From: an uncultured Ignavibacteriales bacterium
GTDB taxonomy: Bacteria > Zixibacteria > MSB-5A5 > GN15 > FEB-12
DNA length: 64,000 nt
Direction: 5' to 3'
NCBI GenBank assembly: GCA_964540105.1
Contig: CAZILL010000003.1
Location: 74,035 to 138,034 of the forward strand
A model generated the notes under the pieces. The model saw only the letters and a program-made list of their open reading frames with translations, did no database searches and was not told where the DNA came from. Positions 1-64,000 of this stretch are shown in pieces. A program made the translations under genes and the position numbers. The stretch's first letter is position 1; each line of letters opens with the position of its first letter.

Positions 1-1
1 T

Positions 2-1699
2 CAGAGTTACCTGACTTCCGGCATAGGCGTGTTTGCGCCGTATGGCGGCTATCCGGTTCCATGTCCGTGCGACCCGATGCTTAACCCGATGCCGGACTCA
101 ATTGACATCTTTGGGAATCTGCATGTTTCAAGCGGGACCTCGATCCTTGATTCTTCGGGCGGCGCACTTCATGTGACAAACCGGTACCAAAGACAGATGG
201 ATGGTGTTCAGGTAAGAAATCTCACCAGCTGGAGTTGGTATGGGGAGCTCAGTCCCCTCGATCCACTGGGCACGCTGCCGATTGGAGCCAGAGTCACGGT
301 ATACGATCCCGGAGACGGCAGTTGGGGGGACGATACACTGAAGATTGCCCAGACGAAAACAGGCGACAACACCTGGGATTTGTCTGCCGTGACGAATGGC
401 ATAAAAACAATGATACGCGCGTTTTATGATGGGGACACTCTCATGGTGGATAGCTGTGAGCCATGGTGTGCCTGGATCTCCCTCGGTACGCTGGCCGGAA
501 CCTGGAAGGTTGTAGAGGGGGAAACTGAAGTACTATCTCCGACGGGTATCTATCCGACGGGCTTCAAAGGGTCGACTACAGGCAAACCGCCGACACTTGC
601 CTGGGTGTTCCCTGAGTCGCATCCGATCTGGACTTGGCCAGGGCATGGCATAGCGGGCGTGCCGATCGATGGGCTTGAAGTCACGTTCGAGAGTGTGCCG
701 CCGTACCGCGATACGCTTAAGTCCATATACATACTGGCGGACAGTATCCAAACGTTTTCGATGCGCGCCGGCAGTACGGCCGAGCCGGATACCTTGGACA
801 TCTGGAGAGTCAGGAACATTTCACTGGGGTTGGCGCACCTGAGCCTGGCGGGCGGGAACCTCAAGGTCTCGAATATGGGCCCAACCTACGGCGACGGCGT
901 GGTGCAACAAATCGGCAGCAGGCGGTCGTGGGACGCGACGCTGGCGAACCCCGATCAGGGAGATACGCTTCCAATCGGGGCTAAGCTGGCGATCGATTTC
1001 CGGGGGACAGTCGGTGCTGCGCCTGACCAGTGGGTGATGCAGATGTCACAGAAGAAGACGGGTGTGCGTCAGTGGCTACTCGATGTCAAGTCTGTCGCAA
1101 CAAAGTATACAGTCAATGCGATGCGGAACGGCGCGCAGGTGTTCCATCGCACGGGATTGACTGTCGCTGATCTGGGCACGATCACAGAACCGGCCGGCAT
1201 GTTCAAGTCACCGGATGGGGTTTACCCAGCTGGATTCAAAGGGTCGTCTACGGGCAAGCCTGCTGGAATGGCCTGGTCTTACCCGTCCGGCCCAGATGTG
1301 ACGTGGAACTGGCCCGCTCAGGGTGTGGTGGCGATGGCGATTGACCAGCTCGAGGCGATCGCCGAAGGGACGTATCCGATCGGACCGCCGTCGGGGGCAG
1401 CTGCAGTGGGCGAGCTGTCTCGAGTGATCATCACGGCGCACGACATTCCGGCCCTTGAATTCGACTCGGTGTGGGTCTACTGCTGCATGGGTACAACCGG
1501 CAACACGGATGGCTCCATGGACGATGTCGTAGACATTTCCGATGTGTTTGCGGTCGTGGATTATCTCGGCGCGAGCATTCCGTTGTCGACATGTGCTCTG
1601 GAGAACGACGCCAATATCGACGGCACGATTGATATCGGTGATCTGTTCGCGGTGATCGATTACCTGAGCGGTGTGGTGGGGCTGCCACCATGTCCGTAG
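2..1699 (+). CDS. Secreted repeat protein with C-terminal dockerin-like Ca-binding module (5' partial, N-terminus outside window)
   Basis: The frame is open from nt 2, with no stop upstream of the GTG at 29. There are two internal ~225-aa repeats: GIYPTGFKGSTTGKP at nt 545-589 versus GVYPAGFKGSSTGKP at nt 1216-1260, and TLPIGARV versus TLPIGAKL. The C-terminus carries two EF-hand-like dockerin segments, TGNTDGSMDDVVDISDVFAVVDYL and ENDANIDGTIDIGDLFAVIDYL. Confidence 0.6.
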   Translation, partial: QSYLTSGIGVFAPYGGYPVPCPCDPMLNPMPDSIDIFGNLHVSSGTSILDSSGGALHVTNRYQRQMDGVQVRNLTSWSWYGELSPLDPLGTLPIGARVTVYDPGDGSWGDDTLKIAQTKTGDNTWDLSAVTNGIKTMIRAFYDGDTLMVDSCEPWCAWISLGTLAGTWKVVEGETEVLSPTGIYPTGFKGSTTGKPPTLAWVFPESHPIWTWPGHGIAGVPIDGLEVTFESVPPYRDTLKSIYILADSIQTFSMRAGSTAEPDTLDIWRVRNISLGLAHLSLAGGNLKVSNMGPTYGDGVVQQIGSRRSWDATLANPDQGDTLPIGAKLAIDFRGTVGAAPDQWVMQMSQKKTGVRQWLLDVKSVATKYTVNAMRNGAQVFHRTGLTVADLGTITEPAGMFKSPDGVYPAGFKGSSTGKPAGMAWSYPSGPDVTWNWPAQGVVAMAIDQLEAIAEGTYPIGPPSGAAAVGELSRVIITAHDIPALEFDSVWVYCCMGTTGNTDGSMDDVVDISDVFAVVDYLGASIPLSTCALENDANIDGTIDIGDLFAVIDYLSGVVGLPPCP

Positions 1700-1707
1700 T
1701 GAGTAGG

Positions 1708-1843
1708 TCTTGACCTAACCCCCCAGCCCCCTTCCCGACACGGGAAGGGGGAGGAAGGGTTGGGTCGATTTGGCAATTTGTTTAACGGGATTGTAACCCC
1801 TCACCCCTGTCCCCTCTCCCACGCGTGGGAGAGGAGGATGTTG
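1708..1843. repeat. Copy 1 of a ~135-bp intergenic double-hairpin repeat
   Basis: Near-identical to 1941-2075. Contains a perfect 11-bp stem cccccttcccg/cgggaaggggg (1727-1751) and the palindrome cctctcccacg/cgtgggagagg (1813-1834). Confidence 0.85.
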
Positions 1844-1940
1844 AGTCAAGGCGGTGCGTACGTTGCGCCGGTTCTTGTCCCTGTTCAACGGGGATTTGAA
1901 CTGGCGCTTTCTCTGTGTAAACTGGCCGACTCGTTTGGGT

Positions 1941-2075
1941 TCTTGACCTAACCCCCGTCCCCCTTCCCGACACGGGAAGGGGGAGAAAGGGTTTGGTCGA
2001 TTTGGCGATTTATTTAACGGGATTGTAACCCCTCACCCCTGTCCCCTCTCCCACGCGTGGGAGAGGAGGATGTTG
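1941..2075. repeat. Copy 2 of a ~135-bp intergenic double-hairpin repeat
   Basis: Direct repeat of 1708-1843, offset by 233 bp, with a few substitutions or indels. Hairpins lie at 1959-1983 and 2045-2066. Confidence 0.85.
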
Positions 2076-2185
2076 TATCAGGTCAAATCTCCGACAGACA
2101 GGGAGCTGGGAATGCTGTGCCTAGCCCCAAAAGTTGCTTGCGGGTGTGTGGAAAAGCCTGCAATTTGCTGCCGCTTCGATGATTG

Positions 2186-2272
2186 GCCGGAGTGGTGGAA
2201 TTGGTAGACACCAGGGACTTAAAATCCCTTGCTTCCTAACGGGGCGTACCGGTTCGAGTCCGGTCTCCGGCA
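2186..2272 (+). tRNA. tRNA-Leu (anticodon UAA), type II with long variable arm
   Basis: Acceptor GCCGGAG/CTCCGGC plus discriminator A. Anticodon stem-loop AGGGA-CTTAAAA-TCCCT. T-arm ACCGG-TTCGAGT-CCGGT. Long variable arm. 87 nt. Confidence 0.9.
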
Positions 2273-2290
2273 TATGTTTCAGGCAAAGAG

Positions 2291-2319
2291 AAAGCCCCCG
2301 CCGATCGGCAGGGGCTTTC
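2291..2319. terminator. Bidirectional hairpin between tRNA-Leu and the 3' end of the cytochrome operon
   Basis: aaagcccc-gccgatcggca-ggggcttt stem flanked by A/T runs on both sides. Lies between convergent tRNA (+) and CDS (-). Confidence 0.65.
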
Positions 2320-2347
2320 TTTCAAAGTCGCGCTCTGCTGGATGCGC

Positions 2348-3433
2348 TTAGTGTGCGCGAAGATAGTTGATCGAACTCCAGATGAGGTCGTGAGCGTACT
2401 TGAAGTTGTGAATACCCTCTGATCTGTCCTCTTCGAGCATCACAAAGTTCCAGATGGCGCCAGCAATATTCTTGTCGGCAACAGTCACAGTCTTTGGCGC
2501 ATACGTGGTGTCGGTGCCGGTCACGGTTCGGGTCAACAGACTCTTGCCGACCAGAAGCACGGCCAGAGAATCCATCATGCCGTGAAATTCCGTCTGGTAC
2601 CCTTCGACCTTGCCGTCCTTGTCAAAGTCATAGGCCGTGTTTGCAGCGTCGGCGATGAAGTTGAAGGAGGCTGTGGCTTTGGCATGGCACGGTGTGCAGA
2701 CGTTTACCATGGTATAGCCGGACTCTTCATCCACCATGTTGAAACTGTGACCGCCGATCTTGTAACCGTCATGAACCTGCGGATTCCCCATGTGGCAGCC
2801 GATGCAGGCGTCGGTGATCGCAGTCGAGTGTGTGGAAGTGTTGTAAGTTACGCCGGCAAATTCGTAGCCGCCAGTCTTCTGAATCAGATCCCCCTGGGGG
2901 CCGTGGTGCGGACCGAAGCGATTAGTGACCTTTGCACTGTCGATGACGCTCACCGCAACCGATGTGCGATTATGATGACAGACGACACACAAGTTCGACT
3001 TGCCATGATCGAAAACGACGCCGTTGGCAAGGGTGTAGGCTTTTGTTGTGCGCATGTCCAACGACCCGGTCGAGTGTGGCGCATGGCACGTGAAGCAGTG
3101 AATGGCGCTGGCGTTTTCATATGGTCCCGCGATCTTTGCCGAATCGACCCAGAGGACGAATCCCTGATGATCATGGCAGCGGGTACAATCGGTACCGGCG
3201 CCGCCCCGGTTGGTGTAGTCAACGCTGGTCCCGGAAGCGTGAATCGAGTTCTGCCACTCGCCCTCGGCCTGCTGCAGCTTGCCGTCGAAATCATTATGGC
3301 AGGTCATGCAGGCGTCGGCCCCGAGGAGGCTATTATCGTAGTTATTGACTACGTTGGTTACTTTGCGTTCGCACCCGGCAGCCAGGATCAGTATGACAGC
3401 CATCAGGGCGACGATCAGTTTCGAGGTTTTCAT
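2348..3433 (-). CDS. Hexaheme c-type cytochrome lipoprotein (candidate outer, extracellular component of a porin-cytochrome conduit)
   Basis: Six CXXCH motifs: CMTCH, CTRCH, CFTCH, CVVCH, CIGCH, CTPCH. N-terminal signal with lipobox LAAG-C. SD AAGGAGAG upstream. 11-nt gap to the upstream barrel gene. Confidence 0.85.
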   Translation of the reverse strand: MKTSKLIVALMAVILILAAGCERKVTNVVNNYDNSLLGADACMTCHNDFDGKLQQAEGEWQNSIHASGTSVDYTNRGGAGTDCTRCHDHQGFVLWVDSAKIAGPYENASAIHCFTCHAPHSTGSLDMRTTKAYTLANGVVFDHGKSNLCVVCHHNRTSVAVSVIDSAKVTNRFGPHHGPQGDLIQKTGGYEFAGVTYNTSTHSTAITDACIGCHMGNPQVHDGYKIGGHSFNMVDEESGYTMVNVCTPCHAKATASFNFIADAANTAYDFDKDGKVEGYQTEFHGMMDSLAVLLVGKSLLTRTVTGTDTTYAPKTVTVADKNIAGAIWNFVMLEEDRSEGIHNFKYAHDLIWSSINYLRAH

Positions 3434-3444
3434 TGCATCTCTCC

Positions 3445-5028
3445 TTAGAAGCTCAAGTCCTTAGTCAAATTCACTTCAACGATATTTGCGGTGTAGTACG
3501 AGTTCGTGACGATGAAGTCATCATAGTTGAACACATTGTAGCGAACCTCGACATGATGATTGGCCAGGAAGGCATAAGTCAGGCCAAAATTGAGGTTGAA
3601 TTTCTCGATGTCGATGTCGCGTTTACTTCGATAATAATTCCAGCCGAAGTCGGCCGCGAGATTCTTGTACGCGCGAGGTGAAATCGTTCCTGAGACGACA
3701 TGATCGGCAAACTCAAAACTAACGGTGTCGCTCCGATTCTCGAATGTGCCCCGGTTGTATGCATAGCCGACGACGATCGATCCCCACTTTTCGTTCGTGA
3801 GATTCAGATCGGACGACAGGGCATTGTAGTCCACTTTGCTTCGGATATCAGCGTTCTTGCGGGAACGACCCTGCCATTGAATGGAGAGGTTGCACCCTTC
3901 TCTCGCGCTATAACGAGCCGCGAGCATTTGACGAGTCAGGTCCTCATTGCCCAGGAGAGTGGAACCTTCGTCGACGCTGTTTGTCCGTGTGGCGACGTTC
4001 CCGCGGAAGTACCAGCGGTCGTTCGGCCTCAGCCAGCCGTTAGCCAGAACACCTGAGGAGCTGGTCTTATTGATAAAGTCATCGGCAATCTGGTACTCGT
4101 AGCCGAGCCGCACTCCACCGAGACGCCCCCAATTCTTGCCGAGTGAGGTCGTGTGCAGAATGTGATCAGTTTCCGATGTGGAAACCTGATAGGCGCTGGC
4201 AGGCGTTGTGTAGCCATACACCAATCGATAATCGAATACCATGCTCTCCGGCAACGTCACTCGTCCTCCGAGCCAGAACTGATTCGAAGTCAGTTTCTCG
4301 TCAGTATCTTGAATCTTGTCCTGGCGGTACTTGTATCCACCGGATAGAGTGAGCCTGTCGACTCGTGGGACTTTGGAAAAAAGTGACACTGTGAAGTTAT
4401 CGGCTGTCCGATCGGTGTTGGTTGCAGTCTTGTCGTCGAAGGCATAGTGACGATATTCGGTGCGAAGCATACCGAAGCGATCGCCAACCTGCATGCCAGC
4501 GTTGAAACTCGTGTGGTCATAGTCGGTGTTTCGCACGGTCATTTCAGTGGCCGGGGAGAGGGTAGGAAGAACGTCACCGTGCTTCATGGTCACGCTGTAA
4601 CCGCCGAAGAATTTTACCCAGCGAATCGGCTGCACACTCCCCTGAATGTCGGTATGGTTGCGGCGCGTGAAATTGCCACCGTTGAAATCATGGAAACGCC
4701 GGTATTGATTGTTAGCCGCGCTCAGGTTGAACAAACCACTTTTCCCATACGATATCCGGAGGTTACGGTTGTTCAGTGTGATGTTCCTCAGGTCCGCGGT
4801 TAAGGCCGATCCGTCGGCAAAGTCAATGCGCCAGTCCTGAAGTGACAGGGCCGGACCTTCGTACCAGTTGTACGTTTCTTGATTGACCGCCATGCTCCCT
4901 TCCTGATCCATGTACGTATAGCCGACCTTTACTTTTCCTCCGCCATCGGCCCCGAGGATCACAATTGGCGTCAATATGCAGACGATCAGAGCGAGAAGTA
5001 CGGTTCTCTTGAGTTTATCTGTTTTCAT
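3445..5028 (-). CDS. Outer-membrane beta-barrel, MtrB/PioB-like porin of a porin-cytochrome complex
   Basis: Sec signal peptide (MKTDKLKRTVLLALIVCILTPIVILGADG). Amphipathic alternating strands rich in Y/G/N/R/D and a C-terminal Phe (LTKDLSF). The N-terminal region LRNITLNNRNLRISYGKSGLFNLSAANNQYRRF resembles the MtrB-family pattern. Sandwiched between two multiheme cytochromes. Confidence 0.7.
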   Translation of the reverse strand: MKTDKLKRTVLLALIVCILTPIVILGADGGGKVKVGYTYMDQEGSMAVNQETYNWYEGPALSLQDWRIDFADGSALTADLRNITLNNRNLRISYGKSGLFNLSAANNQYRRFHDFNGGNFTRRNHTDIQGSVQPIRWVKFFGGYSVTMKHGDVLPTLSPATEMTVRNTDYDHTSFNAGMQVGDRFGMLRTEYRHYAFDDKTATNTDRTADNFTVSLFSKVPRVDRLTLSGGYKYRQDKIQDTDEKLTSNQFWLGGRVTLPESMVFDYRLVYGYTTPASAYQVSTSETDHILHTTSLGKNWGRLGGVRLGYEYQIADDFINKTSSSGVLANGWLRPNDRWYFRGNVATRTNSVDEGSTLLGNEDLTRQMLAARYSAREGCNLSIQWQGRSRKNADIRSKVDYNALSSDLNLTNEKWGSIVVGYAYNRGTFENRSDTVSFEFADHVVSGTISPRAYKNLAADFGWNYYRSKRDIDIEKFNLNFGLTYAFLANHHVEVRYNVFNYDDFIVTNSYYTANIVEVNLTKDLSF

Positions 5029-5040
5029 GGTTGCACCTCT

Positions 5041-5982
5041 CTATCGAACCGTATAGTGGCAGTAGCAGTTAGCCCCACCGAGCAGGGCAGGGAGGTTTTC
5101 GTCCAGTAAGCGGCGATCTGCAAACGAGCCGTGAGCGCCAGTATGACATACCACGCAATCGATCTTAGCCCAGGCTGCGCCATGCTGAACACTCTGCAGA
5201 TGCTTTGGAACCGAGTGGCACTGCTTGCAGATCTGATTCACCGGCTGTTTGAGAAGACGGTCGTTGTCACTGCCGTGAGGGTCGTGACATTCGATGCAGG
5301 CGCCACCATTCACATCGCTGGAATTCGAGGCTGCGTGCTCATACGGGAATGGACCACCCTGTTCAGGATGACAATTCTGGCACGTGCGATCATCACCGAA
5401 CGCATAATTTTGGTCTGTCCTGTGTGAAAATCGATGACAGCTGAGGCAGGTCATGGTTCCTTGTCGGACCGGGTGGTTCGACCGTTTCATGAAGGATCCC
5501 TTTGTTGCTGTATGGCAGGTCAGGCAGAAGTCGGCACTTTCATCGAGAAGCTGCGACGATGCCGTGTTGTGGACTTTGTGGCACGAAGCGCAATTAGTCT
5601 GCTGAGAGGAATGAATGTCGTAGCCATAGTTGTCCAGCTGCTGATGAGGAAGGTGGCAGGTGCCACAGGCTTCGACAGCGTCCTTACCGGCCAAGCGTGC
5701 GGGATTCCCGATATTCTCGACGGTCGGATCCCCAACATGTTGCTCACTTCCCGAGTGGCAGCTCGTGCACTGCAAAGAGATCGCCGGCGCTTTGACTTCG
5801 GCGCCAAGAATGTGCGGACCCTTGGCGAGGGATCGATCATACCCGTCATGACATCCCAGACAGTCTGCGCTTGGTACTAGCCCACTGTCCGCAAATCCAT
5901 GGACGGGAAGAGCGAACAAGGCGATTAGGACAGATACCAGGGCTCCTGCCGAGTTCAGTATCTGCAAAAATGTTCGTTTCAT
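5041..5982 (-). CDS. Periplasmic decaheme c-type cytochrome (MtrA/PioA/DmsE-like)
   Basis: Ten CXXCH motifs in ~313 aa. Signal peptide MKRTFLQILNSAGALVSVLIALFALPVHGFA. I place the start at ATG 5982 (SD GGAG 6 nt upstream) rather than the track start at 6015. 12-nt gap to the barrel gene. Confidence 0.85.
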   Translation of the reverse strand: MKRTFLQILNSAGALVSVLIALFALPVHGFADSGLVPSADCLGCHDGYDRSLAKGPHILGAEVKAPAISLQCTSCHSGSEQHVGDPTVENIGNPARLAGKDAVEACGTCHLPHQQLDNYGYDIHSSQQTNCASCHKVHNTASSQLLDESADFCLTCHTATKGSFMKRSNHPVRQGTMTCLSCHRFSHRTDQNYAFGDDRTCQNCHPEQGGPFPYEHAASNSSDVNGGACIECHDPHGSDNDRLLKQPVNQICKQCHSVPKHLQSVQHGAAWAKIDCVVCHTGAHGSFADRRLLDENLPALLGGANCYCHYTVR

Positions 5983-6400
5983 CCTGTTCTCCGATAGCTT
6001 GAGTCTAAATGTCATCGTAACGTCATTTTCGTTTCCCTTGTATCGGCAGATTCGTCAGGACTTAAACGATCCTTGTTGAATAAGAACAGATTAGCGGGAT
6101 GATTATGTACGTTTACGTAGACTATTAGTCCGTGCTTGAGATATCGCGTGTCATAACAAGGAGTTACGCCGTAACGAACCAGGATGACTCGACCGTAAAA
6201 CGACGACAAGATTAGTTATGTATTTTCGATACAAGAAGTTACGTGAGTGTTGGAAGCACCCCCCTCAACCACCCTTCTGGCAGTTCTCCCCCGTGAGGAG
6301 AAGAGGAAGGGATGAGGGATTTGCGACCTTGCGAAGCCCTTTCGACAAGCCCTTATGCGTGGATGAGCATAGGATGGAAGATGGAAGAGGGTCGCGGAGG

Positions 6401-7798
6401 TCAGTCGAAGATTTTGCCGGGGTTCAGGATTCCGCGGGGGTCGAATTGGTGCTTGATGAGGCGCATCAGTTCGAGGCTGTCCTGATGTTGGGATTGAAAC
6501 AGCTCTTTGTGGCCGAGCCCGATCCCATGTTCTCCCGAAATCGAGCCGCCCACTTCGACAGACTTTCTGATAATGAGATCATTGACACGATTAGCGGCTT
6601 TCCATTCACTGCTATTCTTCCTGTCGGCAATCATGAGGGCGTGGAGCAAACCCATTCCTACATGCCCAAAAGTGAATATTGTCACCCCGGCCCGGTCGGC
6701 CAGGTCGTAGCAGAATTCGACGATCTCGGGAAGCCTCGAGATGGGGAAGGCGACGTCGTTGCGGATGATGCTGCATCCCGGACGGAAGTGCTTGACGGCG
6801 TCAGTTGCCCAATGACGGATTTCCCAGGGACGATGTCCTTCGGAAAGAGTCAGTGAGGAACCTCCGAGCTCGACACAGATCGCCTCGGCAGTGGAGTTGT
6901 TGGCATCGGTTGCAGTTTGGGGGCCGTGGAATTCCAGGAAGAGGCAAGGGACCTCTTCGAGCGCATAGCCCTTCAAACGATTTAGCGCGCTGATCAATCT
7001 GCGATCAAGAAACTCAATGGCAGCCAGGTCGAGCCCACAGCGACGCATGTCGGAGACTGCTTTCGCCGCCGAGATTTCGGAGTCAAACCGATACGCAGCC
7101 TGCAGTCGGTGTTCCGGAATCCCCTCAAGCTTGAGCGTAACGCCGGTTACTATCGCCAGGGTACCTTCGGAACCGCAGATCAAATCCGTCAGATTGTAAC
7201 CAGAGGATCGCTTGATGGCCCGGCTACCGAGTCGAAGGATTTCACCGGAACCGGTGACGACGGTAAGGGCAAGCACGTATTCCCGAGTTCCGCCGTACTT
7301 GACTGAGTAGATGCCGCTGGCGTTGGTTGACACCATTCCCCCGACGGTCGCGACGTCGCCCGAACCGCCCGGTGAGGGAGGGAAGAAGAGCCCCTCGCGT
7401 TTGAGTCGCTCATTTAGGTGATCGTAGATAATCCCGGGTTCAACCTCCACTTGAAGGTCGTCGGGCCACAGGTTGACAACGTGGTTCATGCGGCTGAGGT
7501 CCAGAACAATGCCTTCGCGTGAGGGAATAGTAGAGCCTTCGAGTGCGCTGCCGGCCCCACGCGCTGTGATTGGGGTTCCCTCGGCGGCACACATCGAAAC
7601 AACCGCGGAAACCTCTTGTGATGTCAGGGGCCAAAGAACCGCTATCGGAACGACCGGAGGGCTTGATGATTCGTCGTGGGACGCAACTGAAAGATGATCG
7701 GGGTGGGTTGAAAACCTATCGTGCGGAAACAGGCTGGCAAGCCGCTGAACAATTTCCAAGTGTCGATTCACTTCCTCGCTGCACCTTTCGTTCACCAC
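6401..7798 (-). CDS. FAD-linked oxidase (GlcD / D-lactate dehydrogenase family)
   Basis: FAD_binding_4-like N-terminal region (TARGAGSALEGSTIP). C-terminal motifs GGSISGEHGIGLGHKE and DPRGILNPGKIF are typical of the GlcD family. Confidence 0.8.
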   Translation of the reverse strand: MVNERCSEEVNRHLEIVQRLASLFPHDRFSTHPDHLSVASHDESSSPPVVPIAVLWPLTSQEVSAVVSMCAAEGTPITARGAGSALEGSTIPSREGIVLDLSRMNHVVNLWPDDLQVEVEPGIIYDHLNERLKREGLFFPPSPGGSGDVATVGGMVSTNASGIYSVKYGGTREYVLALTVVTGSGEILRLGSRAIKRSSGYNLTDLICGSEGTLAIVTGVTLKLEGIPEHRLQAAYRFDSEISAAKAVSDMRRCGLDLAAIEFLDRRLISALNRLKGYALEEVPCLFLEFHGPQTATDANNSTAEAICVELGGSSLTLSEGHRPWEIRHWATDAVKHFRPGCSIIRNDVAFPISRLPEIVEFCYDLADRAGVTIFTFGHVGMGLLHALMIADRKNSSEWKAANRVNDLIIRKSVEVGGSISGEHGIGLGHKELFQSQHQDSLELMRLIKHQFDPRGILNPGKIFD

Positions 7799-7978
7799 AG
7801 GAACTCCTAAGTGTAAGCGATCGACGTGTCAAAAGGAAACTTCTTTTGCTGTCGAACCATTTGACTCAATTGGGGAACGTGGTTACTTTGACGATCCGAG
7901 GAACGGCGACGCGATGCCGATCGCCATGACCATGACAATGCCAAGAGCGAATAGAGAATGCGAGAATCGAGGAGAAGT

Positions 7979-9286
7979 ATGAAACAGAGCAAACAGGACC
8001 ACAAGGTCAGCCATGCGCACCTCAGCGAGCATCAGTCGGCCTTTGACAACGCCCTGAAGCAGTTTGACCGCGCCGCGAGGATCATCAAGCTGACGCCAGA
8101 CCAGGTAGCGATCATCAAGGAGCCGCGCAAGATCACGGAAGTGAAGATTCCTGTACGTATGGACGACGGCTCGGTGCGAATCTTCAAGGGGTATCGGGTG
8201 CAGCATAATATTGCGCGCGGCCCCGCCAAAGGGGGCGTCCGATTTCACCCGGACGTCAATCTCGATGAAGTCAAGGCGCTCGCGTTTTGGATGACCTTCA
8301 AGTGCGCCGTTATTGGCATTCCTATGGGGGGCGGCAAGGGGGGTGTCATTGTCGATCCGCGCAAACTGAGCGCAGGAGAACTGGAGCGCTTGTCACGACG
8401 TTACTTCGCCGACATGATCGAGCTCTTTGGGCCCGACCGCGATGTGCCGGCTCCCGATGTCAATACGAACCCGCAGATCATGGCCTGGTTCATGGACACA
8501 TATTCGATGCATTACGGCGGGGATTATCTTCCTGCAGTTGTCACCGGCAAGCCGCTTGAGTTGGGGGGATCACAGGGGCGCAATTCGGCGACGGCGCAAG
8601 GGATGGTGTTCTGCGTTATTCGAGCCGCGGAGCATTTGAAGATGAAACTTCCCAAGGCGAAGATAGCTATTCAGGGTTTTGGTAATGCGGGATCATTTGC
8701 GGCACTGCTTCTGCATGACCAGGGATGTGTGATCCAGGCGATCTCCGACATCGATGGGGCCTTCTATTCCGAAGAAGGAATCGACCCTCGGTTGGCAATC
8801 AAGCATGTTGAGAAGAATGGGACACTCAAGGGCTTCGATAAGGCGGCCAAGATCAAACGGCTTGGCGATCCTCTGAAACTTCTTGAACTGCCGGTCGACA
8901 TTCTCATCCCAGCTGCCCTCGAGAACCAGATAACCGGCGAAAACGCAGGAAAGATCAAAGCCCGAATCGTGGCGGAGTGCGCGAATGGACCCTGCACTCC
9001 TGAAGCCGACGATATTCTCGAGAAGAGGAAGACTTTCGTCATTCCTGACATCCTCTGCAACGCAGGAGGGGTAGGGGTGTCGTATCTGGAGTGGGTGCAG
9101 AACCGGATGGGGTACTACTGGACCAACGAGCGCGTTCAGGAGGATCTGAAGCGCATGATGGAAAAGGCATTTGCCGACGTTCTGGAGACGGCGCTCACGC
9201 ACGAAGTTCCCATGCGCACGGCAGCGTTCATCATTGCGATTCAGCGAGTGGCCAGAGCTGCCGAGCTTCGCGGGCTCTACGCATAG
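7979..9286 (+). CDS. gdhA: Glutamate dehydrogenase (Glu/Leu/Phe/Val dehydrogenase family)
   Basis: Motifs GPAKGGVRFHP, GIPMGGGKGGV and the Rossmann motif IQGFGNAGS. Start moved to ATG 7979, which has AGGAG just upstream. Confidence 0.9.
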   Translation: MKQSKQDHKVSHAHLSEHQSAFDNALKQFDRAARIIKLTPDQVAIIKEPRKITEVKIPVRMDDGSVRIFKGYRVQHNIARGPAKGGVRFHPDVNLDEVKALAFWMTFKCAVIGIPMGGGKGGVIVDPRKLSAGELERLSRRYFADMIELFGPDRDVPAPDVNTNPQIMAWFMDTYSMHYGGDYLPAVVTGKPLELGGSQGRNSATAQGMVFCVIRAAEHLKMKLPKAKIAIQGFGNAGSFAALLLHDQGCVIQAISDIDGAFYSEEGIDPRLAIKHVEKNGTLKGFDKAAKIKRLGDPLKLLELPVDILIPAALENQITGENAGKIKARIVAECANGPCTPEADDILEKRKTFVIPDILCNAGGVGVSYLEWVQNRMGYYWTNERVQEDLKRMMEKAFADVLETALTHEVPMRTAAFIIAIQRVARAAELRGLYA

Positions 9287-9339
9287 TATTCACTCGATCA
9301 AAGCAGAAGAGAAGGCTGTCGCATGGATGGCCTTCATGC

Positions 9340-10290
9340 TCATGCTCGCTTGAGCAGGGGGTGTGATCGGGAGTTTGACCCGGTCGGGCTGGCAACACGG
9401 ATGTCGTGCGCGAGATGCACTGACGCGTAGGCGTCTTTGATCCCGAATCCATTTCCTTCGAGGGTACGGCGATAGACCTCGGTATGGAGCTCAGTGAAGC
9501 CCTCGGAAAATTCGATCTCAGAGCCGTCGATCGTGATTGAGCGAAACGTAGATTGCCCCTTTTGAATCGCCTCGGCAGGCAGATCTTCATCGTTGATTGA
9601 GAGATACCACTGAATCCGGGCGTGCTCCAGCTCAAGAAATCCGGCAGCGGTACGAGGGGCGCTCGCGTGGACTTCACTCGACTGGACCGGCCCGAAGAGC
9701 CAGATCAGGAGATCGAAGAAGTGAATGCCAATGTTCGTGGCTAAACCGCCGGATCGTTCCACTTGACCCTTCCAGGATACGAGATACCAGCCGCCACGAG
9801 TCGTTACGTACGTCAGGACTACGTCGTGCTTATTGGTCTTGCTCTCCCGGGCGAGTTGATCGTGAAGGGCTATCAATGCCGGGTGAACTCGAAGCTGCAG
9901 GATGGTGCTGACCCTTTGGCCGCTTTCTTGTTCGAGTTCCATGAGTGCGTCGAGATTCCAGGGATTCAGCGCCAGGGGCTTCTCACAGATGGCATCCGCC
10001 CCGATTCTGAGGGCAAAGCGAATGTGGGCGTCGTGGAGGTAATTCGGCGAGCAGATCGAGACAAATTGAACCCTGTGTTCGTCACCCATCCGCCGGAGTT
10101 TTTCGACGTGGCGATCAAACCGTTCGAATTCAGTGAAGAACTTCACGTCAGCGAAGAACCGATCGAGGATGCCGACCGAGTCGTTGGGGTCGACGGCCGC
10201 TATCAACGAGTGGCCGGTATCCTTAATAGCTTTCAGATGACGCGGGGCGATGTAGCCGCCTACGCCCGTGATTGCAAATCGTTTGGACAT
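9340..10290 (-). CDS. Gfo/Idh/MocA oxidoreductase, WbpB/WlbA-like (UDP-sugar 3-dehydrogenase type)
   Basis: The N-terminus MSKRFAITGVGGYIAPRHLKAIKDTGH resembles WbpB-type enzymes. Start at ATG 10290, preceded by GGAAGGAG. Confidence 0.65.
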   Translation of the reverse strand: MSKRFAITGVGGYIAPRHLKAIKDTGHSLIAAVDPNDSVGILDRFFADVKFFTEFERFDRHVEKLRRMGDEHRVQFVSICSPNYLHDAHIRFALRIGADAICEKPLALNPWNLDALMELEQESGQRVSTILQLRVHPALIALHDQLARESKTNKHDVVLTYVTTRGGWYLVSWKGQVERSGGLATNIGIHFFDLLIWLFGPVQSSEVHASAPRTAAGFLELEHARIQWYLSINDEDLPAEAIQKGQSTFRSITIDGSEIEFSEGFTELHTEVYRRTLEGNGFGIKDAYASVHLAHDIRVASPTGSNSRSHPLLKRA

Positions 10291-10465
10291 CAGAGCTCCT
10301 TCCAAGCGTGCCTTCATGATCTGTCTGTGTGCCACGATGAGGGAGGCGCGGGCACGCTATGACCGGGGCCATGATATGCAATGTTGACAGTGTTTGCAAC
10401 CTGTCTTCTGCGGGGTCAACGGGCTTGCTGTGAATAGCAATGGTACGGGCGAAGATGCACGGACT

Positions 10466-13400
10466 CTAAGTCGCCTGCTCGGGAATCAGCGCTCGGTCCA
10501 GCTCACGCCTGACGGCGGCTGCAATAGCTCTGCGGCTCAGAGGTTTCTTTACGAACGCCCCGGCGCCCAGTCGCTGTGCGTCGTCGACCCTGTCTGACTC
10601 CGAGAAGCCGGAAACAATGATCGCTTTCTGGTCGGATCTGATGAGCAACGACTGTCGGTACGTCTCTGTTCCATCGAGATCGCCGGGCATGATCATGTCC
10701 AGAAGCAGAAGATCGTACGCTTCTTCTCGCAAGAGTTCGATTGCCCTGGTGCCACTCTCACAGACCGTTACCTCGTATCCGAGCGTGGTCAGAAGTCGTG
10801 CGGATACGTCGCGCTGGATTTCGTCATCATCCACAATCAGGATGGTCTCGTCTCCGAGCAGTACTTCATCTGAGGCGGCTTCACTCAAGGCGGCCCGGGT
10901 GATCGGGAGATAGAGATAGAACGAGGTGCCCACTCCGACGGTCGTGCTCAGATCGATATGTCCGTCGTGATCCTTCAGCACGGCGTCGACCACGCTCAGG
11001 CCGAGACCGGACCCGCGCCTTCGGTCGGTCGATTTGGTCGTAAAGAAGGGATCGAAGATTTTCTGGACTACATCCTCCGGAATGCCGCACCCGGTGTCGG
11101 AGATGGTAATCTTCGCGTATTCCCCTCGCGGCACGCGACCGTAACAGATCGTGGTGTCATCAACATAGTAGTTTTCCGTCCTAATTGACATCCTTCCAAT
11201 GTCCTGCATCGCATCACGAGCGTTGACAAGAAGGTTCATGACCACCCGATGAAGTTGAGCCGTGCCCCCTTTGACATTCATCAAGTCATCCGCCAGAGTT
11301 GTTTCGATGACCAATGTGTCAGGAATCGGGATCATGTCCCGAAGCACGTCGTGCACAAGTTCGTTGAGATTCAGGATTTCGAGATTATAATGCCCTCGTC
11401 GACTCAGAGTGAGTAGCTGCTGATTGAGATCGGCAATCTTCTGCGCAGAGTCTTCGATGGCGTCGAGAAATTCGATCCCGGGATCACCGACGGGCAGTCG
11501 CTCTCGGATCAGCTCCGGGTAAGCCATTATCGGCGCCAGCATGTTGTTGAAGTCATGCGCCACCTGACCGGCAATCTTGCCCGCAGCTTCAAGCCGCTGG
11601 GCGCGCGACTCCAGATCCTGCAAGCGTCTATTCTCAGTAATATCAATCACCGCCCCAAACGCACCACGATAGTTCTTTTGATCGTCAAATCGAGGCGAGA
11701 TGGAAGCCAGGAGCGATCTTTTGCGTCCTCTGGCTGTGGTTATGTCGATTTCGTACTGAGTGGAGAGTCCCTGCTTCCTGAGATCTGTTTGGGACAGGAC
11801 TTTCGGGCGCTGTTCGACGGAAACAAAGTCGAGCAGGCATCGACCGACCAGTTCCTCGCGTGATGCGGCCTCAAAAAGGTCAACAAAAGCCGGGTTGCAG
11901 TATTGGATAACTTCAAACTGATCAACGACTCCGATTCCTTCCATAACCGAATTGAACAATTGATGATAGCGGCTCTCTGATAGCCGCAGTTCTTCCTCGG
12001 CTCTTTTGCGCACGGTAATGTCCCGCAGAAAACCCACAAGCAGTCCGCCCCGGTCAGGGAGAGACTGGATGCTGATTTCGACGTCGAAGAGGCTCCCGTC
12101 TTTGCGGCGATGACGAGACTCAAAACGATCAGCGCCGTGCGCGAAGATTCCTTGGATGCGCGCGGCCACCTCTGTGGGGGATGTCAGATCGATGTCCGTA
12201 ACATGCTTCGTTAATAGCTCCTGCTCAGTATAGCCACTCATGTGGCAATAGGTGTCGTTGACCTCCAGGAGGTTTCCCCGCACATCCGTCACCCAGAAGC
12301 CATCCATTGCGGTGCGAAGTATGGTCCTATGTTGCTCCTCACTTTCACGCAGAGCATCTTCGGCCCGTTTGCGCTCGGTGATGTCCAGATAGGTTCCCAG
12401 CACCCCGACGACCGTGCCACCTGCATCGCGGAGGGGAACTTTGCTCGTCAGGAGATGGATCTGTTCTCCTGAAGGGGTAGTCTGAGGCTCTTCAAACAGG
12501 AGTTTGGTTAACCCTGTTTCGATTACAGAGCGGTCATCGGCTTGGTAGAGTTCGGCTTGCTCCTTCCAGCCCATAACATGGTCATCCTTGCCAATGAGCT
12601 CCTCCGGTCTCTCGAAGCCTGCATCTCGCGCAAATTGCGCATTGCAACCCAGGAACTTCAGACTCCTGTCTTTCCAGAACACGCGTACCGGTATAGAGTT
12701 GAGGACGGCATGAAGAACTTCGCGCGATTCCCTCAGCGCCTCAACATCTCTCCTGCGGTCGGTGATATCCTGGACGTAACCGAGGTAGTGAGTAACGACG
12801 CCTTCGGGGTTGCGGATTACGATCGTGAAGTCATACAACCACCGATATTCTCCGTCGGCTCGCCGCAGCCGATACTCCTGCTCGAACATCGGAATCTTCT
12901 CGAGAGTGTACCTCTCGACCTCCTGTGCCACGCGCGCGAGATCGTCAGGATGTACTAGATCGGCGAAAGGAGGATCGGCGCTCATCAGCGCTTCTGCGCG
13001 ATGGCCGAATTGGTTGAACACGTTGTGGGACACATATTCCACGGGCCATCCGCTGGTTGCCCGCCATTTGAAAACAACAGTCGGCCCTCCAACAAACAGT
13101 CGTCGTTCTTCCTGCAGGGCGTTTTCAGCGTTCCTCCGTTCGGTAATGTCCCGCAGAAAAGCGACTATGCGTCCTCCTTCGATTGGCAGGTACTGCACCT
13201 GCACTTCGACGTCAAAGACGCTGCAATCCTTGCGACGATGACGAGTTTCAAAGCGATCCAGACCCAGCATGCTGACTCTTTGGAAGTGGACTGCGACATC
13301 ACTTGCGGACTCACAGGCCTCGAGGTCGGAGACACACATCGTTTTCAATTCTTGGACACTATAGCCGCTCATGCGGCTATACGCGTCGTTAACCTCAAGC

Positions 13401-14248
13401 AAGCGCCCGTCAAGATCGATCAAGCAGAAACCATCCATGGCCGTTTCGAGAATGGTTCGGTGCCGATCCTCACTGATGAGCAGCGCCGCCACTGCGGAGT
13501 CTCGCTCAAAGACTCTGCGTCGAATCTTGCGAAGCGCGAGAGCCAAGAACGTAACTCCGATCAGCCAAATTAGTCCCAGCGCAGAGGTGTGCTCGAATAT
13601 CTCGCTGCGAGCTTGAGCGAAGTAAGGTTCGGCCGCAACCGACACCCCTACGCCGCCCCGGATATCACCTTCTCGGTACCCCTGGCTTCCATGACACTTA
13701 AGGCACGGTTTGCCAGTGACCATTGGCCGCATGAGGCGTAAGTAAGGTTCTCCTTTGATCGTGGTAAATTCGCTGACTTCAGTTTCACCCCGCTCGAACG
13801 CTTCGAGCGCCAACCTCTCCCACTCATCAGGAGCATTCTCGGGGCGGAGCGGCTTGGCGCTCGTTATGCGTCCCCTGACGCCGTACAATTCCGCGTAATC
13901 GTCCATCATCTGCCTTACCATGTAGGCCGGATTCATCAGAGTCAGTTGCATCCCGGTGGTCGTCACGACATCACGGAGTGGAAGGTGGGCCAAGTACGGA
14001 TTCGGTGGCGTGTGTTCGGTCGGTGAAACGTAGACGCCCCCTTGCTTTGCTCCCCAGGCTCTGAAGGCCTGATCCTTGTGGAAGTGCGCGCGAGCCTCGT
14101 TTCGGATCAAAGAGCGCTGGTGCTCCATGGCGTTTCTGGACTCCAATACCGCCATGCCAGCCATAAGCGTTGTCCACCCGACCGCAATGACAATTGCGTA
14201 TTTTGTTACAGTGGAGCGATCAGTCTGCTTCTGAGATATCTTGTTCAC
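10466..14248 (-). CDS. Hybrid sensor histidine kinase: TM, DUF3365 (Tll0287-like, CXXCH heme-c) sensor, 5 PAS, HisKA, HATPase, receiver
   Basis: DUF3365-type region ending GKPCLKCHGSQGYREGDIRGG. Five PAS-like segments. H-box VAHDFNNML. ATPase motifs DTGCGIP and GSGLGLSVV. C-terminal receiver domain (ILIVDDD...LLLLDMIMPG...K). Confidence 0.85.
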   Translation of the reverse strand: MNKISQKQTDRSTVTKYAIVIAVGWTTLMAGMAVLESRNAMEHQRSLIRNEARAHFHKDQAFRAWGAKQGGVYVSPTEHTPPNPYLAHLPLRDVVTTTGMQLTLMNPAYMVRQMMDDYAELYGVRGRITSAKPLRPENAPDEWERLALEAFERGETEVSEFTTIKGEPYLRLMRPMVTGKPCLKCHGSQGYREGDIRGGVGVSVAAEPYFAQARSEIFEHTSALGLIWLIGVTFLALALRKIRRRVFERDSAVAALLISEDRHRTILETAMDGFCLIDLDGRLLEVNDAYSRMSGYSVQELKTMCVSDLEACESASDVAVHFQRVSMLGLDRFETRHRRKDCSVFDVEVQVQYLPIEGGRIVAFLRDITERRNAENALQEERRLFVGGPTVVFKWRATSGWPVEYVSHNVFNQFGHRAEALMSADPPFADLVHPDDLARVAQEVERYTLEKIPMFEQEYRLRRADGEYRWLYDFTIVIRNPEGVVTHYLGYVQDITDRRRDVEALRESREVLHAVLNSIPVRVFWKDRSLKFLGCNAQFARDAGFERPEELIGKDDHVMGWKEQAELYQADDRSVIETGLTKLLFEEPQTTPSGEQIHLLTSKVPLRDAGGTVVGVLGTYLDITERKRAEDALRESEEQHRTILRTAMDGFWVTDVRGNLLEVNDTYCHMSGYTEQELLTKHVTDIDLTSPTEVAARIQGIFAHGADRFESRHRRKDGSLFDVEISIQSLPDRGGLLVGFLRDITVRKRAEEELRLSESRYHQLFNSVMEGIGVVDQFEVIQYCNPAFVDLFEAASREELVGRCLLDFVSVEQRPKVLSQTDLRKQGLSTQYEIDITTARGRKRSLLASISPRFDDQKNYRGAFGAVIDITENRRLQDLESRAQRLEAAGKIAGQVAHDFNNMLAPIMAYPELIRERLPVGDPGIEFLDAIEDSAQKIADLNQQLLTLSRRGHYNLEILNLNELVHDVLRDMIPIPDTLVIETTLADDLMNVKGGTAQLHRVVMNLLVNARDAMQDIGRMSIRTENYYVDDTTICYGRVPRGEYAKITISDTGCGIPEDVVQKIFDPFFTTKSTDRRRGSGLGLSVVDAVLKDHDGHIDLSTTVGVGTSFYLYLPITRAALSEAASDEVLLGDETILIVDDDEIQRDVSARLLTTLGYEVTVCESGTRAIELLREEAYDLLLLDMIMPGDLDGTETYRQSLLIRSDQKAIIVSGFSESDRVDDAQRLGAGAFVKKPLSRRAIAAAVRRELDRALIPEQAT

Positions 14249-14636
14249 ATCAGTTCCCGCGCTCTACGGCATCCCATACTTCAATCCTCTCGCGCACTCT
14301 GTTAAAATGCTCGCCCCTGGAAACATCAATTTGGTCATTTTCACAGATCTTCGTCATGGACACAGCAGTCCCCATAGATATTCGTCGGCAGGTTGCTCAG
14401 AAAAATTACCGGGTGGGGTAAAGGATCTGAGTCGTCCTGATGATGGCTTTCGCGAGTAGGTAATCACCCGATCCGCGAGCTATCGAGTCAGAGGTCATCT
14501 GAAGCAGCAACTGATGGGAGCGATTGGGCTCCTACAGGTCGGACTTTGGGAAAAAACAAGTTGCCCGCTGCAGGCGTGGGGCATATTTTGGCGATTCGTT
14601 GAAGAGATTGGGTTTGACGTGAATCAAGAGGAACTT

Positions 14637-15170
14637 ATGAGTGATATAGTACAGAGACTCCTTCCGGAGATCGCCCACATAAAGGACAAGAAACTGCAGG
14701 ATCAAGTCATAGCCTGTTGGCAGGATGCGATGTCGTTTCGCGGCTGGACGGAAGAGCTCCTGCGCAACATTCCGTTCACGCTGCTGGCTGAGAATGTCAA
14801 GATTACATTCATCGATCATGTGCGCGCGGTGTGCAAGATGTGCATTGCGGTCGATCAGGTGCTTGACGAGAGTCACGGGGGGAATAAGACCCGGGTGAAT
14901 CGGGACTACCTCATTGCCGGCGCCTTGCTGGCCGATGTCGGCAAACTCCTTGAATTCGAAATCGTAAACGGTCGAGCGATCAAGTCCAATTATGGGAAGC
15001 AGATCCGCCATCCGTTCTCGGGTGTGGGCCTGGCTTTTAAGCACGGTCTTCCGTCTGAAGTGATGCATATCATCGCTACTCATTCCAAGGAGGGTGTGGG
15101 TGAAAAGCGGAGCCCTGAGAGCATCATCTTTCATCACGCCGACTTCATTGATTTCGATCTCGTGAGCTGA
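14637..15170 (+). CDS. HD-superfamily (HDIG-like) protein with a variant AD dyad
   Basis: Pattern FIDHVRAV...GALLADVGKL...IATHSKEG...IFHHADFIDF. Start at ATG 14637 with AGAGGA upstream. Only 5 nt separate it from the downstream aconitase-family gene. The near-coextensive antisense ORF 14532-15182 is judged spurious. Confidence 0.55.
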   Translation: MSDIVQRLLPEIAHIKDKKLQDQVIACWQDAMSFRGWTEELLRNIPFTLLAENVKITFIDHVRAVCKMCIAVDQVLDESHGGNKTRVNRDYLIAGALLADVGKLLEFEIVNGRAIKSNYGKQIRHPFSGVGLAFKHGLPSEVMHIIATHSKEGVGEKRSPESIIFHHADFIDFDLVS

Positions 15171-15175
15171 GGGGC

Positions 15176-17146
15176 ATGGCACAGAATCTGGTCGAGAAGA
15201 TTGCGCAGAAGCACGCGCTCGGAATAAAGCAGGGCAGTGAAGTGCGGGTTGGCGACTACATTCAGATTGGACCGGCGCACGTCATGACTCATGACAACAC
15301 CGGCGCCGTGATTCCGAAATTCAAGGAAATCGGGGCAACGAAAATGGCCAATGCGCGTCAGCCTGTGTTCACGCTCGACCATGATATTCAAAACAGAACT
15401 GAAAAGAACCTAGCCAAATACGCCAAGATAGCGGCCTTCGCCAGGGAGATGGAGGTGGATTTCTATCCCGCCGGTCGAGGAATCGGACATCAGATCATGT
15501 GCGAAGAAGGATACGTCTGGCCGGGGACGATGGTCGTGGCCTCGGACAGTCACTCCAATATGTACGGAGGGCTCGGTTGTCTGGGAACGCCCATTGTACG
15601 CACTGACGCGGCAGCGATTTGGGCCACCGGACGCACCTGGTGGCAAGTACCGCCTGTCGCACAGGTAAAGCTCACTGGTTCATTGCGAAACGGCGCCACA
15701 GGAAAAGATGTCATTATCGCATTGTGCGGGTTCTTCAACAAGGATGAAGTCCTGAATCACGCGGTGGAATTCGTCGGCGACGGTATCGCCGGTCTCTCGG
15801 TAGATGATCGATTGACGATCGCCAACATGACCACCGAGTGGGGGGCGCTGGCGGGGCTGTTTCCGATTGATGATGTGACCTTCGAGTGGCTCAGCGCTCG
15901 GGCAACGGCTGTGTCGAAAAGGGGACTGGCGGGCGTGCCGTCGGATATTGATGGGGTTGGAGCTAACCCGCGCATCAACGAAGACCGCCTGTCGAAGCTG
16001 ATCAAGGGGCACCTGACCGCGGATACCAAGGCCACATACGCGAAGCATCTCACACTCGATCTCGGCACGGTAACACCATATGTGTCCGGACCGGACCATG
16101 TCAAGGATATGACCTCCATACTTGAGATGCGGAAGCGGAAGGTGGCTATTCACAGGGCATACCTGGTGTCGTGCGTCAACAGTCGGACAGAAGACTTGGC
16201 GGCGGCGGCACGGGTGATCAAAGGTAAGAAAGTTGCCCCCCAGGTCTCGTTTTACATTGCGGCCGCATCGAACGAAGTACAGGCGGAGAGCGAGCGCCGC
16301 GGGGATTGGAAGACGCTGCTGGATGCGGGCGCCAGGGCGCTGCCCCCGGGGTGCGGTCCTTGCATTGGTCTGGGCGAAGGGTTGCTGGAAGATGGGGAAG
16401 TGGGGATTTCGGCGACGAACAGGAATTTCAAGGGTCGCATGGGTTCCCGCTCGGCACAGGCGTATCTTGCCTCTCCACAGGTAGTAGCCGCCTCGGCTGT
16501 GGCGGGCATTATCGATTTACCGGCATGCAGTGATTCAATCACACTGCGAGCCTCGATCGAAGTAGCTCCTGCCATTGACGCACCCCGGATCAAGACAGAG
16601 CTCCTTCCGGGCTTTCCGGCGAAGATTTCCGGCGAACTGATCTTCTGTCACGCGGACAATATTAACACTGATGGCATCTACCCGGGCAAGTACACATACA
16701 ATGACGACTTCACACACGAACAGCAGGCATCGGTCGTTATGGAGAATTACGATCCCTCATTTGGGGAGTTGGTCAGATCGGGTGACATTCTCATTGCCGG
16801 ATTCAACTTTGGGACAGGAAGTTCACGAGAACAGGCAGCGACAGCGCTTAAGTATCGAGGAGTGCAGCTGGTATTGGCCGGGTCCTTCAACGAAACGTAC
16901 AAGAGAAATGCTCTGAACAATGGATTCCTTGCTATCGAAGCGCCAGAACTCGTATTGGCTCTGAAGAAACGGTTTGGCGGCGAACGGCTCAGCGTCCGAA
17001 CTGGCCTGGTTGTTGCGCTTGATTGTGTGGAATCTACCCTGGAGGCAGATGGGATCTCGTACCCGTTTGCGGCGGTGGGCGGAGCGGCACAGGACTTGAT
17101 ACTGTGTGGTGGACTTGAAAACTGGGTCAAGAAGCAGATTCACTGA
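15176..17146 (+). CDS. Aconitase-family hydro-lyase with fused large and small (swivel) domains (homoaconitase / isopropylmalate-isomerase-like)
   Basis: Motifs VASDSHSNMYGGLG, VSCVNSRTEDL and PPGCGPCIGLG (Fe-S cluster cysteines). The C-terminal LeuD-like part is GFNFGTGSSREQAA. Confidence 0.8.
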   Translation: MAQNLVEKIAQKHALGIKQGSEVRVGDYIQIGPAHVMTHDNTGAVIPKFKEIGATKMANARQPVFTLDHDIQNRTEKNLAKYAKIAAFAREMEVDFYPAGRGIGHQIMCEEGYVWPGTMVVASDSHSNMYGGLGCLGTPIVRTDAAAIWATGRTWWQVPPVAQVKLTGSLRNGATGKDVIIALCGFFNKDEVLNHAVEFVGDGIAGLSVDDRLTIANMTTEWGALAGLFPIDDVTFEWLSARATAVSKRGLAGVPSDIDGVGANPRINEDRLSKLIKGHLTADTKATYAKHLTLDLGTVTPYVSGPDHVKDMTSILEMRKRKVAIHRAYLVSCVNSRTEDLAAAARVIKGKKVAPQVSFYIAAASNEVQAESERRGDWKTLLDAGARALPPGCGPCIGLGEGLLEDGEVGISATNRNFKGRMGSRSAQAYLASPQVVAASAVAGIIDLPACSDSITLRASIEVAPAIDAPRIKTELLPGFPAKISGELIFCHADNINTDGIYPGKYTYNDDFTHEQQASVVMENYDPSFGELVRSGDILIAGFNFGTGSSREQAATALKYRGVQLVLAGSFNETYKRNALNNGFLAIEAPELVLALKKRFGGERLSVRTGLVVALDCVESTLEADGISYPFAAVGGAAQDLILCGGLENWVKKQIH

Positions 17147-17152
17147 ATACCG

Positions 17153-18541
17153 ATGAAAGATAACCAAACTATGGATAAGTCGTATTCCCGACAGATTGCT
17201 GAGTTCGCCGCCGGCCTCTCTTTCGAGAGTCTTCCGGAGGACGTCGTTCACGAAGTCAAACGATACTTGTACGATTCAATCGGCTGCGCTTACGGGGGGT
17301 ACCACACGAAAGATGTGCGAATCTTGCGCGAGCTCTACTTGAATATGGGCGGCAGCAAGGAGTCAACTCTAATCGGATTTGGCGAGCGGCTGCCAGCTGT
17401 CAACGCGACGCTGGTGAACGCCCTCATGGTACGCGCTCTGGATTTTAACGATATTTACTGGAAAGAGGATCCCTCTCATCCCTCAGACCTCATACCGGCG
17501 GCGCTGGCAGTCGGTGAACTCGTGGACGTTTCAATGAAGGAAGTCGTAGTCGCCATCGCGCTCGCCTACGAATTCGAGATGCGTTTATGTGAGTTCGCCG
17601 TGCCCGGGGTGCGGGAACGCAAATGGCATCACGCAACACTAACGCAATTCGTCTCTCCCATTGTAGCCGGGAAGTTGTTGAAGCTGACGGTAGACCAGAT
17701 GGTTCACGCCATTGGAATCAATGGTTCGCACAATCTCACGATTGGCTGTCCAACAGCCGGGAAGCTGACCATGATGAAGAACACCGTCGATCCAATGGCC
17801 GTGCAGTCCGGGGTCTTTGCCGCTCTTATGGCCCAGAGAGGATACACCGGAACGGAAGCGGTGTTTGAGGGGAAAGAGGGGCTGATGGATGTGTTCGGAC
17901 CGAAATGGGATACCGACAAGCTGCTCGGCGACCTGGGAAAGCGATTCAAGATTCTTGACTGCAGCATGAAGGCGTTTCCTACCGAGGCGCTTACTCACAC
18001 CCACATCACGACAACTCTCAAGGTCGTTCGAGAGAATCGTATCAGCTTTGATCAGATTGAACGCGTAACGGTTACCACGATTGCTCGCGCCTGCGATATC
18101 CTCTTTGATCCCCACAAGTATAGGCCGGAGTCGCGTGAGACCGCCGATCATTCGCTCCCGTATTGCATTGCGGCCGCACTTGTTGACCATCAGGTCACGA
18201 CGCAGTCGTTCTCAGAAGAGAAACTGAAGGACCCGCGGATTTGGGAAGTGATTGACAAGATCAAGGGAGAGGCCTCGCAGGAGTTCGAGAGAATGTTCCC
18301 CGCAAAGCAGCCGTCCAAGGTTGTCGTGAAGACTAAGGATGGTCGTGAGTTTTCCGCCTACCTTGAGTATCCCAAGGGGGACCCGCGGGAACCGATGTCG
18401 ATGGAAGATCTGGAAGCGAAATTCAACGCGCTGTCCGGCACGCTTCTTCCCGTGACTCGTCAGAAGGAAGTGCGCGATGTGATCTTCGCCTGCGACAAAC
18501 TCAGCGCCGCCGATTTCATGAAGAAACTGATCGTCGCCTGA
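17153..18541 (+). CDS. MmgE/PrpD-family protein (2-methylcitrate dehydratase-like)
   Basis: Typical PrpD N-terminus (IAEFAAGLSFESLPEDVVHEVKRYLYDSIGCAYGG) and length of 462 aa. Lies 6 nt downstream of the aconitase-family gene. Confidence 0.8.
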   Translation: MKDNQTMDKSYSRQIAEFAAGLSFESLPEDVVHEVKRYLYDSIGCAYGGYHTKDVRILRELYLNMGGSKESTLIGFGERLPAVNATLVNALMVRALDFNDIYWKEDPSHPSDLIPAALAVGELVDVSMKEVVVAIALAYEFEMRLCEFAVPGVRERKWHHATLTQFVSPIVAGKLLKLTVDQMVHAIGINGSHNLTIGCPTAGKLTMMKNTVDPMAVQSGVFAALMAQRGYTGTEAVFEGKEGLMDVFGPKWDTDKLLGDLGKRFKILDCSMKAFPTEALTHTHITTTLKVVRENRISFDQIERVTVTTIARACDILFDPHKYRPESRETADHSLPYCIAAALVDHQVTTQSFSEEKLKDPRIWEVIDKIKGEASQEFERMFPAKQPSKVVVKTKDGREFSAYLEYPKGDPREPMSMEDLEAKFNALSGTLLPVTRQKEVRDVIFACDKLSAADFMKKLIVA

Positions 18542-18561
18542 CATCCAGGAATTCAGATATA

Positions 18562-19992
18562 ATGGCCAAGGAAAAACCACAGCGCGTCCGGCCGGTTCTT
18601 CTCAAGGGGTTTCGCGACTACCCACCAGCAGAGCAGATTGCGCGTGAGAGTATGTTGGGCACAGTGCGCGAAGCCGTCGAATTGATGGGTTTTCTGCCGC
18701 TGCAGACATCATCGCTCGAGTGTGCGGATGCGTTGCTTGGACCGCACTACACGAAGGATTCGCTGGCGGAACTGTTTGGGTTTCACGGCCCCGACGATGT
18801 CGACATGGCGCTTCGTTATGAATTCACTCTCTCGCTTGCACGATATGTGGCGGCCACGCCAGAGTTACCGCTTCCTTTTCGAAGGTACCAGTACGGCAAT
18901 GTGTGGCGAGTCGACAAGCCGGGTCCCGGCCGATATCGCGAGTTCATGCAATTCGATATTGATATTGTTGGCACACAAAATCTACTGGCTGACGCCGAGA
19001 TCATCGCGGCTATGGTGACTATTATCGATCACCTCGGCATCAGAAAATTCAAAGTACGTTTCTCGAATCGGAAGCTTCTGAATGGAATGATAGAGTGGGC
19101 AGGGGTACCGGTTGAGCGAGGCGCAGACGTGCTTCGGGTCATAGATAAGCTCGAGAAGCAGGGGCGTGAATCTGTTCTGCAGGAGCTTGGGCCAGGGCGT
19201 GTGGACAGGTCTGGCGACAGAATTGACGGGCTTCACCTGCCCGATGCCCAGATAGGCTCTGTTGCAGCGTTTCTTGATCTGGCTGCGTCCCATGAGTCAG
19301 ATCCTCTGGAGAAGGTGGAGACCTTACTCGCGGGAATCCCACAGGCTGCAACGGGGGTTTCGGAACTGCGTGAAATCCAGAGTCATCTGAGCGCGATGTC
19401 GATCGACCAGCAGAAAACCGTCGTGGACCTGACCATAGTTCGCGGCCTCGGTTACTACACCGGACCAGTGTTCGAAACGACCCTTGATGAACTTCCTGAG
19501 TTTGGTTCTGTGTTTTCAGGCGGGCGCTATGACAATCTGGTGGAACGATTCCTCAATAAGCAATTCCCTGCCGTTGGAACCTCGCTCGGTGTGGATCGAC
19601 TGCTGGCGGCCCTAATCCAGTTGAAGACACTCGACCTTCCAGCATGCACGTCGCAAGTGCTGGTGACAGTTATGGATCGTGAGCGGCTGCCGGACTACTT
19701 GACCATCCTCCACGACCTACGAGAAGCCGGAATTCGTGCTGAAATCTATTCGGGGGACACCAAGAACCTGACAAAGCAGGTTAAGTACGGGGACAAAGTC
19801 GGGATTCCATTCGCTGTGATCGCCGGCTCCAACGAATTCGATTCAGGTACGGTGACAGTCAAGAACCTTGTGGCAGGGAGGGAACGGGCAACCCAGGCGA
19901 CTGACCGTGATCAGTGGCTTTCCGCCGAGGGGTTTCAGGAAACCATCCCCTTGGCGAACCTGATTGACTACTTCAAGAGAAACCTGCCTTAA
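18562..19992 (+). CDS. hisS: Histidine--tRNA ligase
   Basis: Class II motifs RYREFMQFDIDIVG and GGRYDNLV, plus a C-terminal anticodon-binding domain. Confidence 0.9.
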   Translation: MAKEKPQRVRPVLLKGFRDYPPAEQIARESMLGTVREAVELMGFLPLQTSSLECADALLGPHYTKDSLAELFGFHGPDDVDMALRYEFTLSLARYVAATPELPLPFRRYQYGNVWRVDKPGPGRYREFMQFDIDIVGTQNLLADAEIIAAMVTIIDHLGIRKFKVRFSNRKLLNGMIEWAGVPVERGADVLRVIDKLEKQGRESVLQELGPGRVDRSGDRIDGLHLPDAQIGSVAAFLDLAASHESDPLEKVETLLAGIPQAATGVSELREIQSHLSAMSIDQQKTVVDLTIVRGLGYYTGPVFETTLDELPEFGSVFSGGRYDNLVERFLNKQFPAVGTSLGVDRLLAALIQLKTLDLPACTSQVLVTVMDRERLPDYLTILHDLREAGIRAEIYSGDTKNLTKQVKYGDKVGIPFAVIAGSNEFDSGTVTVKNLVAGRERATQATDRDQWLSAEGFQETIPLANLIDYFKRNLP

Positions 19993-20046
19993 TGCAAATC
20001 TACGCTCGTGGTCAGGAGCCGGCAGAGACAGAGCAGTCCTCTTGAT

Positions 20047-20060
20047 TTGACAATAGTCAA
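20047..20060. promoter_or_regulatory. CRP/FNR-type palindrome TTGAC-N4-GTCAA upstream of the polyferredoxin gene
   Basis: Perfect inverted repeat ttgacaatagtcaa. TATTAT at 20084-20089 would put the site centre about 41 nt upstream of a start near 20095. Confidence 0.35.
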
Positions 20061-20093
20061 AGTGTTTTCCGAGCTTCCGACGATATTATACTC

Positions 20094-21158
20094 ATGGACT
20101 CTGCAAAAGCAATGGCCGGCATGACGGAAGCGCTACACACCAGCTCGAGAAAGAGAAGGGCGGAGGGTGTACAGCAGTTTCGATTCTTCAGCCAGCTTCT
20201 GGCCCTGGGCGTGAATGTTTGGATTGGCATACAGTTCTATCTCTTCGTAAAGTACATCGGTGCAGGCGGGCAAGGGGGATCGATTGCTCGCCCCCCGGGA
20301 GTTGAGGGGTGGCTGCCAATTGGCGCGTTAGTATCGGTGAAGCACTTCCTTTCGACCGGCATCATCAACTCGGTTCATCCGGCCGGTTTCGTCATATTCG
20401 TTGTGATTTTACTAAGCGCCCTTCTCTTCAAGAAGGGATTCTGCTCCTGGATCTGTCCAGTGGGATTCATCTCAGAGATGCTTGGCAATATCTCCGACAA
20501 ACTCTTTGGCCGGAAAGTAAAGCCTCCACGTTGGCTCGACTATCCGCTGAGATCGTTGAAGTACATTATCCTCCTGTTCTTCATCTACGCCATTCTCATC
20601 AGCATGAACGCGACGGCGACAGAATCATTCCTGTATTCCAACTACAATATGGTGGCAGATATCCTGATGCTCCGGTTTTTCACTGAGATTTCTATGTTTG
20701 CTCTGGGCGTGATCAGTCTGCTGTTCGTGCTCTCCCTGGTCGTGCGTGGTTTCTGGTGCCGATACTTGTGCCCCTACGGAGCGCTGCTTGGCGTTGCTGG
20801 CCTGCTCTCGCCAACACGTATTCGACGTTCCGCGAGCAGTTGCATCGATTGTTCCGCCTGCGCAAGGGCCTGTCCTGCGTTCATCAAAGTCGACAAGGTG
20901 ACAGAAGTGATTTCCGACGAATGTATTGGCTGCATGGCCTGTGTTGACTCCTGCCCCGTGCAACAGACGCTCGAAGTCAAGATGGCGCGAAAGAAATGGG
21001 GTGCCTCCACCTTGAAATGGGCGGCGCTGCTTGTGCTCTGCTTCTGGGGCCCTCTGCTCATCGCGAAATTCTGGGGACCATGGCAGAATAGTATCACCGT
21101 CGATCAATATGTCCGATTCATGCCGGGGATTCTCTCGGGCCGGTACGGGCACCCGTAA
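20094..21158 (+). CDS. Membrane-bound polyferredoxin (NapH/MauN/YccM-like 4Fe-4S protein)
   Basis: Several TM helices. Motifs CSWICPVG and CRYLCPYG, plus two ferredoxin motifs CIDCSACARACP and CIGCMACVDSCP. Confidence 0.75.
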   Translation: MDSAKAMAGMTEALHTSSRKRRAEGVQQFRFFSQLLALGVNVWIGIQFYLFVKYIGAGGQGGSIARPPGVEGWLPIGALVSVKHFLSTGIINSVHPAGFVIFVVILLSALLFKKGFCSWICPVGFISEMLGNISDKLFGRKVKPPRWLDYPLRSLKYIILLFFIYAILISMNATATESFLYSNYNMVADILMLRFFTEISMFALGVISLLFVLSLVVRGFWCRYLCPYGALLGVAGLLSPTRIRRSASSCIDCSACARACPAFIKVDKVTEVISDECIGCMACVDSCPVQQTLEVKMARKKWGASTLKWAALLVLCFWGPLLIAKFWGPWQNSITVDQYVRFMPGILSGRYGHP

Positions 21159-21180
21159 TCGGCATCGAGGAAGGACCGAT

Positions 21181-21939
21181 ATGGCACGCAATTCTGTTTT
21201 TGATCGCTACGCCCACGAATACGACTGGATGACCAACGCGTCTGCTCGTGAGGTGCAGCATGACCGTGAAGTAGTAGCCCTGATCGGGAAGTACCATCCG
21301 ACCAAAGTTCTTGACGCCGGATGCGCCACCGGACTGACCAGCACGCTGTTTGCGAGACATAACGTGAGAGCGACCGGACTGGATCAGTCAAAGGCGATGA
21401 TCGCAATCGCTCGTGAAAAGAGCCGAGATTCCAATCTGCCGCTGCAGTATATGTTGGGCAGCTTCGAGGAGCTCCCACGACGGATGCGTGAAGGATTCGA
21501 TTTAGTCGTCTCTTTGGCCAACAGCCTGAGCGGCGCCGCCACGATTTCCGATCTCAAGCGATACTTGCGCAGCTTCCACGCTGCCCTTCGTCCGGGTGGC
21601 ACGGTCGTTGTCCAATTGCTCAACGCGAAAGCGCTCAAGCTCGGTCAAGGTGTGCCGCTTAAGGCCACCGAAAATGGGGGGATCATCTACCTTCGTCACC
21701 TTGAACGATCGGCGAGAGGATTAACTCTTGAGGTCATCCGAGTAGATAGTCAGGCGGATCCCATAACTTTCGACGTGTTCCATTCTGCGTTCCCCGGATT
21801 CACAAGGTCGATGCTGACCGACGCGCTGGCGTCGAGCGGCTATCGTCGGATTCGCTGTTTCAGTAATCTCTTCCTGACCGAGTCGTTCCACCAGAAGTCC
21901 CGCGATCTTGTCGTCGTGGGAACCAAGCCGGCTCGTTGA
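21181..21939 (+). CDS. Class I SAM-dependent methyltransferase
   Basis: Motif I is VLDAGCATG and post-I is ATGLDQS. Start at ATG 21181 with GGAAGGA upstream; the track ORF extends spuriously upstream. Confidence 0.7.
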   Translation: MARNSVFDRYAHEYDWMTNASAREVQHDREVVALIGKYHPTKVLDAGCATGLTSTLFARHNVRATGLDQSKAMIAIAREKSRDSNLPLQYMLGSFEELPRRMREGFDLVVSLANSLSGAATISDLKRYLRSFHAALRPGGTVVVQLLNAKALKLGQGVPLKATENGGIIYLRHLERSARGLTLEVIRVDSQADPITFDVFHSAFPGFTRSMLTDALASSGYRRIRCFSNLFLTESFHQKSRDLVVVGTKPAR

Positions 21940-22015
21940 CCGGGAAGCGGTGAGTACTAACATCCCTGTTTTCAGTTGCAAAACGGGTGTGCTCAGCGTT
22001 CCTTGCGCTGTCGTT

Positions 22016-23500
22016 ATGCGTACCTGTGTCCTAATAGCCATTGTATTTGCCACTCTTGGGGTTTCGTCCGCTCAGGCGGGAATGCGAAGTGTCAAACGCT
22101 CTCCTTCAGTTGAGAGTTATCGACCGACAGGGGAGACGCGCATCTGGACCTTTGTTTCGCGCGACTCAACTGTCGGGCACCTGATCTCAACCATAGAAGA
22201 GAGCAGAACGATCAACGGACAGAAGGCGGTGGTCATCTCCGAGAAGCTGAAGTATGATTACCGCAAGATCGGCTCGGAGTTGTCAATCGATGCCAACGGT
22301 AAGCATTTCGTGTCACAAGAGGGATACTATCTCGGCGAGCAGGTCATGCTCAGTATGGCGGGGAAGAAAGAGGAACTTGAGCTCGAGAGAGACGGCGACA
22401 AGCTGGTCGGGTTCTTCACGCGAGGAGACGAGAAGATTGATCAGACGCTGGCATGCGGCAGTACTCGCTTTGCGTGGGATAACTCGTATGTTGATCAGCT
22501 GGAGTTGTATTTCACCATGCATGATCTGTCGGTCGGCATGGTGCTTCAGGATTCAGTCTTCGCGGCCCTTCCGATGGTCACCTCCGCTTTTCGGGCGGAA
22601 GTCGTGAACTTTGATCATGTCCGCCTCTACAACGAAAAATTCGACTCCGCCTTTGTCATTCAGATCACTCAGCCGCAGAACATGCGCGTGTTCTTCACTC
22701 CCGATAAACGTCTGGTGAAGATCGATATGGTAGATGCGAGCACGAAGATATATCTCGACGCTGTCACTCGGCCACCGTTCGGCAGCGCGACCGGAAGATC
22801 GAAAGCATCCGTCTTATCGTATCTCCCGTCGATCATTACGTCTGCCATGCTTGCCTTCATCGCGATCCTGTTCTACGGTTGGCGCGGTTTCAAGTCCAGC
22901 CTCTCGGCATGGGCCGCTCTCTTTGGAGCCATAGCCTTCTGGGCGACCCCGTTCACGCTGATTCCGCTACAGATGTGGCTGGTCAAGTCGTGGCTGGTGC
23001 CGCAGTTCAATGCCGGAGGGTCGCTCTATCTGCTCAGTCTTGTTCCAAGCCTCGCCGCGGGATTAATTCAGGAGCTGCTCAAGTTCTCCGCGGTCGGTTT
23101 TGTTGCTCGCTTGCGACCGGTGAAATCATTTCAATGGGTAAGTTTCGGCGCCTTCACGGGAGCAAGCTTCGGATTCTTCGAGGCATGTTATCTGGCCGGC
23201 ACCAGTCCTGTCCAACCCCTCGTTTCGCTGGATCTTCTCGGGCGGGCATCCTTCATGCTTTTCCACGCGTCATCAGGACTTCTTCTCGGACTGTCGCTCA
23301 AAAGGGGCAGAAACCCCATGATCGTCATACTCGCAGGGACAATCGTAACGAACGCGCTCTTTCGGTATCTTCCGGTATTTGTCCAGCAGAAGGCCGCGCC
23401 GGTAACAGCCGTGTACTTAGTGATCTGTTTGCTCGCGACCCTGAGCGTTCTTGCAACGCTTGTTGTGGGGAAGAGACACGCGGCGCGATTCAGTTCGTGA
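22016..23500 (+). CDS. Two-domain membrane protein: signal peptide, ~270-aa extracytoplasmic domain, then a polytopic C-terminal domain (possible YhfC/CPBP-like intramembrane protease)
   Basis: Signal MRTCVLIAIVFATLGVSSAQAG. The C-terminal TM region carries spaced polar motifs IQELLKF, GFFEACY and FHASSG that resemble glutamate/histidine intramembrane protease families. The family assignment is tentative. Confidence 0.5.
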   Translation: MRTCVLIAIVFATLGVSSAQAGMRSVKRSPSVESYRPTGETRIWTFVSRDSTVGHLISTIEESRTINGQKAVVISEKLKYDYRKIGSELSIDANGKHFVSQEGYYLGEQVMLSMAGKKEELELERDGDKLVGFFTRGDEKIDQTLACGSTRFAWDNSYVDQLELYFTMHDLSVGMVLQDSVFAALPMVTSAFRAEVVNFDHVRLYNEKFDSAFVIQITQPQNMRVFFTPDKRLVKIDMVDASTKIYLDAVTRPPFGSATGRSKASVLSYLPSIITSAMLAFIAILFYGWRGFKSSLSAWAALFGAIAFWATPFTLIPLQMWLVKSWLVPQFNAGGSLYLLSLVPSLAAGLIQELLKFSAVGFVARLRPVKSFQWVSFGAFTGASFGFFEACYLAGTSPVQPLVSLDLLGRASFMLFHASSGLLLGLSLKRGRNPMIVILAGTIVTNALFRYLPVFVQQKAAPVTAVYLVICLLATLSVLATLVVGKRHAARFSS

Positions 23501-23633
23501 TCTCGCCCCCGGCAAATCAAATGGCTTTAGTCTTGACACTTATCCGCGCGCTGAACTACTTTTATCAGTGTTTTCCGGCGGCAGGAGGCTGTTTCGGAAC
23601 GAAGGAGATGGTAACAGAGGCGGCGGTATCATA

Positions 23634-24605
23634 ATGTCGGAACGAGTGATCTATGCGGGGGTAGATATCGGGGGAACAAGTATCAAGTGTGGACTTGTTG
23701 ACGACAAAGGAAAGATCCTGCACAAGGAACAGCGCCCAACGATGGTCGAGAAGGGGGCTGAGCCGCTCATGCACCTCGTGACGAACGTATCCGAACGACT
23801 TCTTTACCAGGCCTCGGAAGAAGACTATCATGTGCGGTGGCTGGGTGTCGGTACCCCTGGAGCGGTTGACAGTCGGTCGGGAAAAGTGATCAGCGTGAGC
23901 CCGAATATCGCGGGCTGGCAGGGGATGGAGATCGGGCGTATCCTCAAGGATCGATTGAATATTCCAGTGCTTGTAGACAACGACGTCAACGCGATGGCCC
24001 TAGGAGAGTTCCGATTCGGGGCCGGTATCGGCTATAAGTCTGCGATCTGTGTCGCCATCGGCACCGGCGTTGGAGGGGCAGTGATTCTTGAAGGGAAGCT
24101 CTGGCGGGGGGCGAACTTCACAGCCGGGGAGCTTGGGCATATGACGATCAACACGAGCGGTCCCCGCTGTCGATGTGGCAACATTGGATGCATTGAAACG
24201 TATTGCTCTTCAGAATCGATGATTGAAAGAGCTAAGGGTATGTTGGGGAATACGTTGACTCCTATATTTGAAGATGTTCTCGAGGGGTCGCTGACGAACC
24301 TGAACATCAAGAAGCTCTTCACCGCCGCAAAAAGGGGAGATGAGATTGCTTCAGCCGTGATTACCGAAACAGCCGAGCTTCTGGGGGCGGGACTGGCGGG
24401 AGTAGTGAATCTTTTTAACCCTGAGATCGTAATAATCGGTGGCGGCGTGGCCGATGGCGGCGGTGGATTCGTCGAGGCCGTTTCGGCGGCAATAAGGAAG
24501 CGAGCGTTCAGCACGGCCGTAGAGTCGCTAAGGGTGGCAAAGGCTACGCTCGGAAACGACGCCGGCTTTATTGGCGCCAGTATACTCGGCGACGTAGTCA
24601 GTTAG
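23634..24605 (+). CDS. ROK-family sugar kinase (glucokinase-like)
   Basis: N-terminal GVDIGGTSIK. ROK zinc motif GHMTINTSGPRCRCGNIGCIETYCS. Start at ATG 23634. Confidence 0.85.
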   Translation: MSERVIYAGVDIGGTSIKCGLVDDKGKILHKEQRPTMVEKGAEPLMHLVTNVSERLLYQASEEDYHVRWLGVGTPGAVDSRSGKVISVSPNIAGWQGMEIGRILKDRLNIPVLVDNDVNAMALGEFRFGAGIGYKSAICVAIGTGVGGAVILEGKLWRGANFTAGELGHMTINTSGPRCRCGNIGCIETYCSSESMIERAKGMLGNTLTPIFEDVLEGSLTNLNIKKLFTAAKRGDEIASAVITETAELLGAGLAGVVNLFNPEIVIIGGGVADGGGGFVEAVSAAIRKRAFSTAVESLRVAKATLGNDAGFIGASILGDVVS

Positions 24606-24620
24606 GAGAAGGAAGAGGCA

Positions 24621-24995
24621 ATGCCCAAAATTGAACAGACAAGCACGCTGATCTTTTCAGCTGTCAAGTGGCATGGATACGTGATCGCCGGTGTGTTCCT
24701 GGTGTATGGAGGGATTAAGATCGTACTGTCGTTTCTTGACCGAACCTTCACTGACATCGGGCAATCGTTTGTGTTTCTACTCGTAGGTTTGTTGCTGATC
24801 TCTATCGTCATAGCGTATCGAAGTGGGAAGTTGTGGGGATGGTACGGCCTGGTGACGGTCAACTCGGCCGTGATACTGCTTTCGCTCTTCGGGCTTGGGC
24901 ATATCGAGAGTATTGTCTTGCTTGCTATTTCACTGCTGGCGCTCACTGCGCTCATGTCGCCTGCCATCAAGAGCAGCGTCTTCAATACTCCTTAG
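24621..24995 (+). CDS. Small integral membrane protein (about 4 TM), unknown function
   Basis: Hydrophobic helices throughout, with a GGAGAAGGAAGAGG purine-rich leader. The antisense ORF is judged spurious. Confidence 0.55.
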   Translation: MPKIEQTSTLIFSAVKWHGYVIAGVFLVYGGIKIVLSFLDRTFTDIGQSFVFLLVGLLLISIVIAYRSGKLWGWYGLVTVNSAVILLSLFGLGHIESIVLLAISLLALTALMSPAIKSSVFNTP

Positions 24996-25056
24996 AAAAC
25001 CGTTGACTTCACTGCGAAACCGACTACCTTGGCGTTTCTTCGAGTGCTGAGCACAT

Positions 25057-25129
<73 letters not shown>

Positions 25130-25210
25130 TTTTTGGACTTCCGACAGCGCGAGACGCACGCTTCAAGAATTTGTCATTAGGGGTAGAGACTCTCCGAAAT
25201 TCCAGTGGGC

Positions 25211-25651
25211 TCAGCTGTTGTTCTGAACAACAGGAGTAGCGCACGTGCCACAACCGCCGCACGCCTTGATTTCGTTTGTCAGCATATCAACTCTGACTTC
25301 TGCCAGCAGTTGTGTTCCGGCTGGGGATCCGATAATGGAATCGATTGCGCAGGGGCTATCGACTGTACCTGTGTCGGTTCCAACAAGTGTCCTCAGTCCC
25401 ATCTGTAGAGCCAAGAGGTGCTTCACTGAAAGAAACTCCCAGGTCGTGCTTTGCAGCTTGATCGCCTGAAGCATCTGATCTGGAGTTGTGGCGAGGACTT
25501 CGAGAGCCGGGCGTTGATCTACCCAGCGACGCAAGAGTGACGGGTTTCCGACCGCCGCTCCACAGGTTCTCTTGGTCAGCGAGTAATGAACAACCCGTTC
25601 GGTGTTGTCGAGGGTGATGCTGAGGATTTCAGTTACATCATTGCACGGCAT
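25211..25651 (-). CDS. Hypothetical protein with C-terminal CGGCGTC cysteine motif
   Basis: 146-aa ORF divergent from hrcA. No family recognised and no clear SD. TTGACT lies upstream on the minus strand. Confidence 0.35.
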   Translation of the reverse strand: MPCNDVTEILSITLDNTERVVHYSLTKRTCGAAVGNPSLLRRWVDQRPALEVLATTPDQMLQAIKLQSTTWEFLSVKHLLALQMGLRTLVGTDTGTVDSPCAIDSIIGSPAGTQLLAEVRVDMLTNEIKACGGCGTCATPVVQNNS

Positions 25652-25764
25652 AACACACGATAGCAGTGATCAACGATTGAAGTCAAGGGGAGTTATGCCG
25701 CTATACCGCAGAGCCAACGACGACAATCTGACCGTTTTTTGATAGTGGCGTGAACCAATTGGGC

Positions 25765-25792
25765 TTGACTTTTGTCTTAAACAATGTAGATT
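25765..25792 (+). promoter_or_regulatory. Candidate sigma70-type promoter of the hrcA operon
   Basis: TTGACT (25765-25770), a 16-nt spacer, then TAGATT (25787-25792), about 57 nt upstream of the hrcA ATG. Confidence 0.4.
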
Positions 25793-25848
25793 GTACGCGA
25801 TACTGCCAAGATGGTCTGCCGGAATGGCAGGTCATTGAAAGGTGATAT

Positions 25849-26889
25849 ATGGCCGCATTTGAGAACTTGACGGACAGAGAGAAACAGATTCTGACGAATC
25901 TTATCAACTACTATATCGCGTCGGCGGATCCTGTTGGTTCGCGCGCGATAGCGAACAAGTTCGGGATGGGGCTTTCTTCGGCGACGATCCGAAACACACT
26001 TCAGGACCTCGAGGAGCTCGGGCTGGTGGAGCAGCCGCATACCTCGGCGGGGAGAATTCCGACTGACCTCGGCTATCGCGTATACGTGGATTACTTGTTA
26101 AAGCCTGAGAAGCTCACGAGCGCCGAAGAGAAGACGATCAGAACGGCGATCCTCAAAGAGGGACGCACGATTAATGAGATACTCGGACAGACTGCCAAGT
26201 TGCTTGGTGATATCACCAAGCAGCTCGGAATAACCACAGCTCCCCGTTTCGAAGCAGGGACCCTGTCGAGCATCAAGTTGATTCCGGTTTCGGAGAATAG
26301 AATCATGGTTGTGGTCGTCGTGAAGTCGGGGCTCGCGCGCTCAGTGATTTTGGAAGTCGAGGCCTCGGTTTCAGAGGGATCACTCCTGGAAGTTGAAGCG
26401 ATTCTCAACGAACGTCTGGCGGGACTTAGCCTGGCGGCCATACGCGACAGCATTTCGGAGCGAATGGCGGGCGTGACTGGTAGTGGGCGATTGATCAACC
26501 TGATTGTCGACTCAAAAGAGCGGATCTGGACTGATGATCGTGGTGAGGAGTTGCGAATCGCCGGAACAGACCGCTTAGTGTCTATTCCCGAGTTCTCGGA
26601 CCGCGAACGTCTGTCCCGGTTTATCAAGATGCTGGAAGAAGGGAAAGTGCTCTCCGAGTTTCTGACTCAGGCACACGAAGAAGGGCTATACATTACAATC
26701 GGACGGGAGAACCGAATTCAGGAGATCATCAATTGCTCGGTCGTGACATCCACGTACCGAGTCGGGAATATCACCGGTACGATCGGTATTATCGGGCCGA
26801 CGCGGATGCCATACAGCAAGCTTGTGTCGGTCGTGGAATATACGGCTCGGTCAATTTCAGAAGTACTATCGGGGATGGAATATCAATAA
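25849..26889 (+). CDS. hrcA: Heat-inducible transcription repressor HrcA
   Basis: N-terminal winged-helix LTDREKQILTNLINYYIASADPVGSRAIA and ATIRNTLQDLEELGLVEQPHTSAGRIPT. Located immediately upstream of grpE-dnaK-dnaJ. Confidence 0.9.
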   Translation: MAAFENLTDREKQILTNLINYYIASADPVGSRAIANKFGMGLSSATIRNTLQDLEELGLVEQPHTSAGRIPTDLGYRVYVDYLLKPEKLTSAEEKTIRTAILKEGRTINEILGQTAKLLGDITKQLGITTAPRFEAGTLSSIKLIPVSENRIMVVVVVKSGLARSVILEVEASVSEGSLLEVEAILNERLAGLSLAAIRDSISERMAGVTGSGRLINLIVDSKERIWTDDRGEELRIAGTDRLVSIPEFSDRERLSRFIKMLEEGKVLSEFLTQAHEEGLYITIGRENRIQEIINCSVVTSTYRVGNITGTIGIIGPTRMPYSKLVSVVEYTARSISEVLSGMEYQ

Positions 26890-26900
26890 GGCAGGGTCTA

Positions 26901-27533
26901 ATGGATGACAATAAGGACAGAATCGAACTCGAAACGGAAGAACCAGTTCACACAGGAAGCGCCTCGTCTGCTTCCGCACAGGTAGATGTCGAGCTTGAGA
27001 AGGATGAAGACTTCTCATCAGACGCGACTGAAGAGACGGAAGCTGCAGGCGAAGGGGACGAGGACTCGCTCCGTAGTCGCATCGCTGAGCTTGAGGACCG
27101 ATTGCTTCGATCGGCCGCTGAGTTTGACAATTACCGCAAGCGGGCAATGCGCCAGAACGAAGAACTCTTAAAGGCGGGGAACGACCGGTTGATCGTAGAG
27201 ATACTGGATGTCGTTGATAATTTCGACCGAGCGCTGCAGCATGCCGCGACTGACGCCGACCCGGGCGCGCTTCAGAAGGGAATGGCGCTGATTCACAATC
27301 AGTTGACCAGCTTGCTTGGGCGCTATGAGGTTACGCCGATTGTCGCCGTGGGACTACCCTTTGACCCGGCCATGCATGAAGCGGTCATGCAAGTGGATTC
27401 AGATGTTCACGCCGAAGGCTGCGTGGCAACCGAACTGAGTAAGGGATATCGACAAGGAATGCGAGTGATCAGACATAGTAAGGTCAGTGTGAGTCGAGGA
27501 AAGAAACGCGACACTGACGAAAGCAAGACATAG
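26901..27533 (+). CDS. grpE: Nucleotide exchange factor GrpE
   Basis: Acidic N-terminus, coiled-coil RIAELEDRLLRSAAEFDNYRKR, and C-terminal FDPAMHEAV...GYRQGMRVIRHSKVSV. Start at ATG 26901. Confidence 0.9.
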   Translation: MDDNKDRIELETEEPVHTGSASSASAQVDVELEKDEDFSSDATEETEAAGEGDEDSLRSRIAELEDRLLRSAAEFDNYRKRAMRQNEELLKAGNDRLIVEILDVVDNFDRALQHAATDADPGALQKGMALIHNQLTSLLGRYEVTPIVAVGLPFDPAMHEAVMQVDSDVHAEGCVATELSKGYRQGMRVIRHSKVSVSRGKKRDTDESKT

Positions 27534-27551
27534 GTATCAAAGGAGCAGGAT

Positions 27552-29510
27552 ATGGGAAAAATCATAGGCATTGATCTGGGCACGACGAATTCGTGTGTGG
27601 CGGTCCTTGAAGGGAAGGACCCGGTTGTCATTTCCAATCTGGAAGGGGCCCGCACGACCCCGTCAGTAGTCGCTTTCACGAAGGACGGTGAGCGGGTTGT
27701 CGGGGCTGCGGCAAAACGGCAGGCAGTGACCAACTCGGAAAACACGATCTTCTCGATCAAGCGGTTTATGGGTCGTCACCACAGTGAAGTGAGCACTGAG
27801 GAGAAGATTGTCCCGTACAAGATAGGCGAGGATAGTTATGGCAACGTGCTGGTCGATGTGCAGGGGAAGAAACTGACGCCGCCGGAAGTGTCGGCGATGA
27901 TTCTTCAATATCTCAAGAAGGCTGCGGAAAACTATCTCGGTCAGGAAGTGACTCAGGCGGTGATCACTGTGCCGGCGTATTTTAATGACTCGCAACGGCA
28001 GGCGACCAAGGACGCGGGGAAGATCGCGGGTCTTGAGGTCCTGCGCATTATCAACGAACCGACGGCGGCGTCGTTGGCGTACGGGCTGGACAAGAAGAAG
28101 AATGAGAAGATAGCGGTGTATGATCTGGGAGGGGGCACGTTTGACATCTCGATTCTCGAGATTGGCGAGGGTGTGTTTGAAGTTCGCTCGACGAATGGGG
28201 ACACACACTTAGGCGGTGACGATTTCGACCAGACGATCATCGACTGGATGGCGGACGAATTTCGCAAATCCCAGGGGATCGACCTCCGCAAGGACAGGAT
28301 GGCGCTGCAGAGACTGAAAGAAGCCGCCGAGAAGGCGAAGATCGAGTTGTCGACCACGATGCAGTCGAATATCAACCTGCCCTTCATTACCGCCGATCAG
28401 GCGGGACCGAAGCATCTTGATCTTACGTTGACAAGGGCTAAGCTCGAACAGCTGACGGACAGCCTTGTTCAGCGGACCGTCGGACCGTGCCGCTCAGCTA
28501 TTGCTGACGCCAAGCTGACGTTCAAGGACATTGACGAAGTGGTTCTGGTTGGGGGGATGACGAGGATGCCGAGGATCATCGAAATCGTCCGCGAGCTCTT
28601 CGGACGCGAACCCCACAAGGGGGTTAACCCGGATGAGGTCGTAGCTATCGGGGCGGCGATTCAGGGGGGTGTTCTCTCCGGCGACATGAAAGATATCGTC
28701 CTGCTCGACGTGACACCGTTGTCGCTCGGGATTGAGACCCTCGGCGGCGTGATGACCCCGCTTATCGAGCGCAACACGACGATCCCGACCAAGAAGTCGC
28801 AGATATTTTCGACCGCTGCGGACAATCAGACCGCAGTCTCGATCCATGTGCTTCAGGGGGAAAGGAAGATGGCGCTGGACAATCGAACGCTTGGCAAATT
28901 CGATCTGGTCGGTCTCCCACCCGCGCCGCGCGGTATGCCTCAGGTTGAGGTGACGTTCAACATCGACGCCAACGGCATAGTCCATGTGTCGGCGAAAGAT
29001 ATGGCGACAGGCAAAGAGCAGTCGATCAAGATTGAAGTTTCGTCGGGGTTGTCTGAGAGCGAGATCGATCGCATGGTGAAAGATGCGGAAAAATTCGCTG
29101 ACGAAGACAAGCAGAAGGCGGAACTCATTCAGGCTCGCAATGAAGCGGATCAGTTGATCTACAGTGTGGAGAAAACAGTCAAGGAGCACGGCGACAAAGT
29201 CTCTGACACAGAGAGAAAAGGAATCGAGGACGGAATACAGAGTCTGAAGACGGCAATAGCGGGTGAGTCTCTCTCGGCCATCAAAGAAGCTCAGGAGAAG
29301 CTAACGCAAGCCTCGCACAAGCTCGCGGAGGAAATGTACAAGCAGGCACAGCAAGCAGCAGGAAGTCAGACGGGGCAGGGAAGTGGCCCGGGCGCCGGTC
29401 CCAGTGGAGGCCCTTCTGCAGGCCCCAACCCCAGTGGATCGGGCGACGGACCTAAAGGGGATGGCGCCGTTGATGCTGATTTCGAAGTAGTCGACGAGAA
29501 CAAGAAGTAA
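27552..29510 (+). CDS. dnaK: Molecular chaperone DnaK (Hsp70)
   Basis: [25 protein letters not shown] and [10 protein letters not shown] signatures. SD AAAGGAG upstream. Confidence 0.97.
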
Positions 29511-29519
29511 CAGGTGTCG

Positions 29520-30689
29520 ATGAGTAAACGCGACTTCTACGATACTCTTGGGGTCGACCGATCCGCGGATGAGAGCGCTATCAAGTCAGCCTATCGAAAG
29601 CAGGCGATGCAATTTCATCCAGACCGCAACCCGGGAAACAAGGAGGCGGAAGAGCGCTTCAAAGAGGCGACCGAGGCGTATGAGGTTCTGAAAGATCCTC
29701 AGAAGCGACAGGCGTACGACCAGTATGGCCACGCCGGTGTTGGCCAGGGGGCCGGTTTCGGAGGGTACAGCGGTGGTTTTGGGGGAGCCGAAGGATTCGA
29801 TCTGAGTGATGCGCTTCGAGCCTTTATGCGTGACTTCGGAGGCGGGTCGATTTTCGAAGACTTTTTTGACTCCGGTCACGGGGATCGTGGGCGACGAGCT
29901 GCGCGTGGCGAAGACCTGCGGGTTCGGATTCGGCTGACTATGGAAGAAATCGCGACCGGCACCGAAAAGACAATTAAGGTCAATCGTCAAGTCACGTGCG
30001 ATACCTGCTCAGGCACCGGTATCGCTGCGGGCTCATCCAAGAAAACGTGTCCGCAGTGCAAGGGCGCCGGGCAGGTGCGTACCCTGACGCGAACTTTCCT
30101 CGGAACAGTCCAGCAAGTGTCTACCTGCAATATGTGTCGGGGGAGAGGGGAAGTGATCTCCGACCCGTGCCGAACCTGTCGCGGTGAAGGCAGGACAAAC
30201 GGCAGCTCGAAAGTGACAATCAATGTACCCGCTGGCGTGTCAAGCGGCAATTACATGACCATTGAGAATATGGGGAACAGCGCTCCGCGCAAGGGGGAAC
30301 CAGGGGACCTGATTGCCGTGTTTGAAGAGGCCGAACATCCTCAATTCACTCGACACGGAGACCATATCCTGTACGAACTGCCTATATCATTCACGACTGC
30401 GGCTTTGGGGGGGCAGCTGCAGGTGCCGACTCTCAGCGGGGAAGAGGCCCTGACCATTCCGGCCGGTACGCAATCAGGGAAGGTCCTGAAAATGCGTGGG
30501 AAAGGGATGCCGCATCTGCACCACTCGGGCCGCGGTGATCAGCTTGTCCAGATCACAGTCTGGGTTCCGTCGAAGCTAAGCAGTGAGGATAGGAAGATGC
30601 TGGAAACGCTCAGCAAGTCCGATTCGTTTAAGGTCCCGAAAGCGGATCGATCATTCTTCGCAAAGCTCCGCGAGACGCTGGGCGTCTGA
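29520..30689 (+). CDS. dnaJ: Molecular chaperone DnaJ
   Basis: J-domain with HPD (MQFHPDRNP), a G/F-rich linker, and four CXXCXGXG zinc-finger repeats. Start at ATG 29520 (MSKRDFYDTLGV). Confidence 0.95.
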   Translation: MSKRDFYDTLGVDRSADESAIKSAYRKQAMQFHPDRNPGNKEAEERFKEATEAYEVLKDPQKRQAYDQYGHAGVGQGAGFGGYSGGFGGAEGFDLSDALRAFMRDFGGGSIFEDFFDSGHGDRGRRAARGEDLRVRIRLTMEEIATGTEKTIKVNRQVTCDTCSGTGIAAGSSKKTCPQCKGAGQVRTLTRTFLGTVQQVSTCNMCRGRGEVISDPCRTCRGEGRTNGSSKVTINVPAGVSSGNYMTIENMGNSAPRKGEPGDLIAVFEEAEHPQFTRHGDHILYELPISFTTAALGGQLQVPTLSGEEALTIPAGTQSGKVLKMRGKGMPHLHHSGRGDQLVQITVWVPSKLSSEDRKMLETLSKSDSFKVPKADRSFFAKLRETLGV

Positions 30690-30690
30690 C

Positions 30691-31572
30691 ATGAATCCCG
30701 GAACAAACGACAGCTATATCGAAACGCGAATAGAAGTGATGCGCGAGTACGCGGACGCGATATCGAACTATATCGTCGACAATATTGCCTCCGGTCTCGT
30801 TTTAGAAGATGAAGAGGAGTCCCCGACGATTGGCATTATGTTCTACGTGCCCGATGCCCTCGGGAGTGAATACAAGGATCTATTTGTTCGGTATCTGAGG
30901 GAAGTTCTGCCTGCGGGGATTGAAGTTCCTGAGATTCGTGAGAAGGTCGTCAAGAATGTTGAGTGGGTGGAGCAATACAAAGCGTCGGTACGGGCGATTC
31001 GGATTGCGGGGGATATAACGGTTCGCCCGAGCTGGCAGGAAAGTCTGCCAGATACTCGTTATGACATCGTTATCGAGCCGAAGATGGCCTTCGGGACCGG
31101 AAGCCATGAGACCACGCGCGGCTGTCTTGTTGCGCTGCGAAGGAACTTCGTCTCGGGGATGCGCTTTCTTGACCTGGGGACGGGGTCCGGGATTCTGTCG
31201 ATCCTGGCCTTCAAAATGGGAGCGGTGTACATCAAGGCCATTGACTATGACGTCGCCGCGGTACAGAACTGTGAGGAGAACTTTGTACTCAATGAGGTGA
31301 ACGTCCCCCACGACATTCTCTTTGGTTCGATCGACAAATGCGCTGGAGATCAGAGCTATGATTTCGTCTGCGCAAACATAATCAAGAGCACGATTCTTCC
31401 CCTGCTGCCGCGTCTTGTTGATCTAACGAAGCCGCATGGAATTCTCGTACTTTCCGGATTGTTAAGCCAGGACGAGGATGAGATCAGTTCCGGCCTGGAT
31501 GCTCTTGGCCAAAAGGCGTTCACCATCGACGTTGAGAATAAGTGGTTGACGTATACTGTTGTCCGCGTGTGA
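30691..31572 (+). CDS. prmA: Ribosomal protein L11 methyltransferase
   Basis: Motifs IEPKMAFGTGSHETT and FLDLGTGSGILSI. Start at ATG 30691, 2 nt after the dnaJ stop. Confidence 0.85.
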   Translation: MNPGTNDSYIETRIEVMREYADAISNYIVDNIASGLVLEDEEESPTIGIMFYVPDALGSEYKDLFVRYLREVLPAGIEVPEIREKVVKNVEWVEQYKASVRAIRIAGDITVRPSWQESLPDTRYDIVIEPKMAFGTGSHETTRGCLVALRRNFVSGMRFLDLGTGSGILSILAFKMGAVYIKAIDYDVAAVQNCEENFVLNEVNVPHDILFGSIDKCAGDQSYDFVCANIIKSTILPLLPRLVDLTKPHGILVLSGLLSQDEDEISSGLDALGQKAFTIDVENKWLTYTVVRV

Positions 31573-31575
31573 TCG

Positions 31576-32322
31576 ATGGAACCCCCGATTTTCTTCGCCA
31601 CGCCAGCCCAATTTGCTCATGACTCAATAGAGATCACAGGGGCGGAAGCACACCATGCAGCGAAAGCGCTTCGCCTGGGTCCCGGGTCGATCGTCATGGT
31701 GATTGACGGGCTCGGAAACGCCTCTGTAGGCGAAATCACGAATTTGATGGGCAAAAAGGTGTTTGTGCGCCCTCACTCTCGGGTCAGAAATTTCGGCGAG
31801 CCGGTTGTTCGTTTGACGCTTGCGGCAGCGCTCTCGACCTCCGGGAAGTTCTCTGAAGTCGTTGAGAAGGGGACAGAACTTGGAGTGAGTCGTTTCGTGC
31901 CGATCCTCAGCCAAAAGTCAAAAGTCCATATAGAAGACCCCCGCAAAGCACAGGCAAAGGTTGCGCGACTTGAGAAAGTGGCGCTGGCAGCCGTGAAGCA
32001 GTGCCGCAGATCATGCCTGCCGGTGATTTCGCTGCCGACAACGCTTGAGCACTACCTGGTTGAGACCGGTGAAGAGAGTGTGAAATTGATCTTCTCTCCG
32101 GGACCGATATCGGTCCCACTGACGAAAGTAGAGATTGATAGAAATGCCAAGCGTGTTTCAGTCATGGTGGGGCCGGAGTCGGGGTTTACCCGAGAGGAGA
32201 TGGAACTATCGTTGTCGCATGGATTTGTCCCAGTATCGCTGGGGGCGCGAATTCTCAGGACCGAAAATGCGTCGCCGGTGGTCTGCGCCCTGGTCATGCA
32301 GATGCTTGGAGAATTAAGTTGA
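31576..32322 (+). CDS. rsmE: 16S rRNA (uracil1498-N3)-methyltransferase
   Basis: RsmE-like N-terminus (ITGAEAHHAAKALRL) and C-terminal SPOUT motif VMVGPESGFTREE...LGARILRTE. Confidence 0.85.
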   Translation: MEPPIFFATPAQFAHDSIEITGAEAHHAAKALRLGPGSIVMVIDGLGNASVGEITNLMGKKVFVRPHSRVRNFGEPVVRLTLAAALSTSGKFSEVVEKGTELGVSRFVPILSQKSKVHIEDPRKAQAKVARLEKVALAAVKQCRRSCLPVISLPTTLEHYLVETGEESVKLIFSPGPISVPLTKVEIDRNAKRVSVMVGPESGFTREEMELSLSHGFVPVSLGARILRTENASPVVCALVMQMLGELS

Positions 32323-32353
32323 ACCACGGTTCAGCCGATACTTCTAATCAATC

Positions 32354-33136
32354 ATGGCAACTCTGTACTTTGTGCTGGCAGGCCTGTTTGGCTTAATCGT
32401 TGGGTCGTTTCTCAACGTTCTCATCTACCGCCTGCCGCGAAAAATCGGCTTTGTTGCTAGTCGCTCGCAGTGCAGACACTGCGGTCATCAATTGAAGTGG
32501 TATCACAATATCCCGGTTCTTAGCTTCATCGTGCTGCGTGGGCGGTGCGGCTTCTGCTGCGAGCCGATTACCTGGCGATATCCCTTGGTGGAAATCGTCA
32601 ATGCCTTGCTTTGGGTTTTCCTTTTCAACGAATTCGGTCTGTCCTGGAGCTTCGCGGTGTACGCTGCAACGGCTTCCACTCTGGTAGCCGTGTTTTTCAT
32701 CGATCTTGACTTTCAGATCATTCCCGACTCGCTGACGTTACCGGGGATTGCAGTCGGGCTGGCGGTGTCGTTTCTTCCTCAGGGAATCGGGATCTTCAAT
32801 TCTCTCCTGGGGATGATCGTCGGCGGGGGAGCGCTCTATATGATCGCCCTGCTCGGAGACTGGCTGTTCAAAAAGGAATCAATGGGTGGGGGTGACATCA
32901 AGCTTGCGGCAATGCTGGGGACCCTTGTCGGCTGGCAGAAGATTTTGCTGATTTTCATGGGTTCGGCCGTGATCGGCCTGGTCATCTCGTTGTTCATGAT
33001 GACCGTGTCAGCTCGTCTGAGAAAAGAGCGAGTGGTTCCTTTTGGGCCTTTTCTCGCGCTGGCCGCTCTGATGGCTATAGCCTATGGTGACAGGATCATT
33101 CACTTCTACGTTCACACGATTTTGGCCCTCCCGTAA
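32354..33136 (+). CDS. pilD: Prepilin peptidase / N-methyltransferase (A24 family)
   Basis: N-terminal CXXC...CXXC zinc region (SQCRHCGH...RCGFCCEPI), multiple TM helices, and catalytic Asp motifs including GGGDIKL. Confidence 0.9.
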   Translation: MATLYFVLAGLFGLIVGSFLNVLIYRLPRKIGFVASRSQCRHCGHQLKWYHNIPVLSFIVLRGRCGFCCEPITWRYPLVEIVNALLWVFLFNEFGLSWSFAVYAATASTLVAVFFIDLDFQIIPDSLTLPGIAVGLAVSFLPQGIGIFNSLLGMIVGGGALYMIALLGDWLFKKESMGGGDIKLAAMLGTLVGWQKILLIFMGSAVIGLVISLFMMTVSARLRKERVVPFGPFLALAALMAIAYGDRIIHFYVHTILALP

Positions 33137-33191
33137 ACTTGGGCTCTCCCCTCATTTCCGCTCACGTTATTCCGATTAGAAGGGTAACGCC

Positions 33192-35039
33192 ATGTTTGGA
33201 ACACGACGAGTATTTGAATCCGAAGTGCATCTTGGGCTCCTGCTCATCGTATGCCTGCTGCTGCTTCTCAGCGGTGTGTCCAATTATGTCCTTTACCGCG
33301 CAAGGAACCTGCAGTCTGAGGTCGCCTTCACCCAGTTCAAGACTGCATCATTGGCGGCAAGCCGTGTTGTCCAGAGTAACTCACCGCCCGCACTTCCTGA
33401 CGCGGATGCTGAAGCGTTCCGCCTCAAATATCACCTGAGCGAACTTCGGCTCATTACCACGCGCCCCGAGGACTCAACGCCGATCACTCGAGGGCATTGG
33501 CTGAGCGCAGTTGTTCACGATCTCCCGCCCGAAGATTTGCGGAGCCTGGCGGTGAAACTGATGGCCGCCAACTATCGGACTATTACGAGAGGGGTCGAAT
33601 CGGAGTATTTCTTCATCGAGCCGATCTCTTCTGGGTCGGGAAGAATGCTCCTTATTCTGTCGCAGAACCTCCCCTGGCTGGCGTTTCTTGACGACTGGGG
33701 ACAGACCATCCTGATCGTGAGCCTCGTGGCGATTCTCGTGTTGTCCACCGTCTATGTCGGCGTGTCGAGAGTCATCTTCTCTCCCTTTCGGAAGATTCGC
33801 GCGACAGCGGCGTTGGCGGGGCGAGATGTGAACAAGCAGGATAGTGTGGCGGATGGGGTGGTCGAAGAATACCGAAGAGTGATCGACGAGCTGCGGGAAA
33901 AGGAAGCTGAGTTGCTTCGTTTGAACGCTGCCGTCGAAAATCGCGCCGAATCGTTGGAGCAGTTTAATGACTTCCTGCTCATGTCAATGGAAACTGGCCT
34001 GGTGACCCTCGATCTCGAGGGAAAGATTCTGACGATCAACGATGCCGCGAAGCGCATATTCGGGATTACGAGCGAAGGGGAGACACCTCGCGATTTTCGA
34101 TCCCTCCTGCGCGAGCTTCCCGATCTGTCGGAGTGGGTTACTGACGCTCTTACAGCAAGGGAAGCCAGACCGTATCAGGAATTGGAATGGATGGATCGAC
34201 AGCATAACGCCAGCACGATGGGCGTAACGATATCGCAGGTACGAGATGCCGAACAACTCACGGTCGGCATCTCCTTGCTGATTAGTGATCTGACTGAAAT
34301 ATCCCGGCTTCGCAGCAATCTCGAAAAGCAGAATCGTTTGGCCGCCCTCGGAGAGATGTCCGCCGGCTTGGCCCATCAGCTCCGCAATTCAATGGGAGCA
34401 ATAAGCGGTTATGGAACACTCATCAGGAAGAAACTCCAGGCCAGCGGGTTGGATGTCGACTCGATACAGAAGCTGCTGGACGAGACAAGAGAAGCTGAGG
34501 ATTTAGTCGGACGATTCCTGGGGTTCGCTCGACCGATGGCTTTCGAGCCGGAGCAGGTCAAACTTGGACGATTTCTGTCTGAGCTGATTGGTTCGCTCCG
34601 AGTTCGGGAAGACTGCCGGCAGATTGAGTTCGAACTGCATCGCGAGTCAAATTCGGATTGTGCTGTCGAGCTTGACCCTCTCCTCATGAAACAAGCGGTG
34701 TCGAACTTGATCGAGAATGGGGTAAACGCCTATCGGGGGAAGCCGGGTTCGATTGAGATCTTCTATGGCTCGGTTGGAGACGAGGCGTTTATCACGGTTA
34801 CTGATCACGGGTGCGGCATCCCAGAAGGGGACAAGGAGAGGGTCTTTACGCCGTTCTATTCGTCGCGTCCGGCTGGCACCGGCCTCGGGTTGCCGCTGGC
34901 ATCTCGAATAGTGAGTCTTCATCGCGGCAGTTTAGCCCTCCTAACTGATCACGCTGCAGGCACCCGCTTCAAGATCACCTTGCCGCAGTGGAATCGCTCC
35001 GAGGTCGTTAGACCTGGCGTAGCAGGAATGCGCGCATAG
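33192..35039 (+). CDS. Membrane sensor histidine kinase (two TM, PAS, HisKA, HATPase)
   Basis: H-box SAGLAHQLRNSMGAI, N-box LIENGVNAY, and G-boxes DHGCGIP and GTGLGLPLA. No response regulator is adjacent. Confidence 0.85.
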   Translation: MFGTRRVFESEVHLGLLLIVCLLLLLSGVSNYVLYRARNLQSEVAFTQFKTASLAASRVVQSNSPPALPDADAEAFRLKYHLSELRLITTRPEDSTPITRGHWLSAVVHDLPPEDLRSLAVKLMAANYRTITRGVESEYFFIEPISSGSGRMLLILSQNLPWLAFLDDWGQTILIVSLVAILVLSTVYVGVSRVIFSPFRKIRATAALAGRDVNKQDSVADGVVEEYRRVIDELREKEAELLRLNAAVENRAESLEQFNDFLLMSMETGLVTLDLEGKILTINDAAKRIFGITSEGETPRDFRSLLRELPDLSEWVTDALTAREARPYQELEWMDRQHNASTMGVTISQVRDAEQLTVGISLLISDLTEISRLRSNLEKQNRLAALGEMSAGLAHQLRNSMGAISGYGTLIRKKLQASGLDVDSIQKLLDETREAEDLVGRFLGFARPMAFEPEQVKLGRFLSELIGSLRVREDCRQIEFELHRESNSDCAVELDPLLMKQAVSNLIENGVNAYRGKPGSIEIFYGSVGDEAFITVTDHGCGIPEGDKERVFTPFYSSRPAGTGLGLPLASRIVSLHRGSLALLTDHAAGTRFKITLPQWNRSEVVRPGVAGMRA

Positions 35040-35099
35040 AAAGTTCTTTCCAGAAGTTCACTTTCCATTATATTTGGCCGGAAATGTTCAGGAGGATCG

Positions 35100-35660
35100 A
35101 TGTATAGTGTTTCGGATTTCCGGCGCGGACTTCCCATCGTTGTGGACGACCAGCCGTACTATGTGGTTGAATTTCAACACTTTAAGATGGGTCGTGGTAA
35201 AGCCAATATCCGTACTAAGCTCAGGCACATCAAGACCGGTGCGGTCGTCGAAAAGGTGTTTTCTTCAAACGATGTGTTCAAGCCGCCCGATCTTGAGAAT
35301 CGACGCATGCAGTATCTCTATGAAAACGGTGGGGAGTTTACACTGATGGACGCTCAGACGTTCGATCAGATCGCGGTGCCGGTTGAGAATCTCGGGGATG
35401 CCAAGTGGTATCTGATGGAGAATCAGGAGTATCAAGTACATTTTCTCGATAACCAGGCGATTTCGGTTGATTTACCCGCATCGGTCATTCTTGAAGTGGT
35501 GGCGACGGAGCCCGCTGTACGCGGAGACACAGTGTCGAACGTCACCAAGCCCGCGAAGCTCCAGACTGGACTCGAGATTCGTGTTCCGCCGTTTGTCAAA
35601 GAGGGGGACAAGATTAAGGTCGATACAAGATCCGGTGAATATCTTGAGCGAGCAAACTGA
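35100..35660 (+). CDS. efp: Translation elongation factor P
   Basis: N-terminus aligns to EF-P (DFRRGLPIVVDDQPYYVVEFQHFKMGRGKANIRTKLR). 186 aa. The loop-tip residue is Arg32. Confidence 0.92.
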   Translation: MYSVSDFRRGLPIVVDDQPYYVVEFQHFKMGRGKANIRTKLRHIKTGAVVEKVFSSNDVFKPPDLENRRMQYLYENGGEFTLMDAQTFDQIAVPVENLGDAKWYLMENQEYQVHFLDNQAISVDLPASVILEVVATEPAVRGDTVSNVTKPAKLQTGLEIRVPPFVKEGDKIKVDTRSGEYLERAN

Positions 35661-35672
35661 CGGAACCGCAAT

Positions 35673-36317
35673 GTGCCGTTAGTCATCGGTGTGGATGAAT
35701 CGGGGAAGGGGGACTTTTTTGGACCGCTCGTTGTTGCGGCGTTTCTTGGGTCCGATGACGATACTCCAGAGCTTCGTGCCCTGGGTGTTCGGGATTCAAA
35801 ACTCATTACCGATAGCAAACTCCTCAGGATTGATGAAGAGTTGCGTGGGAGATTCCCCCACGCAGCGATTGTTTGCTCCCCTGAAAATTACAATGCTCGC
35901 TACAAAACCGTTCGCAATCTAAACAAGCTGCTTGCTCAGGGGCATGCCGAAGCGATCAACACCGTCTTTCGTTCGAACAGTGCCGACATGGCTATTTCCG
36001 ACAAGTTCGGAAAGCCGGAATTGGTCGAAGAAGCATTGCGGGCGATCGGCTGCCCAGTCAGGATTGAACAGGTTGTGCGGGGAGAGGCTATTGTGCAAGT
36101 GGCGGCGGCGTCGATCCTGGCCAGAGCGGAGTTTGTTCGGCAGATGTCGAGAATGTCGGGCGAATACGGAGTCGAGTTCCCAAAGGGGGCGGGTTCGATA
36201 GTAGACAAAGCGGGACGTGCATTTGTGTCTCGTTTTGGCGCTCACGAGCTTGTGAAGGTATCAAAACTGCATTTCAAGAACTGCACTCGAATAGTCACAA
36301 GTCAACTTTTCTCGTAA
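35673..36317 (+). CDS. RNase HII-superfamily ribonuclease with an RNase HIII-like active-site motif, lacking the HIII N-terminal domain
   Basis: The motif IGVDESGKGDFFGPLVVAAF matches the HIII-type DESGKGD motif rather than the HII-type DEAGRGP. Only 214 aa. GTG start. Confidence 0.7.
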   Translation: MPLVIGVDESGKGDFFGPLVVAAFLGSDDDTPELRALGVRDSKLITDSKLLRIDEELRGRFPHAAIVCSPENYNARYKTVRNLNKLLAQGHAEAINTVFRSNSADMAISDKFGKPELVEEALRAIGCPVRIEQVVRGEAIVQVAAASILARAEFVRQMSRMSGEYGVEFPKGAGSIVDKAGRAFVSRFGAHELVKVSKLHFKNCTRIVTSQLFS

Positions 36318-36524
36318 CCAAACGGAAGACATAGGCTTGCGCAATAAGCGGGACCGTTCCCGATAGTTTGCTCGTTCTACAGCGTGGTTCGGATAGAGTC
36401 GCGCACTGCTTCGTGAGTCATTTGGGGGCCGAGGTTGCTCAGTTCGTATAGAGCAGCTTAAAGCGTTCTCGACGATTGCCGATAATTATCGTTAGGATAG
36501 TAACTTAGCGCGCTCGGAGACGGC

Positions 36525-38573
36525 ATGGCTCACCTCTACCCCGATCTTGTTCTGTCAGTACTCATGGTTGGCATACTCTACATACTCTCGAAACGCGTCA
36601 AGCAAGTTCGTTCGGAACATGAGGATAGTTACGTCTATATCAGTGCCGGGATGATCGTGCTCGCTGTTGTGAGTGTCCTGAACCTGTTTGAAAAGAATCA
36701 GCTCTTCTCGCGGGTCAGCTTCCTGTCTGATTCGACCTTCTATCAACTCGTGTGCTGGATCGGCATTGTTGTGGGTGGGACTCTCGTTCTGCGCGGGCTT
36801 TCCACATGGATACCTTCGGTGAAGGCGGAGCGCGAAAATGACAAAGCCGAGATACGACGCCTTCAGCTTCTTCGTCACGTCGATCAGCTCATTCTTGTAG
36901 AGAGCCGCCTTGAGTGTATCCTTCAGGGGACGCTTGACATGATCGTAGAGCGGTTCGGAATGGCGGGCGGAGCAGTGCTTCGGTATTCCAGTCGTCAGAA
37001 CCGTCACTATGTCAATGCGGGAACGGTCAGCATCCCTTACTACGCCACGGCGATGGCGCATGTCACCATTGACGAAGAAGGGTGGGAACGTCACCAGGAA
37101 GGGCTATCGGCAGAGCAGTCCGGCATCTTCGATCAGATTCCGGAACAGCCGGGTCCTCCTTCTCTTGTGATACCGGTTGCAGTGGGTGGGAAGCCGATTG
37201 CGTTTATTCTGGGCTGGAGCAACGACGACACCCTCAGTCGAGAAGACAGACGCTGTTTCAAACTGGTTGCCGACGTCATTGGCAGCAAAGTGGAGCTCGA
37301 CGTTGCCCAAATCAGGGCGAAATTTCATGAGGATCGTGAGCGCTGGCGGAGGCATCTGGTCGAGGCTACATCAGGCAAACGCTCTCTTCGTGAGGCGTTT
37401 CCGACGCTTGTCAGGCAGGTGCGGGAGAAGATGTCGGTCGATCAGTGTTCCCTGATTCTACAGGATAGGGGAACGCGTGCCATCACGATACTTACTATTG
37501 GCCACAGTGGGACGCTGGTTGTGGAAAAGGGACAGGACCTTGCGCAGATAGATCCGATTTACCGTCAGGCTCTGGAAGCCAAGGTTGCGACCCATGTGGA
37601 TTGGTCTAAAGCGAGCGTATGGGAACGATCGAGAGCAGTTCGTTTTTCGACTCTTCAATCGCTGATGATTCTGCCGGTATTGCAGGAAGGAAGATCAGTT
37701 GCGCTGTTGGTTGGTACTCTCGGGTCACACGCGTACAACTCACGCGAACGAGAATACGGCGAGGCTGCCGCTGACGTACTGACGGGCTTCATTCGCCAGG
37801 ATCTGCTTCGTCTCAGGGCTGCAAATCGCGACCGCCAGTTTGCCAGTGTTTCGGTTTTTTCAGCACGATTGTCCGGCATGACTGATCCTGCTTCCATTCA
37901 TAGAGTGACGGCACAGCTGCTGGCCTCAGTGCTCAAAGCCGATATCGTACGCGTTGCGGGTATTCACGCCCATGACTCTTCCAGGACGAGTCCGGCTGTC
38001 GTGTGCAAGAGTTGCTTTAGCAGCGCTGTTCCTGAAATCCTCGCCGCGGTGGAAGACCGAGAGCGAAAGGCGGTTCGCGCAGGGGTCTCTGAGAAAGCCG
38101 GCCCCCGTGAGCTTTTGGAGGAATTGATTCCTGAGAGTGCAAGCGACCTGATCAGACACAGAATCTCCGCAAGCGTACATATGCCAATTGTCTGCTGTGA
38201 CCGCGTCGTGGCGATCATTACGGTGGTCGATCTGCAGGGTGTGCGGAATCGAGATGCACGAGCTCTCGACACACCATTTACGGCCGCCGTAGCGCAAGTA
38301 CTCCGAATGAAACACGAAGAATTGGCGCTCATGGACCGTGTCGCTGAAGGAAACAACCTGCTCGTGGTCGCTGGCGGGGCAGATCGACAAGAGGGAGAAC
38401 TTCGTAGCCGACTGAGGTCGTCGTCGGGGATATTGGGCCCAGTCGAACCATTGAGAGCGCATGGCCATGAAGTAAGCGGCAACAGTGACCGCTACCTCTC
38501 GATCATTGATAAGTCGGCACATCGAATTGCAGGGTATTTACAGGACGCGGAATCGACAGAAGTCGGAAGATGA
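36525..38573 (+). CDS. Membrane-anchored multi-GAF-like sensor protein ending in a degenerate DHp-like segment (no ATPase domain)
   Basis: Three N-terminal TM helices and long alpha/beta regions resembling GAF repeats. The C-terminal SRLRSSSGILGPVEPL...YLSIIDKSAHRIAGYLQD resembles an H-box/DHp region without the phospho-accepting His. Confidence 0.5.
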   Translation: MAHLYPDLVLSVLMVGILYILSKRVKQVRSEHEDSYVYISAGMIVLAVVSVLNLFEKNQLFSRVSFLSDSTFYQLVCWIGIVVGGTLVLRGLSTWIPSVKAERENDKAEIRRLQLLRHVDQLILVESRLECILQGTLDMIVERFGMAGGAVLRYSSRQNRHYVNAGTVSIPYYATAMAHVTIDEEGWERHQEGLSAEQSGIFDQIPEQPGPPSLVIPVAVGGKPIAFILGWSNDDTLSREDRRCFKLVADVIGSKVELDVAQIRAKFHEDRERWRRHLVEATSGKRSLREAFPTLVRQVREKMSVDQCSLILQDRGTRAITILTIGHSGTLVVEKGQDLAQIDPIYRQALEAKVATHVDWSKASVWERSRAVRFSTLQSLMILPVLQEGRSVALLVGTLGSHAYNSREREYGEAAADVLTGFIRQDLLRLRAANRDRQFASVSVFSARLSGMTDPASIHRVTAQLLASVLKADIVRVAGIHAHDSSRTSPAVVCKSCFSSAVPEILAAVEDRERKAVRAGVSEKAGPRELLEELIPESASDLIRHRISASVHMPIVCCDRVVAIITVVDLQGVRNRDARALDTPFTAAVAQVLRMKHEELALMDRVAEGNNLLVVAGGADRQEGELRSRLRSSSGILGPVEPLRAHGHEVSGNSDRYLSIIDKSAHRIAGYLQDAESTEVGR

Positions 38574-38627
38574 TTGTGTGGATATTGTCCAGAGAGTGAG
38601 TGACCACCTGATTAACATGAGAGACAA

Positions 38628-40775
38628 ATGCTGACGTCGTCAGAGCAAATTCAGCGGTACAACCAATCGCGGCACAGCACGAAACTTGGGCGAACCATCG
38701 AGCAAGTCGATGTTTTGTCGAGGTTGTTGTTGAAGGTGTTTGCCTCTGATTTCCTAGCGGTATTCTACGCACAGGGTAAAGGGACCGCGATGATTCCGGT
38801 GGCCTTTCACCAATGGGGGGATCGCGGCCTCAGCCGCCTGGATCTGCTGGAGCGAGCGTTCGATGGCGCAGCCGGCCAGGAACAGCGGGTTCGGCGAGGC
38901 TTCACCCACTTTGAGCAGACACGCAAATCGGACGATGCCGGAGTCGATGCATTCGCAGTGTCGAACGGTTTCAGGAGTCGGTATCTGTACCCGATCTATG
39001 TCAACGACGAACTGCGGGGCATTATTGCCGCGTACTGGATAGAACAGCGGGAACACGAAAGTTCCAGCATCGCGCACATTCTCAATCCGATCGCGGAACT
39101 TCTGATCGGATGGATGACGCTCGTCGAGGAGATTCAAGTCTCTGACGGCTTCGCCCTGAGGCTCTCTTCCTTGATCTCACTTTTTGACTTGCCACTTGAC
39201 GAATACCGGGTAGTAGACCTGGTATCTCGCATGCTCAAAACCATGCGCGTCGTGTTGCGCGGGTATGGTATCGGGCTGGTCTCGCGCGATCCCTTCACCG
39301 GTCACTATCAGCTGGTCGAAGGTCAGGACACGGAGTCAATGACCTCGCAGGTCACCGACAAACTTGCGTCCGCCAGTGGGGCAATCCTCGCCGAGCGACG
39401 GAAGCAAATTGCCCAGCCACGAAGCTGGTTTGATTTGTCGCCTCAGTTTGAGGAAGAGCAACTGACCGTGATTCTCTCCGAGCTGTACTCGGATGATCGC
39501 TATCACTTTGCCGCTGTCTTCACGAAAGAGGGAGCGCACGAGTGTACCGAGGCGGAGCTCGAACTCATCGGCGTATTCAGGATGTTCTCGGAGACGATTC
39601 TCGCCAATGCTCGACTGGTGAGGGACCTCAAGAAGGCCAACGAGAAGATCAAGGAATCATCGAGTCGATTAGCCGACTCGGAGACCATGGCGGCGCTCGC
39701 CGACATGAGTTCAGGCATTGCCCATGATCTCAACAACACGGTGGGGAGTGTCGTCGGCCGTCTTCAACTAATGAAAATGAAATGTACCGACGAGAAACTG
39801 CTTTCGTCGCTGACGAAAGTCGAATCCGCTGCCCTTGAGGCTTCCGAGACAGTCAAGCGCCTCCAGCAATTTAGTTCCAGTGTCAAGGCAAAGGGATTGG
39901 CGAAGATCGACCTGGTAGCTCTGCTGCGCGCATATGCGGAGAAACAAGACAATGCATGGCAGGAATTAGCCGACCGGAAGCGAGTCGAGGTTGTCACCGC
40001 GATCGATGCTTTGGACGCCGTCATCAGTGCGACCGCTGAAGATGTCCTGGTCATCCTGGACAAACTCATTACGAATGCGATAGAGTTTGCCCCGGAGGGA
40101 AGCGCGGTGCAGGTGACTCTCTCTCAATCCGAGAAAGAAATTGTGATCTCAGTGGCCGACCGTGGGCCGGGTATTCCGCAGGAGATGCGCGCCAGGATAT
40201 TCTACCCGTTTTTCACGACGAAGAGCAGTCGAGGGGCAGGGCTGGGCTTGGCAATCGTCTATGGAATAGTGTCGAGACTTGGCGGCAAGATCAGCGTTCT
40301 CTCGGAACCGGGCTCGGGAAGTCTGTTTCGCCTGACTTTTGGTCGAACCGAGGCCCCGAGCGACATCTCGGAAATCACACGAAAGACGCTCAAGGTCAGT
40401 AACCTGCGAGTACTGGTTGTGGATGATGACGACCAGATTCGGGACATTCTGAGCGACATGCTGACCCTCGACGGCCATGCGGCTACGACGTGTCATGACG
40501 GATACGCAGCGCTGCAGAGTCTTGACACTGGGGCTTACGATCTCATGATCACTGATTTGGGCATGCCCGGAATGTCCGGTCTCGACCTCGCCGGCGCAGC
40601 GCACGAAAAGCACCCAGGAATGCCGATAGCCATGATCACTGGCTGGGGAACTCAGCTCAATGAAGAGGAAATCGCTCTTCGCGGCATTCGAGCGGTCATC
40701 CCCAAGCCATTCCATTTGAAAGACGTGAAAGCGCTCGTTCATAAGCTTGCCGCCCCTCGTGAAGCACTCGATTGA
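38628..40775 (+). CDS. Hybrid histidine kinase (GAF-like N-terminal region, HisKA, HATPase, receiver)
   Basis: H-box SSGIAHDLNNTVGSV, and ATPase motifs DRGPGIP and GAGLGLAIVYGIV. Receiver domain LRVLVVDDDDQIRD...DLMITDLGMPGMSG...PKPF. Confidence 0.85.
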   Translation: MLTSSEQIQRYNQSRHSTKLGRTIEQVDVLSRLLLKVFASDFLAVFYAQGKGTAMIPVAFHQWGDRGLSRLDLLERAFDGAAGQEQRVRRGFTHFEQTRKSDDAGVDAFAVSNGFRSRYLYPIYVNDELRGIIAAYWIEQREHESSSIAHILNPIAELLIGWMTLVEEIQVSDGFALRLSSLISLFDLPLDEYRVVDLVSRMLKTMRVVLRGYGIGLVSRDPFTGHYQLVEGQDTESMTSQVTDKLASASGAILAERRKQIAQPRSWFDLSPQFEEEQLTVILSELYSDDRYHFAAVFTKEGAHECTEAELELIGVFRMFSETILANARLVRDLKKANEKIKESSSRLADSETMAALADMSSGIAHDLNNTVGSVVGRLQLMKMKCTDEKLLSSLTKVESAALEASETVKRLQQFSSSVKAKGLAKIDLVALLRAYAEKQDNAWQELADRKRVEVVTAIDALDAVISATAEDVLVILDKLITNAIEFAPEGSAVQVTLSQSEKEIVISVADRGPGIPQEMRARIFYPFFTTKSSRGAGLGLAIVYGIVSRLGGKISVLSEPGSGSLFRLTFGRTEAPSDISEITRKTLKVSNLRVLVVDDDDQIRDILSDMLTLDGHAATTCHDGYAALQSLDTGAYDLMITDLGMPGMSGLDLAGAAHEKHPGMPIAMITGWGTQLNEEEIALRGIRAVIPKPFHLKDVKALVHKLAAPREALD

Positions 40776-40830
40776 CGGCGAAAAATCGATTGCCTTCGGG
40801 CAACCTCCTGCTATATTCCCTTCAAATTGA

Positions 40831-40942
40831 ATCTTCGGGGCGAGGTGTAATTCCTCGATCGGCGGTATAGCCCGCGACCCGGTTTCACGGTTGAGCCTGT
40901 GCAATTCAGGCGCCGACGGTTACAGTCCGGATGGTAGAAGAT
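40831..40942 (+). promoter_or_regulatory. FMN riboswitch (RFN element) aptamer
   Basis: P1 is atcttc...gaagat. Conserved cores are cttcggggcgaggtgtaattcctcgatcggcggtatagcccgcga and gccgacggttacagtccggatggtagaag. Located directly upstream of ribD. Confidence 0.92.
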
Positions 40943-40989
40943 GCTGGCGCGGCTACGTGCAGCGCTGCAGCATAGCCATGGCATACTTG

Positions 40990-41016
40990 TCCCGAGGGAT
41001 TCCTTGGGGTTTTTTT
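40990..41016 (+). terminator. Riboswitch expression-platform terminator
   Basis: Hairpin cccgaggg-att-ccttgggg with one mismatch, followed by T7. The T-run abuts the ribD ATG at 41017. Confidence 0.55.
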
Positions 41017-42120
41017 ATGGCTGCTGACACTGATACGCTGTACATGGAACGAGCTCTTGCATTGGCGCAAAGGGGGGCCGGGTTTACGTCCCCAAATCCT
41101 TTGGTCGGGGCCGTAGTTGTTCGCAACGGGACAATTGTGGGGGAAGGGTATCATGCGCGAGCAGGAGGGGACCACGCGGAAATAGTCGCCCTGCGTAAAG
41201 CTGGGTCACGGGCGCGAGGTGCGACTATGTATGTATCGCTTGAACCCTGTTGTCATGTTGGTAGAACTGGACCCTGTACAGCGGCGGTAGTTGCGTCACG
41301 AATCTCGAGGGTCGTTTTCGCAGTTAAGGACCCCGATCCCCGAGTCAGCGGACAAGGTGCGCGAGTCCTGAGGAAAGCTGGTGTGACTGTCGAGCGAAAG
41401 GGACCGGCAGAGAAATCCATCGAGTTGAACGAAGGGTATTTCAGTTTTCACGTACGCCACAGACCATTTGTTACGTTGAAAACAGCGCAGTCAGTGGACG
41501 GGCGAATCGCCACTCTCTACGGTGATTCCAAATGGATTTCGGGACCCGAATCACTGAGTCTGGCTCACAAACTGAGAGCTATGGCGGACGCGGTGATTGT
41601 CGGAATGGGGACGGTCAGAAAGGATAATCCGGCGCTGACGGTGCGGCTTGTCAAGGGAAGAAACCCGTATCGAATCGTTGTCAGCAGAAGTCTCACCTTC
41701 CCCAGAGGGTGCCAGTTGCTGCGAAACAACGACGATGGAAAGACTATCGTCGCCTCGTCGAAGGAGGCTATTCAGAAGTTCCTAAGAACGAGCGCTGCAC
41801 GCAATGTCACTTGCTGGGAGATCGATCTTGACCGCGACGGCCTCCTTGATCTTCATGACCTGACCGAGAAGGCGGGTAGGTTCGGTTTACGGTCCTTGCT
41901 CGTCGAGGGCGGAGCTCACCTTGCGACCGCCATGCTGAGGGAACAACTGGTCGACAAGTATCTAGTCGTCATCGCTCCTATAGTCGTTGGAACAGGGGTC
42001 AACTCCGTTCAGAGTCTTGGAGTTCGACGATTGACCGACGCAACCGCGTTCAGCCGTCATTGGTTCGAATCATGCGGACGAGATCAGCTATTTGTGGGTT
42101 ACCCCGTGAAAGGAGTTTAG
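41017..42120 (+). CDS. ribD: Bifunctional diaminohydroxyphosphoribosylaminopyrimidine deaminase / 5-amino-6-(5-phosphoribosylamino)uracil reductase
   Basis: Deaminase zinc motifs HAEIVAL and PCCHVGRTGPC, plus a C-terminal reductase domain. The track ORF start at 40891 runs through the riboswitch, so ATG 41017 (or 41044) is used. Confidence 0.9.
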   Translation: MAADTDTLYMERALALAQRGAGFTSPNPLVGAVVVRNGTIVGEGYHARAGGDHAEIVALRKAGSRARGATMYVSLEPCCHVGRTGPCTAAVVASRISRVVFAVKDPDPRVSGQGARVLRKAGVTVERKGPAEKSIELNEGYFSFHVRHRPFVTLKTAQSVDGRIATLYGDSKWISGPESLSLAHKLRAMADAVIVGMGTVRKDNPALTVRLVKGRNPYRIVVSRSLTFPRGCQLLRNNDDGKTIVASSKEAIQKFLRTSAARNVTCWEIDLDRDGLLDLHDLTEKAGRFGLRSLLVEGGAHLATAMLREQLVDKYLVVIAPIVVGTGVNSVQSLGVRRLTDATAFSRHWFESCGRDQLFVGYPVKGV

Positions 42121-42121
42121 T

Positions 42122-42754
42122 CTGTTCACAGGTTTGGTTGAAACGATTGGTGTGGTGACGAGCGTTCGGCGCAGCGGCAGCGATCGAGAGCTGATTGTCG
42201 AGGCCATGGTCGAGAACGACCCCGTGCATGTCGGAGATTCGATATGCTGCGATGGAGCCTGCCTGACCATCGTTTCGATAAGTGCCAACAGATTTAGTCT
42301 CCAGGTTTCTGCTGAGACTGTGGCTCGGACGATTGTGTCAAGCTATGTTGTGGGATCGCGAATCAATCTCGAGCGGGCGCTTCGAATGGGGGACCGGCTG
42401 GATGGGCATCTTGTAAGCGGACATGTAGACGGTGTTGGCAAGGTCGACGAAGTTCGACCGATAGGCGATTCAATCCTGTTGGCCGTTGCGCATGATTCCG
42501 CTTTCGACCAGTTCGTGATCGAAAAGGGATCGATTGCGGTCAATGGTGTCTCGCTCACCGTGAACAGGACGGACTCCGGCAGATTAACGGCGAATCTGAT
42601 CCCGCATACGGTTTCACGCACCACCCTCGGGAGTCTGTCCCGAGGAAATCAGGTCAATCTCGAATTCGATATGATTGGCAAGTTTGTCGCAAAGCAGACG
42701 GGCGGGAGGAGAAGTTCTCTTTCTGTTCAGCGACTCATTGAGAGTGGATGGTAG
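42122..42754 (+). CDS. ribE: Riboflavin synthase (alpha chain)
   Basis: The canonical N-terminus [12 protein letters not shown] begins at CTG 42122, with AAAGGAG 6 nt upstream. An in-frame TGA at 42107 excludes earlier starts. Two lumazine-binding repeats are present. Confidence 0.85.
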
Positions 42755-42755
42755 A

Positions 42756-43976
42756 ATGAGTTCAGACATAGTGTTCAACACGATACCAGAGGCGGTCGAG
42801 GAGATTCGCGCGGGGAAATATGTGGTCGTCGTCGACGATGAAGACCGCGAGAATGAAGGGGATCTCATCATGGCGGCCGAGAAGATTACACCGGAGGCTG
42901 TTAATTTTCTCGCGATGCATGGTCGGGGACTGATCTGCGTGCCCCTCACTGAGAGTCGAATGGATGCGCTTGGGCTTCACCCCATGGTAGGAAACAATAC
43001 GGCCAAAATGGGTACGCGCTTCACGGTCTCGGTGGATGCGCTTCACAATACGACGACCGGTATCTCCGCACATGATCGATCGGTGACCATTGCCGCATTG
43101 GCCGACGAGAGGACCAAGCCGGAAGACCTTGGCCGACCGGGTCATGTGTTTCCAATCCGAGCTTTGGATGGAGGAGTGCTGGCGAGAGCGGGGCATACCG
43201 AGGCCTCGGTTGATCTGGCGCGACTGGCTGGGCTTCGCCCGATCGGCGTTCTTTGCGAAATCATGGATGACGATGGCACAATGGCCAGGGTCCCGCGCCT
43301 ATACCAGTTCGCCCGCAAATTCGACCTCAAGTTGATCACCGTCCGCGATCTGATCGCCTATCGTAATCGAACTGAGAGGCTTATCAGCCGCGTTACCTCT
43401 GTCCAATTCCCGACTGAATTCGGTGAATTCATGTTGCATCTCTACCAATCGCAGATTGATGATCATCACCACCTGGCGTTGACCAAAGGGGAGATAGCGG
43501 GCAGGAAGAATGTTCTGGTGCGCGTACACTCAAGCTGCTTGACTGGGGACGTCTTCGGTTCGTGTCGGTGCGATTGCGGTCCACAGATTCACGCGGCGCT
43601 GCGGATGATTGACAAGGAAGGGACTGGGGTCGTGCTATATATGCGGCAGGAGGGACGCGGTATCGGACTGGCGAACAAGATCTTGGCGTACAAGCTGCAG
43701 GACAACGGACGAGACACGGTGGAAGCCAACCTTGAGTTGGGGTTTCAGGCCGATCTTAGAGATTACGGAATAGGAGCACAGATTCTCGCCGATCTGGGGT
43801 TGACTTCGATTCGGTTACTGACCAACAATCCGAAGAAAGTGATTGGTCTGACCGGCTATGGTCTGGAGATAACCGAGCGTCTGCCACTTCAGATCGAGCC
43901 GTCGCGGTTCAACTACCGTTACCTGGAGACAAAGCGAGACAAGTTGGGTCATTTGTTGGATTTTGAAAGGGATTGA
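42756..43976 (+). CDS. ribBA: Bifunctional 3,4-dihydroxy-2-butanone-4-phosphate synthase / GTP cyclohydrolase II
   Basis: DHBP synthase motif [19 protein letters not shown] cyclohydrolase II motifs [18 protein letters not shown] and [12 protein letters not shown]. Start at ATG 42756. Confidence 0.93.
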
Positions 43977-43984
43977 GGAAAGCC

Positions 43985-44458
43985 ATGAACACTATCGAAT
44001 TTGAAGGAAGACTGGACGCCAAGGGGGTGACGTTTGGCCTGGTCGTGAGCCGCTTCAATAGTTTCTTTACAGACCGATTGCTCGAAGGGGCGCTCGATTG
44101 TCTGGTGCGCCACGGAGCCGATGAGAAGAAGATCACGGTCGCATATGTGCCGGGGTCGTTTGAGATTCCTTTTGCGGCCGCGAGGATGGTCAAGGCTGGC
44201 AAATACAACGCCGTCGTTTGTCTGGGAGCGGTCATTCGAGGCGACACGCCGCACTTTGATTATATTGCGGCTGAAGTCTCCAAAGGGATTGCCCATTTGG
44301 GCATGGAGTCGGACATCCCTGTGATCTACGGGATCGTCACGGCCGACACGCTTGAACAGGCGATCGAACGGTCCGGCACGAAAGCAGGCAACAAAGGATG
44401 GGATGCTGCCGAGAGCGCCATCGAGATGGTCAATCTCTATCGCGCGATGGGAGTGTAG
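43985..44458 (+). CDS. ribH: 6,7-dimethyl-8-ribityllumazine synthase
   Basis: Motifs [17 protein letters not shown] and [17 protein letters not shown]-like. Start at ATG 43985 after GAGGAA. Confidence 0.92.
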
Positions 44459-44887
44459 ATGAGTGAGTCTCCCCGCCGACGAACTCGCGAACTGGTCCTG
44501 AAGGGACTCTACGCTCACGAGATTGAGGAACTCGATCCTGAACGAATCGTGGAAGAGGTCATCAGCGACGACACGCTGAGTCAAAAGAACCTCGATTTTG
44601 CCCGGGGATTATTTGGCTTGGTACGGAAACACCGAGCCTGGGCAGATGAACAGATTACGTCGCTGGCCAAGAACTGGGACATCAAGCGCATTGCGGATGT
44701 CGATCGAATCATCCTGGAGATAGCGCTGGTCGAGCTCAGGGAGATCAGTGATTCCCCTGTGAAAGTTGTGCTCAACGAGGCTATCGAGCTGGCGAAGAAG
44801 TACTCTACCGGCGACTCATCATCATTCATAAACGGGATTCTCGACGCCTACATAAGGAAAGCAGAGCCGACCGGCCCTCACTCCTGA
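44459..44887 (+). CDS. nusB: Transcription antitermination factor NusB
   Basis: RRRTRELVLKGLYAHEI N-terminus and the ILEIALVEL...VVLNEAIELAKKY pattern. Conserved position after ribH. Confidence 0.88.
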   Translation: MSESPRRRTRELVLKGLYAHEIEELDPERIVEEVISDDTLSQKNLDFARGLFGLVRKHRAWADEQITSLAKNWDIKRIADVDRIILEIALVELREISDSPVKVVLNEAIELAKKYSTGDSSSFINGILDAYIRKAEPTGPHS

Positions 44888-44979
44888 AATCGATTCCCCG
44901 GTTCAACGTATTAGCAGCTGGACACTGCTCTCTGAACGAATATATTATCGGGTCCTGGTAATGTAGTATAGGTGAGCCT

Positions 44980-47900
44980 TTGCGCAATGAATGGGTAAAT
45001 AGCTTTGATCGCACCAATGCCGTCGTTGCGGCAGGGGTCTGGTTCGCGGTCCTTGTTGTTTACTTGATGACCAAGGCCCCGACGGTGACCTTCTGGGACT
45101 GCGGCGAGTTTATCGCCGTCAGTCACATTCTCGGCATTCCTCATCCACCGGGCACACCACTCTATGTTATGATCAGCCGCCTCTTTGCAACCCTTCCTCT
45201 GTACGCAGATCAGGCGGCCCGCATCAATTTTCTGACCGTGCTCTGTTCGTCGATGACCCCGGTCTTCGCGTACTTGAGTGGAGTGCGGATTCTTAGGACC
45301 TGGTTTGTTACCGACAATTCTCCATACTCACGGATGCTGACTTACGCCGGGGCTGCGAGTGGGGCGTTGTTCCTCGCGTTCAGCGCGACAAATTGGGGAA
45401 ATTCAGTCGAAGCGGAAGTTTATGGTATGTCGATGCTCATTTTCGTCAGTGTACTCTGGCTGACCCTTGTGTATCATGAGACTCCCGACGGCCTGCGGGC
45501 TGATGCGATCATGCTCTTTGTGGTCTATCTCGCTTTTCTGGGCATCGCGATACACCCCACGACCTTTCTGGTCCTTCCCATAGCAGCCTTGTTCTTTGTG
45601 GTGAAGAAGGGGGCTCCACGATCAGTCTGGTTTCTTGCGGCCGTATTCATCTTCTTCGAGCTGTTTCTCGTCTTCGCTCTCTCATCGCGACCTGGAGAGG
45701 TCCCATATTTCGTGCCTGTAACCGTGGTCTTGATCTTGTATCTGTTCTACGTGTTCTCGTGCCCAACTATCTCTCGCGCGGCGCTACTCATGGGCATAGG
45801 GCTCCTGGGTTCGGCGGCGCCTTTGGTTGGAGTGCTATCGAGCGCCGTGATCGCTCTCACAAGCGGGTCCGGGGTTCCGACTGAGCCACCATCAGTTCTC
45901 CTCCGGTGGGTAGGCGGAATCAGTTTCGTGGTGACACTTGCGCTCGCACTTTACTGGTCGGCAAGGTATCTGCTATCGCGCGACCAGAGGGGTGAGGAGC
46001 AGCAACACACATTTGTTCCATCGCTTTTCGTCATTGGAGCCGGGGTGATGGCGGCCATTCTCCTGCTCGACAAGCTCCGAGGGTACACGGCATTTGCGGT
46101 TGTATCGATTGCTGTTCTGATCATTGTTGGTTCCGTCGTCAGAAGCCATCTCAGATGGCCGATCCTGATCGCGATGGCCGGCGTTTCACTCGTGGCGCTG
46201 GCTGTTCGCCCCTTTGTGTTGGGGATTGCAGCTTCAACGGCTGTCGTGCTTGTTCTCGGTTTCTACTTCAAGAGTGAGACGTGGAAGGCCGCACTGCTGA
46301 TTATCGTGGCGGCGGGAGTCGGGTATTCGGTGCACCTGTTTGTGCCGATACGGTCAGCACAAGACCCGTACATAAACGAGAACGCCCCCTCCAAATCGAT
46401 CTCGGCTTTTGTCAACTATCTTGAACGAAAACAGTACGGGTCCCAAAGCATGACGTCAAGAATGTTCACGCGGCGGGCAGAGTGGGAAAACCAGTTTGGA
46501 GATTATCGACGGATGGGCTTCTGGCACTTCTTCAGCAATCAGTATGGACTTAACGGACCGAAGTTCTTTGTCCTGTTTGTGCTCGGATTGCTCGGGCTTT
46601 GGGAGGGGATTCGCATTCGATCTCCCTATGGCCTGTTGCTATCACTGCTCATTCTGATCTCCTCGGTGGGGCTGGTCCTGTACATGAATTTTGCGGACGG
46701 TACGCGACAGCATCCGGTAACGGGAGCCGATTACATTGAAGTACGCGACCGCGACTATTTCTTTACACCGGCATTTCTCCTGTTCGGACTCGCGATCGGA
46801 CTCGGCATCTCCGCGACGCTTCAGTACGTCAGGCAGACAATGCTGAGGCTGAACAATCCAATTCGAGGAGTCATTCTCGGAGTCGGCCTGGGGCTGTTTC
46901 TCATACCGGTCTACACGGTGAAGGCAAATTATTTCGAATCGGATCGATCCAATAACTACCTTGCGTATGACTATGCCTGGAATCTTCTGCAGTCAGCGGA
47001 TCCAAACGCCGTTCTGATTACATATGGCGACAATGACACCTTCCCTTTGTGGTGTTTGCAGGAGGCGTTCGGAGTTCGTAAAGATGTCAGGAACGTGAAT
47101 CTCTCTTTGGCAAACACGAAGTGGTATATCAAACAAGTGCGGGACTACATGAAACTTGATCTGGGATGGAATGATCAACAGATCGACAGTCTGCGACCGT
47201 ATCGATCACAAGACGGTCGCGTGTTTCAGATTCAGGATCAGGTGGTCGATGCAATCATCGATCACAACCACGGACGTTTTCCGATCAACTTTTCGGTGAC
47301 TGTGGCCGACGACGGTCGCAAGTATCACGGGCAATCAGCGCGAGATCGGCTGGTACTGAGCGGGCTCAAATGGCGATTTAAGGAGGCGGCCGACGGTATG
47401 GTTGCAGCGGTCGATGAATCGATCCAGTTCTTGGAGTCAGACAAGTTCCAGATGCGAGGTCTGGATGACCCCACGGTATACAAAGATGAGAACATGACGC
47501 GGCTGACATCGAATTACGCCAACGCATTTATGGCTATCGCCGATTCTCTGTCCAACGCAGGACGAGGAGCAGATGCCGAGCGACTCATGAGGAGACTGCA
47601 CGAGAAGATGCCTGACAATTTCGATGCGATCAGCTACCTTGCGAGCCTTTACGCCAACCGCGGACAGGTAGGACCGCTGACTGATCTGGTAGCCGAAACG
47701 CGCAGCGGCGACACGGATTGGCTTCGAACGTTGCTCGGACGTGTCCGGCGAAAGGCAGGAAATAGTTCTGAAGCGGAGGCTATACTTTCTCAGGTGCTCG
47801 GCACGCGGCCATCGTACCGACCGGCCTACGAGGAGCTGATTCGCCTGTATTCCGAGACCAGGCAGATGGACAAGCTCGGGGCGCTCTTTTCCGCATGGTT

Positions 47901-47991
47901 GAAATCGAATCCGGATGACAAGCAAACGCAACGGATCCTCGAAGATATGAAGGCCGGCCGATACGAGCAACGTCCGGCGGAGACCTTGTGA
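44980..47991 (+). CDS. DUF2723-family (TMEM260-like) GT-C membrane glycosyltransferase with C-terminal TPR-like domain
   Basis: Hallmark N-terminal motif TFWDCGEFIAVSHILGIPHPPGTPLY. More than 10 TM helices over ~600 aa. Large soluble C-terminus ending in helical repeats. TTG start. Confidence 0.75.
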   Translation: MRNEWVNSFDRTNAVVAAGVWFAVLVVYLMTKAPTVTFWDCGEFIAVSHILGIPHPPGTPLYVMISRLFATLPLYADQAARINFLTVLCSSMTPVFAYLSGVRILRTWFVTDNSPYSRMLTYAGAASGALFLAFSATNWGNSVEAEVYGMSMLIFVSVLWLTLVYHETPDGLRADAIMLFVVYLAFLGIAIHPTTFLVLPIAALFFVVKKGAPRSVWFLAAVFIFFELFLVFALSSRPGEVPYFVPVTVVLILYLFYVFSCPTISRAALLMGIGLLGSAAPLVGVLSSAVIALTSGSGVPTEPPSVLLRWVGGISFVVTLALALYWSARYLLSRDQRGEEQQHTFVPSLFVIGAGVMAAILLLDKLRGYTAFAVVSIAVLIIVGSVVRSHLRWPILIAMAGVSLVALAVRPFVLGIAASTAVVLVLGFYFKSETWKAALLIIVAAGVGYSVHLFVPIRSAQDPYINENAPSKSISAFVNYLERKQYGSQSMTSRMFTRRAEWENQFGDYRRMGFWHFFSNQYGLNGPKFFVLFVLGLLGLWEGIRIRSPYGLLLSLLILISSVGLVLYMNFADGTRQHPVTGADYIEVRDRDYFFTPAFLLFGLAIGLGISATLQYVRQTMLRLNNPIRGVILGVGLGLFLIPVYTVKANYFESDRSNNYLAYDYAWNLLQSADPNAVLITYGDNDTFPLWCLQEAFGVRKDVRNVNLSLANTKWYIKQVRDYMKLDLGWNDQQIDSLRPYRSQDGRVFQIQDQVVDAIIDHNHGRFPINFSVTVADDGRKYHGQSARDRLVLSGLKWRFKEAADGMVAAVDESIQFLESDKFQMRGLDDPTVYKDENMTRLTSNYANAFMAIADSLSNAGRGADAERLMRRLHEKMPDNFDAISYLASLYANRGQVGPLTDLVAETRSGDTDWLRTLLGRVRRKAGNSSEAEAILSQVLGTRPSYRPAYEELIRLYSETRQMDKLGALFSAWLKSNPDDKQTQRILEDMKAGRYEQRPAETL

Positions 47992-49103
47992 AAATCTTAG
48001 CGCTAAACTGGAATGATCTGGCGAATCCGAACGCCGGGGGCGCTGAAGTACACCTGGAGGAACTGCTCCGGCGATTGGTGACATATGGTCACGACGTTAC
48101 TCTCTTCTGCTCGGGATTCAAGGGCTGCTTAAGGGAAGAGATGATTCACGGAGTACGGATTATTCGTCGGGGGAACCGCTTCAATTTCAACCTGATTGCG
48201 CCCTTTCATCTCAGACGATTGGCGCGATCACATCGTTTCGATCTGCTCATTGAAGACATCAACAAGATTCCGTTCTATACGCCGCTCTACCTGAACATCA
48301 AGACTCTGGTAGTCATTCCACATCTCTTTGCGACGACCGTCTTTCAGGAGATAAACATGCTCCTGGGGACCTACATCTATCTCGCTGAGCGTCCGCTCGT
48401 CAGAGTCTATCGCGGATTCCCATTCAACGTAATTTCAGAATCGACCGCTGATGATATCGCGGCTCGCGGCGTTCCTCGCGCAGATATTTCGATCATTCAC
48501 TGCGGCATTGATCGGGCGATCTATTCGTATGATCAGTCGGTGAGGAAATTTGACCGGCCGACGATTCTGTATTTGGGGAGAATCAAGAAATACAAGTCAA
48601 TCCAGCATCTGATCATTGCGTTCACATCGATTAAAGAGCACATTCCGGAGGCACGCTTAATGATTGTAGGAGACGGTGACTACTTGCCTAAGCTGAAGTT
48701 ACTCGCATCGACGCTCGGCGTTTCGGATTCGGTTGAATTTCCGGGCTTCGTGAGTCAGGCAGAGAAAGTAGAGCGGATGCGGCGCGCCCACGTCTGTGTC
48801 CTGCCGTCGCTGAAGGAGGGGTGGGGACTGACGAACATAGAGGCAAACTCGGTGGGCACAACTGTGATCGCTGCGAATTCGCCGGGGCTGCGCGACTCCG
48901 TACGGGACGGGGTGACCGGTTATCTCTTCGAATACGGCAACACGACGCGTCTGGCCGAGCACTTGAAAAAGGTGCTCTTGGACGAGAAGACGCGCCAGCA
49001 ACTGGAGAGAGGCGGGCTGGCCTGGGCGGAGCAATTCGATTGGGACACGGCGGCAAGGAAATTCGATGAGCTGATACGAACGGTAGGAGGCGGGCGATCG
49101 TGA
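47988..49103 (+). CDS. Glycosyltransferase family 4 (GT-B, retaining type)
   Basis: N-terminal GGAEVHLEEL and a C-terminal EX7E-like region PSLKEGWGLTNIEANSVG. GTGA overlap with the upstream gene. Confidence 0.8.
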   Translation: MKILALNWNDLANPNAGGAEVHLEELLRRLVTYGHDVTLFCSGFKGCLREEMIHGVRIIRRGNRFNFNLIAPFHLRRLARSHRFDLLIEDINKIPFYTPLYLNIKTLVVIPHLFATTVFQEINMLLGTYIYLAERPLVRVYRGFPFNVISESTADDIAARGVPRADISIIHCGIDRAIYSYDQSVRKFDRPTILYLGRIKKYKSIQHLIIAFTSIKEHIPEARLMIVGDGDYLPKLKLLASTLGVSDSVEFPGFVSQAEKVERMRRAHVCVLPSLKEGWGLTNIEANSVGTTVIAANSPGLRDSVRDGVTGYLFEYGNTTRLAEHLKKVLLDEKTRQQLERGGLAWAEQFDWDTAARKFDELIRTVGGGRS

Positions 49104-50116
49104 AAGCGCAACAAAAGCGTGCAGTCTATGTCATCATCGGATTATTGATTTCGCTCGTTCTTGTCTGGGCCCTGTTTCGGAATATCAACTTCGGTGAACT
49201 GGTCCAAGCCTTGAGTAGCGCGAATTACCTATGGCTCATTCCCAACATAATCCTGGTCATCTCCGCCATGCATCAACGAGCGTGGCGCTGGCAGTTCATG
49301 ATGGCGCCGATCAAGAAAGTCGGCTTCGACAAGCTCCTCTCAGCTACGTGTATAGGGTTCATGGCCAACAACGTCCTCCCCCTGCGACTGGGTGAGTTTG
49401 TTCGGGCGTATTCGCTGTCATGGCAAGACAAGGAGATCACTAAATCGGCTTCGCTGGCGACAATTTTTGTCGAGCGCATGGTCTTTGACCTCGTGATCTT
49501 GCTCATGATCTTTGGGGGAGTGGTCGGAATGTCGCAACTGTCAGTACAAGAGGAGATGCGAGAGGGAACTCTGGTCGCGGTGGGGATCGCGCTGGTAGGG
49601 ATTCTCTTCATCTTTGCACTGGCGTTCAAGCCCGCACGCTCGGGTAGAATCCTGTCGCGCATTCTCATCGTTGCTCCGCAATCGGTGACAGCGAGGATCA
49701 ATGACGTCGTCATGAAATTCTCGCGTGGTCTTGAATTCATCAAGAATTTCAAAACGCTCAGCATCGTCTCGCTGCAGACCCTGGTGCTGTGGCTGTTCAT
49801 GGGGCTCTCCAATTACTTCGTGTTTCTGGCGTTTGGCTTCGACCTCCCGCTCTCGGCCTCATACGTTCTGCTTGTAGTCGTTTCGATTTCCATCCTGATC
49901 CCTTCCTCTCCGGGCTTTGTCGGTGTCTATCATGCCGGTACAGTTTGGACGTTAGCGCAATACCCGGGGATCACCAAAGAACAGGCGCTCTCGTTTGCGC
50001 TGGTGCTGCATGCGGCCCAGTACATCCCGATCACAGCCATGGGTTTCTATTACCTGAAGAAGGAACATCTCTCGCTCAAGGTGCTTGAGGAAGAGGCCGC
50101 CGAGAAGCCGGACTAA
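49100..50116 (+). CDS. Flippase-like membrane protein (UPF0104 / lysyl-PG synthase TM-region family)
   Basis: 8 predicted TM helices. Motifs RAWRWQFMM and GFMANNVLPLRLGEFVRAY are typical of this family. GTGA overlap with the GT4 gene. Confidence 0.65.
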   Translation: MKAQQKRAVYVIIGLLISLVLVWALFRNINFGELVQALSSANYLWLIPNIILVISAMHQRAWRWQFMMAPIKKVGFDKLLSATCIGFMANNVLPLRLGEFVRAYSLSWQDKEITKSASLATIFVERMVFDLVILLMIFGGVVGMSQLSVQEEMREGTLVAVGIALVGILFIFALAFKPARSGRILSRILIVAPQSVTARINDVVMKFSRGLEFIKNFKTLSIVSLQTLVLWLFMGLSNYFVFLAFGFDLPLSASYVLLVVVSISILIPSSPGFVGVYHAGTVWTLAQYPGITKEQALSFALVLHAAQYIPITAMGFYYLKKEHLSLKVLEEEAAEKPD

Positions 50117-50164
50117 GCCGGCAGTGGAATAACTTACGCAAACCATCCCCCTTACGTCGGTATC

Positions 50165-52420
50165 ATGCAAAAACACCAATTGCCAAGCGGCCAAGCCAGG
50201 AGGAGAGAAGCCCTGTTTCGTCGCTGGATCATCGGATTAGTGCTACTCTCGGCCATCCTGCGTTTGTGGTTTCTGTTCTACGGGGATGTCTTGCCCGTTA
50301 TGTGGGATGCGCGACGATACTCAGCGGCCGCTCTCGGATTGATCAGCTTTGTTGACGGCGCGAATGCTCCTACGAAGCCCGAAGAGAAAGAGTCTCCGAA
50401 CCGTCTCAAGTACTACAACGACAAATATATTCAGGGAGAACAGATTGTCTGGAAACCGTATTCTCCAAGTACGCTGAAAGCGGCACGAAATGACATTCTG
50501 ATCGGCGGGCCCCTCTATCCTCTTGTATTAGCGACCGTGTTCTATGTTTCTCCGGCTTCAGATCTCTTTGTCGCGCGTTCTGTCGGCGTGCTCATGGATC
50601 TGACTTCGACTCTGCTCATTCTCCTGATTGCAGCGCGGCTTGTAGGACGCAAGGCGGCGATAGTCGTGGGGATTATCTACGCAACATACTTCCCATTCAT
50701 TCAAACATCGACAATGCTCCTATTGGAGAACTCGACGACACTCCTCATGCTCTTGTCATTGTACTTTCTGCTTCGGACAAGGGACGACGGCGGACGCCGG
50801 TCACTGCTTATGGGCGGGGTCACTTCGGCCTTGCTGATTCTGAATAAACCGTCGGCCATGTTCCTGTGGGCGCCCCTTGCCTGCGCCCTCTTTGTTTCGT
50901 GGCGCGATGAGTATTCGATGCGAGAGAGAGTGCGCCGCATCGCGATCTACCTGGCCCCCACAGGGATTGTTCTCGGGACATGGCTGACAATCGCCAGCGT
51001 GATCTATGGGCAGTTGACGTTGAAGGAGCCGACATATCAGGAATCCAGCCTGAGGCAGTCGTCGGCGGTGGAATCGGAAGGATACGACTTGGACATTGTA
51101 GCTCTCAACTTCTGGACAAGGCCCGTCTACAGCAATCTCCTGAGCAATTGGCTCGAATACGGAGGTCTGTTCGTCAAGAAATTCACGCGCTTGTGGTCGA
51201 GGCCGTTCAACGACTTCAGGCGGAACTTCCTCTTCCCATATAAGTTCGACGAACAGTTTCATGTCGCGATCATGTTGTTCGGGTTCATAGGACTCGTCCT
51301 GCTGGTATTGACCAATCTCAAGACAGCTGTCTGGCCAGTGGGTATTATCTTCTACTATACGGCGATCCACGTCGTATTCCATTCGGTGTCACGTTACAGT
51401 TTTAGCGCGATTCCGATGGTCGTAATCGGTGTCGGCTTTCTGTTTGTTTCAGTGGGCGACAGTCTTCGGGGTAGCAATCGATTGAAGTGGGCTCAGTTCG
51501 CGGGTTTCGCCACGGCGATAGTGATGGCATGGGTAATTGATGTTCGATGGATCGAGACGGTATTTGGGGGGAGCATTTCGAAAAGCATAGTATATGCGGG
51601 GTTGATCGCAAAGACGCTGCTTCTTGCAGTTGGTTTGATTCTTCTCCAGAAGTTACTGCTGAGCGCTGTACCTCGGGTGAAGCGAGTGTTGTTTGTGGCA
51701 ACGATCACTTTCTCACTCGCTTTGGTCGGCTGGAACAGCGTGCTGGCGCGGGATAGCTGGTCCGATTTCGCGGCTCCGTTGACCGATCCCGGCATGAGGG
51801 CCGGAACACGATTATATATCTCGCAATTCGAGATTGTGGATTCTGCTGCGGTCCTGGCGGTCGTCGTGGACGTGAATTCTGGAAGGGAAGTAAGCGGATC
51901 GTATACACTCAGGGTCGGAAATCTCGTCAGGGACTTTCGCGTCGCGGTCGACCCGCCAAGCAACGATTACTACATCAAATCAAACTACGAGTACTTTCTC
52001 AAGCTCTGCAACGACGCCTATCCTGAAATCCGTCAATACGTAGTCTATCCGCTCGATCCGAAGATTGTCAAGGAATACATAGACAGCCGAGGGTACATTG
52101 ACATCATGATCGCCCCTAACTGGGCCGACAGCGCTGATTCAAATTACGTCGTGATTCATGGCAACAGAGCGGCTACAAATCGGACAGCCTTTGTTCCCTC
52201 GATTCCAAGCACGAGCATTGAACGATATGTCTACGCCGACGATCCTCGAGTACGAACCCGCGCAAATTTCATGTCTGATTCTGCCGTTTCATACTATATT
52301 AGCCGTACGAGTTCCGAAATCAGTCGCGGGCAGGATCTTTCCATTCTGCCTGGAGTTCAGCGAGGGCGATATAACCTGTTTCTCGTCGTACTCCAGAATG
52401 GTACCGGCGAACTGTATTGA
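50165..52420 (+). CDS. GT-C fold membrane glycosyltransferase (ArnT/PMT-like) with large C-terminal extracytoplasmic domain
   Basis: The first-loop acidic motif VMWDARRYS resembles the ArnT/PMT DE/DxD loop. About 12 TM helices. A ~230-aa soluble C-terminal domain. Confidence 0.6.
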   Translation: MQKHQLPSGQARRREALFRRWIIGLVLLSAILRLWFLFYGDVLPVMWDARRYSAAALGLISFVDGANAPTKPEEKESPNRLKYYNDKYIQGEQIVWKPYSPSTLKAARNDILIGGPLYPLVLATVFYVSPASDLFVARSVGVLMDLTSTLLILLIAARLVGRKAAIVVGIIYATYFPFIQTSTMLLLENSTTLLMLLSLYFLLRTRDDGGRRSLLMGGVTSALLILNKPSAMFLWAPLACALFVSWRDEYSMRERVRRIAIYLAPTGIVLGTWLTIASVIYGQLTLKEPTYQESSLRQSSAVESEGYDLDIVALNFWTRPVYSNLLSNWLEYGGLFVKKFTRLWSRPFNDFRRNFLFPYKFDEQFHVAIMLFGFIGLVLLVLTNLKTAVWPVGIIFYYTAIHVVFHSVSRYSFSAIPMVVIGVGFLFVSVGDSLRGSNRLKWAQFAGFATAIVMAWVIDVRWIETVFGGSISKSIVYAGLIAKTLLLAVGLILLQKLLLSAVPRVKRVLFVATITFSLALVGWNSVLARDSWSDFAAPLTDPGMRAGTRLYISQFEIVDSAAVLAVVVDVNSGREVSGSYTLRVGNLVRDFRVAVDPPSNDYYIKSNYEYFLKLCNDAYPEIRQYVVYPLDPKIVKEYIDSRGYIDIMIAPNWADSADSNYVVIHGNRAATNRTAFVPSIPSTSIERYVYADDPRVRTRANFMSDSAVSYYISRTSSEISRGQDLSILPGVQRGRYNLFLVVLQNGTGELY

Positions 52421-52438
52421 GAAACGATTGAGGGTATC

Positions 52439-53449
52439 ATGAAAATAGGGATTGTTGGCTGTGGGTACTGGGGACCGAACTTGGTCAGAAACTTCTCGAT
52501 TCTCGATCAGGTCGAAGTTGCAGCGGTAAGCGACCTGCGACCGGAACGCCTGGAGTTTATCCGTCGCCAGTTTCCAGGTATACGGTTGTTGACTCAGAAA
52601 GCATCGGAAGTTCTCGCTTCCAGCTCAGTCGATGCGGTCGTCATATGTACGCCGGTCTCAACGCACTTCGAACTCGGCATGGCCGCACTCAACGCGGGTA
52701 AGCATGTTCTCATGGAGAAACCGTTCACGGCTACGGTCGGAGAGGCCGAGCAATTGATAGAGCTCGCCGAGAAGAAGAATCTGCGCCTGATGGTGGATCA
52801 CACGTTCATTTACACGGGCGCGGTGCAGACGATCAAGAAGTACATCGATTCCGGTGATCTGGGGGATCTCTACTACTTCGACTCCGTGCGCGTGAATCTT
52901 GGACTCTTTCAGCACGATGTCAACGTCGTCTGGGACCTGGCGCCGCATGATGTATCGATCATGGATTACCTGTTGGGCCGTCCCCCGCGCGCCGTTTCGG
53001 CCACAGGCATTGCCCACTTCACCAATGGGATCGAGAATATCGCGTACATTTCGACATTCTTTGATAACCAGCTCATGGGGCACATTCACGTAAACTGGCT
53101 GGCGCCGGTCAAAGTTCGCAAGACGCTCGTGTCAGGGTCAAGAAAGATGATCATCTATGATGATATGGAACCCTCGGAGAAAGTGAAGCTCTATGACAGC
53201 GGAGTGGACATCACCCCCAATCGCGACCAGATCTACAACATCCTCGTTCAGTATCGCACGGGAGATATGCTTGCCCCGAAAATCGATCTTACCGAAGCGC
53301 TCAAGAAAGTGAGTCAGGAGTTCGTGCGCTCTATCACCGAAGGGAGAACGCCGCTCACGGATGGTCGGGCCGGCCTTCGTGTTGTCCGGATTCTCGAGGC
53401 GGCCAATCATTCCATCAAGAAGAACGGTCAAGTAATGGAGTTAGCCTAA
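52439..53449 (+). CDS. Gfo/Idh/MocA NAD-dependent sugar-nucleotide oxidoreductase
   Basis: Rossmann N-terminus MKIGIVGCGYWG. EKP motif (VLMEKPF). Typical C-terminal alpha/beta domain. Confidence 0.8.
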   Translation: MKIGIVGCGYWGPNLVRNFSILDQVEVAAVSDLRPERLEFIRRQFPGIRLLTQKASEVLASSSVDAVVICTPVSTHFELGMAALNAGKHVLMEKPFTATVGEAEQLIELAEKKNLRLMVDHTFIYTGAVQTIKKYIDSGDLGDLYYFDSVRVNLGLFQHDVNVVWDLAPHDVSIMDYLLGRPPRAVSATGIAHFTNGIENIAYISTFFDNQLMGHIHVNWLAPVKVRKTLVSGSRKMIIYDDMEPSEKVKLYDSGVDITPNRDQIYNILVQYRTGDMLAPKIDLTEALKKVSQEFVRSITEGRTPLTDGRAGLRVVRILEAANHSIKKNGQVMELA

Positions 53450-53450
53450 C

Positions 53451-54017
53451 ATGGGAGATAAAGAGTTTTTCGTGCACCCCAACGCATTGGTTGCGTCACA
53501 ACGAATAGGGAAGGGAACCCGGGTCTGGGCGTTTTCCAATGTTCAGAAGGAAGCAATTATCGGCGAGGAATGTAACATCTGTGATCACTGCTTCGTGGAG
53601 AACCGCGTGATCATCGGAAACCGAGTGACAGTAAAGAACGGGGTTGCGTTGTGGGAGGGGATGACGATAGAAGATTCAGTCTTTATCGGGCCCAATGCTG
53701 TTTTTACCAACGATATCTATCCTCGCAGCAAAGTGTACCACGAGCATGTGGACAAAACCGTCCTTAAGGAAGGTTGTACCATCGGCGCTAACGCCGTCGT
53801 CGTGGCAGGACACACGATCGGGAAGTGGGCGATGATCGGCGCCGGCTCCGTGGTCACGAAGAATGTTCCGGATTTTGCGCTCTGGTTCGGCAATCCCGCG
53901 AAGTTCGTGTCGTACATCTGCAGGTGTGCGGCCCGGCTCAGTTTTGCTGATCAGCGTGCGGTCTGTACCTGCGGGCTGAAATATCACATCACCGACGGGC
54001 ACGTATCGCCGGCATGA
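53451..54017 (+). CDS. Left-handed beta-helix N-acetyltransferase (WbpD/QdtC-like hexapeptide-repeat)
   Basis: Hexapeptide repeats such as IGEECNICDHCFVENRVIIGNRVTVKNGVALWEGMTIEDSVFIGPNAVF. Lies 1 nt after the oxidoreductase stop. Confidence 0.8.
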   Translation: MGDKEFFVHPNALVASQRIGKGTRVWAFSNVQKEAIIGEECNICDHCFVENRVIIGNRVTVKNGVALWEGMTIEDSVFIGPNAVFTNDIYPRSKVYHEHVDKTVLKEGCTIGANAVVVAGHTIGKWAMIGAGSVVTKNVPDFALWFGNPAKFVSYICRCAARLSFADQRAVCTCGLKYHITDGHVSPA

Positions 54018-54027
54018 CGCCCGGAGA

Positions 54028-54747
54028 TTGAGCTTGAACGACACAGTTCTGGTCGCAGTTCTGACCTTCAATGAGGGGGAAAAGCTCAAGTCGCTCGTCC
54101 GGCGTTTTCCTCAGGACAAGGGGTATCGCCTGCTTTTCGTCGACGACGGTTCAACTGATAACACACATGAATTCCTTGTCAGCCTCGGACATTGTGTGCT
54201 CCGTCACGAGCGGAACATGGGAGTCGGGTATGGTATCAGAGAGGCAATTTCCTTTGGACGTGCGAACAATTGCGGGATCATAGTAGTGATGGCGGGAAAT
54301 GGCAAGATGCTCCCCGAGGAGATCCCGAGGTTGGTGAATCCAATTCGGGAGGATCGGGCCGACTACGTTCAAGGTTCGCGAAATCTCGAGGGCGGCGTTT
54401 CTCCGCACCTTCCTTTTGGTCGGAAGATCGCCATCCGGCTGTTCACCGAGACGGTCAATCTGTTTCTCGGGAAGCGAACGACGGATGTGACCTGCGGGTT
54501 TCGCGCTTATCGTTTGGATCTGTTCAACGACAAGAGCATTGATCTCGACCAGGATTGGTTGGATCGTTATGAGTTAGAGTACTATATCCACTACAAAGTT
54601 CTCACGGGCGGCTATCGTTTCGCGGAAGCCCCAGTGTCGATGGTCTACCCTGAGGACGGGCAAAACTACTCAAAGATCAAACCGTTTACCGGTTGGTGGT
54701 CCATTCTCCGCCCTTGGATCTTCCTTGTACTGCGAATAAAAAAATAG
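54028..54747 (+). CDS. Glycosyltransferase family 2 (polyprenol-phosphate sugar synthase-like: DPM1/ArnC/GtrB type)
   Basis: N-terminal VAVLTFNEG, DXD motif VDDGSTDNT, and short length (239 aa) without TM helices. Confidence 0.75.
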   Translation: MSLNDTVLVAVLTFNEGEKLKSLVRRFPQDKGYRLLFVDDGSTDNTHEFLVSLGHCVLRHERNMGVGYGIREAISFGRANNCGIIVVMAGNGKMLPEEIPRLVNPIREDRADYVQGSRNLEGGVSPHLPFGRKIAIRLFTETVNLFLGKRTTDVTCGFRAYRLDLFNDKSIDLDQDWLDRYELEYYIHYKVLTGGYRFAEAPVSMVYPEDGQNYSKIKPFTGWWSILRPWIFLVLRIKK

Positions 54748-54856
54748 CGCGGATTGCGAGTCTTTCGGCAAGGCTTCATCCCGGTAGTGAAGTAAGTTCA
54801 AACTTGACACTTTAGTCATTAGCGGCGTTCATGCGCTCCAACAAAAGGTGTTAGGC

Positions 54857-55405
54857 ATGATTAAGAAGATACTCCTGGTATTGGTCCTCTTGGCCGGTGT
54901 AGTTGCGCTCGGATACTACCAATCGACGAGGCAGGCAGCGGCGCAGCGAGACCAATATCGCCTCGGGTCGCAGAAGGGGGAACGCGAAGCAGCGCAGACC
55001 AATCAGAAACTCGATTCATTACAGGGACTGATGGGGCGAATACAAAGAGAATTCGCGGACTCACTCACCCGCGCCGAGGCGGTTCATCGAACAGAAACTG
55101 ACTCCCTGAGACAAATCATTGCGGCCAGGGATCAGGAGCTGAAACAAGCGCTGGAAAGACGTAAATCAGTCTCTAACAAGGGGAATACTGGCAACACTCA
55201 AACTATTGGTTCAAATGAAATAACACAAAAGCACGCTCAGATTCTCGCCTACTACAAGAAGAGATTGGAGGGGCTTCCGAGGGATCTCTCTGAGTACGAA
55301 AAGCGCATCGCCGTCAATGAAGTTCGTGATGAAACCGTGAGAAAATTCTCCATCTCGAATTCTGAGCTGGAGAGAATCCGACATAATGGTAATCTGAGCG
55401 ACTAA
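54857..55405 (+). CDS. Membrane-anchored coiled-coil protein, unknown function
   Basis: N-terminal TM MIKKILLVLVLLAGVVALGYY followed by a charged Q/E/R-rich helical region. Confidence 0.5.
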   Translation: MIKKILLVLVLLAGVVALGYYQSTRQAAAQRDQYRLGSQKGEREAAQTNQKLDSLQGLMGRIQREFADSLTRAEAVHRTETDSLRQIIAARDQELKQALERRKSVSNKGNTGNTQTIGSNEITQKHAQILAYYKKRLEGLPRDLSEYEKRIAVNEVRDETVRKFSISNSELERIRHNGNLSD

Positions 55406-55420
55406 TCCGACTGACTAACC

Positions 55421-55738
55421 ATGCCTCGTCGCAAGGAGTTCGAATTCGCCGAAGTACTGGTTGATCGCCTCTTTCTTGAATCCTTCGCCGTAGAACAATC
55501 AGCGTATCATCGTCACGAGGTCGACCCGGTGAAAGGGGAGGCTCTGGATCGCTTCAAGGGGCGGCTGGTATGGCACATCAATCACTCGCTCTCACCCCGA
55601 CAGAAACAGGTCGTGAAGCAGTTCTTGTCCGGTAAAAAGGAGAGAGAGATCGCGCTCCAGTTGGGGGTAACGCAACAGGTCGTTCATATCTATAAGACGC
55701 GTGCTATCAGGAGGTTGCGGGTACTACTGAAATCGTAG
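55421..55738 (+). CDS. Small HTH protein resembling sigma-70 region 4 / LuxR-type DNA-binding domain only
   Basis: The C-terminal LSPRQKQVVKQFLSGKKEREIALQLGVTQQVVHIYKTRAIRRLRVLL matches region 4.2-like HTH. No region 2 is present. Confidence 0.6.
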   Translation: MPRRKEFEFAEVLVDRLFLESFAVEQSAYHRHEVDPVKGEALDRFKGRLVWHINHSLSPRQKQVVKQFLSGKKEREIALQLGVTQQVVHIYKTRAIRRLRVLLKS

Positions 55739-55949
55739 CTGTATGTCGAACGGCTTATATATAGGAGTATTGTTCACAAAGAGAACAGCCTTATGTGTCC
55801 GAAAGAACCTTGTCGGTAGACTGAGTTATTTTCAAAGGAGGTGATTGAGCCTTTTAGTCAGTATCCCTATTGAAACGCTATCTATGGCATGTTTATCAGT
55901 AACAACTTCAAGACAAAGATAGAGGGGAAACACAAATAGGGAGCATGAG

Positions 55950-56123
55950 ATGCCAAAGAGAAAAGAGGCTGAGAAGTTTGCTGTGACTGGAGCGAAGGAC
56001 TGTTGGCATTCCTATAGCCTTCAGATTCTTCCGCCAAGCCGCTTCGTTGATGTGGTCGGCGGAATTCTTAGAGGTCGATACGTTCTCATAAACTCCAAGT
56101 TGCAGGACAGGGCCGCACTATAG
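55950..56123 (+). CDS. Unannotated small ORF (57 aa), unknown function
   Basis: ATG at 55950 is preceded by AGGGAG with 6-nt spacing. Translation is MPKRKEAEKFAVTGAKDCWHSYSLQILPPSRFVDVVGGILRGRYVLINSKLQDRAAL. A strong terminator lies downstream. The ORF is below the length cutoff of the ORF track. Confidence 0.4.
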   Translation: MPKRKEAEKFAVTGAKDCWHSYSLQILPPSRFVDVVGGILRGRYVLINSKLQDRAAL

Positions 56124-56187
56124 TTTTCTCAGTTGAAGCGTACGTACGTTCCCGTACGCGATAATGACAGATTGCGGCAGCGAGTTT

Positions 56188-56226
56188 GGGGGACCCGGAC
56201 ATCAGAATGGGTCCTCCCTTTTATTT
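56188..56226 (+). terminator. Rho-independent terminator
   Basis: 9-bp GC-rich stem gggggaccc/gggtcctcc (one G-U pair), 12-nt loop, followed by TTTTATTT. Confidence 0.7.
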
Positions 56227-56289
56227 ACCAGTTGATCGCAAGCGATTTAGCTTGACTCCCTAAATCCTCTGGCCTTTTTTCCCGAACCG

Positions 56290-57030
56290 ATGAATGGCAC
56301 TCTTTTCCTCTACAGCATTGTCTTGCTTGGCGTTGCGTTTGCTGGCGGCCTGGTCGCTCTGGCCAAACAGTGGTCGGATCGTCTGCTGCACGCCTTTGTC
56401 TCTTTTGGAGCCGGTGTCTTTCTCGGGGCGGTGTTCTTTGAGCTCTTGCCGGAGGCGATGACCCAGGCAGATAATCGCGCCGTTGGTGTCGCCGTTCTCG
56501 CCGGTTACCTCCTGATTTTCTTCATTGAGCGCATCCTTTTGGCGTCGGGAGAGGGAGGTTACGATCACAATCACAAAGTCATTTCCATGGCAGTCTTCTT
56601 CGGGCTGTCGGTGCATTCCTTGATCGATGGATTGGGTTTGGCTGTCGGCGTAAGGGACGCTCGACTGGGCCAGATCGTGTTTGCCTCGATTCTGTCTCAC
56701 CATATCCCAGCGGCGTTTTCGTTGGCCTCATTATTGATTCTCGCTCGCTTCTCCAAGAGAAAGGTCGTTGCTCTCCTGCTCCTCTTCTCCGCCACCCCGC
56801 CTCTGGGAGCCTTCCTGATCCAACCCCTTCTCTCGTCCGCTTCCGATCAGCTTTTTGTCTACCTCATCGGTCTGATGTCGGGCACGTTTCTGTATGTGGC
56901 GACCGGCGATCTGCTGCCTGAGGTCTTTCATTCCAAGGTGGGTCGATGGAAAAACCTCTTGCTCCTCGGGGTCGGTTTGGCTCTGATGGCGGCGATTAGC
57001 TTTGGATTCGAACATGTGCACGAGCATTGA
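56290..57030 (+). CDS. ZIP-family divalent metal transporter (ZupT-like)
   Basis: 8 TM helices. Motifs GLSVHSLIDGLGLAVG and LSHHIPAAFSLAS resemble ZIP signature helices. Confidence 0.8.
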   Translation: MNGTLFLYSIVLLGVAFAGGLVALAKQWSDRLLHAFVSFGAGVFLGAVFFELLPEAMTQADNRAVGVAVLAGYLLIFFIERILLASGEGGYDHNHKVISMAVFFGLSVHSLIDGLGLAVGVRDARLGQIVFASILSHHIPAAFSLASLLILARFSKRKVVALLLLFSATPPLGAFLIQPLLSSASDQLFVYLIGLMSGTFLYVATGDLLPEVFHSKVGRWKNLLLLGVGLALMAAISFGFEHVHEH

Positions 57031-57060
57031 CGATGTTTCTGGGCTGATCGTTAGAACAAT

Positions 57061-57068
57061 TGTATAAT
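57061..57068 (+). promoter_or_regulatory. Extended -10 promoter element TGTATAAT upstream of the rhodanese gene
   Basis: Exact TGnTATAAT match 35 nt upstream of ATG 57103. GCAGGAG SD at 57085-57091. Confidence 0.45.
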
Positions 57069-57102
57069 GCATCTATAGTGATCGCAGGAGATCCTTGAAT
57101 TT

Positions 57103-57621
57103 ATGCTCTTACGACAGATACTGATTCTTCTCGCTCTTGCAGCAGTTTTTGGTATGGGGGGAAACCTCGTCTTTCCCAACAGAATCGACTACATTGGGAA
57201 ATTCAGAGACTTAAGCGGCGGATCGGGGCCGATTGTTCCGCCCAGCGCTCAGGCGGGGGATCCGCCTTTCATTGACATCAATGTTGCACAAATGCAGCAC
57301 TCCGTAGCCAGAGACATGTGGGTAGACGCGCGCAATCCCGAGGAGTTCGAATGCGGGACCATTCCGGGGTCAATCAACATTCCGTTTGAGAAGCTGCCGG
57401 ACGGCGATCTGGGCGTGTATATCGATTCCTGCCTAGGCAGTGTTGCCAAGGATCATGGCATCATTGTGTTTTGTTCGGGCGAGGAGTGCGATCTATCCCT
57501 TCAGTTGGCGCGCAATCTGAAGGAATTGGGATACACCCACCTCTCGATCTTTTTTGGTGGAGCGCGCGAATGGGAGAAGTTCGGCCTCGAGACGCAGCGG
57601 AGGAAGAAATGCGGCGCCTGA
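57103..57621 (+). CDS. Membrane-anchored rhodanese-domain protein
   Basis: N-terminal TM helix. Rhodanese fold with active-site loop FCSGEECDLS and the IPGSINIP motif. Confidence 0.75.
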   Translation: MLLRQILILLALAAVFGMGGNLVFPNRIDYIGKFRDLSGGSGPIVPPSAQAGDPPFIDINVAQMQHSVARDMWVDARNPEEFECGTIPGSINIPFEKLPDGDLGVYIDSCLGSVAKDHGIIVFCSGEECDLSLQLARNLKELGYTHLSIFFGGAREWEKFGLETQRRKKCGA

Positions 57622-58055
57622 TCGACAATGATTTCCTGACAGTCCTTTCGCGGCTCGTGATAGGGGGGATGTTCATCTATGCCTCGTTCTATAAGATCGT
57701 TGATCCGGGTGAGTTCGCCAAGTCAATCTGGTTCTATCATCTGGTTCCCGGGAAGCTGATCAACTTGTTAGCGCTGATTCTTCCCTGGCTGGAACTGTTG
57801 GCAGGGATTGGCCTGATTCTGGGAGCGCTCTACCGTGGTGCGGTCGTCTGGGTCAATGTGATGATGATCGTGTTCATTATCGCTCTGGCGTCGACAATAT
57901 TCAGGGGAATCAGTATCGATTGCGGTTGCTTCAAGGCCGCCCAGGCAGCCACGCACAGCGCGTGGAAGTCTCTTCTATTCGACCTCGGGGCTATGTTCCT
58001 GGCGATCCAGCTTTTGATGAGTCGATCGCGTCGGTGGTTCCTCAGCTCACGTTAG
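57609..58055 (+). CDS. MauE/DoxX-family membrane protein
   Basis: Four TM helices. LSRLVIGGMFIYASFYKI N-terminus and a CGCF motif (ISIDCGCFKA) typical of MauE-like proteins. Start at ATG 57609, overlapping the rhodanese gene by 13 nt. Confidence 0.7.
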   Translation: MRRLIDNDFLTVLSRLVIGGMFIYASFYKIVDPGEFAKSIWFYHLVPGKLINLLALILPWLELLAGIGLILGALYRGAVVWVNVMMIVFIIALASTIFRGISIDCGCFKAAQAATHSAWKSLLFDLGAMFLAIQLLMSRSRRWFLSSR

Positions 58056-59356
58056 CGCTGCGGGAGGATGTGCGGTGTCAGGAGGATCACGAGATCGGTC
58101 GTCGATTTCTCATCGATCGTGTTCGTAAAGAGCAGCTTGCCGAGCAGGGGAATGCTGCCGAGCAGCGGCACCCGCTGAGTTCTCTTGATCGTGTTTTCCT
58201 TCAATAGTCCACCAAGGGCGGCCGTTTCACCGTCGCCGACGGTTATGCGAGTCTTGACTGATCGCGACGCCTTAATCGGCTTCTGGTTGGGGGCAGTCCC
58301 CGCATACCCAATGATATCTTCAACTTTGGGCTCGACGTCGAGGGTGATCTTGCCGTCGCCGTTGATGCGCGGTGTGACCTTGAGCGAAATGCCGACCTCA
58401 AAATCCTGGAAGGTGACAATGTCCTGAGTCGACGCGGCTTCGGTGAACCGATTGATCGTTTGGATGGGCGTAACGGTACTGATCTTTATCTCCGCTTCAT
58501 GGTTTTCCACCGTGCTTATGCGGGGATCGGAGATCAGTTTGCTGTTTCCGCTCAAGTCAAGGAAGTCCAGAACGGCGTTCATCTGACCCACAGAGAGTGT
58601 CCCCCAAGTCCAGCGGCCGTTCTCCAGCTCGTACGTTGCCGCACTTGAAGAAGAGCCGGTGGAAGCAGCTGTGGTGCTGGTTCCAGTTGATGAAGATGCC
58701 TCCTTGATTCCTGCCAGCGAGGCGCCGATGCTTGAAGGCCACAAGAGCCCGAGTTTCGTCGAGTTGTCGAGTTTGGTCTCGAGAATCTTCACCTCGATCA
58801 GGACAACCTGCTCGGGAATATCCATCGCCGCCACAAAGGCAGCCAAATCCTGAACGACGCCGGGATGATCAGTGATCACTATTCTATTGGCATGGTAGGT
58901 TCCAGTCCCCTTCGCGGTAGCGTCGGAGATCTGATCCAAGATTACAACCTGTCCTTTGGGAGACTTGCGCGACTCGAGGGCCTTCTTGGCCGAGCTTGGC
59001 TCAAGATACTTGAGCTGGATGACGATTGATGACAGTTCATCAGGATCAGTCGTCTCTGCGGATTTCACGATGACAATGTTGTCGCGAAGTGTGTAACTGT
59101 ACCCATTTGCACGCAGAATCGCATCAAGGGCGGTGCGGACATCGACGCTGTCAAGATGCACGGAGATGGTTCCCTCCACTTTGTCAGAGAGGACAAGGTT
59201 CAGCTTGCTCTGGTCGGCGATCATTCGAAGGACTTTTGCGATCGGAACGGACTCCAGGGAAAGCGTGAGCGGAAGTCCGGCGTCGAGAGGCCCCGAGCCC
59301 GCGTTTGATGAGATCATTATGGCCAGGAAGGCAGAAAGATATAGCTTCGTCTTCAT
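58052..59356 (-). CDS. pilQ: Type IV pilus secretin
   Basis: Signal peptide, N-domains, and a C-terminal secretin domain ending VPLLGSIPLLGKLLFTNTIDEKSTTDLVILLTPHIL. Confidence 0.88.
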   Translation of the reverse strand: MKTKLYLSAFLAIMISSNAGSGPLDAGLPLTLSLESVPIAKVLRMIADQSKLNLVLSDKVEGTISVHLDSVDVRTALDAILRANGYSYTLRDNIVIVKSAETTDPDELSSIVIQLKYLEPSSAKKALESRKSPKGQVVILDQISDATAKGTGTYHANRIVITDHPGVVQDLAAFVAAMDIPEQVVLIEVKILETKLDNSTKLGLLWPSSIGASLAGIKEASSSTGTSTTAASTGSSSSAATYELENGRWTWGTLSVGQMNAVLDFLDLSGNSKLISDPRISTVENHEAEIKISTVTPIQTINRFTEAASTQDIVTFQDFEVGISLKVTPRINGDGKITLDVEPKVEDIIGYAGTAPNQKPIKASRSVKTRITVGDGETAALGGLLKENTIKRTQRVPLLGSIPLLGKLLFTNTIDEKSTTDLVILLTPHILPQR

Positions 59357-59359
59357 CGT

Positions 59360-59830
59360 CTATCCTTTGGTTACGTAAATGTCAAAGCGGTCGCCGTTAT
59401 GTTCGAGCACAACTTTGTTCTTGTCGATTTTGACCACGCGAGCCTGATCCACGATATCCCCCACTCGGACGGCCTTTTGATTAATGTAGGCAAGCGGGGA
59501 CGTGCTGCTGTACACAATGCCAGTGAGGATCCAGATAGCGGACCGAGTCGGAGACTGGTAGGCGGTCGGAGAACTTGGCACTGCGTTCCTCGGAGATACC
59601 GTACCGGTACGCACGAAGGGGTCGCGTCCCCAGGGCTTTGCTGCGCTTTCTTCGAGATCGATCTTCGGGCGCGAGCTACCGAGGGTGTCGACCACAGCGA
59701 CGGAGGGAGCATGTCCCGGATCGGTGGGGAGGGAAGCGACCTTCTTGCCTATGGTGAAATTGTAGAGTCCGAAGAGGATGGCAGCTACCAAGACAGAATA
59801 CACTACGCGCTTGCGAACAGCCTCGTTCAT
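59360..59830 (-). CDS. pilP: PilP-like pilus assembly protein
   Basis: N-terminal TM/anchor, Pro/Ser-rich linker, and a C-terminal beta-domain GIVYSSTSPLAYINQKAVRVGDIVDQARVVKIDKNKVVLE. Position between pilO and pilQ. Confidence 0.55.
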   Translation of the reverse strand: MNEAVRKRVVYSVLVAAILFGLYNFTIGKKVASLPTDPGHAPSVAVVDTLGSSRPKIDLEESAAKPWGRDPFVRTGTVSPRNAVPSSPTAYQSPTRSAIWILTGIVYSSTSPLAYINQKAVRVGDIVDQARVVKIDKNKVVLEHNGDRFDIYVTKG

Positions 59831-60390
59831 GACTTCTCTCCTGACGCACCTATTTGAGCCTTGAATCCGAGCGTGAGGGAGAGGGCGTCATTCTGGGTCG
59901 TCGATCTCGATATCTGGCACGCGGTGATGCCACGGAAATATACCGCCTTCTCGAGGAAAAGGACGAATTGCCCGAACTTCAGGTAATCGCCGTTCATTCG
60001 CATCGAGACGTTGAGAAACTGCGGTTCGCCATTCTCAGGAATGTGTCGATTGATCTCGAGCAGCTCGCCGACGGACGGGACGATCTCAGTGACCGCAAGG
60101 TTGTATTGCGACGCGTCGTGACGAAGTTGATCGAGCAACTTGAGGACGTCCCCTTTGGCGTACAACTTGGAATTCAATGCCTGCAGTTTCAAAGCCAAGT
60201 CTTCACGTGCGGCAATGATCTGGGGGAGCTGAGCGATGGTCAAGTTGAAATCGGTCAACTGGGCTTCCGCCTGGACAATCTGCGCGTTCAATGCGGTCCG
60301 TTCGTTCCGGACCGGAAGGTAGCCGGCTATCATCCAGATTGCGATCATCAGGATCGCGATAGCGAAATGTGTCAGTACTCGCGACTTCAC
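59827..60390 (-). CDS. pilO: PilO-like pilus assembly protein
   Basis: Single TM, coiled-coil, then a ferredoxin-like C-terminal domain. Has 4-nt overlaps with both neighbouring genes. Confidence 0.6.
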   Translation of the reverse strand: MKSRVLTHFAIAILMIAIWMIAGYLPVRNERTALNAQIVQAEAQLTDFNLTIAQLPQIIAAREDLALKLQALNSKLYAKGDVLKLLDQLRHDASQYNLAVTEIVPSVGELLEINRHIPENGEPQFLNVSMRMNGDYLKFGQFVLFLEKAVYFRGITACQISRSTTQNDALSLTLGFKAQIGASGEKS

Positions 60391-62003
60391 AGGACACCCC
60401 GCATATCCAATTGAAAGTCCATCTCGAAACCTGCGGCCAAGGGTCGCTTGCTGTAATGAGCAACGGTGACGTTTGAATAGAACGGGGAAGCCATCAGGTT
60501 TTCAACAAATTCAGCCAAAGTAACTTCGGGCGAGGTCTCTCGTGCTGTCACGATCCCCTGGACAAAGAGGTTGTGTCCCGTGCCATCCGAGTGAAAGTCC
60601 ATGTTGACAAGTCGGATGCCAGCCGGCGTTAAGTGCGACAGTTCCTTAAGACTCGATCCGAGATAACTCGGAACGGACTTGCTTTTCTCCAGGTAGTTCT
60701 GACTGGCTGAGATTTGGCGCTTGAGCATATTGTATGTGTCGAACATAGTCGAGCTCTTGAAGCTCTGCGTTCTATCGGCCAGCTCCGCCAGTTTCCAGGT
60801 ATCAGCCGATAACCCTTTCCGCTCATTAATGTAACCAGCCAGAAGCAGCCCCCCGAGAACAATCAGACCGACAAGAGTAGCATGGTTTGACTTCTTCGTC
60901 CTGAGGTCTTTCTGGTACTCGCTCGGCAGGAGATTAGCGAGACGGAAGTTGTTTGTGGCTGAGGCCACGGCGGCCAGGCAGACTGGAAGCGAACTCTCTA
61001 TAGAGAGATTCCCACACCCCGGGATATCGAGTTCCTCTGCCGGGAAGCGCTTGAACTCGAATCCAAAGTGATCCGTCAGGAGCTGAATGAGCTCGTCGCT
61101 ATAGGAAAGATCTCCATAAATGTATATCCGATTGGCAAACTGAGAGGAGTATTGACCAGTGTAGTAATCGAGAGAATTCTGAATTTCACCCGCCAGGGAT
61201 TCCGCAAAGTACTCAAACACAGTTGTGCCGGTTCGTTGAGCGAGAAAAGAGGATCCCAGCGCACAGGAATGGCAAAACTCGAGGTTGGAACCCCGGTAGT
61301 ACGCCAACTCAGTTCGCTGTCGCTCAATGTTTACGAGCGTGAAGAGCTTCTCCTCGGTGAAATCGGGTAATCCTCTGAGAAGATGGCCGATGACATCGTG
61401 CGTGTGGGAAATCCCACTCGGTCGAACACCCAGAGCATCAAACGGCGCAAGCTGATCGCGGATGAAATTCTTGGTCGTCGCATGCAGGGCGATCTTCACG
61501 CGCTCCTGACCGTCGGACTGAAGGCGATATACTGGGCGGCTGTCGAACAGGCTTTCTCTGGGCGGAAATGGAATCTGCTTCTTGGCCTCAAACTCCACCG
61601 CTGCGTCCAGATCACCTTTCGCCAGAGCAGGCATTGGGAAAATTCGAAAGATCGTCTCGGGGCCTGCAACTGACAGCGTTACGCGAGAACCGGAGCCGCC
61701 GTGCTCTCGGAGATATTGACTGATGCTCTGAGTGATATGTCTGAGGCGTTCTTCGTCAGTCGCAATGCTCTTTGGAAAGTACTCCTTTCGGGCGTCAAGG
61801 AGAGTACGGGTCTTGCCGCGATGCTTCGCCACGGCCATCTGAATCCCAGCTTGGTCGATGGCAAAGGAGATTTGCCGCAAGTACGCGACCTCCTGTCTTG
61901 CCGGTATCAACCGCTCAGAGTTGACCGACGGTGCGGCAGGAGTCGCCCGTCCACCAGCCAGATTTACTGCAGGCCGCTTAGTTCGAATCTTCACGCCAAA
62001 CAT
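60387..62003 (-). CDS. Fused PilM-PilN pilus assembly protein
   Basis: A ~360-aa actin-like ATPase-fold region (PilM), a TM helix ATLVGLIVLGGLLLAGYI, and a ~150-aa PilN-like periplasmic domain, all in one ORF. Confidence 0.7.
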   Translation of the reverse strand: MFGVKIRTKRPAVNLAGGRATPAAPSVNSERLIPARQEVAYLRQISFAIDQAGIQMAVAKHRGKTRTLLDARKEYFPKSIATDEERLRHITQSISQYLREHGGSGSRVTLSVAGPETIFRIFPMPALAKGDLDAAVEFEAKKQIPFPPRESLFDSRPVYRLQSDGQERVKIALHATTKNFIRDQLAPFDALGVRPSGISHTHDVIGHLLRGLPDFTEEKLFTLVNIERQRTELAYYRGSNLEFCHSCALGSSFLAQRTGTTVFEYFAESLAGEIQNSLDYYTGQYSSQFANRIYIYGDLSYSDELIQLLTDHFGFEFKRFPAEELDIPGCGNLSIESSLPVCLAAVASATNNFRLANLLPSEYQKDLRTKKSNHATLVGLIVLGGLLLAGYINERKGLSADTWKLAELADRTQSFKSSTMFDTYNMLKRQISASQNYLEKSKSVPSYLGSSLKELSHLTPAGIRLVNMDFHSDGTGHNLFVQGIVTARETSPEVTLAEFVENLMASPFYSNVTVAHYSKRPLAAGFEMDFQLDMRGVL

Positions 62004-62019
62004 AGCTGAGTGTTCTCAG

Positions 62020-62487
62020 TCAAAAGGTGATTCTGATGCTGTCCGCCCCGCCACCAATCGAGCGGAGAAGTCGGTTCGCCGGGTCATAGATGTAATTAGC
62101 GCCCCAGGCATCCTTCAGATAGGCTCCGCCCGCGCTATCCACGTAGGGACCGTTCCAGCCGATTCGAGTGAGCCTGTCATAGGTTGCAACAGAGACTGGC
62201 TTGGAAACAAGATCCGACAATTGGGTCGGCAGGATTCCAACGTCCCCTTCATACCCTCGGTCGACGTACTCACCTCCAGCTACCGCCGCGGGATTTCCGA
62301 TGATCGCCTTCTTAAGGAGATTCATTTCATCCTTGGTGGCCGCTATCTTCGAGCTTGTTGTCATACCCGTGAATTGCGGAACCGCGAAGGCGGCCAAGAT
62401 TCCGATGACGACCAAAATGGTCGCAAGCTCGATCAGGGTAAAGCCGCTATGACCGAGCTTGTGTGATTCGCGGAGTTGTCGTTTCAT
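62020..62487 (-). CDS. Type IV (pseudo)pilin with GspG-like C-terminal domain
   Basis: Prepilin cleavage/methylation motif G-FTLIEL. The C-terminal LKDAWGANYIYDP resembles the GspG DPWGNPY motif. Start at ATG 62487 after AGGAG. No cysteines. Confidence 0.8.
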   Translation of the reverse strand: MKRQLRESHKLGHSGFTLIELATILVVIGILAAFAVPQFTGMTTSSKIAATKDEMNLLKKAIIGNPAAVAGGEYVDRGYEGDVGILPTQLSDLVSKPVSVATYDRLTRIGWNGPYVDSAGGAYLKDAWGANYIYDPANRLLRSIGGGADSIRITF

Positions 62488-62498
62488 CACGGCAACTC

Positions 62499-62930
62499 CT
62501 AAAAGTTGTTTTCTCCTGCCGTACTCGTGTTCGGCCAAACTTCGCCGGTTGTCGCGTTGTACGCCCAACCGCCACGGACACCAACGATCGTTCCCTTTGT
62601 TACGCCTGTGACGACCGAGTCGGGAGCATTCGCGGCAGCCTGATAGGGGTTCTTGGGAATTGAAGTGGCCATGACCGTTCCGACCGTCCCAAGCTGAACG
62701 ACCGTGGGCCAAGCGGCAGTGCCTGTTGTAACAGCCTGGTTAGCGTAGTAGATCGTGATCCCTGATCTCAGACCTCCCAGAGCGCCACGGCAGGCCGCAT
62801 CCTTGGCCTGTGCAGTCATGTCCTGGTATTTTGGGATGGCGACGGCGGCCAATATGCCCAGAATAACGATGATGATGACCAATTCAATCAGCGTGAAACC
62901 GCTGTTGCTGGACAGTTTTGAGAAACGCAT
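62499..62930 (-). CDS. pilA: Type IVa pilin (major pilin candidate)
   Basis: The leader MRFSKLSSNSG followed by FTLIELVIIIVILGILAAVAIPKYQD is the class III signal plus conserved hydrophobic alpha1-N. AAGGAGGAAAC SD upstream. Confidence 0.88.
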   Translation of the reverse strand: MRFSKLSSNSGFTLIELVIIIVILGILAAVAIPKYQDMTAQAKDAACRGALGGLRSGITIYYANQAVTTGTAAWPTVVQLGTVGTVMATSIPKNPYQAAANAPDSVVTGVTKGTIVGVRGGWAYNATTGEVWPNTSTAGENNF

Positions 62931-62982
62931 GTTTCCTCCTTAGATAAGTGCACCTGATGGTTTAGTTCTCTACAATCTGAAT

Positions 62983-62996
62983 ATCGGAATTCCGAT
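62983..62996. promoter_or_regulatory. Perfect 14-bp palindrome ATCGGAATTCCGAT between pilC and pilA
   Basis: Seen directly in the sequence. Lies 17 nt downstream of the pilC stop and ~55 nt upstream of the pilA start. Could be an operator or a weak terminator hairpin. Confidence 0.3.
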
Positions 62997-63012
62997 CTAA
63001 TACTTTACCCGA

Positions 63013-64000
63013 CTACTGCTTCAGAACATGAATCAAGTTCCACATTGGCAAGAACATAGCCAGTGCCAGAACCAGGACAAAGGCACCGAGAAACAGGGTC
63101 AATATTGGCTCGATAATCGTCGTGAGCTGTCGGGAGCGATAATTGACCTCTTTGACATAATGATTCCCAACCTCATTGAGCATGGTCTCGAGCGAGCCGG
63201 ATTCAAGGCCGATCGACATGAGTTGGAGAGCAAGGTCGGGGAAATAGACGAACTGGCCCTGTTCGACACTGATCTCCTTTCCCGTCCGGAAGAGTTCGTC
63301 CATCTTCCGAATTTCGTCCGATATGGCGCTGTTCTTCACCGTATCGACGAGGATCTCCATGGAGCGGACAATGGGGAGCCCGGCCTTGAACATCATCCGA
63401 AACATGAGTGTGAAACGAGCAATGTTGCTCTTGATGACCAGATCACCGAAGACGGGTAACTTCAGCATTTTCTTATCGAACCAGCGTCGTCCTTTCTCGG
63501 TGCTGAAGATCTTCTTTAAGAGGAATACGATGCCAATCAGGGTTCCGAGCACAATGGGCCAGTAGGTGGTGATGACATTGCTTGTGGCAATCAGTATCCT
63601 CGTCGGGAGGGGCAATTGAGCGTTGAAGGCATTGTAAAAGGCCACGAAACGCGGAATGACAAAAGCCATCATGACGAGAAAGGCCAGGGCGATTACACCC
63701 AGGACGATGATCGGATAGCGCGTGGCAACCTTGATCTGACGGCCGAGCTCCATTTCCCTCTCAAGCATGAGGGAGAGCTCTTCGAGCGTGAATTCCAGTT
63801 TTCCTGACTCTTCTCCGGCCGCGACGCTGGCTGTATAGACGTTGGAGAACAGATCAGGAAAGGGAGTCATCGCTTCAGACAACGACTGCCCCGACTGAAC
63901 TCCCGATCGGATTTGATCGATAGCGTCGTTGAAGCGGCTGCCCGGTTTTCCAATGCGAATGATGGACAAGCTGCGCAGCAGTGGAATCCCCGTGCGGTGC
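63013..64000 (-). CDS. pilC: Type IV pilus platform protein PilC (GspF family), 5' partial at window edge
   Basis: The frame stays open to nt 64000 (…TGIPLLRSLSIIRIG…). Two GspF-type repeats with TM helices. C-terminus LAMFLPMWNLIHVLKQ. Confidence 0.88.
   Translation of the reverse strand, partial: HRTGIPLLRSLSIIRIGKPGSRFNDAIDQIRSGVQSGQSLSEAMTPFPDLFSNVYTASVAAGEESGKLEFTLEELSLMLEREMELGRQIKVATRYPIIVLGVIALAFLVMMAFVIPRFVAFYNAFNAQLPLPTRILIATSNVITTYWPIVLGTLIGIVFLLKKIFSTEKGRRWFDKKMLKLPVFGDLVIKSNIARFTLMFRMMFKAGLPIVRSMEILVDTVKNSAISDEIRKMDELFRTGKEISVEQGQFVYFPDLALQLMSIGLESGSLETMLNEVGNHYVKEVNYRSRQLTTIIEPILTLFLGAFVLVLALAMFLPMWNLIHVLKQ

What the first reader, a model, noticed from the sequence alone, without database searches (positions are those of the whole stretch)
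2348..6015. Compact three-gene porin-cytochrome conduit (decaheme, barrel, hexaheme lipoprotein) with non-canonical order and sizes
Three minus-strand genes are packed with only 11-12 nt between them, each with its own SD.
- A ~313-aa Sec-exported protein carries exactly ten CXXCH motifs, matching the size and heme count of MtrA/DmsE-type periplasmic decahemes.
- A 527-aa signal-peptide protein has beta-barrel sequence character, a terminal Phe and an MtrB/PioB-like N-terminal pattern.
- A 361-aa lipoprotein (lipobox LAAG-C) carries six CXXCH motifs.

This is the logic of Mtr/Pio/Mto and Geobacter Pcc trans-outer-membrane electron conduits, but it differs in several ways:
- The gene order is A-B-C, whereas Shewanella is C-A-B.
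- The barrel is much shorter than the ~700-aa MtrB.
- The surface component is a small hexaheme rather than a decaheme MtrC/OmcA or a dodecaheme OmcB.

It may be an uncharacterised minimal variant of an extracellular electron transfer module. The direction of electron flow (metal reduction versus Fe(II) or electrode oxidation) cannot be read from the sequence.
Basis: partly seen in the sequence, partly recalled or inferred. Interest (0 to 1): 0.75.

Follow-up and report, generated by a model that had tools for sequence, protein, structure and literature searches.

The report
Compact three-gene outer-membrane electron conduit
Three tightly packed genes, probably from a Zixibacteria genome, encode a ten-haem protein, a 26-strand outer-membrane barrel and a six-haem lipoprotein that together look like a slimmed-down relative of the Shewanella MtrCAB "wire" for moving electrons across the outer membrane. 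The core pair was already noted in this phylum in 2013, but I found no description of the always-present third protein.

Summary
In detail: three minus-strand genes lie 12 and 11 nt apart, each with its own ribosome-binding site.

- **A** (5041-5982, 313 aa) has ten CXXCH motifs. It aligns end to end with the DmsE/MtrA decahaem model and with MtrA of the solved Mtr complex.
- **B** (3445-5028, 527 aa) models confidently as an all-beta protein with 26 strands, the same number as MtrB. Its best structural match is MtrB. It is short because every inter-strand connection is 13 residues or fewer.
- **C** (2348-3433, 361 aa) is a lipoprotein with six invariant CXXCH motifs and six further conserved histidines. 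Its C-terminal half is distantly related to the NrfA/octahaem nitrite reductase/OcwA group, but it has no CXXCK catalytic motif.

The A-B-C order holds in essentially every one of 60 related genome loci, nearly all from Zixibacteria.

The most likely reading is an MtrAB-type porin-cytochrome conduit with a distinct partner cytochrome. Whether C sits on the cell surface, and which way electrons flow, are not shown. MtrA/MtrB homologues in Zixibacteria were already reported in 2013, so this is a new variant of a known kind and of moderate interest.

The parts
5041..5982 (-). Gene A: periplasmic decahaem c-type cytochrome of the DmsE/MtrA type. 313 aa from the ATG at 5982; the ORF extends to an upstream ATG at 6015, giving 324 aa.
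   Evidence: Ten CXXCH motifs. TIGR03508 matches profile positions 3-257 of 258, E 5e-46, 157 bits. phmmer against 6r2q chain A (MtrA) gives E 2.6e-30. Homologues are named 'DmsE family decaheme' by JGI.
5989..5992 (-). Shine-Dalgarno-like GGAG, 6 nt before the ATG at 5982.
   Evidence: Read directly from the sequence. There is no comparable motif before the ATG at 6015.
3445..5028 (-). Gene B: 26-strand outer-membrane beta-barrel, an MtrB-like sheath. 527 aa, with a signal peptide and a C-terminal Phe.
   Evidence: AF2 model has pLDDT 87.4 and 26 DSSP strands. The top Foldseek PDB hit is 6r2q_B (MtrB), E 1.1e-15, TM 0.73, against 1e-8 for the next hit. 9 of 42 family members weakly hit PF11854.
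5036..5039 (-). Shine-Dalgarno-like GAGG in the 12-nt A-B spacer.
   Evidence: Read directly from the sequence.
2348..3433 (-). Gene C: hexahaem lipoprotein, 361 aa. Lipobox LAAG-C followed by a conserved ERK; the C-terminal helices resemble those of the NrfA family.
   Evidence: Six CXXCH motifs and Cys21. Both are invariant in 47-50 homologues, together with six conserved extra His. PF22113 scores 36 bits. The family profile matches octahaem nitrite reductase at E 4e-6 and OcwA at E 0.004. AF2 model has pLDDT 78.
3441..3446 (-). Shine-Dalgarno-like AAGGAG for C, overlapping the stop codon of B.
   Evidence: Read directly from the sequence.

Best explanation
The three genes form one operon for an MtrAB-type porin-cytochrome conduit with its own partner cytochrome.

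- A is exported by Sec and receives ten c-type haems. It sits inside B as a roughly 8-nm haem wire.
- B is a 26-strand outer-membrane barrel with almost no extracellular loops. It insulates A from the lipid.
- C is lipid-anchored through Cys21. Its six haems are probably all bis-His ligated. C exchanges electrons with the outer end of A and with an external partner such as a mineral, a shuttle or another cell.

What is shown: the motifs, the homologies of A and B, the predicted strand count and MtrB-like fold of B, and the universal A-B-C synteny.

What is inferred: that A and B form a complex, that C is on the cell surface, and the direction of flow. I lean slightly towards outward flow (reduction of an external acceptor). 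This is because a dedicated partner cytochrome is present, and because relatives place ImcH-like and CbcL-like membrane cytochromes next to the triad.
For: - A is a full-length DmsE/MtrA-type decahaem.
- B has 26 strands at pLDDT 87, the same number as MtrB (PMC7198977). MtrB is its best structural match by seven orders of magnitude. Some family members pass the Pfam threshold for MtrB_PioB. The family ends in a conserved Phe.
- C has an invariant lipobox Cys, six invariant CXXCH motifs and six near-invariant extra His. It has no CXXCK.
- Synteny was checked in 60 species-level genome loci found through B. An A-type ORF with 10-11 CXXCH precedes B in 52 loci. Four more are cut by a contig end, and there are no exceptions.
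- A C homologue follows B in 58 of the 59 loci that can be assessed. The remaining locus has a different 8-haem lipoprotein with the same signal peptide and CERKV start.
- Starting from C homologues instead leads to the same triad.
- A and B overlap by 4 nt in some loci, for example L009.
- In 7 loci C is replaced by a roughly 705-aa version with 12-13 haems that contains C as its C-terminal half. This kind of modular swapping is what I would expect of a terminal cytochrome.
- In relatives, a NapC/NirT-type 6-haem membrane cytochrome lies nearby in 15 loci, a cytochrome b561 fused to 11 haems in 2 loci, and a c554-like tetrahaem in 11 loci.
Against: - There is no experimental datum for any member of the family.
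- The window's B does not itself reach any Pfam or NCBIfam threshold. A scores 157 bits, below NCBIfam's cut-off of 192.
- The side of the outer membrane on which C sits cannot be read from the sequence.
- The fold of C has no significant match in the PDB by Foldseek, and the N-terminal third of the model has low confidence.
- No multimer model could be run.
- No inner-membrane quinol dehydrogenase or other multihaem gene lies in this 64-kb window.
- Some relatives place Rieske/cytochrome b genes next to the triad. Castelle et al. read that arrangement as pointing to Fe(II) oxidation.
Confidence: 0.7

Rival explanations
1. The conduit has only two components (A+B), like MtoAB or PioAB. C is a lipoprotein on the periplasmic face of the outer membrane that feeds or drains A from inside. 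The outer haem of A would then contact the external substrate directly through the nearly loop-less mouth of B.
For: - By default, lipoproteins of diderm bacteria face the periplasm (general knowledge).
- The inter-strand connections of B are all 13 residues or fewer. There is therefore little extracellular surface to hold a partner, and the end of A may be exposed.
- Castelle et al. found no homologues of known extracellular cytochromes in the Zixibacteria RBG-1 cluster.
Against: - C, or at least its N-terminal cassette, is always the gene directly after B.
- C is sometimes expanded to 12-13 haems. Size variation of this kind looks more like a terminal surface cytochrome than a periplasmic relay (inference).
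- Separate small c554-like periplasmic cytochromes are present in relatives.
- The invariant CERK directly after the lipidated Cys looks like a dedicated sorting or docking signal. That reading is inference only.
Confidence: 0.2
2. The architecture is the same, but its physiological role is electron uptake: oxidation of Fe(II), reduced minerals, cathodes or a syntrophic partner. This is what was proposed for the Zixibacteria RBG-1 Mtr cluster.
For: - The published interpretation for RBG-1 favoured Fe(II) oxidation (PMC3903129).
- One distant relative, L067, has Rieske and cytochrome b genes directly upstream of A.
- B lacks the N-terminal CXXC that, from my own knowledge, is typical of the MtrB of metal-reducing Gammaproteobacteria.
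- Mtr-type conduits are known to be reversible (general knowledge).
Against: - The 2013 argument rested on the absence of an extracellular cytochrome, whereas a conserved lipoprotein cytochrome follows B in every locus.
- ImcH-like and CbcL-like architectures lie next to the triad in other relatives. In Geobacter, proteins of this kind serve outward transfer (my own knowledge).
- Nothing in the window itself bears on the direction of flow.
Confidence: 0.35
3. C is a catalytic enzyme of the NrfA, octahaem nitrite reductase or MccA kind (a nitrite, hydroxylamine or sulfite reductase). A and B supply it with electrons, in analogy to DmsEF-DmsAB. Alternatively, C is a periplasmic enzyme that has nothing to do with A and B.
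For: - The C-family profile matches the C-terminal part of octahaem nitrite reductases (E 4e-6), NrfA (1e-5) and MccA (4e-4).
- Some homologues are auto-annotated as cytochrome c552 nitrite reductase.
- OcwA, a member of the same group, shows weak nitrite reductase activity (PMC6703420).
Against: - The match covers only residues 192-340, that is the last two haems plus the helices.
- PF02335 scores 18.6 bits, below its threshold of 24.1.
- C has no CXXCK.
- The family has six invariant CXXCH motifs and six near-invariant extra His, which is enough for six bis-His haems.
- C is a lipoprotein and is locked in synteny with A and B.
Confidence: 0.05

Closest known systems
MtrCAB of Shewanella (structure 6R2Q)
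   Same: - Both have a decahaem of about 310-330 aa next to a 26-strand barrel gene.
- A aligns with MtrA, and the B model matches MtrB best.
- In both, the third component is a multihaem lipoprotein.
   Different: - The gene order is A-B-C rather than C-A-B.
- B has 527 aa, against 649 residues in the solved MtrB chain 6r2q_B, because its inter-strand connections are all 13 residues or fewer. MtrB's surface loops extend about 45 A (PMC7198977).
- C has 6 haems and 361 aa, not 10 haems in four domains.
- C matches the OmcA/MtrC model at only 32 bits, against a cut-off of 209.
- B has no N-terminal CXXC.
MtoAB / PioAB (Fe(II)-oxidising Betaproteobacteria and Rhodopseudomonas)
   Same: The order is A then B. 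The decahaem and barrel belong to the same broad DmsE/MtrA and MtrB_PioB families, and B has no CXXC.
   Different: - Those systems have no outer multihaem lipoprotein gene after B. PioC is a HiPIP, and MtrC is said to be absent from Fe(II) oxidisers (FeGenie paper).
- From my own knowledge, PioB and MtoB are much longer than B.
Mtr-like cluster of Zixibacteria RBG-1 (Castelle et al. 2013, PMC3903129)
   Same: It comes from the same phylum. That paper reports colocated MtrA (decahaem) and MtrB (porin-type) homologues, with further cytochromes and a Rieske/cytochrome b complex nearby. L067 shows the same layout around an A-B-C triad.
   Different: That paper states that homologues of extracellular cytochromes are lacking, and it therefore leans towards Fe(II) oxidation. 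Here a conserved hexahaem lipoprotein directly follows B throughout the family. I could not check whether RBG-1 itself carries C.
Geobacter porin-cytochrome clusters (OmaB-OmbB-OmcB and the Ext clusters; Shi et al. 2014, PMC4245776)
   Same: The logic is the same: a periplasmic multihaem, a porin-like barrel and a lipoprotein multihaem in one cluster. FeGenie reported Geobacter-like porin-cytochrome operons in Zixibacteria.
   Different: - The characterised Pcc has an 8-haem periplasmic cytochrome and a 12-haem outer cytochrome (abstract).
- A belongs instead to the DmsE/MtrA decahaem type.
- No direct sequence comparison with Geobacter proteins was possible here.
OcwA of Thermincola potens (6I5B)
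   Same: OcwA is a multihaem cytochrome with an NrfA-family haem core and a C-terminal three-helix bundle, and it acts as a cell-surface terminal reductase (PMC6703420). The C-family profile matches it over profile positions 56-342 (E 0.004). The C model ends in three helices.
   Different: - OcwA has nine haems, two of them penta-coordinate, comes from a Gram-positive organism and is not a lipoprotein next to a barrel gene.
- C has six haems and enough conserved His for all of them to be bis-His.
DmsEFAB of Shewanella
   Same: It combines a DmsE-family decahaem with an MtrB-type barrel, in the order E-F followed by the terminal component.
   Different: The terminal component there is a molybdoenzyme (DmsAB), not a cytochrome.

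Membership tests
DmsE/MtrA decahaem cytochromes (NCBIfam TIGR03508) | Ten CXXCH motifs in a secreted protein of about 300-350 aa. | tested here: met
   Ten CXXCH, 313 aa, signal-peptide-like N-terminus.
DmsE/MtrA decahaem cytochromes (NCBIfam TIGR03508) | Score at or above the curated family cut-off. | tested here: not met
   157.2 bits against a cut-off of 192.2, although the alignment is end to end (profile positions 3-257 of 258, E 5e-46). phmmer against MtrA of 6R2Q gives E 2.6e-30. A is therefore a divergent relative rather than a curated member.
DmsE/MtrA decahaem cytochromes (NCBIfam TIGR03508) | Encoded next to an MtrB-type barrel gene. | tested here: met
   There is a 12-nt gap to B. 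The adjacency is conserved in 52 complete and 4 partial related loci.
MtrB/PioB barrels (Pfam PF11854) | Profile match at the gathering threshold. | tested here: inconclusive
   The window protein gives no hit at E<=1. Of 42 family members, 9 hit at E<0.1. Three of five checked score 23.6-28.6 bits against a threshold of 23, but on short and differing stretches.
MtrB/PioB barrels (Pfam PF11854) | 26-strand barrel able to sheath a decahaem. | tested here: met
   The AF2 model has 26 strands at pLDDT 87.4. Its best PDB match is MtrB 6r2q_B, E 1.1e-15, TM 0.73. MtrB has 26 strands (PMC7198977). Lumen size and threading of A were not tested.
MtrB/PioB barrels (Pfam PF11854) | Typical length of about 650-850 aa with long surface loops. 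| tested here: not met
   B has 527 aa. All full-length relatives listed among the best 150 of 179 hits in 1.84 billion representatives are 504-557 aa. All inter-strand connections are 13 residues or fewer.
OmcA/MtrC outer-membrane decahaems (TIGR03507) | Ten haems in a four-domain protein, with a score above the cut-off. | tested here: not met
   C has six CXXCH motifs. It scores 32.2 bits against a cut-off of 209.3. Only the haem-domain family PF22113 is matched, at 36 bits against a threshold of 30.
OmcA/MtrC outer-membrane decahaems (TIGR03507) | Lipoprotein signal peptide. | tested here: met
   LAAG-C lipobox. Cys21 is invariant in 47 homologues.
NrfA / octahaem nitrite reductase / MccA enzymes (PF02335 and relatives) | Catalytic haem (CXXCK in NrfA and ONR) and a full-length profile match. 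| tested here: not met
   No CXXCK. PF02335 scores 18.6 bits, below its threshold of 24.1. The family-profile match is limited to residues 192-340. Six conserved extra His are present.
NrfA / octahaem nitrite reductase / MccA enzymes (PF02335 and relatives) | C-terminal two-haem plus helical-bundle module. | tested here: met
   The A2 profile matches TvNiR at E 3.8e-6, NrfA at 1.2e-5, MccA at 4.4e-4 and OcwA at 4.3e-3. The model has three C-terminal helices.
Geobacter Pcc (OmaB/OmbB/OmcB) | 8-haem periplasmic cytochrome, porin-like protein and 12-haem lipoprotein, with sequence homology to them. | not tested
The haem counts differ (10 and 6). A does hit the GSU2203 decahaem family, at 142 bits against a cut-off of 325.
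Functional trans-outer-membrane conduit (any family) | A inserted in B, C exposed on the surface, and electron transfer across the membrane. | not testable with these tools
   This needs a multimer model with haems, localisation experiments and electrochemistry.

The most novel reading that the evidence does not exclude
C founds an undescribed class of cell-surface terminal cytochrome in diderm bacteria. It would be a six-haem lipoprotein combining an MtrC-like haem stretch with an NrfA/OcwA-type C-terminal module. It would be targeted by a conserved Cys-Glu-Arg-Lys cassette and dock on a nearly loop-less 26-strand MtrB-type barrel. If so, Zixibacteria (and neighbouring candidate phyla) would respire extracellular minerals through a minimal Mtr-type wire. 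The 2013 inference that their Mtr cluster lacks an outer cytochrome, and therefore serves Fe(II) oxidation, would need revising.
Probability: 0.35. Interest if true: 0.6.

Novelty: new variant of a known kind. Interest (0 to 1): 0.45.

Why it matters
Zixibacteria are uncultured, and several of the papers read here implicate them in subsurface iron cycling. Their role is inferred largely from this kind of gene cluster.

Two results sharpen that inference. The cluster is an invariant triad, and its third member is a lipoprotein cytochrome unrelated in architecture to MtrC or OmcA. That removes the main argument used in 2013 for Fe(II) oxidation.

For people who engineer electron conduits, a 26-strand sheath about 120 residues shorter than the solved MtrB chain, together with a 6-haem partner, would be the most compact Mtr-type module described. 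It would be a natural candidate for heterologous expression.

The finding also adds a second case, after OcwA, in which an NrfA-family module has been recruited into an extracellular electron transfer system.

Tried and rejected
- **Foldseek of the C model against the PDB** gave no hit below E = 1. Multihaem folds are poorly captured by this method, so I used a sequence profile against PDB sequences instead.
- **A profile of the B family against PDB sequences** found nothing. Only the fold comparison found MtrB.
- **The promoter and terminator scan of 1600-6500** found no more sites than in shuffled sequence. The operon boundaries therefore rest on gene spacing alone.
- **Whether the B family grades into canonical ~700-aa MtrB/PioB.** An exhaustive HMMER search of 1.84 billion representatives found only 179 hits. 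All full-length hits listed were 504-557 aa, so no bridge was seen.
- **A 572-aa neighbour of a second cytochrome gene in L002-L005** is not a B paralogue. hhalign matches only the signal peptide.
- **C as a bona fide NrfA-type enzyme** was considered and rejected for the reasons given under the rival explanations.
- **A horizontally acquired island** was considered, because a tRNA-Leu lies 76 nt beyond C. GC content across the triad (0.54) matches its surroundings, and the neighbouring FAD-oxidase gene is syntenic in 7 loci. I did not pursue this further.
- **The source organism** could not be named directly, because the cluster look-up returned no organism names. Assignment to Zixibacteria rests on the labels of the closest homologues.

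Full report
**Observation**

The window contains three minus-strand ORFs at exactly the stated coordinates: 5041-6015, 3445-5028 and 2348-3433.
- The first has ten CXXCH motifs.
- The second has none, has only two Cys, and ends in ...DLSF.
- The third has six CXXCH motifs and a lipobox LAAG-C with Cys21.
- The spacers are 12 and 11 nt.
- GAGG precedes B, and AAGGAG precedes C, overlapping B's stop codon.
- For A, the ATG at 5982 has a GGAG 6 nt upstream whereas the first ATG at 6015 has none. The likely product is therefore 313 aa, which fits the 306-348 aa of the relatives' ORFs.
- In a greedy ORF set for the whole window, no other ORF has more than one CXXCH. The clustering is not chance.

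**Gene A**
- NCBIfam's DmsE-family decahaem model aligns end to end (profile positions 3-257 of 258, E 5e-46). The score of 157 bits is below the curated cut-off of 192.
- Against PDB sequences the best match is chain A of 6R2Q, E 2.6e-30, over residues 42-279. The file mislabels that chain, but 6R2Q is the Mtr complex of Edwards et al. (PMC7198977), and I take chain A to be its decahaem MtrA.
- 735 homologue clusters were found. JGI names many of them 'DmsE family decaheme c-type cytochrome'. The named ones come from Zixibacteria and, in a few cases, from MAGs labelled Latescibacteria, Krumholzibacteria or FCB group.

**Gene B**
- The window protein hits nothing in Pfam or NCBIfam.
- It has 86 homologue clusters of 484-572 aa, and every named one is from Zixibacteria/GN15.
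- An exhaustive profile search of 1.84 billion representative proteins found only 179 relatives. Every full-length one among the 150 listed is 504-557 aa long. This is a small, length-constrained family.
- Nine of 42 members give weak hits to Pfam MtrB_PioB. Three of five examined pass the gathering score, but on short, differing stretches.
- An AlphaFold2 model built on the 42-sequence alignment has mean pLDDT 87.4 and 26 beta strands.
- Foldseek against the PDB puts MtrB (6r2q_B) first at E 1.1e-15 and TM 0.73. The next hits are 22-strand TonB-dependent receptors and LptD, at 1e-8 or worse.
- MtrB is a 26-strand barrel with surface loops extending about 45 A. In the B model no connection between strands exceeds 13 residues.
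- B is therefore not a smaller barrel. It has the same strand count as MtrB with the loops pared away.

**Gene C**
- 667 homologue clusters were found. The named ones are almost all from Zixibacteria, and a few are auto-named as cytochrome c552 nitrite reductase.
- In alignments of 50 and 47 sequences, the lipobox Cys, the six haem motifs and six further His (65, 120, 176, 202, 229, 342) are invariant or nearly so. One haem motif has altered spacing in some members.
- There is no CXXCK. Twelve conserved His for six haems fits six bis-His electron-transfer haems. That is inference, not proof.
- Pfam gives a modest match to the MtrC/MtrF haem domain on residues 36-161 (36 bits, threshold 30). 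It gives a sub-threshold match to cytochrome c552 on residues 196-356 (18.6 bits, threshold 24.1).
- A family profile searched against PDB sequences gives significant but partial matches of residues 192-340. These are to octahaem nitrite reductases (E 4e-6), NrfA (1e-5) and MccA (4e-4). A longer, weaker match is to 6I5B (E 0.004, positions 56-342).
- 6I5B is OcwA, the cell-surface terminal reductase of Thermincola. It has an NrfA-like core and a C-terminal three-helix bundle.
- The AF2 model of C (pLDDT 78, weak in the N-terminal third) ends in three helices. It has no significant Foldseek match.
- C is therefore neither an MtrC/OmcA-type protein nor an NrfA-type enzyme. It is a distinct hexahaem lipoprotein carrying an NrfA-family C-terminal module.

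**Conservation of the triad**

A scan of one genome per species with the B profile returned 60 loci. Nearly all are from Zixibacteria MAGs. Some carry labels such as Ignavibacteria or Calditrichota that look unreliable, because their proteins are interleaved with Zixibacteria ones.
- An ORF of 306-348 aa with 10-11 CXXCH ends at the start of B in 52 loci.
- Four more such ORFs are cut by a contig end, and two loci have no upstream sequence. There are no counter-examples.
- A homologue of C follows B in 58 of the 59 loci that can be assessed.
- The exception, L032, has a different 8-haem lipoprotein that shares only the signal peptide, the lipobox, the CERKV start and the first haem motif.
- In seven loci C is a roughly 705-aa version with 12-13 haems. 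It consists of the same N-terminal 50 residues, an insertion of about 330 aa, and then the C body.
- Starting from C homologues in two near-complete Zixibacteria genomes leads to the same A-B-C arrangement, as does the most distant B homologue.
- A more distant version (B 25% and C 29% identical) lies in a MAG labelled Krumholzibacteria. It sits next to Rieske/cytochrome b genes, a 9-haem cytochrome, a cytochrome b561-multihaem fusion and a c554-like protein. This is the layout Castelle et al. described for Zixibacteria RBG-1.

**Wider context**

Apart from the triad, neighbours are not widely conserved.
- In 15 of the 60 loci there is a roughly 510-aa membrane-anchored 6-haem protein with a NapC/NirT N-terminal region.
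- In two loci there is an 11-haem protein fused to a cytochrome b561 domain.
- In 11 loci there is a c554-like tetrahaem.
- By architecture these resemble Geobacter ImcH and CbcL and small periplasmic carriers. That resemblance is recalled from memory and was not tested.
- None of them lies in this window.
- The window's neighbours are a glutamate dehydrogenase, an FAD-linked oxidase, a GFO/IDH/MocA-family oxidoreductase and a large hybrid sensor kinase with a haem-c Tll0287-like domain.

**Mechanism**

The best-supported reading is an MtrAB-type insulated haem wire (A inside B) with C as its dedicated lipid-anchored partner.
- Steps shown: the motifs, homology, predicted fold and synteny.
- Steps inferred: insertion of A into B, the side of the membrane on which C sits, and the direction of electron flow.
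- I put about 0.85 on A and B forming a trans-outer-membrane conduit, and about 0.55-0.6 on C being surface-exposed.
- I lean only slightly towards outward flow.

**What is already known**
- MtrA/MtrB homologues in Zixibacteria were published in 2013, with the comment that extracellular cytochrome homologues were lacking.
- FeGenie (2020) listed porin-cytochrome operons in Zixibacteria.
- Later surveys call Zixibacteria potential iron oxidisers and reducers.
- In the searchable literature I found no description of the conserved third gene, of its NrfA/OcwA-like module, or of the 26-strand short-loop barrel.

**Verdict**

The finding is a real, well-conserved variant of a known kind of system in an uncultured phylum. 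It is of moderate interest.

Noticed in passing
window 2186-2272 (+): tRNA-Leu (anticodon TAA) lies 76 nt beyond the stop of gene C and is convergent with it. GC content across the triad matches the surroundings, so there is no sign of an island.
   Followed up: partly
window 29-1699 (+): A 556-aa ORF with no Pfam hit. By eye it consists of two similar halves, followed by two dockerin-like DxDxDG repeats at the C-terminus.
   Followed up: partly
window 10466-14248 (-): A 1260-aa hybrid sensor kinase. It has an N-terminal Tll0287-like domain with one CXXCH (a likely haem-c sensor), several PAS domains, HisKA, HATPase and a receiver. It lies 4.4 kb upstream of the triad on the same strand and could be a redox-sensing regulator. 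In L002-L005 a sensor kinase and a sigma-54 activator lie upstream of the triad instead.
   Followed up: partly
L001 5149-5847; L004 4956-5891: In the public gene calls for a copy of the window's own contig (L001) and for L004, the decahaem gene A was not called. Short ORFs on the opposite strand were called in its place. No 100%-identical copy of A exists in the protein collection (the best is 92%). Surveys based on those gene calls would miss the cytochrome.
   Followed up: partly
L009, L011, L018, L020, L023, L028, L053 (gene after B): In seven relatives C is replaced by a roughly 705-aa lipoprotein with 12-13 haems. It consists of C's first ~50 residues, a multihaem insertion of about 330 aa, and then the C body.
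   Followed up: partly
L032 2324-3481 (+): In this locus the gene after B encodes a different 8-haem lipoprotein. It shares only the signal peptide, the lipobox, the CERKV start and the first haem motif with C. This hints that the N-terminal cassette is a separable targeting or docking element.
   Followed up: partly
L066 8808-9117 (+) and downstream: In a complete genome labelled Latescibacterota (CP070677.1), C is truncated to 103 aa (GCERK plus the first haem motif). It is followed by DnaB-type and other helicase genes, which may mark a mobile-element insertion.
   Followed up: no
L002-L005, about 8700-11900 (-): A second, divergent cluster lies beside the triad. It consists of a 307-aa multihaem cytochrome, a 572-aa protein with no family hit (not a B homologue by hhalign) and a 133-aa protein. 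It may be another conduit type.
   Followed up: partly
L009 7546-9111; L020 3218-5194; L067 749-2827 and 2995-4544: Relatives place several membrane cytochromes next to the triad: an ImcH-like one (NapC/NirT-type, 6 haems), a CbcL-like one (cytochrome b561 fused to multihaem), and in L067 Rieske plus cytochrome b genes. None of these is present in this window.
   Followed up: partly
window 40827-40946 (+): An FMN riboswitch (102 bits) lies in front of a RibD-like gene whose longest ORF is 40891-42120.
   Followed up: no
window 58052-63969 (-): A secretin, a PilM-like protein and a GspF-like protein form a cluster of the type II secretion or type IV pilus kind. This shows a diderm envelope. In Shewanella (from my own knowledge) type II secretion is needed to place MtrC and OmcA on the surface. 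No link to the triad was tested.
   Followed up: no
L008, L014, L018, L019 and others: Several MAGs that carry the triad are labelled Ignavibacteriales or Calditrichota. Their C proteins are nevertheless close to those of Zixibacteria MAGs in identity to the window's C, length and lipobox (for example L014 against L013). Some taxonomic labels are probably unreliable.
   Followed up: partly
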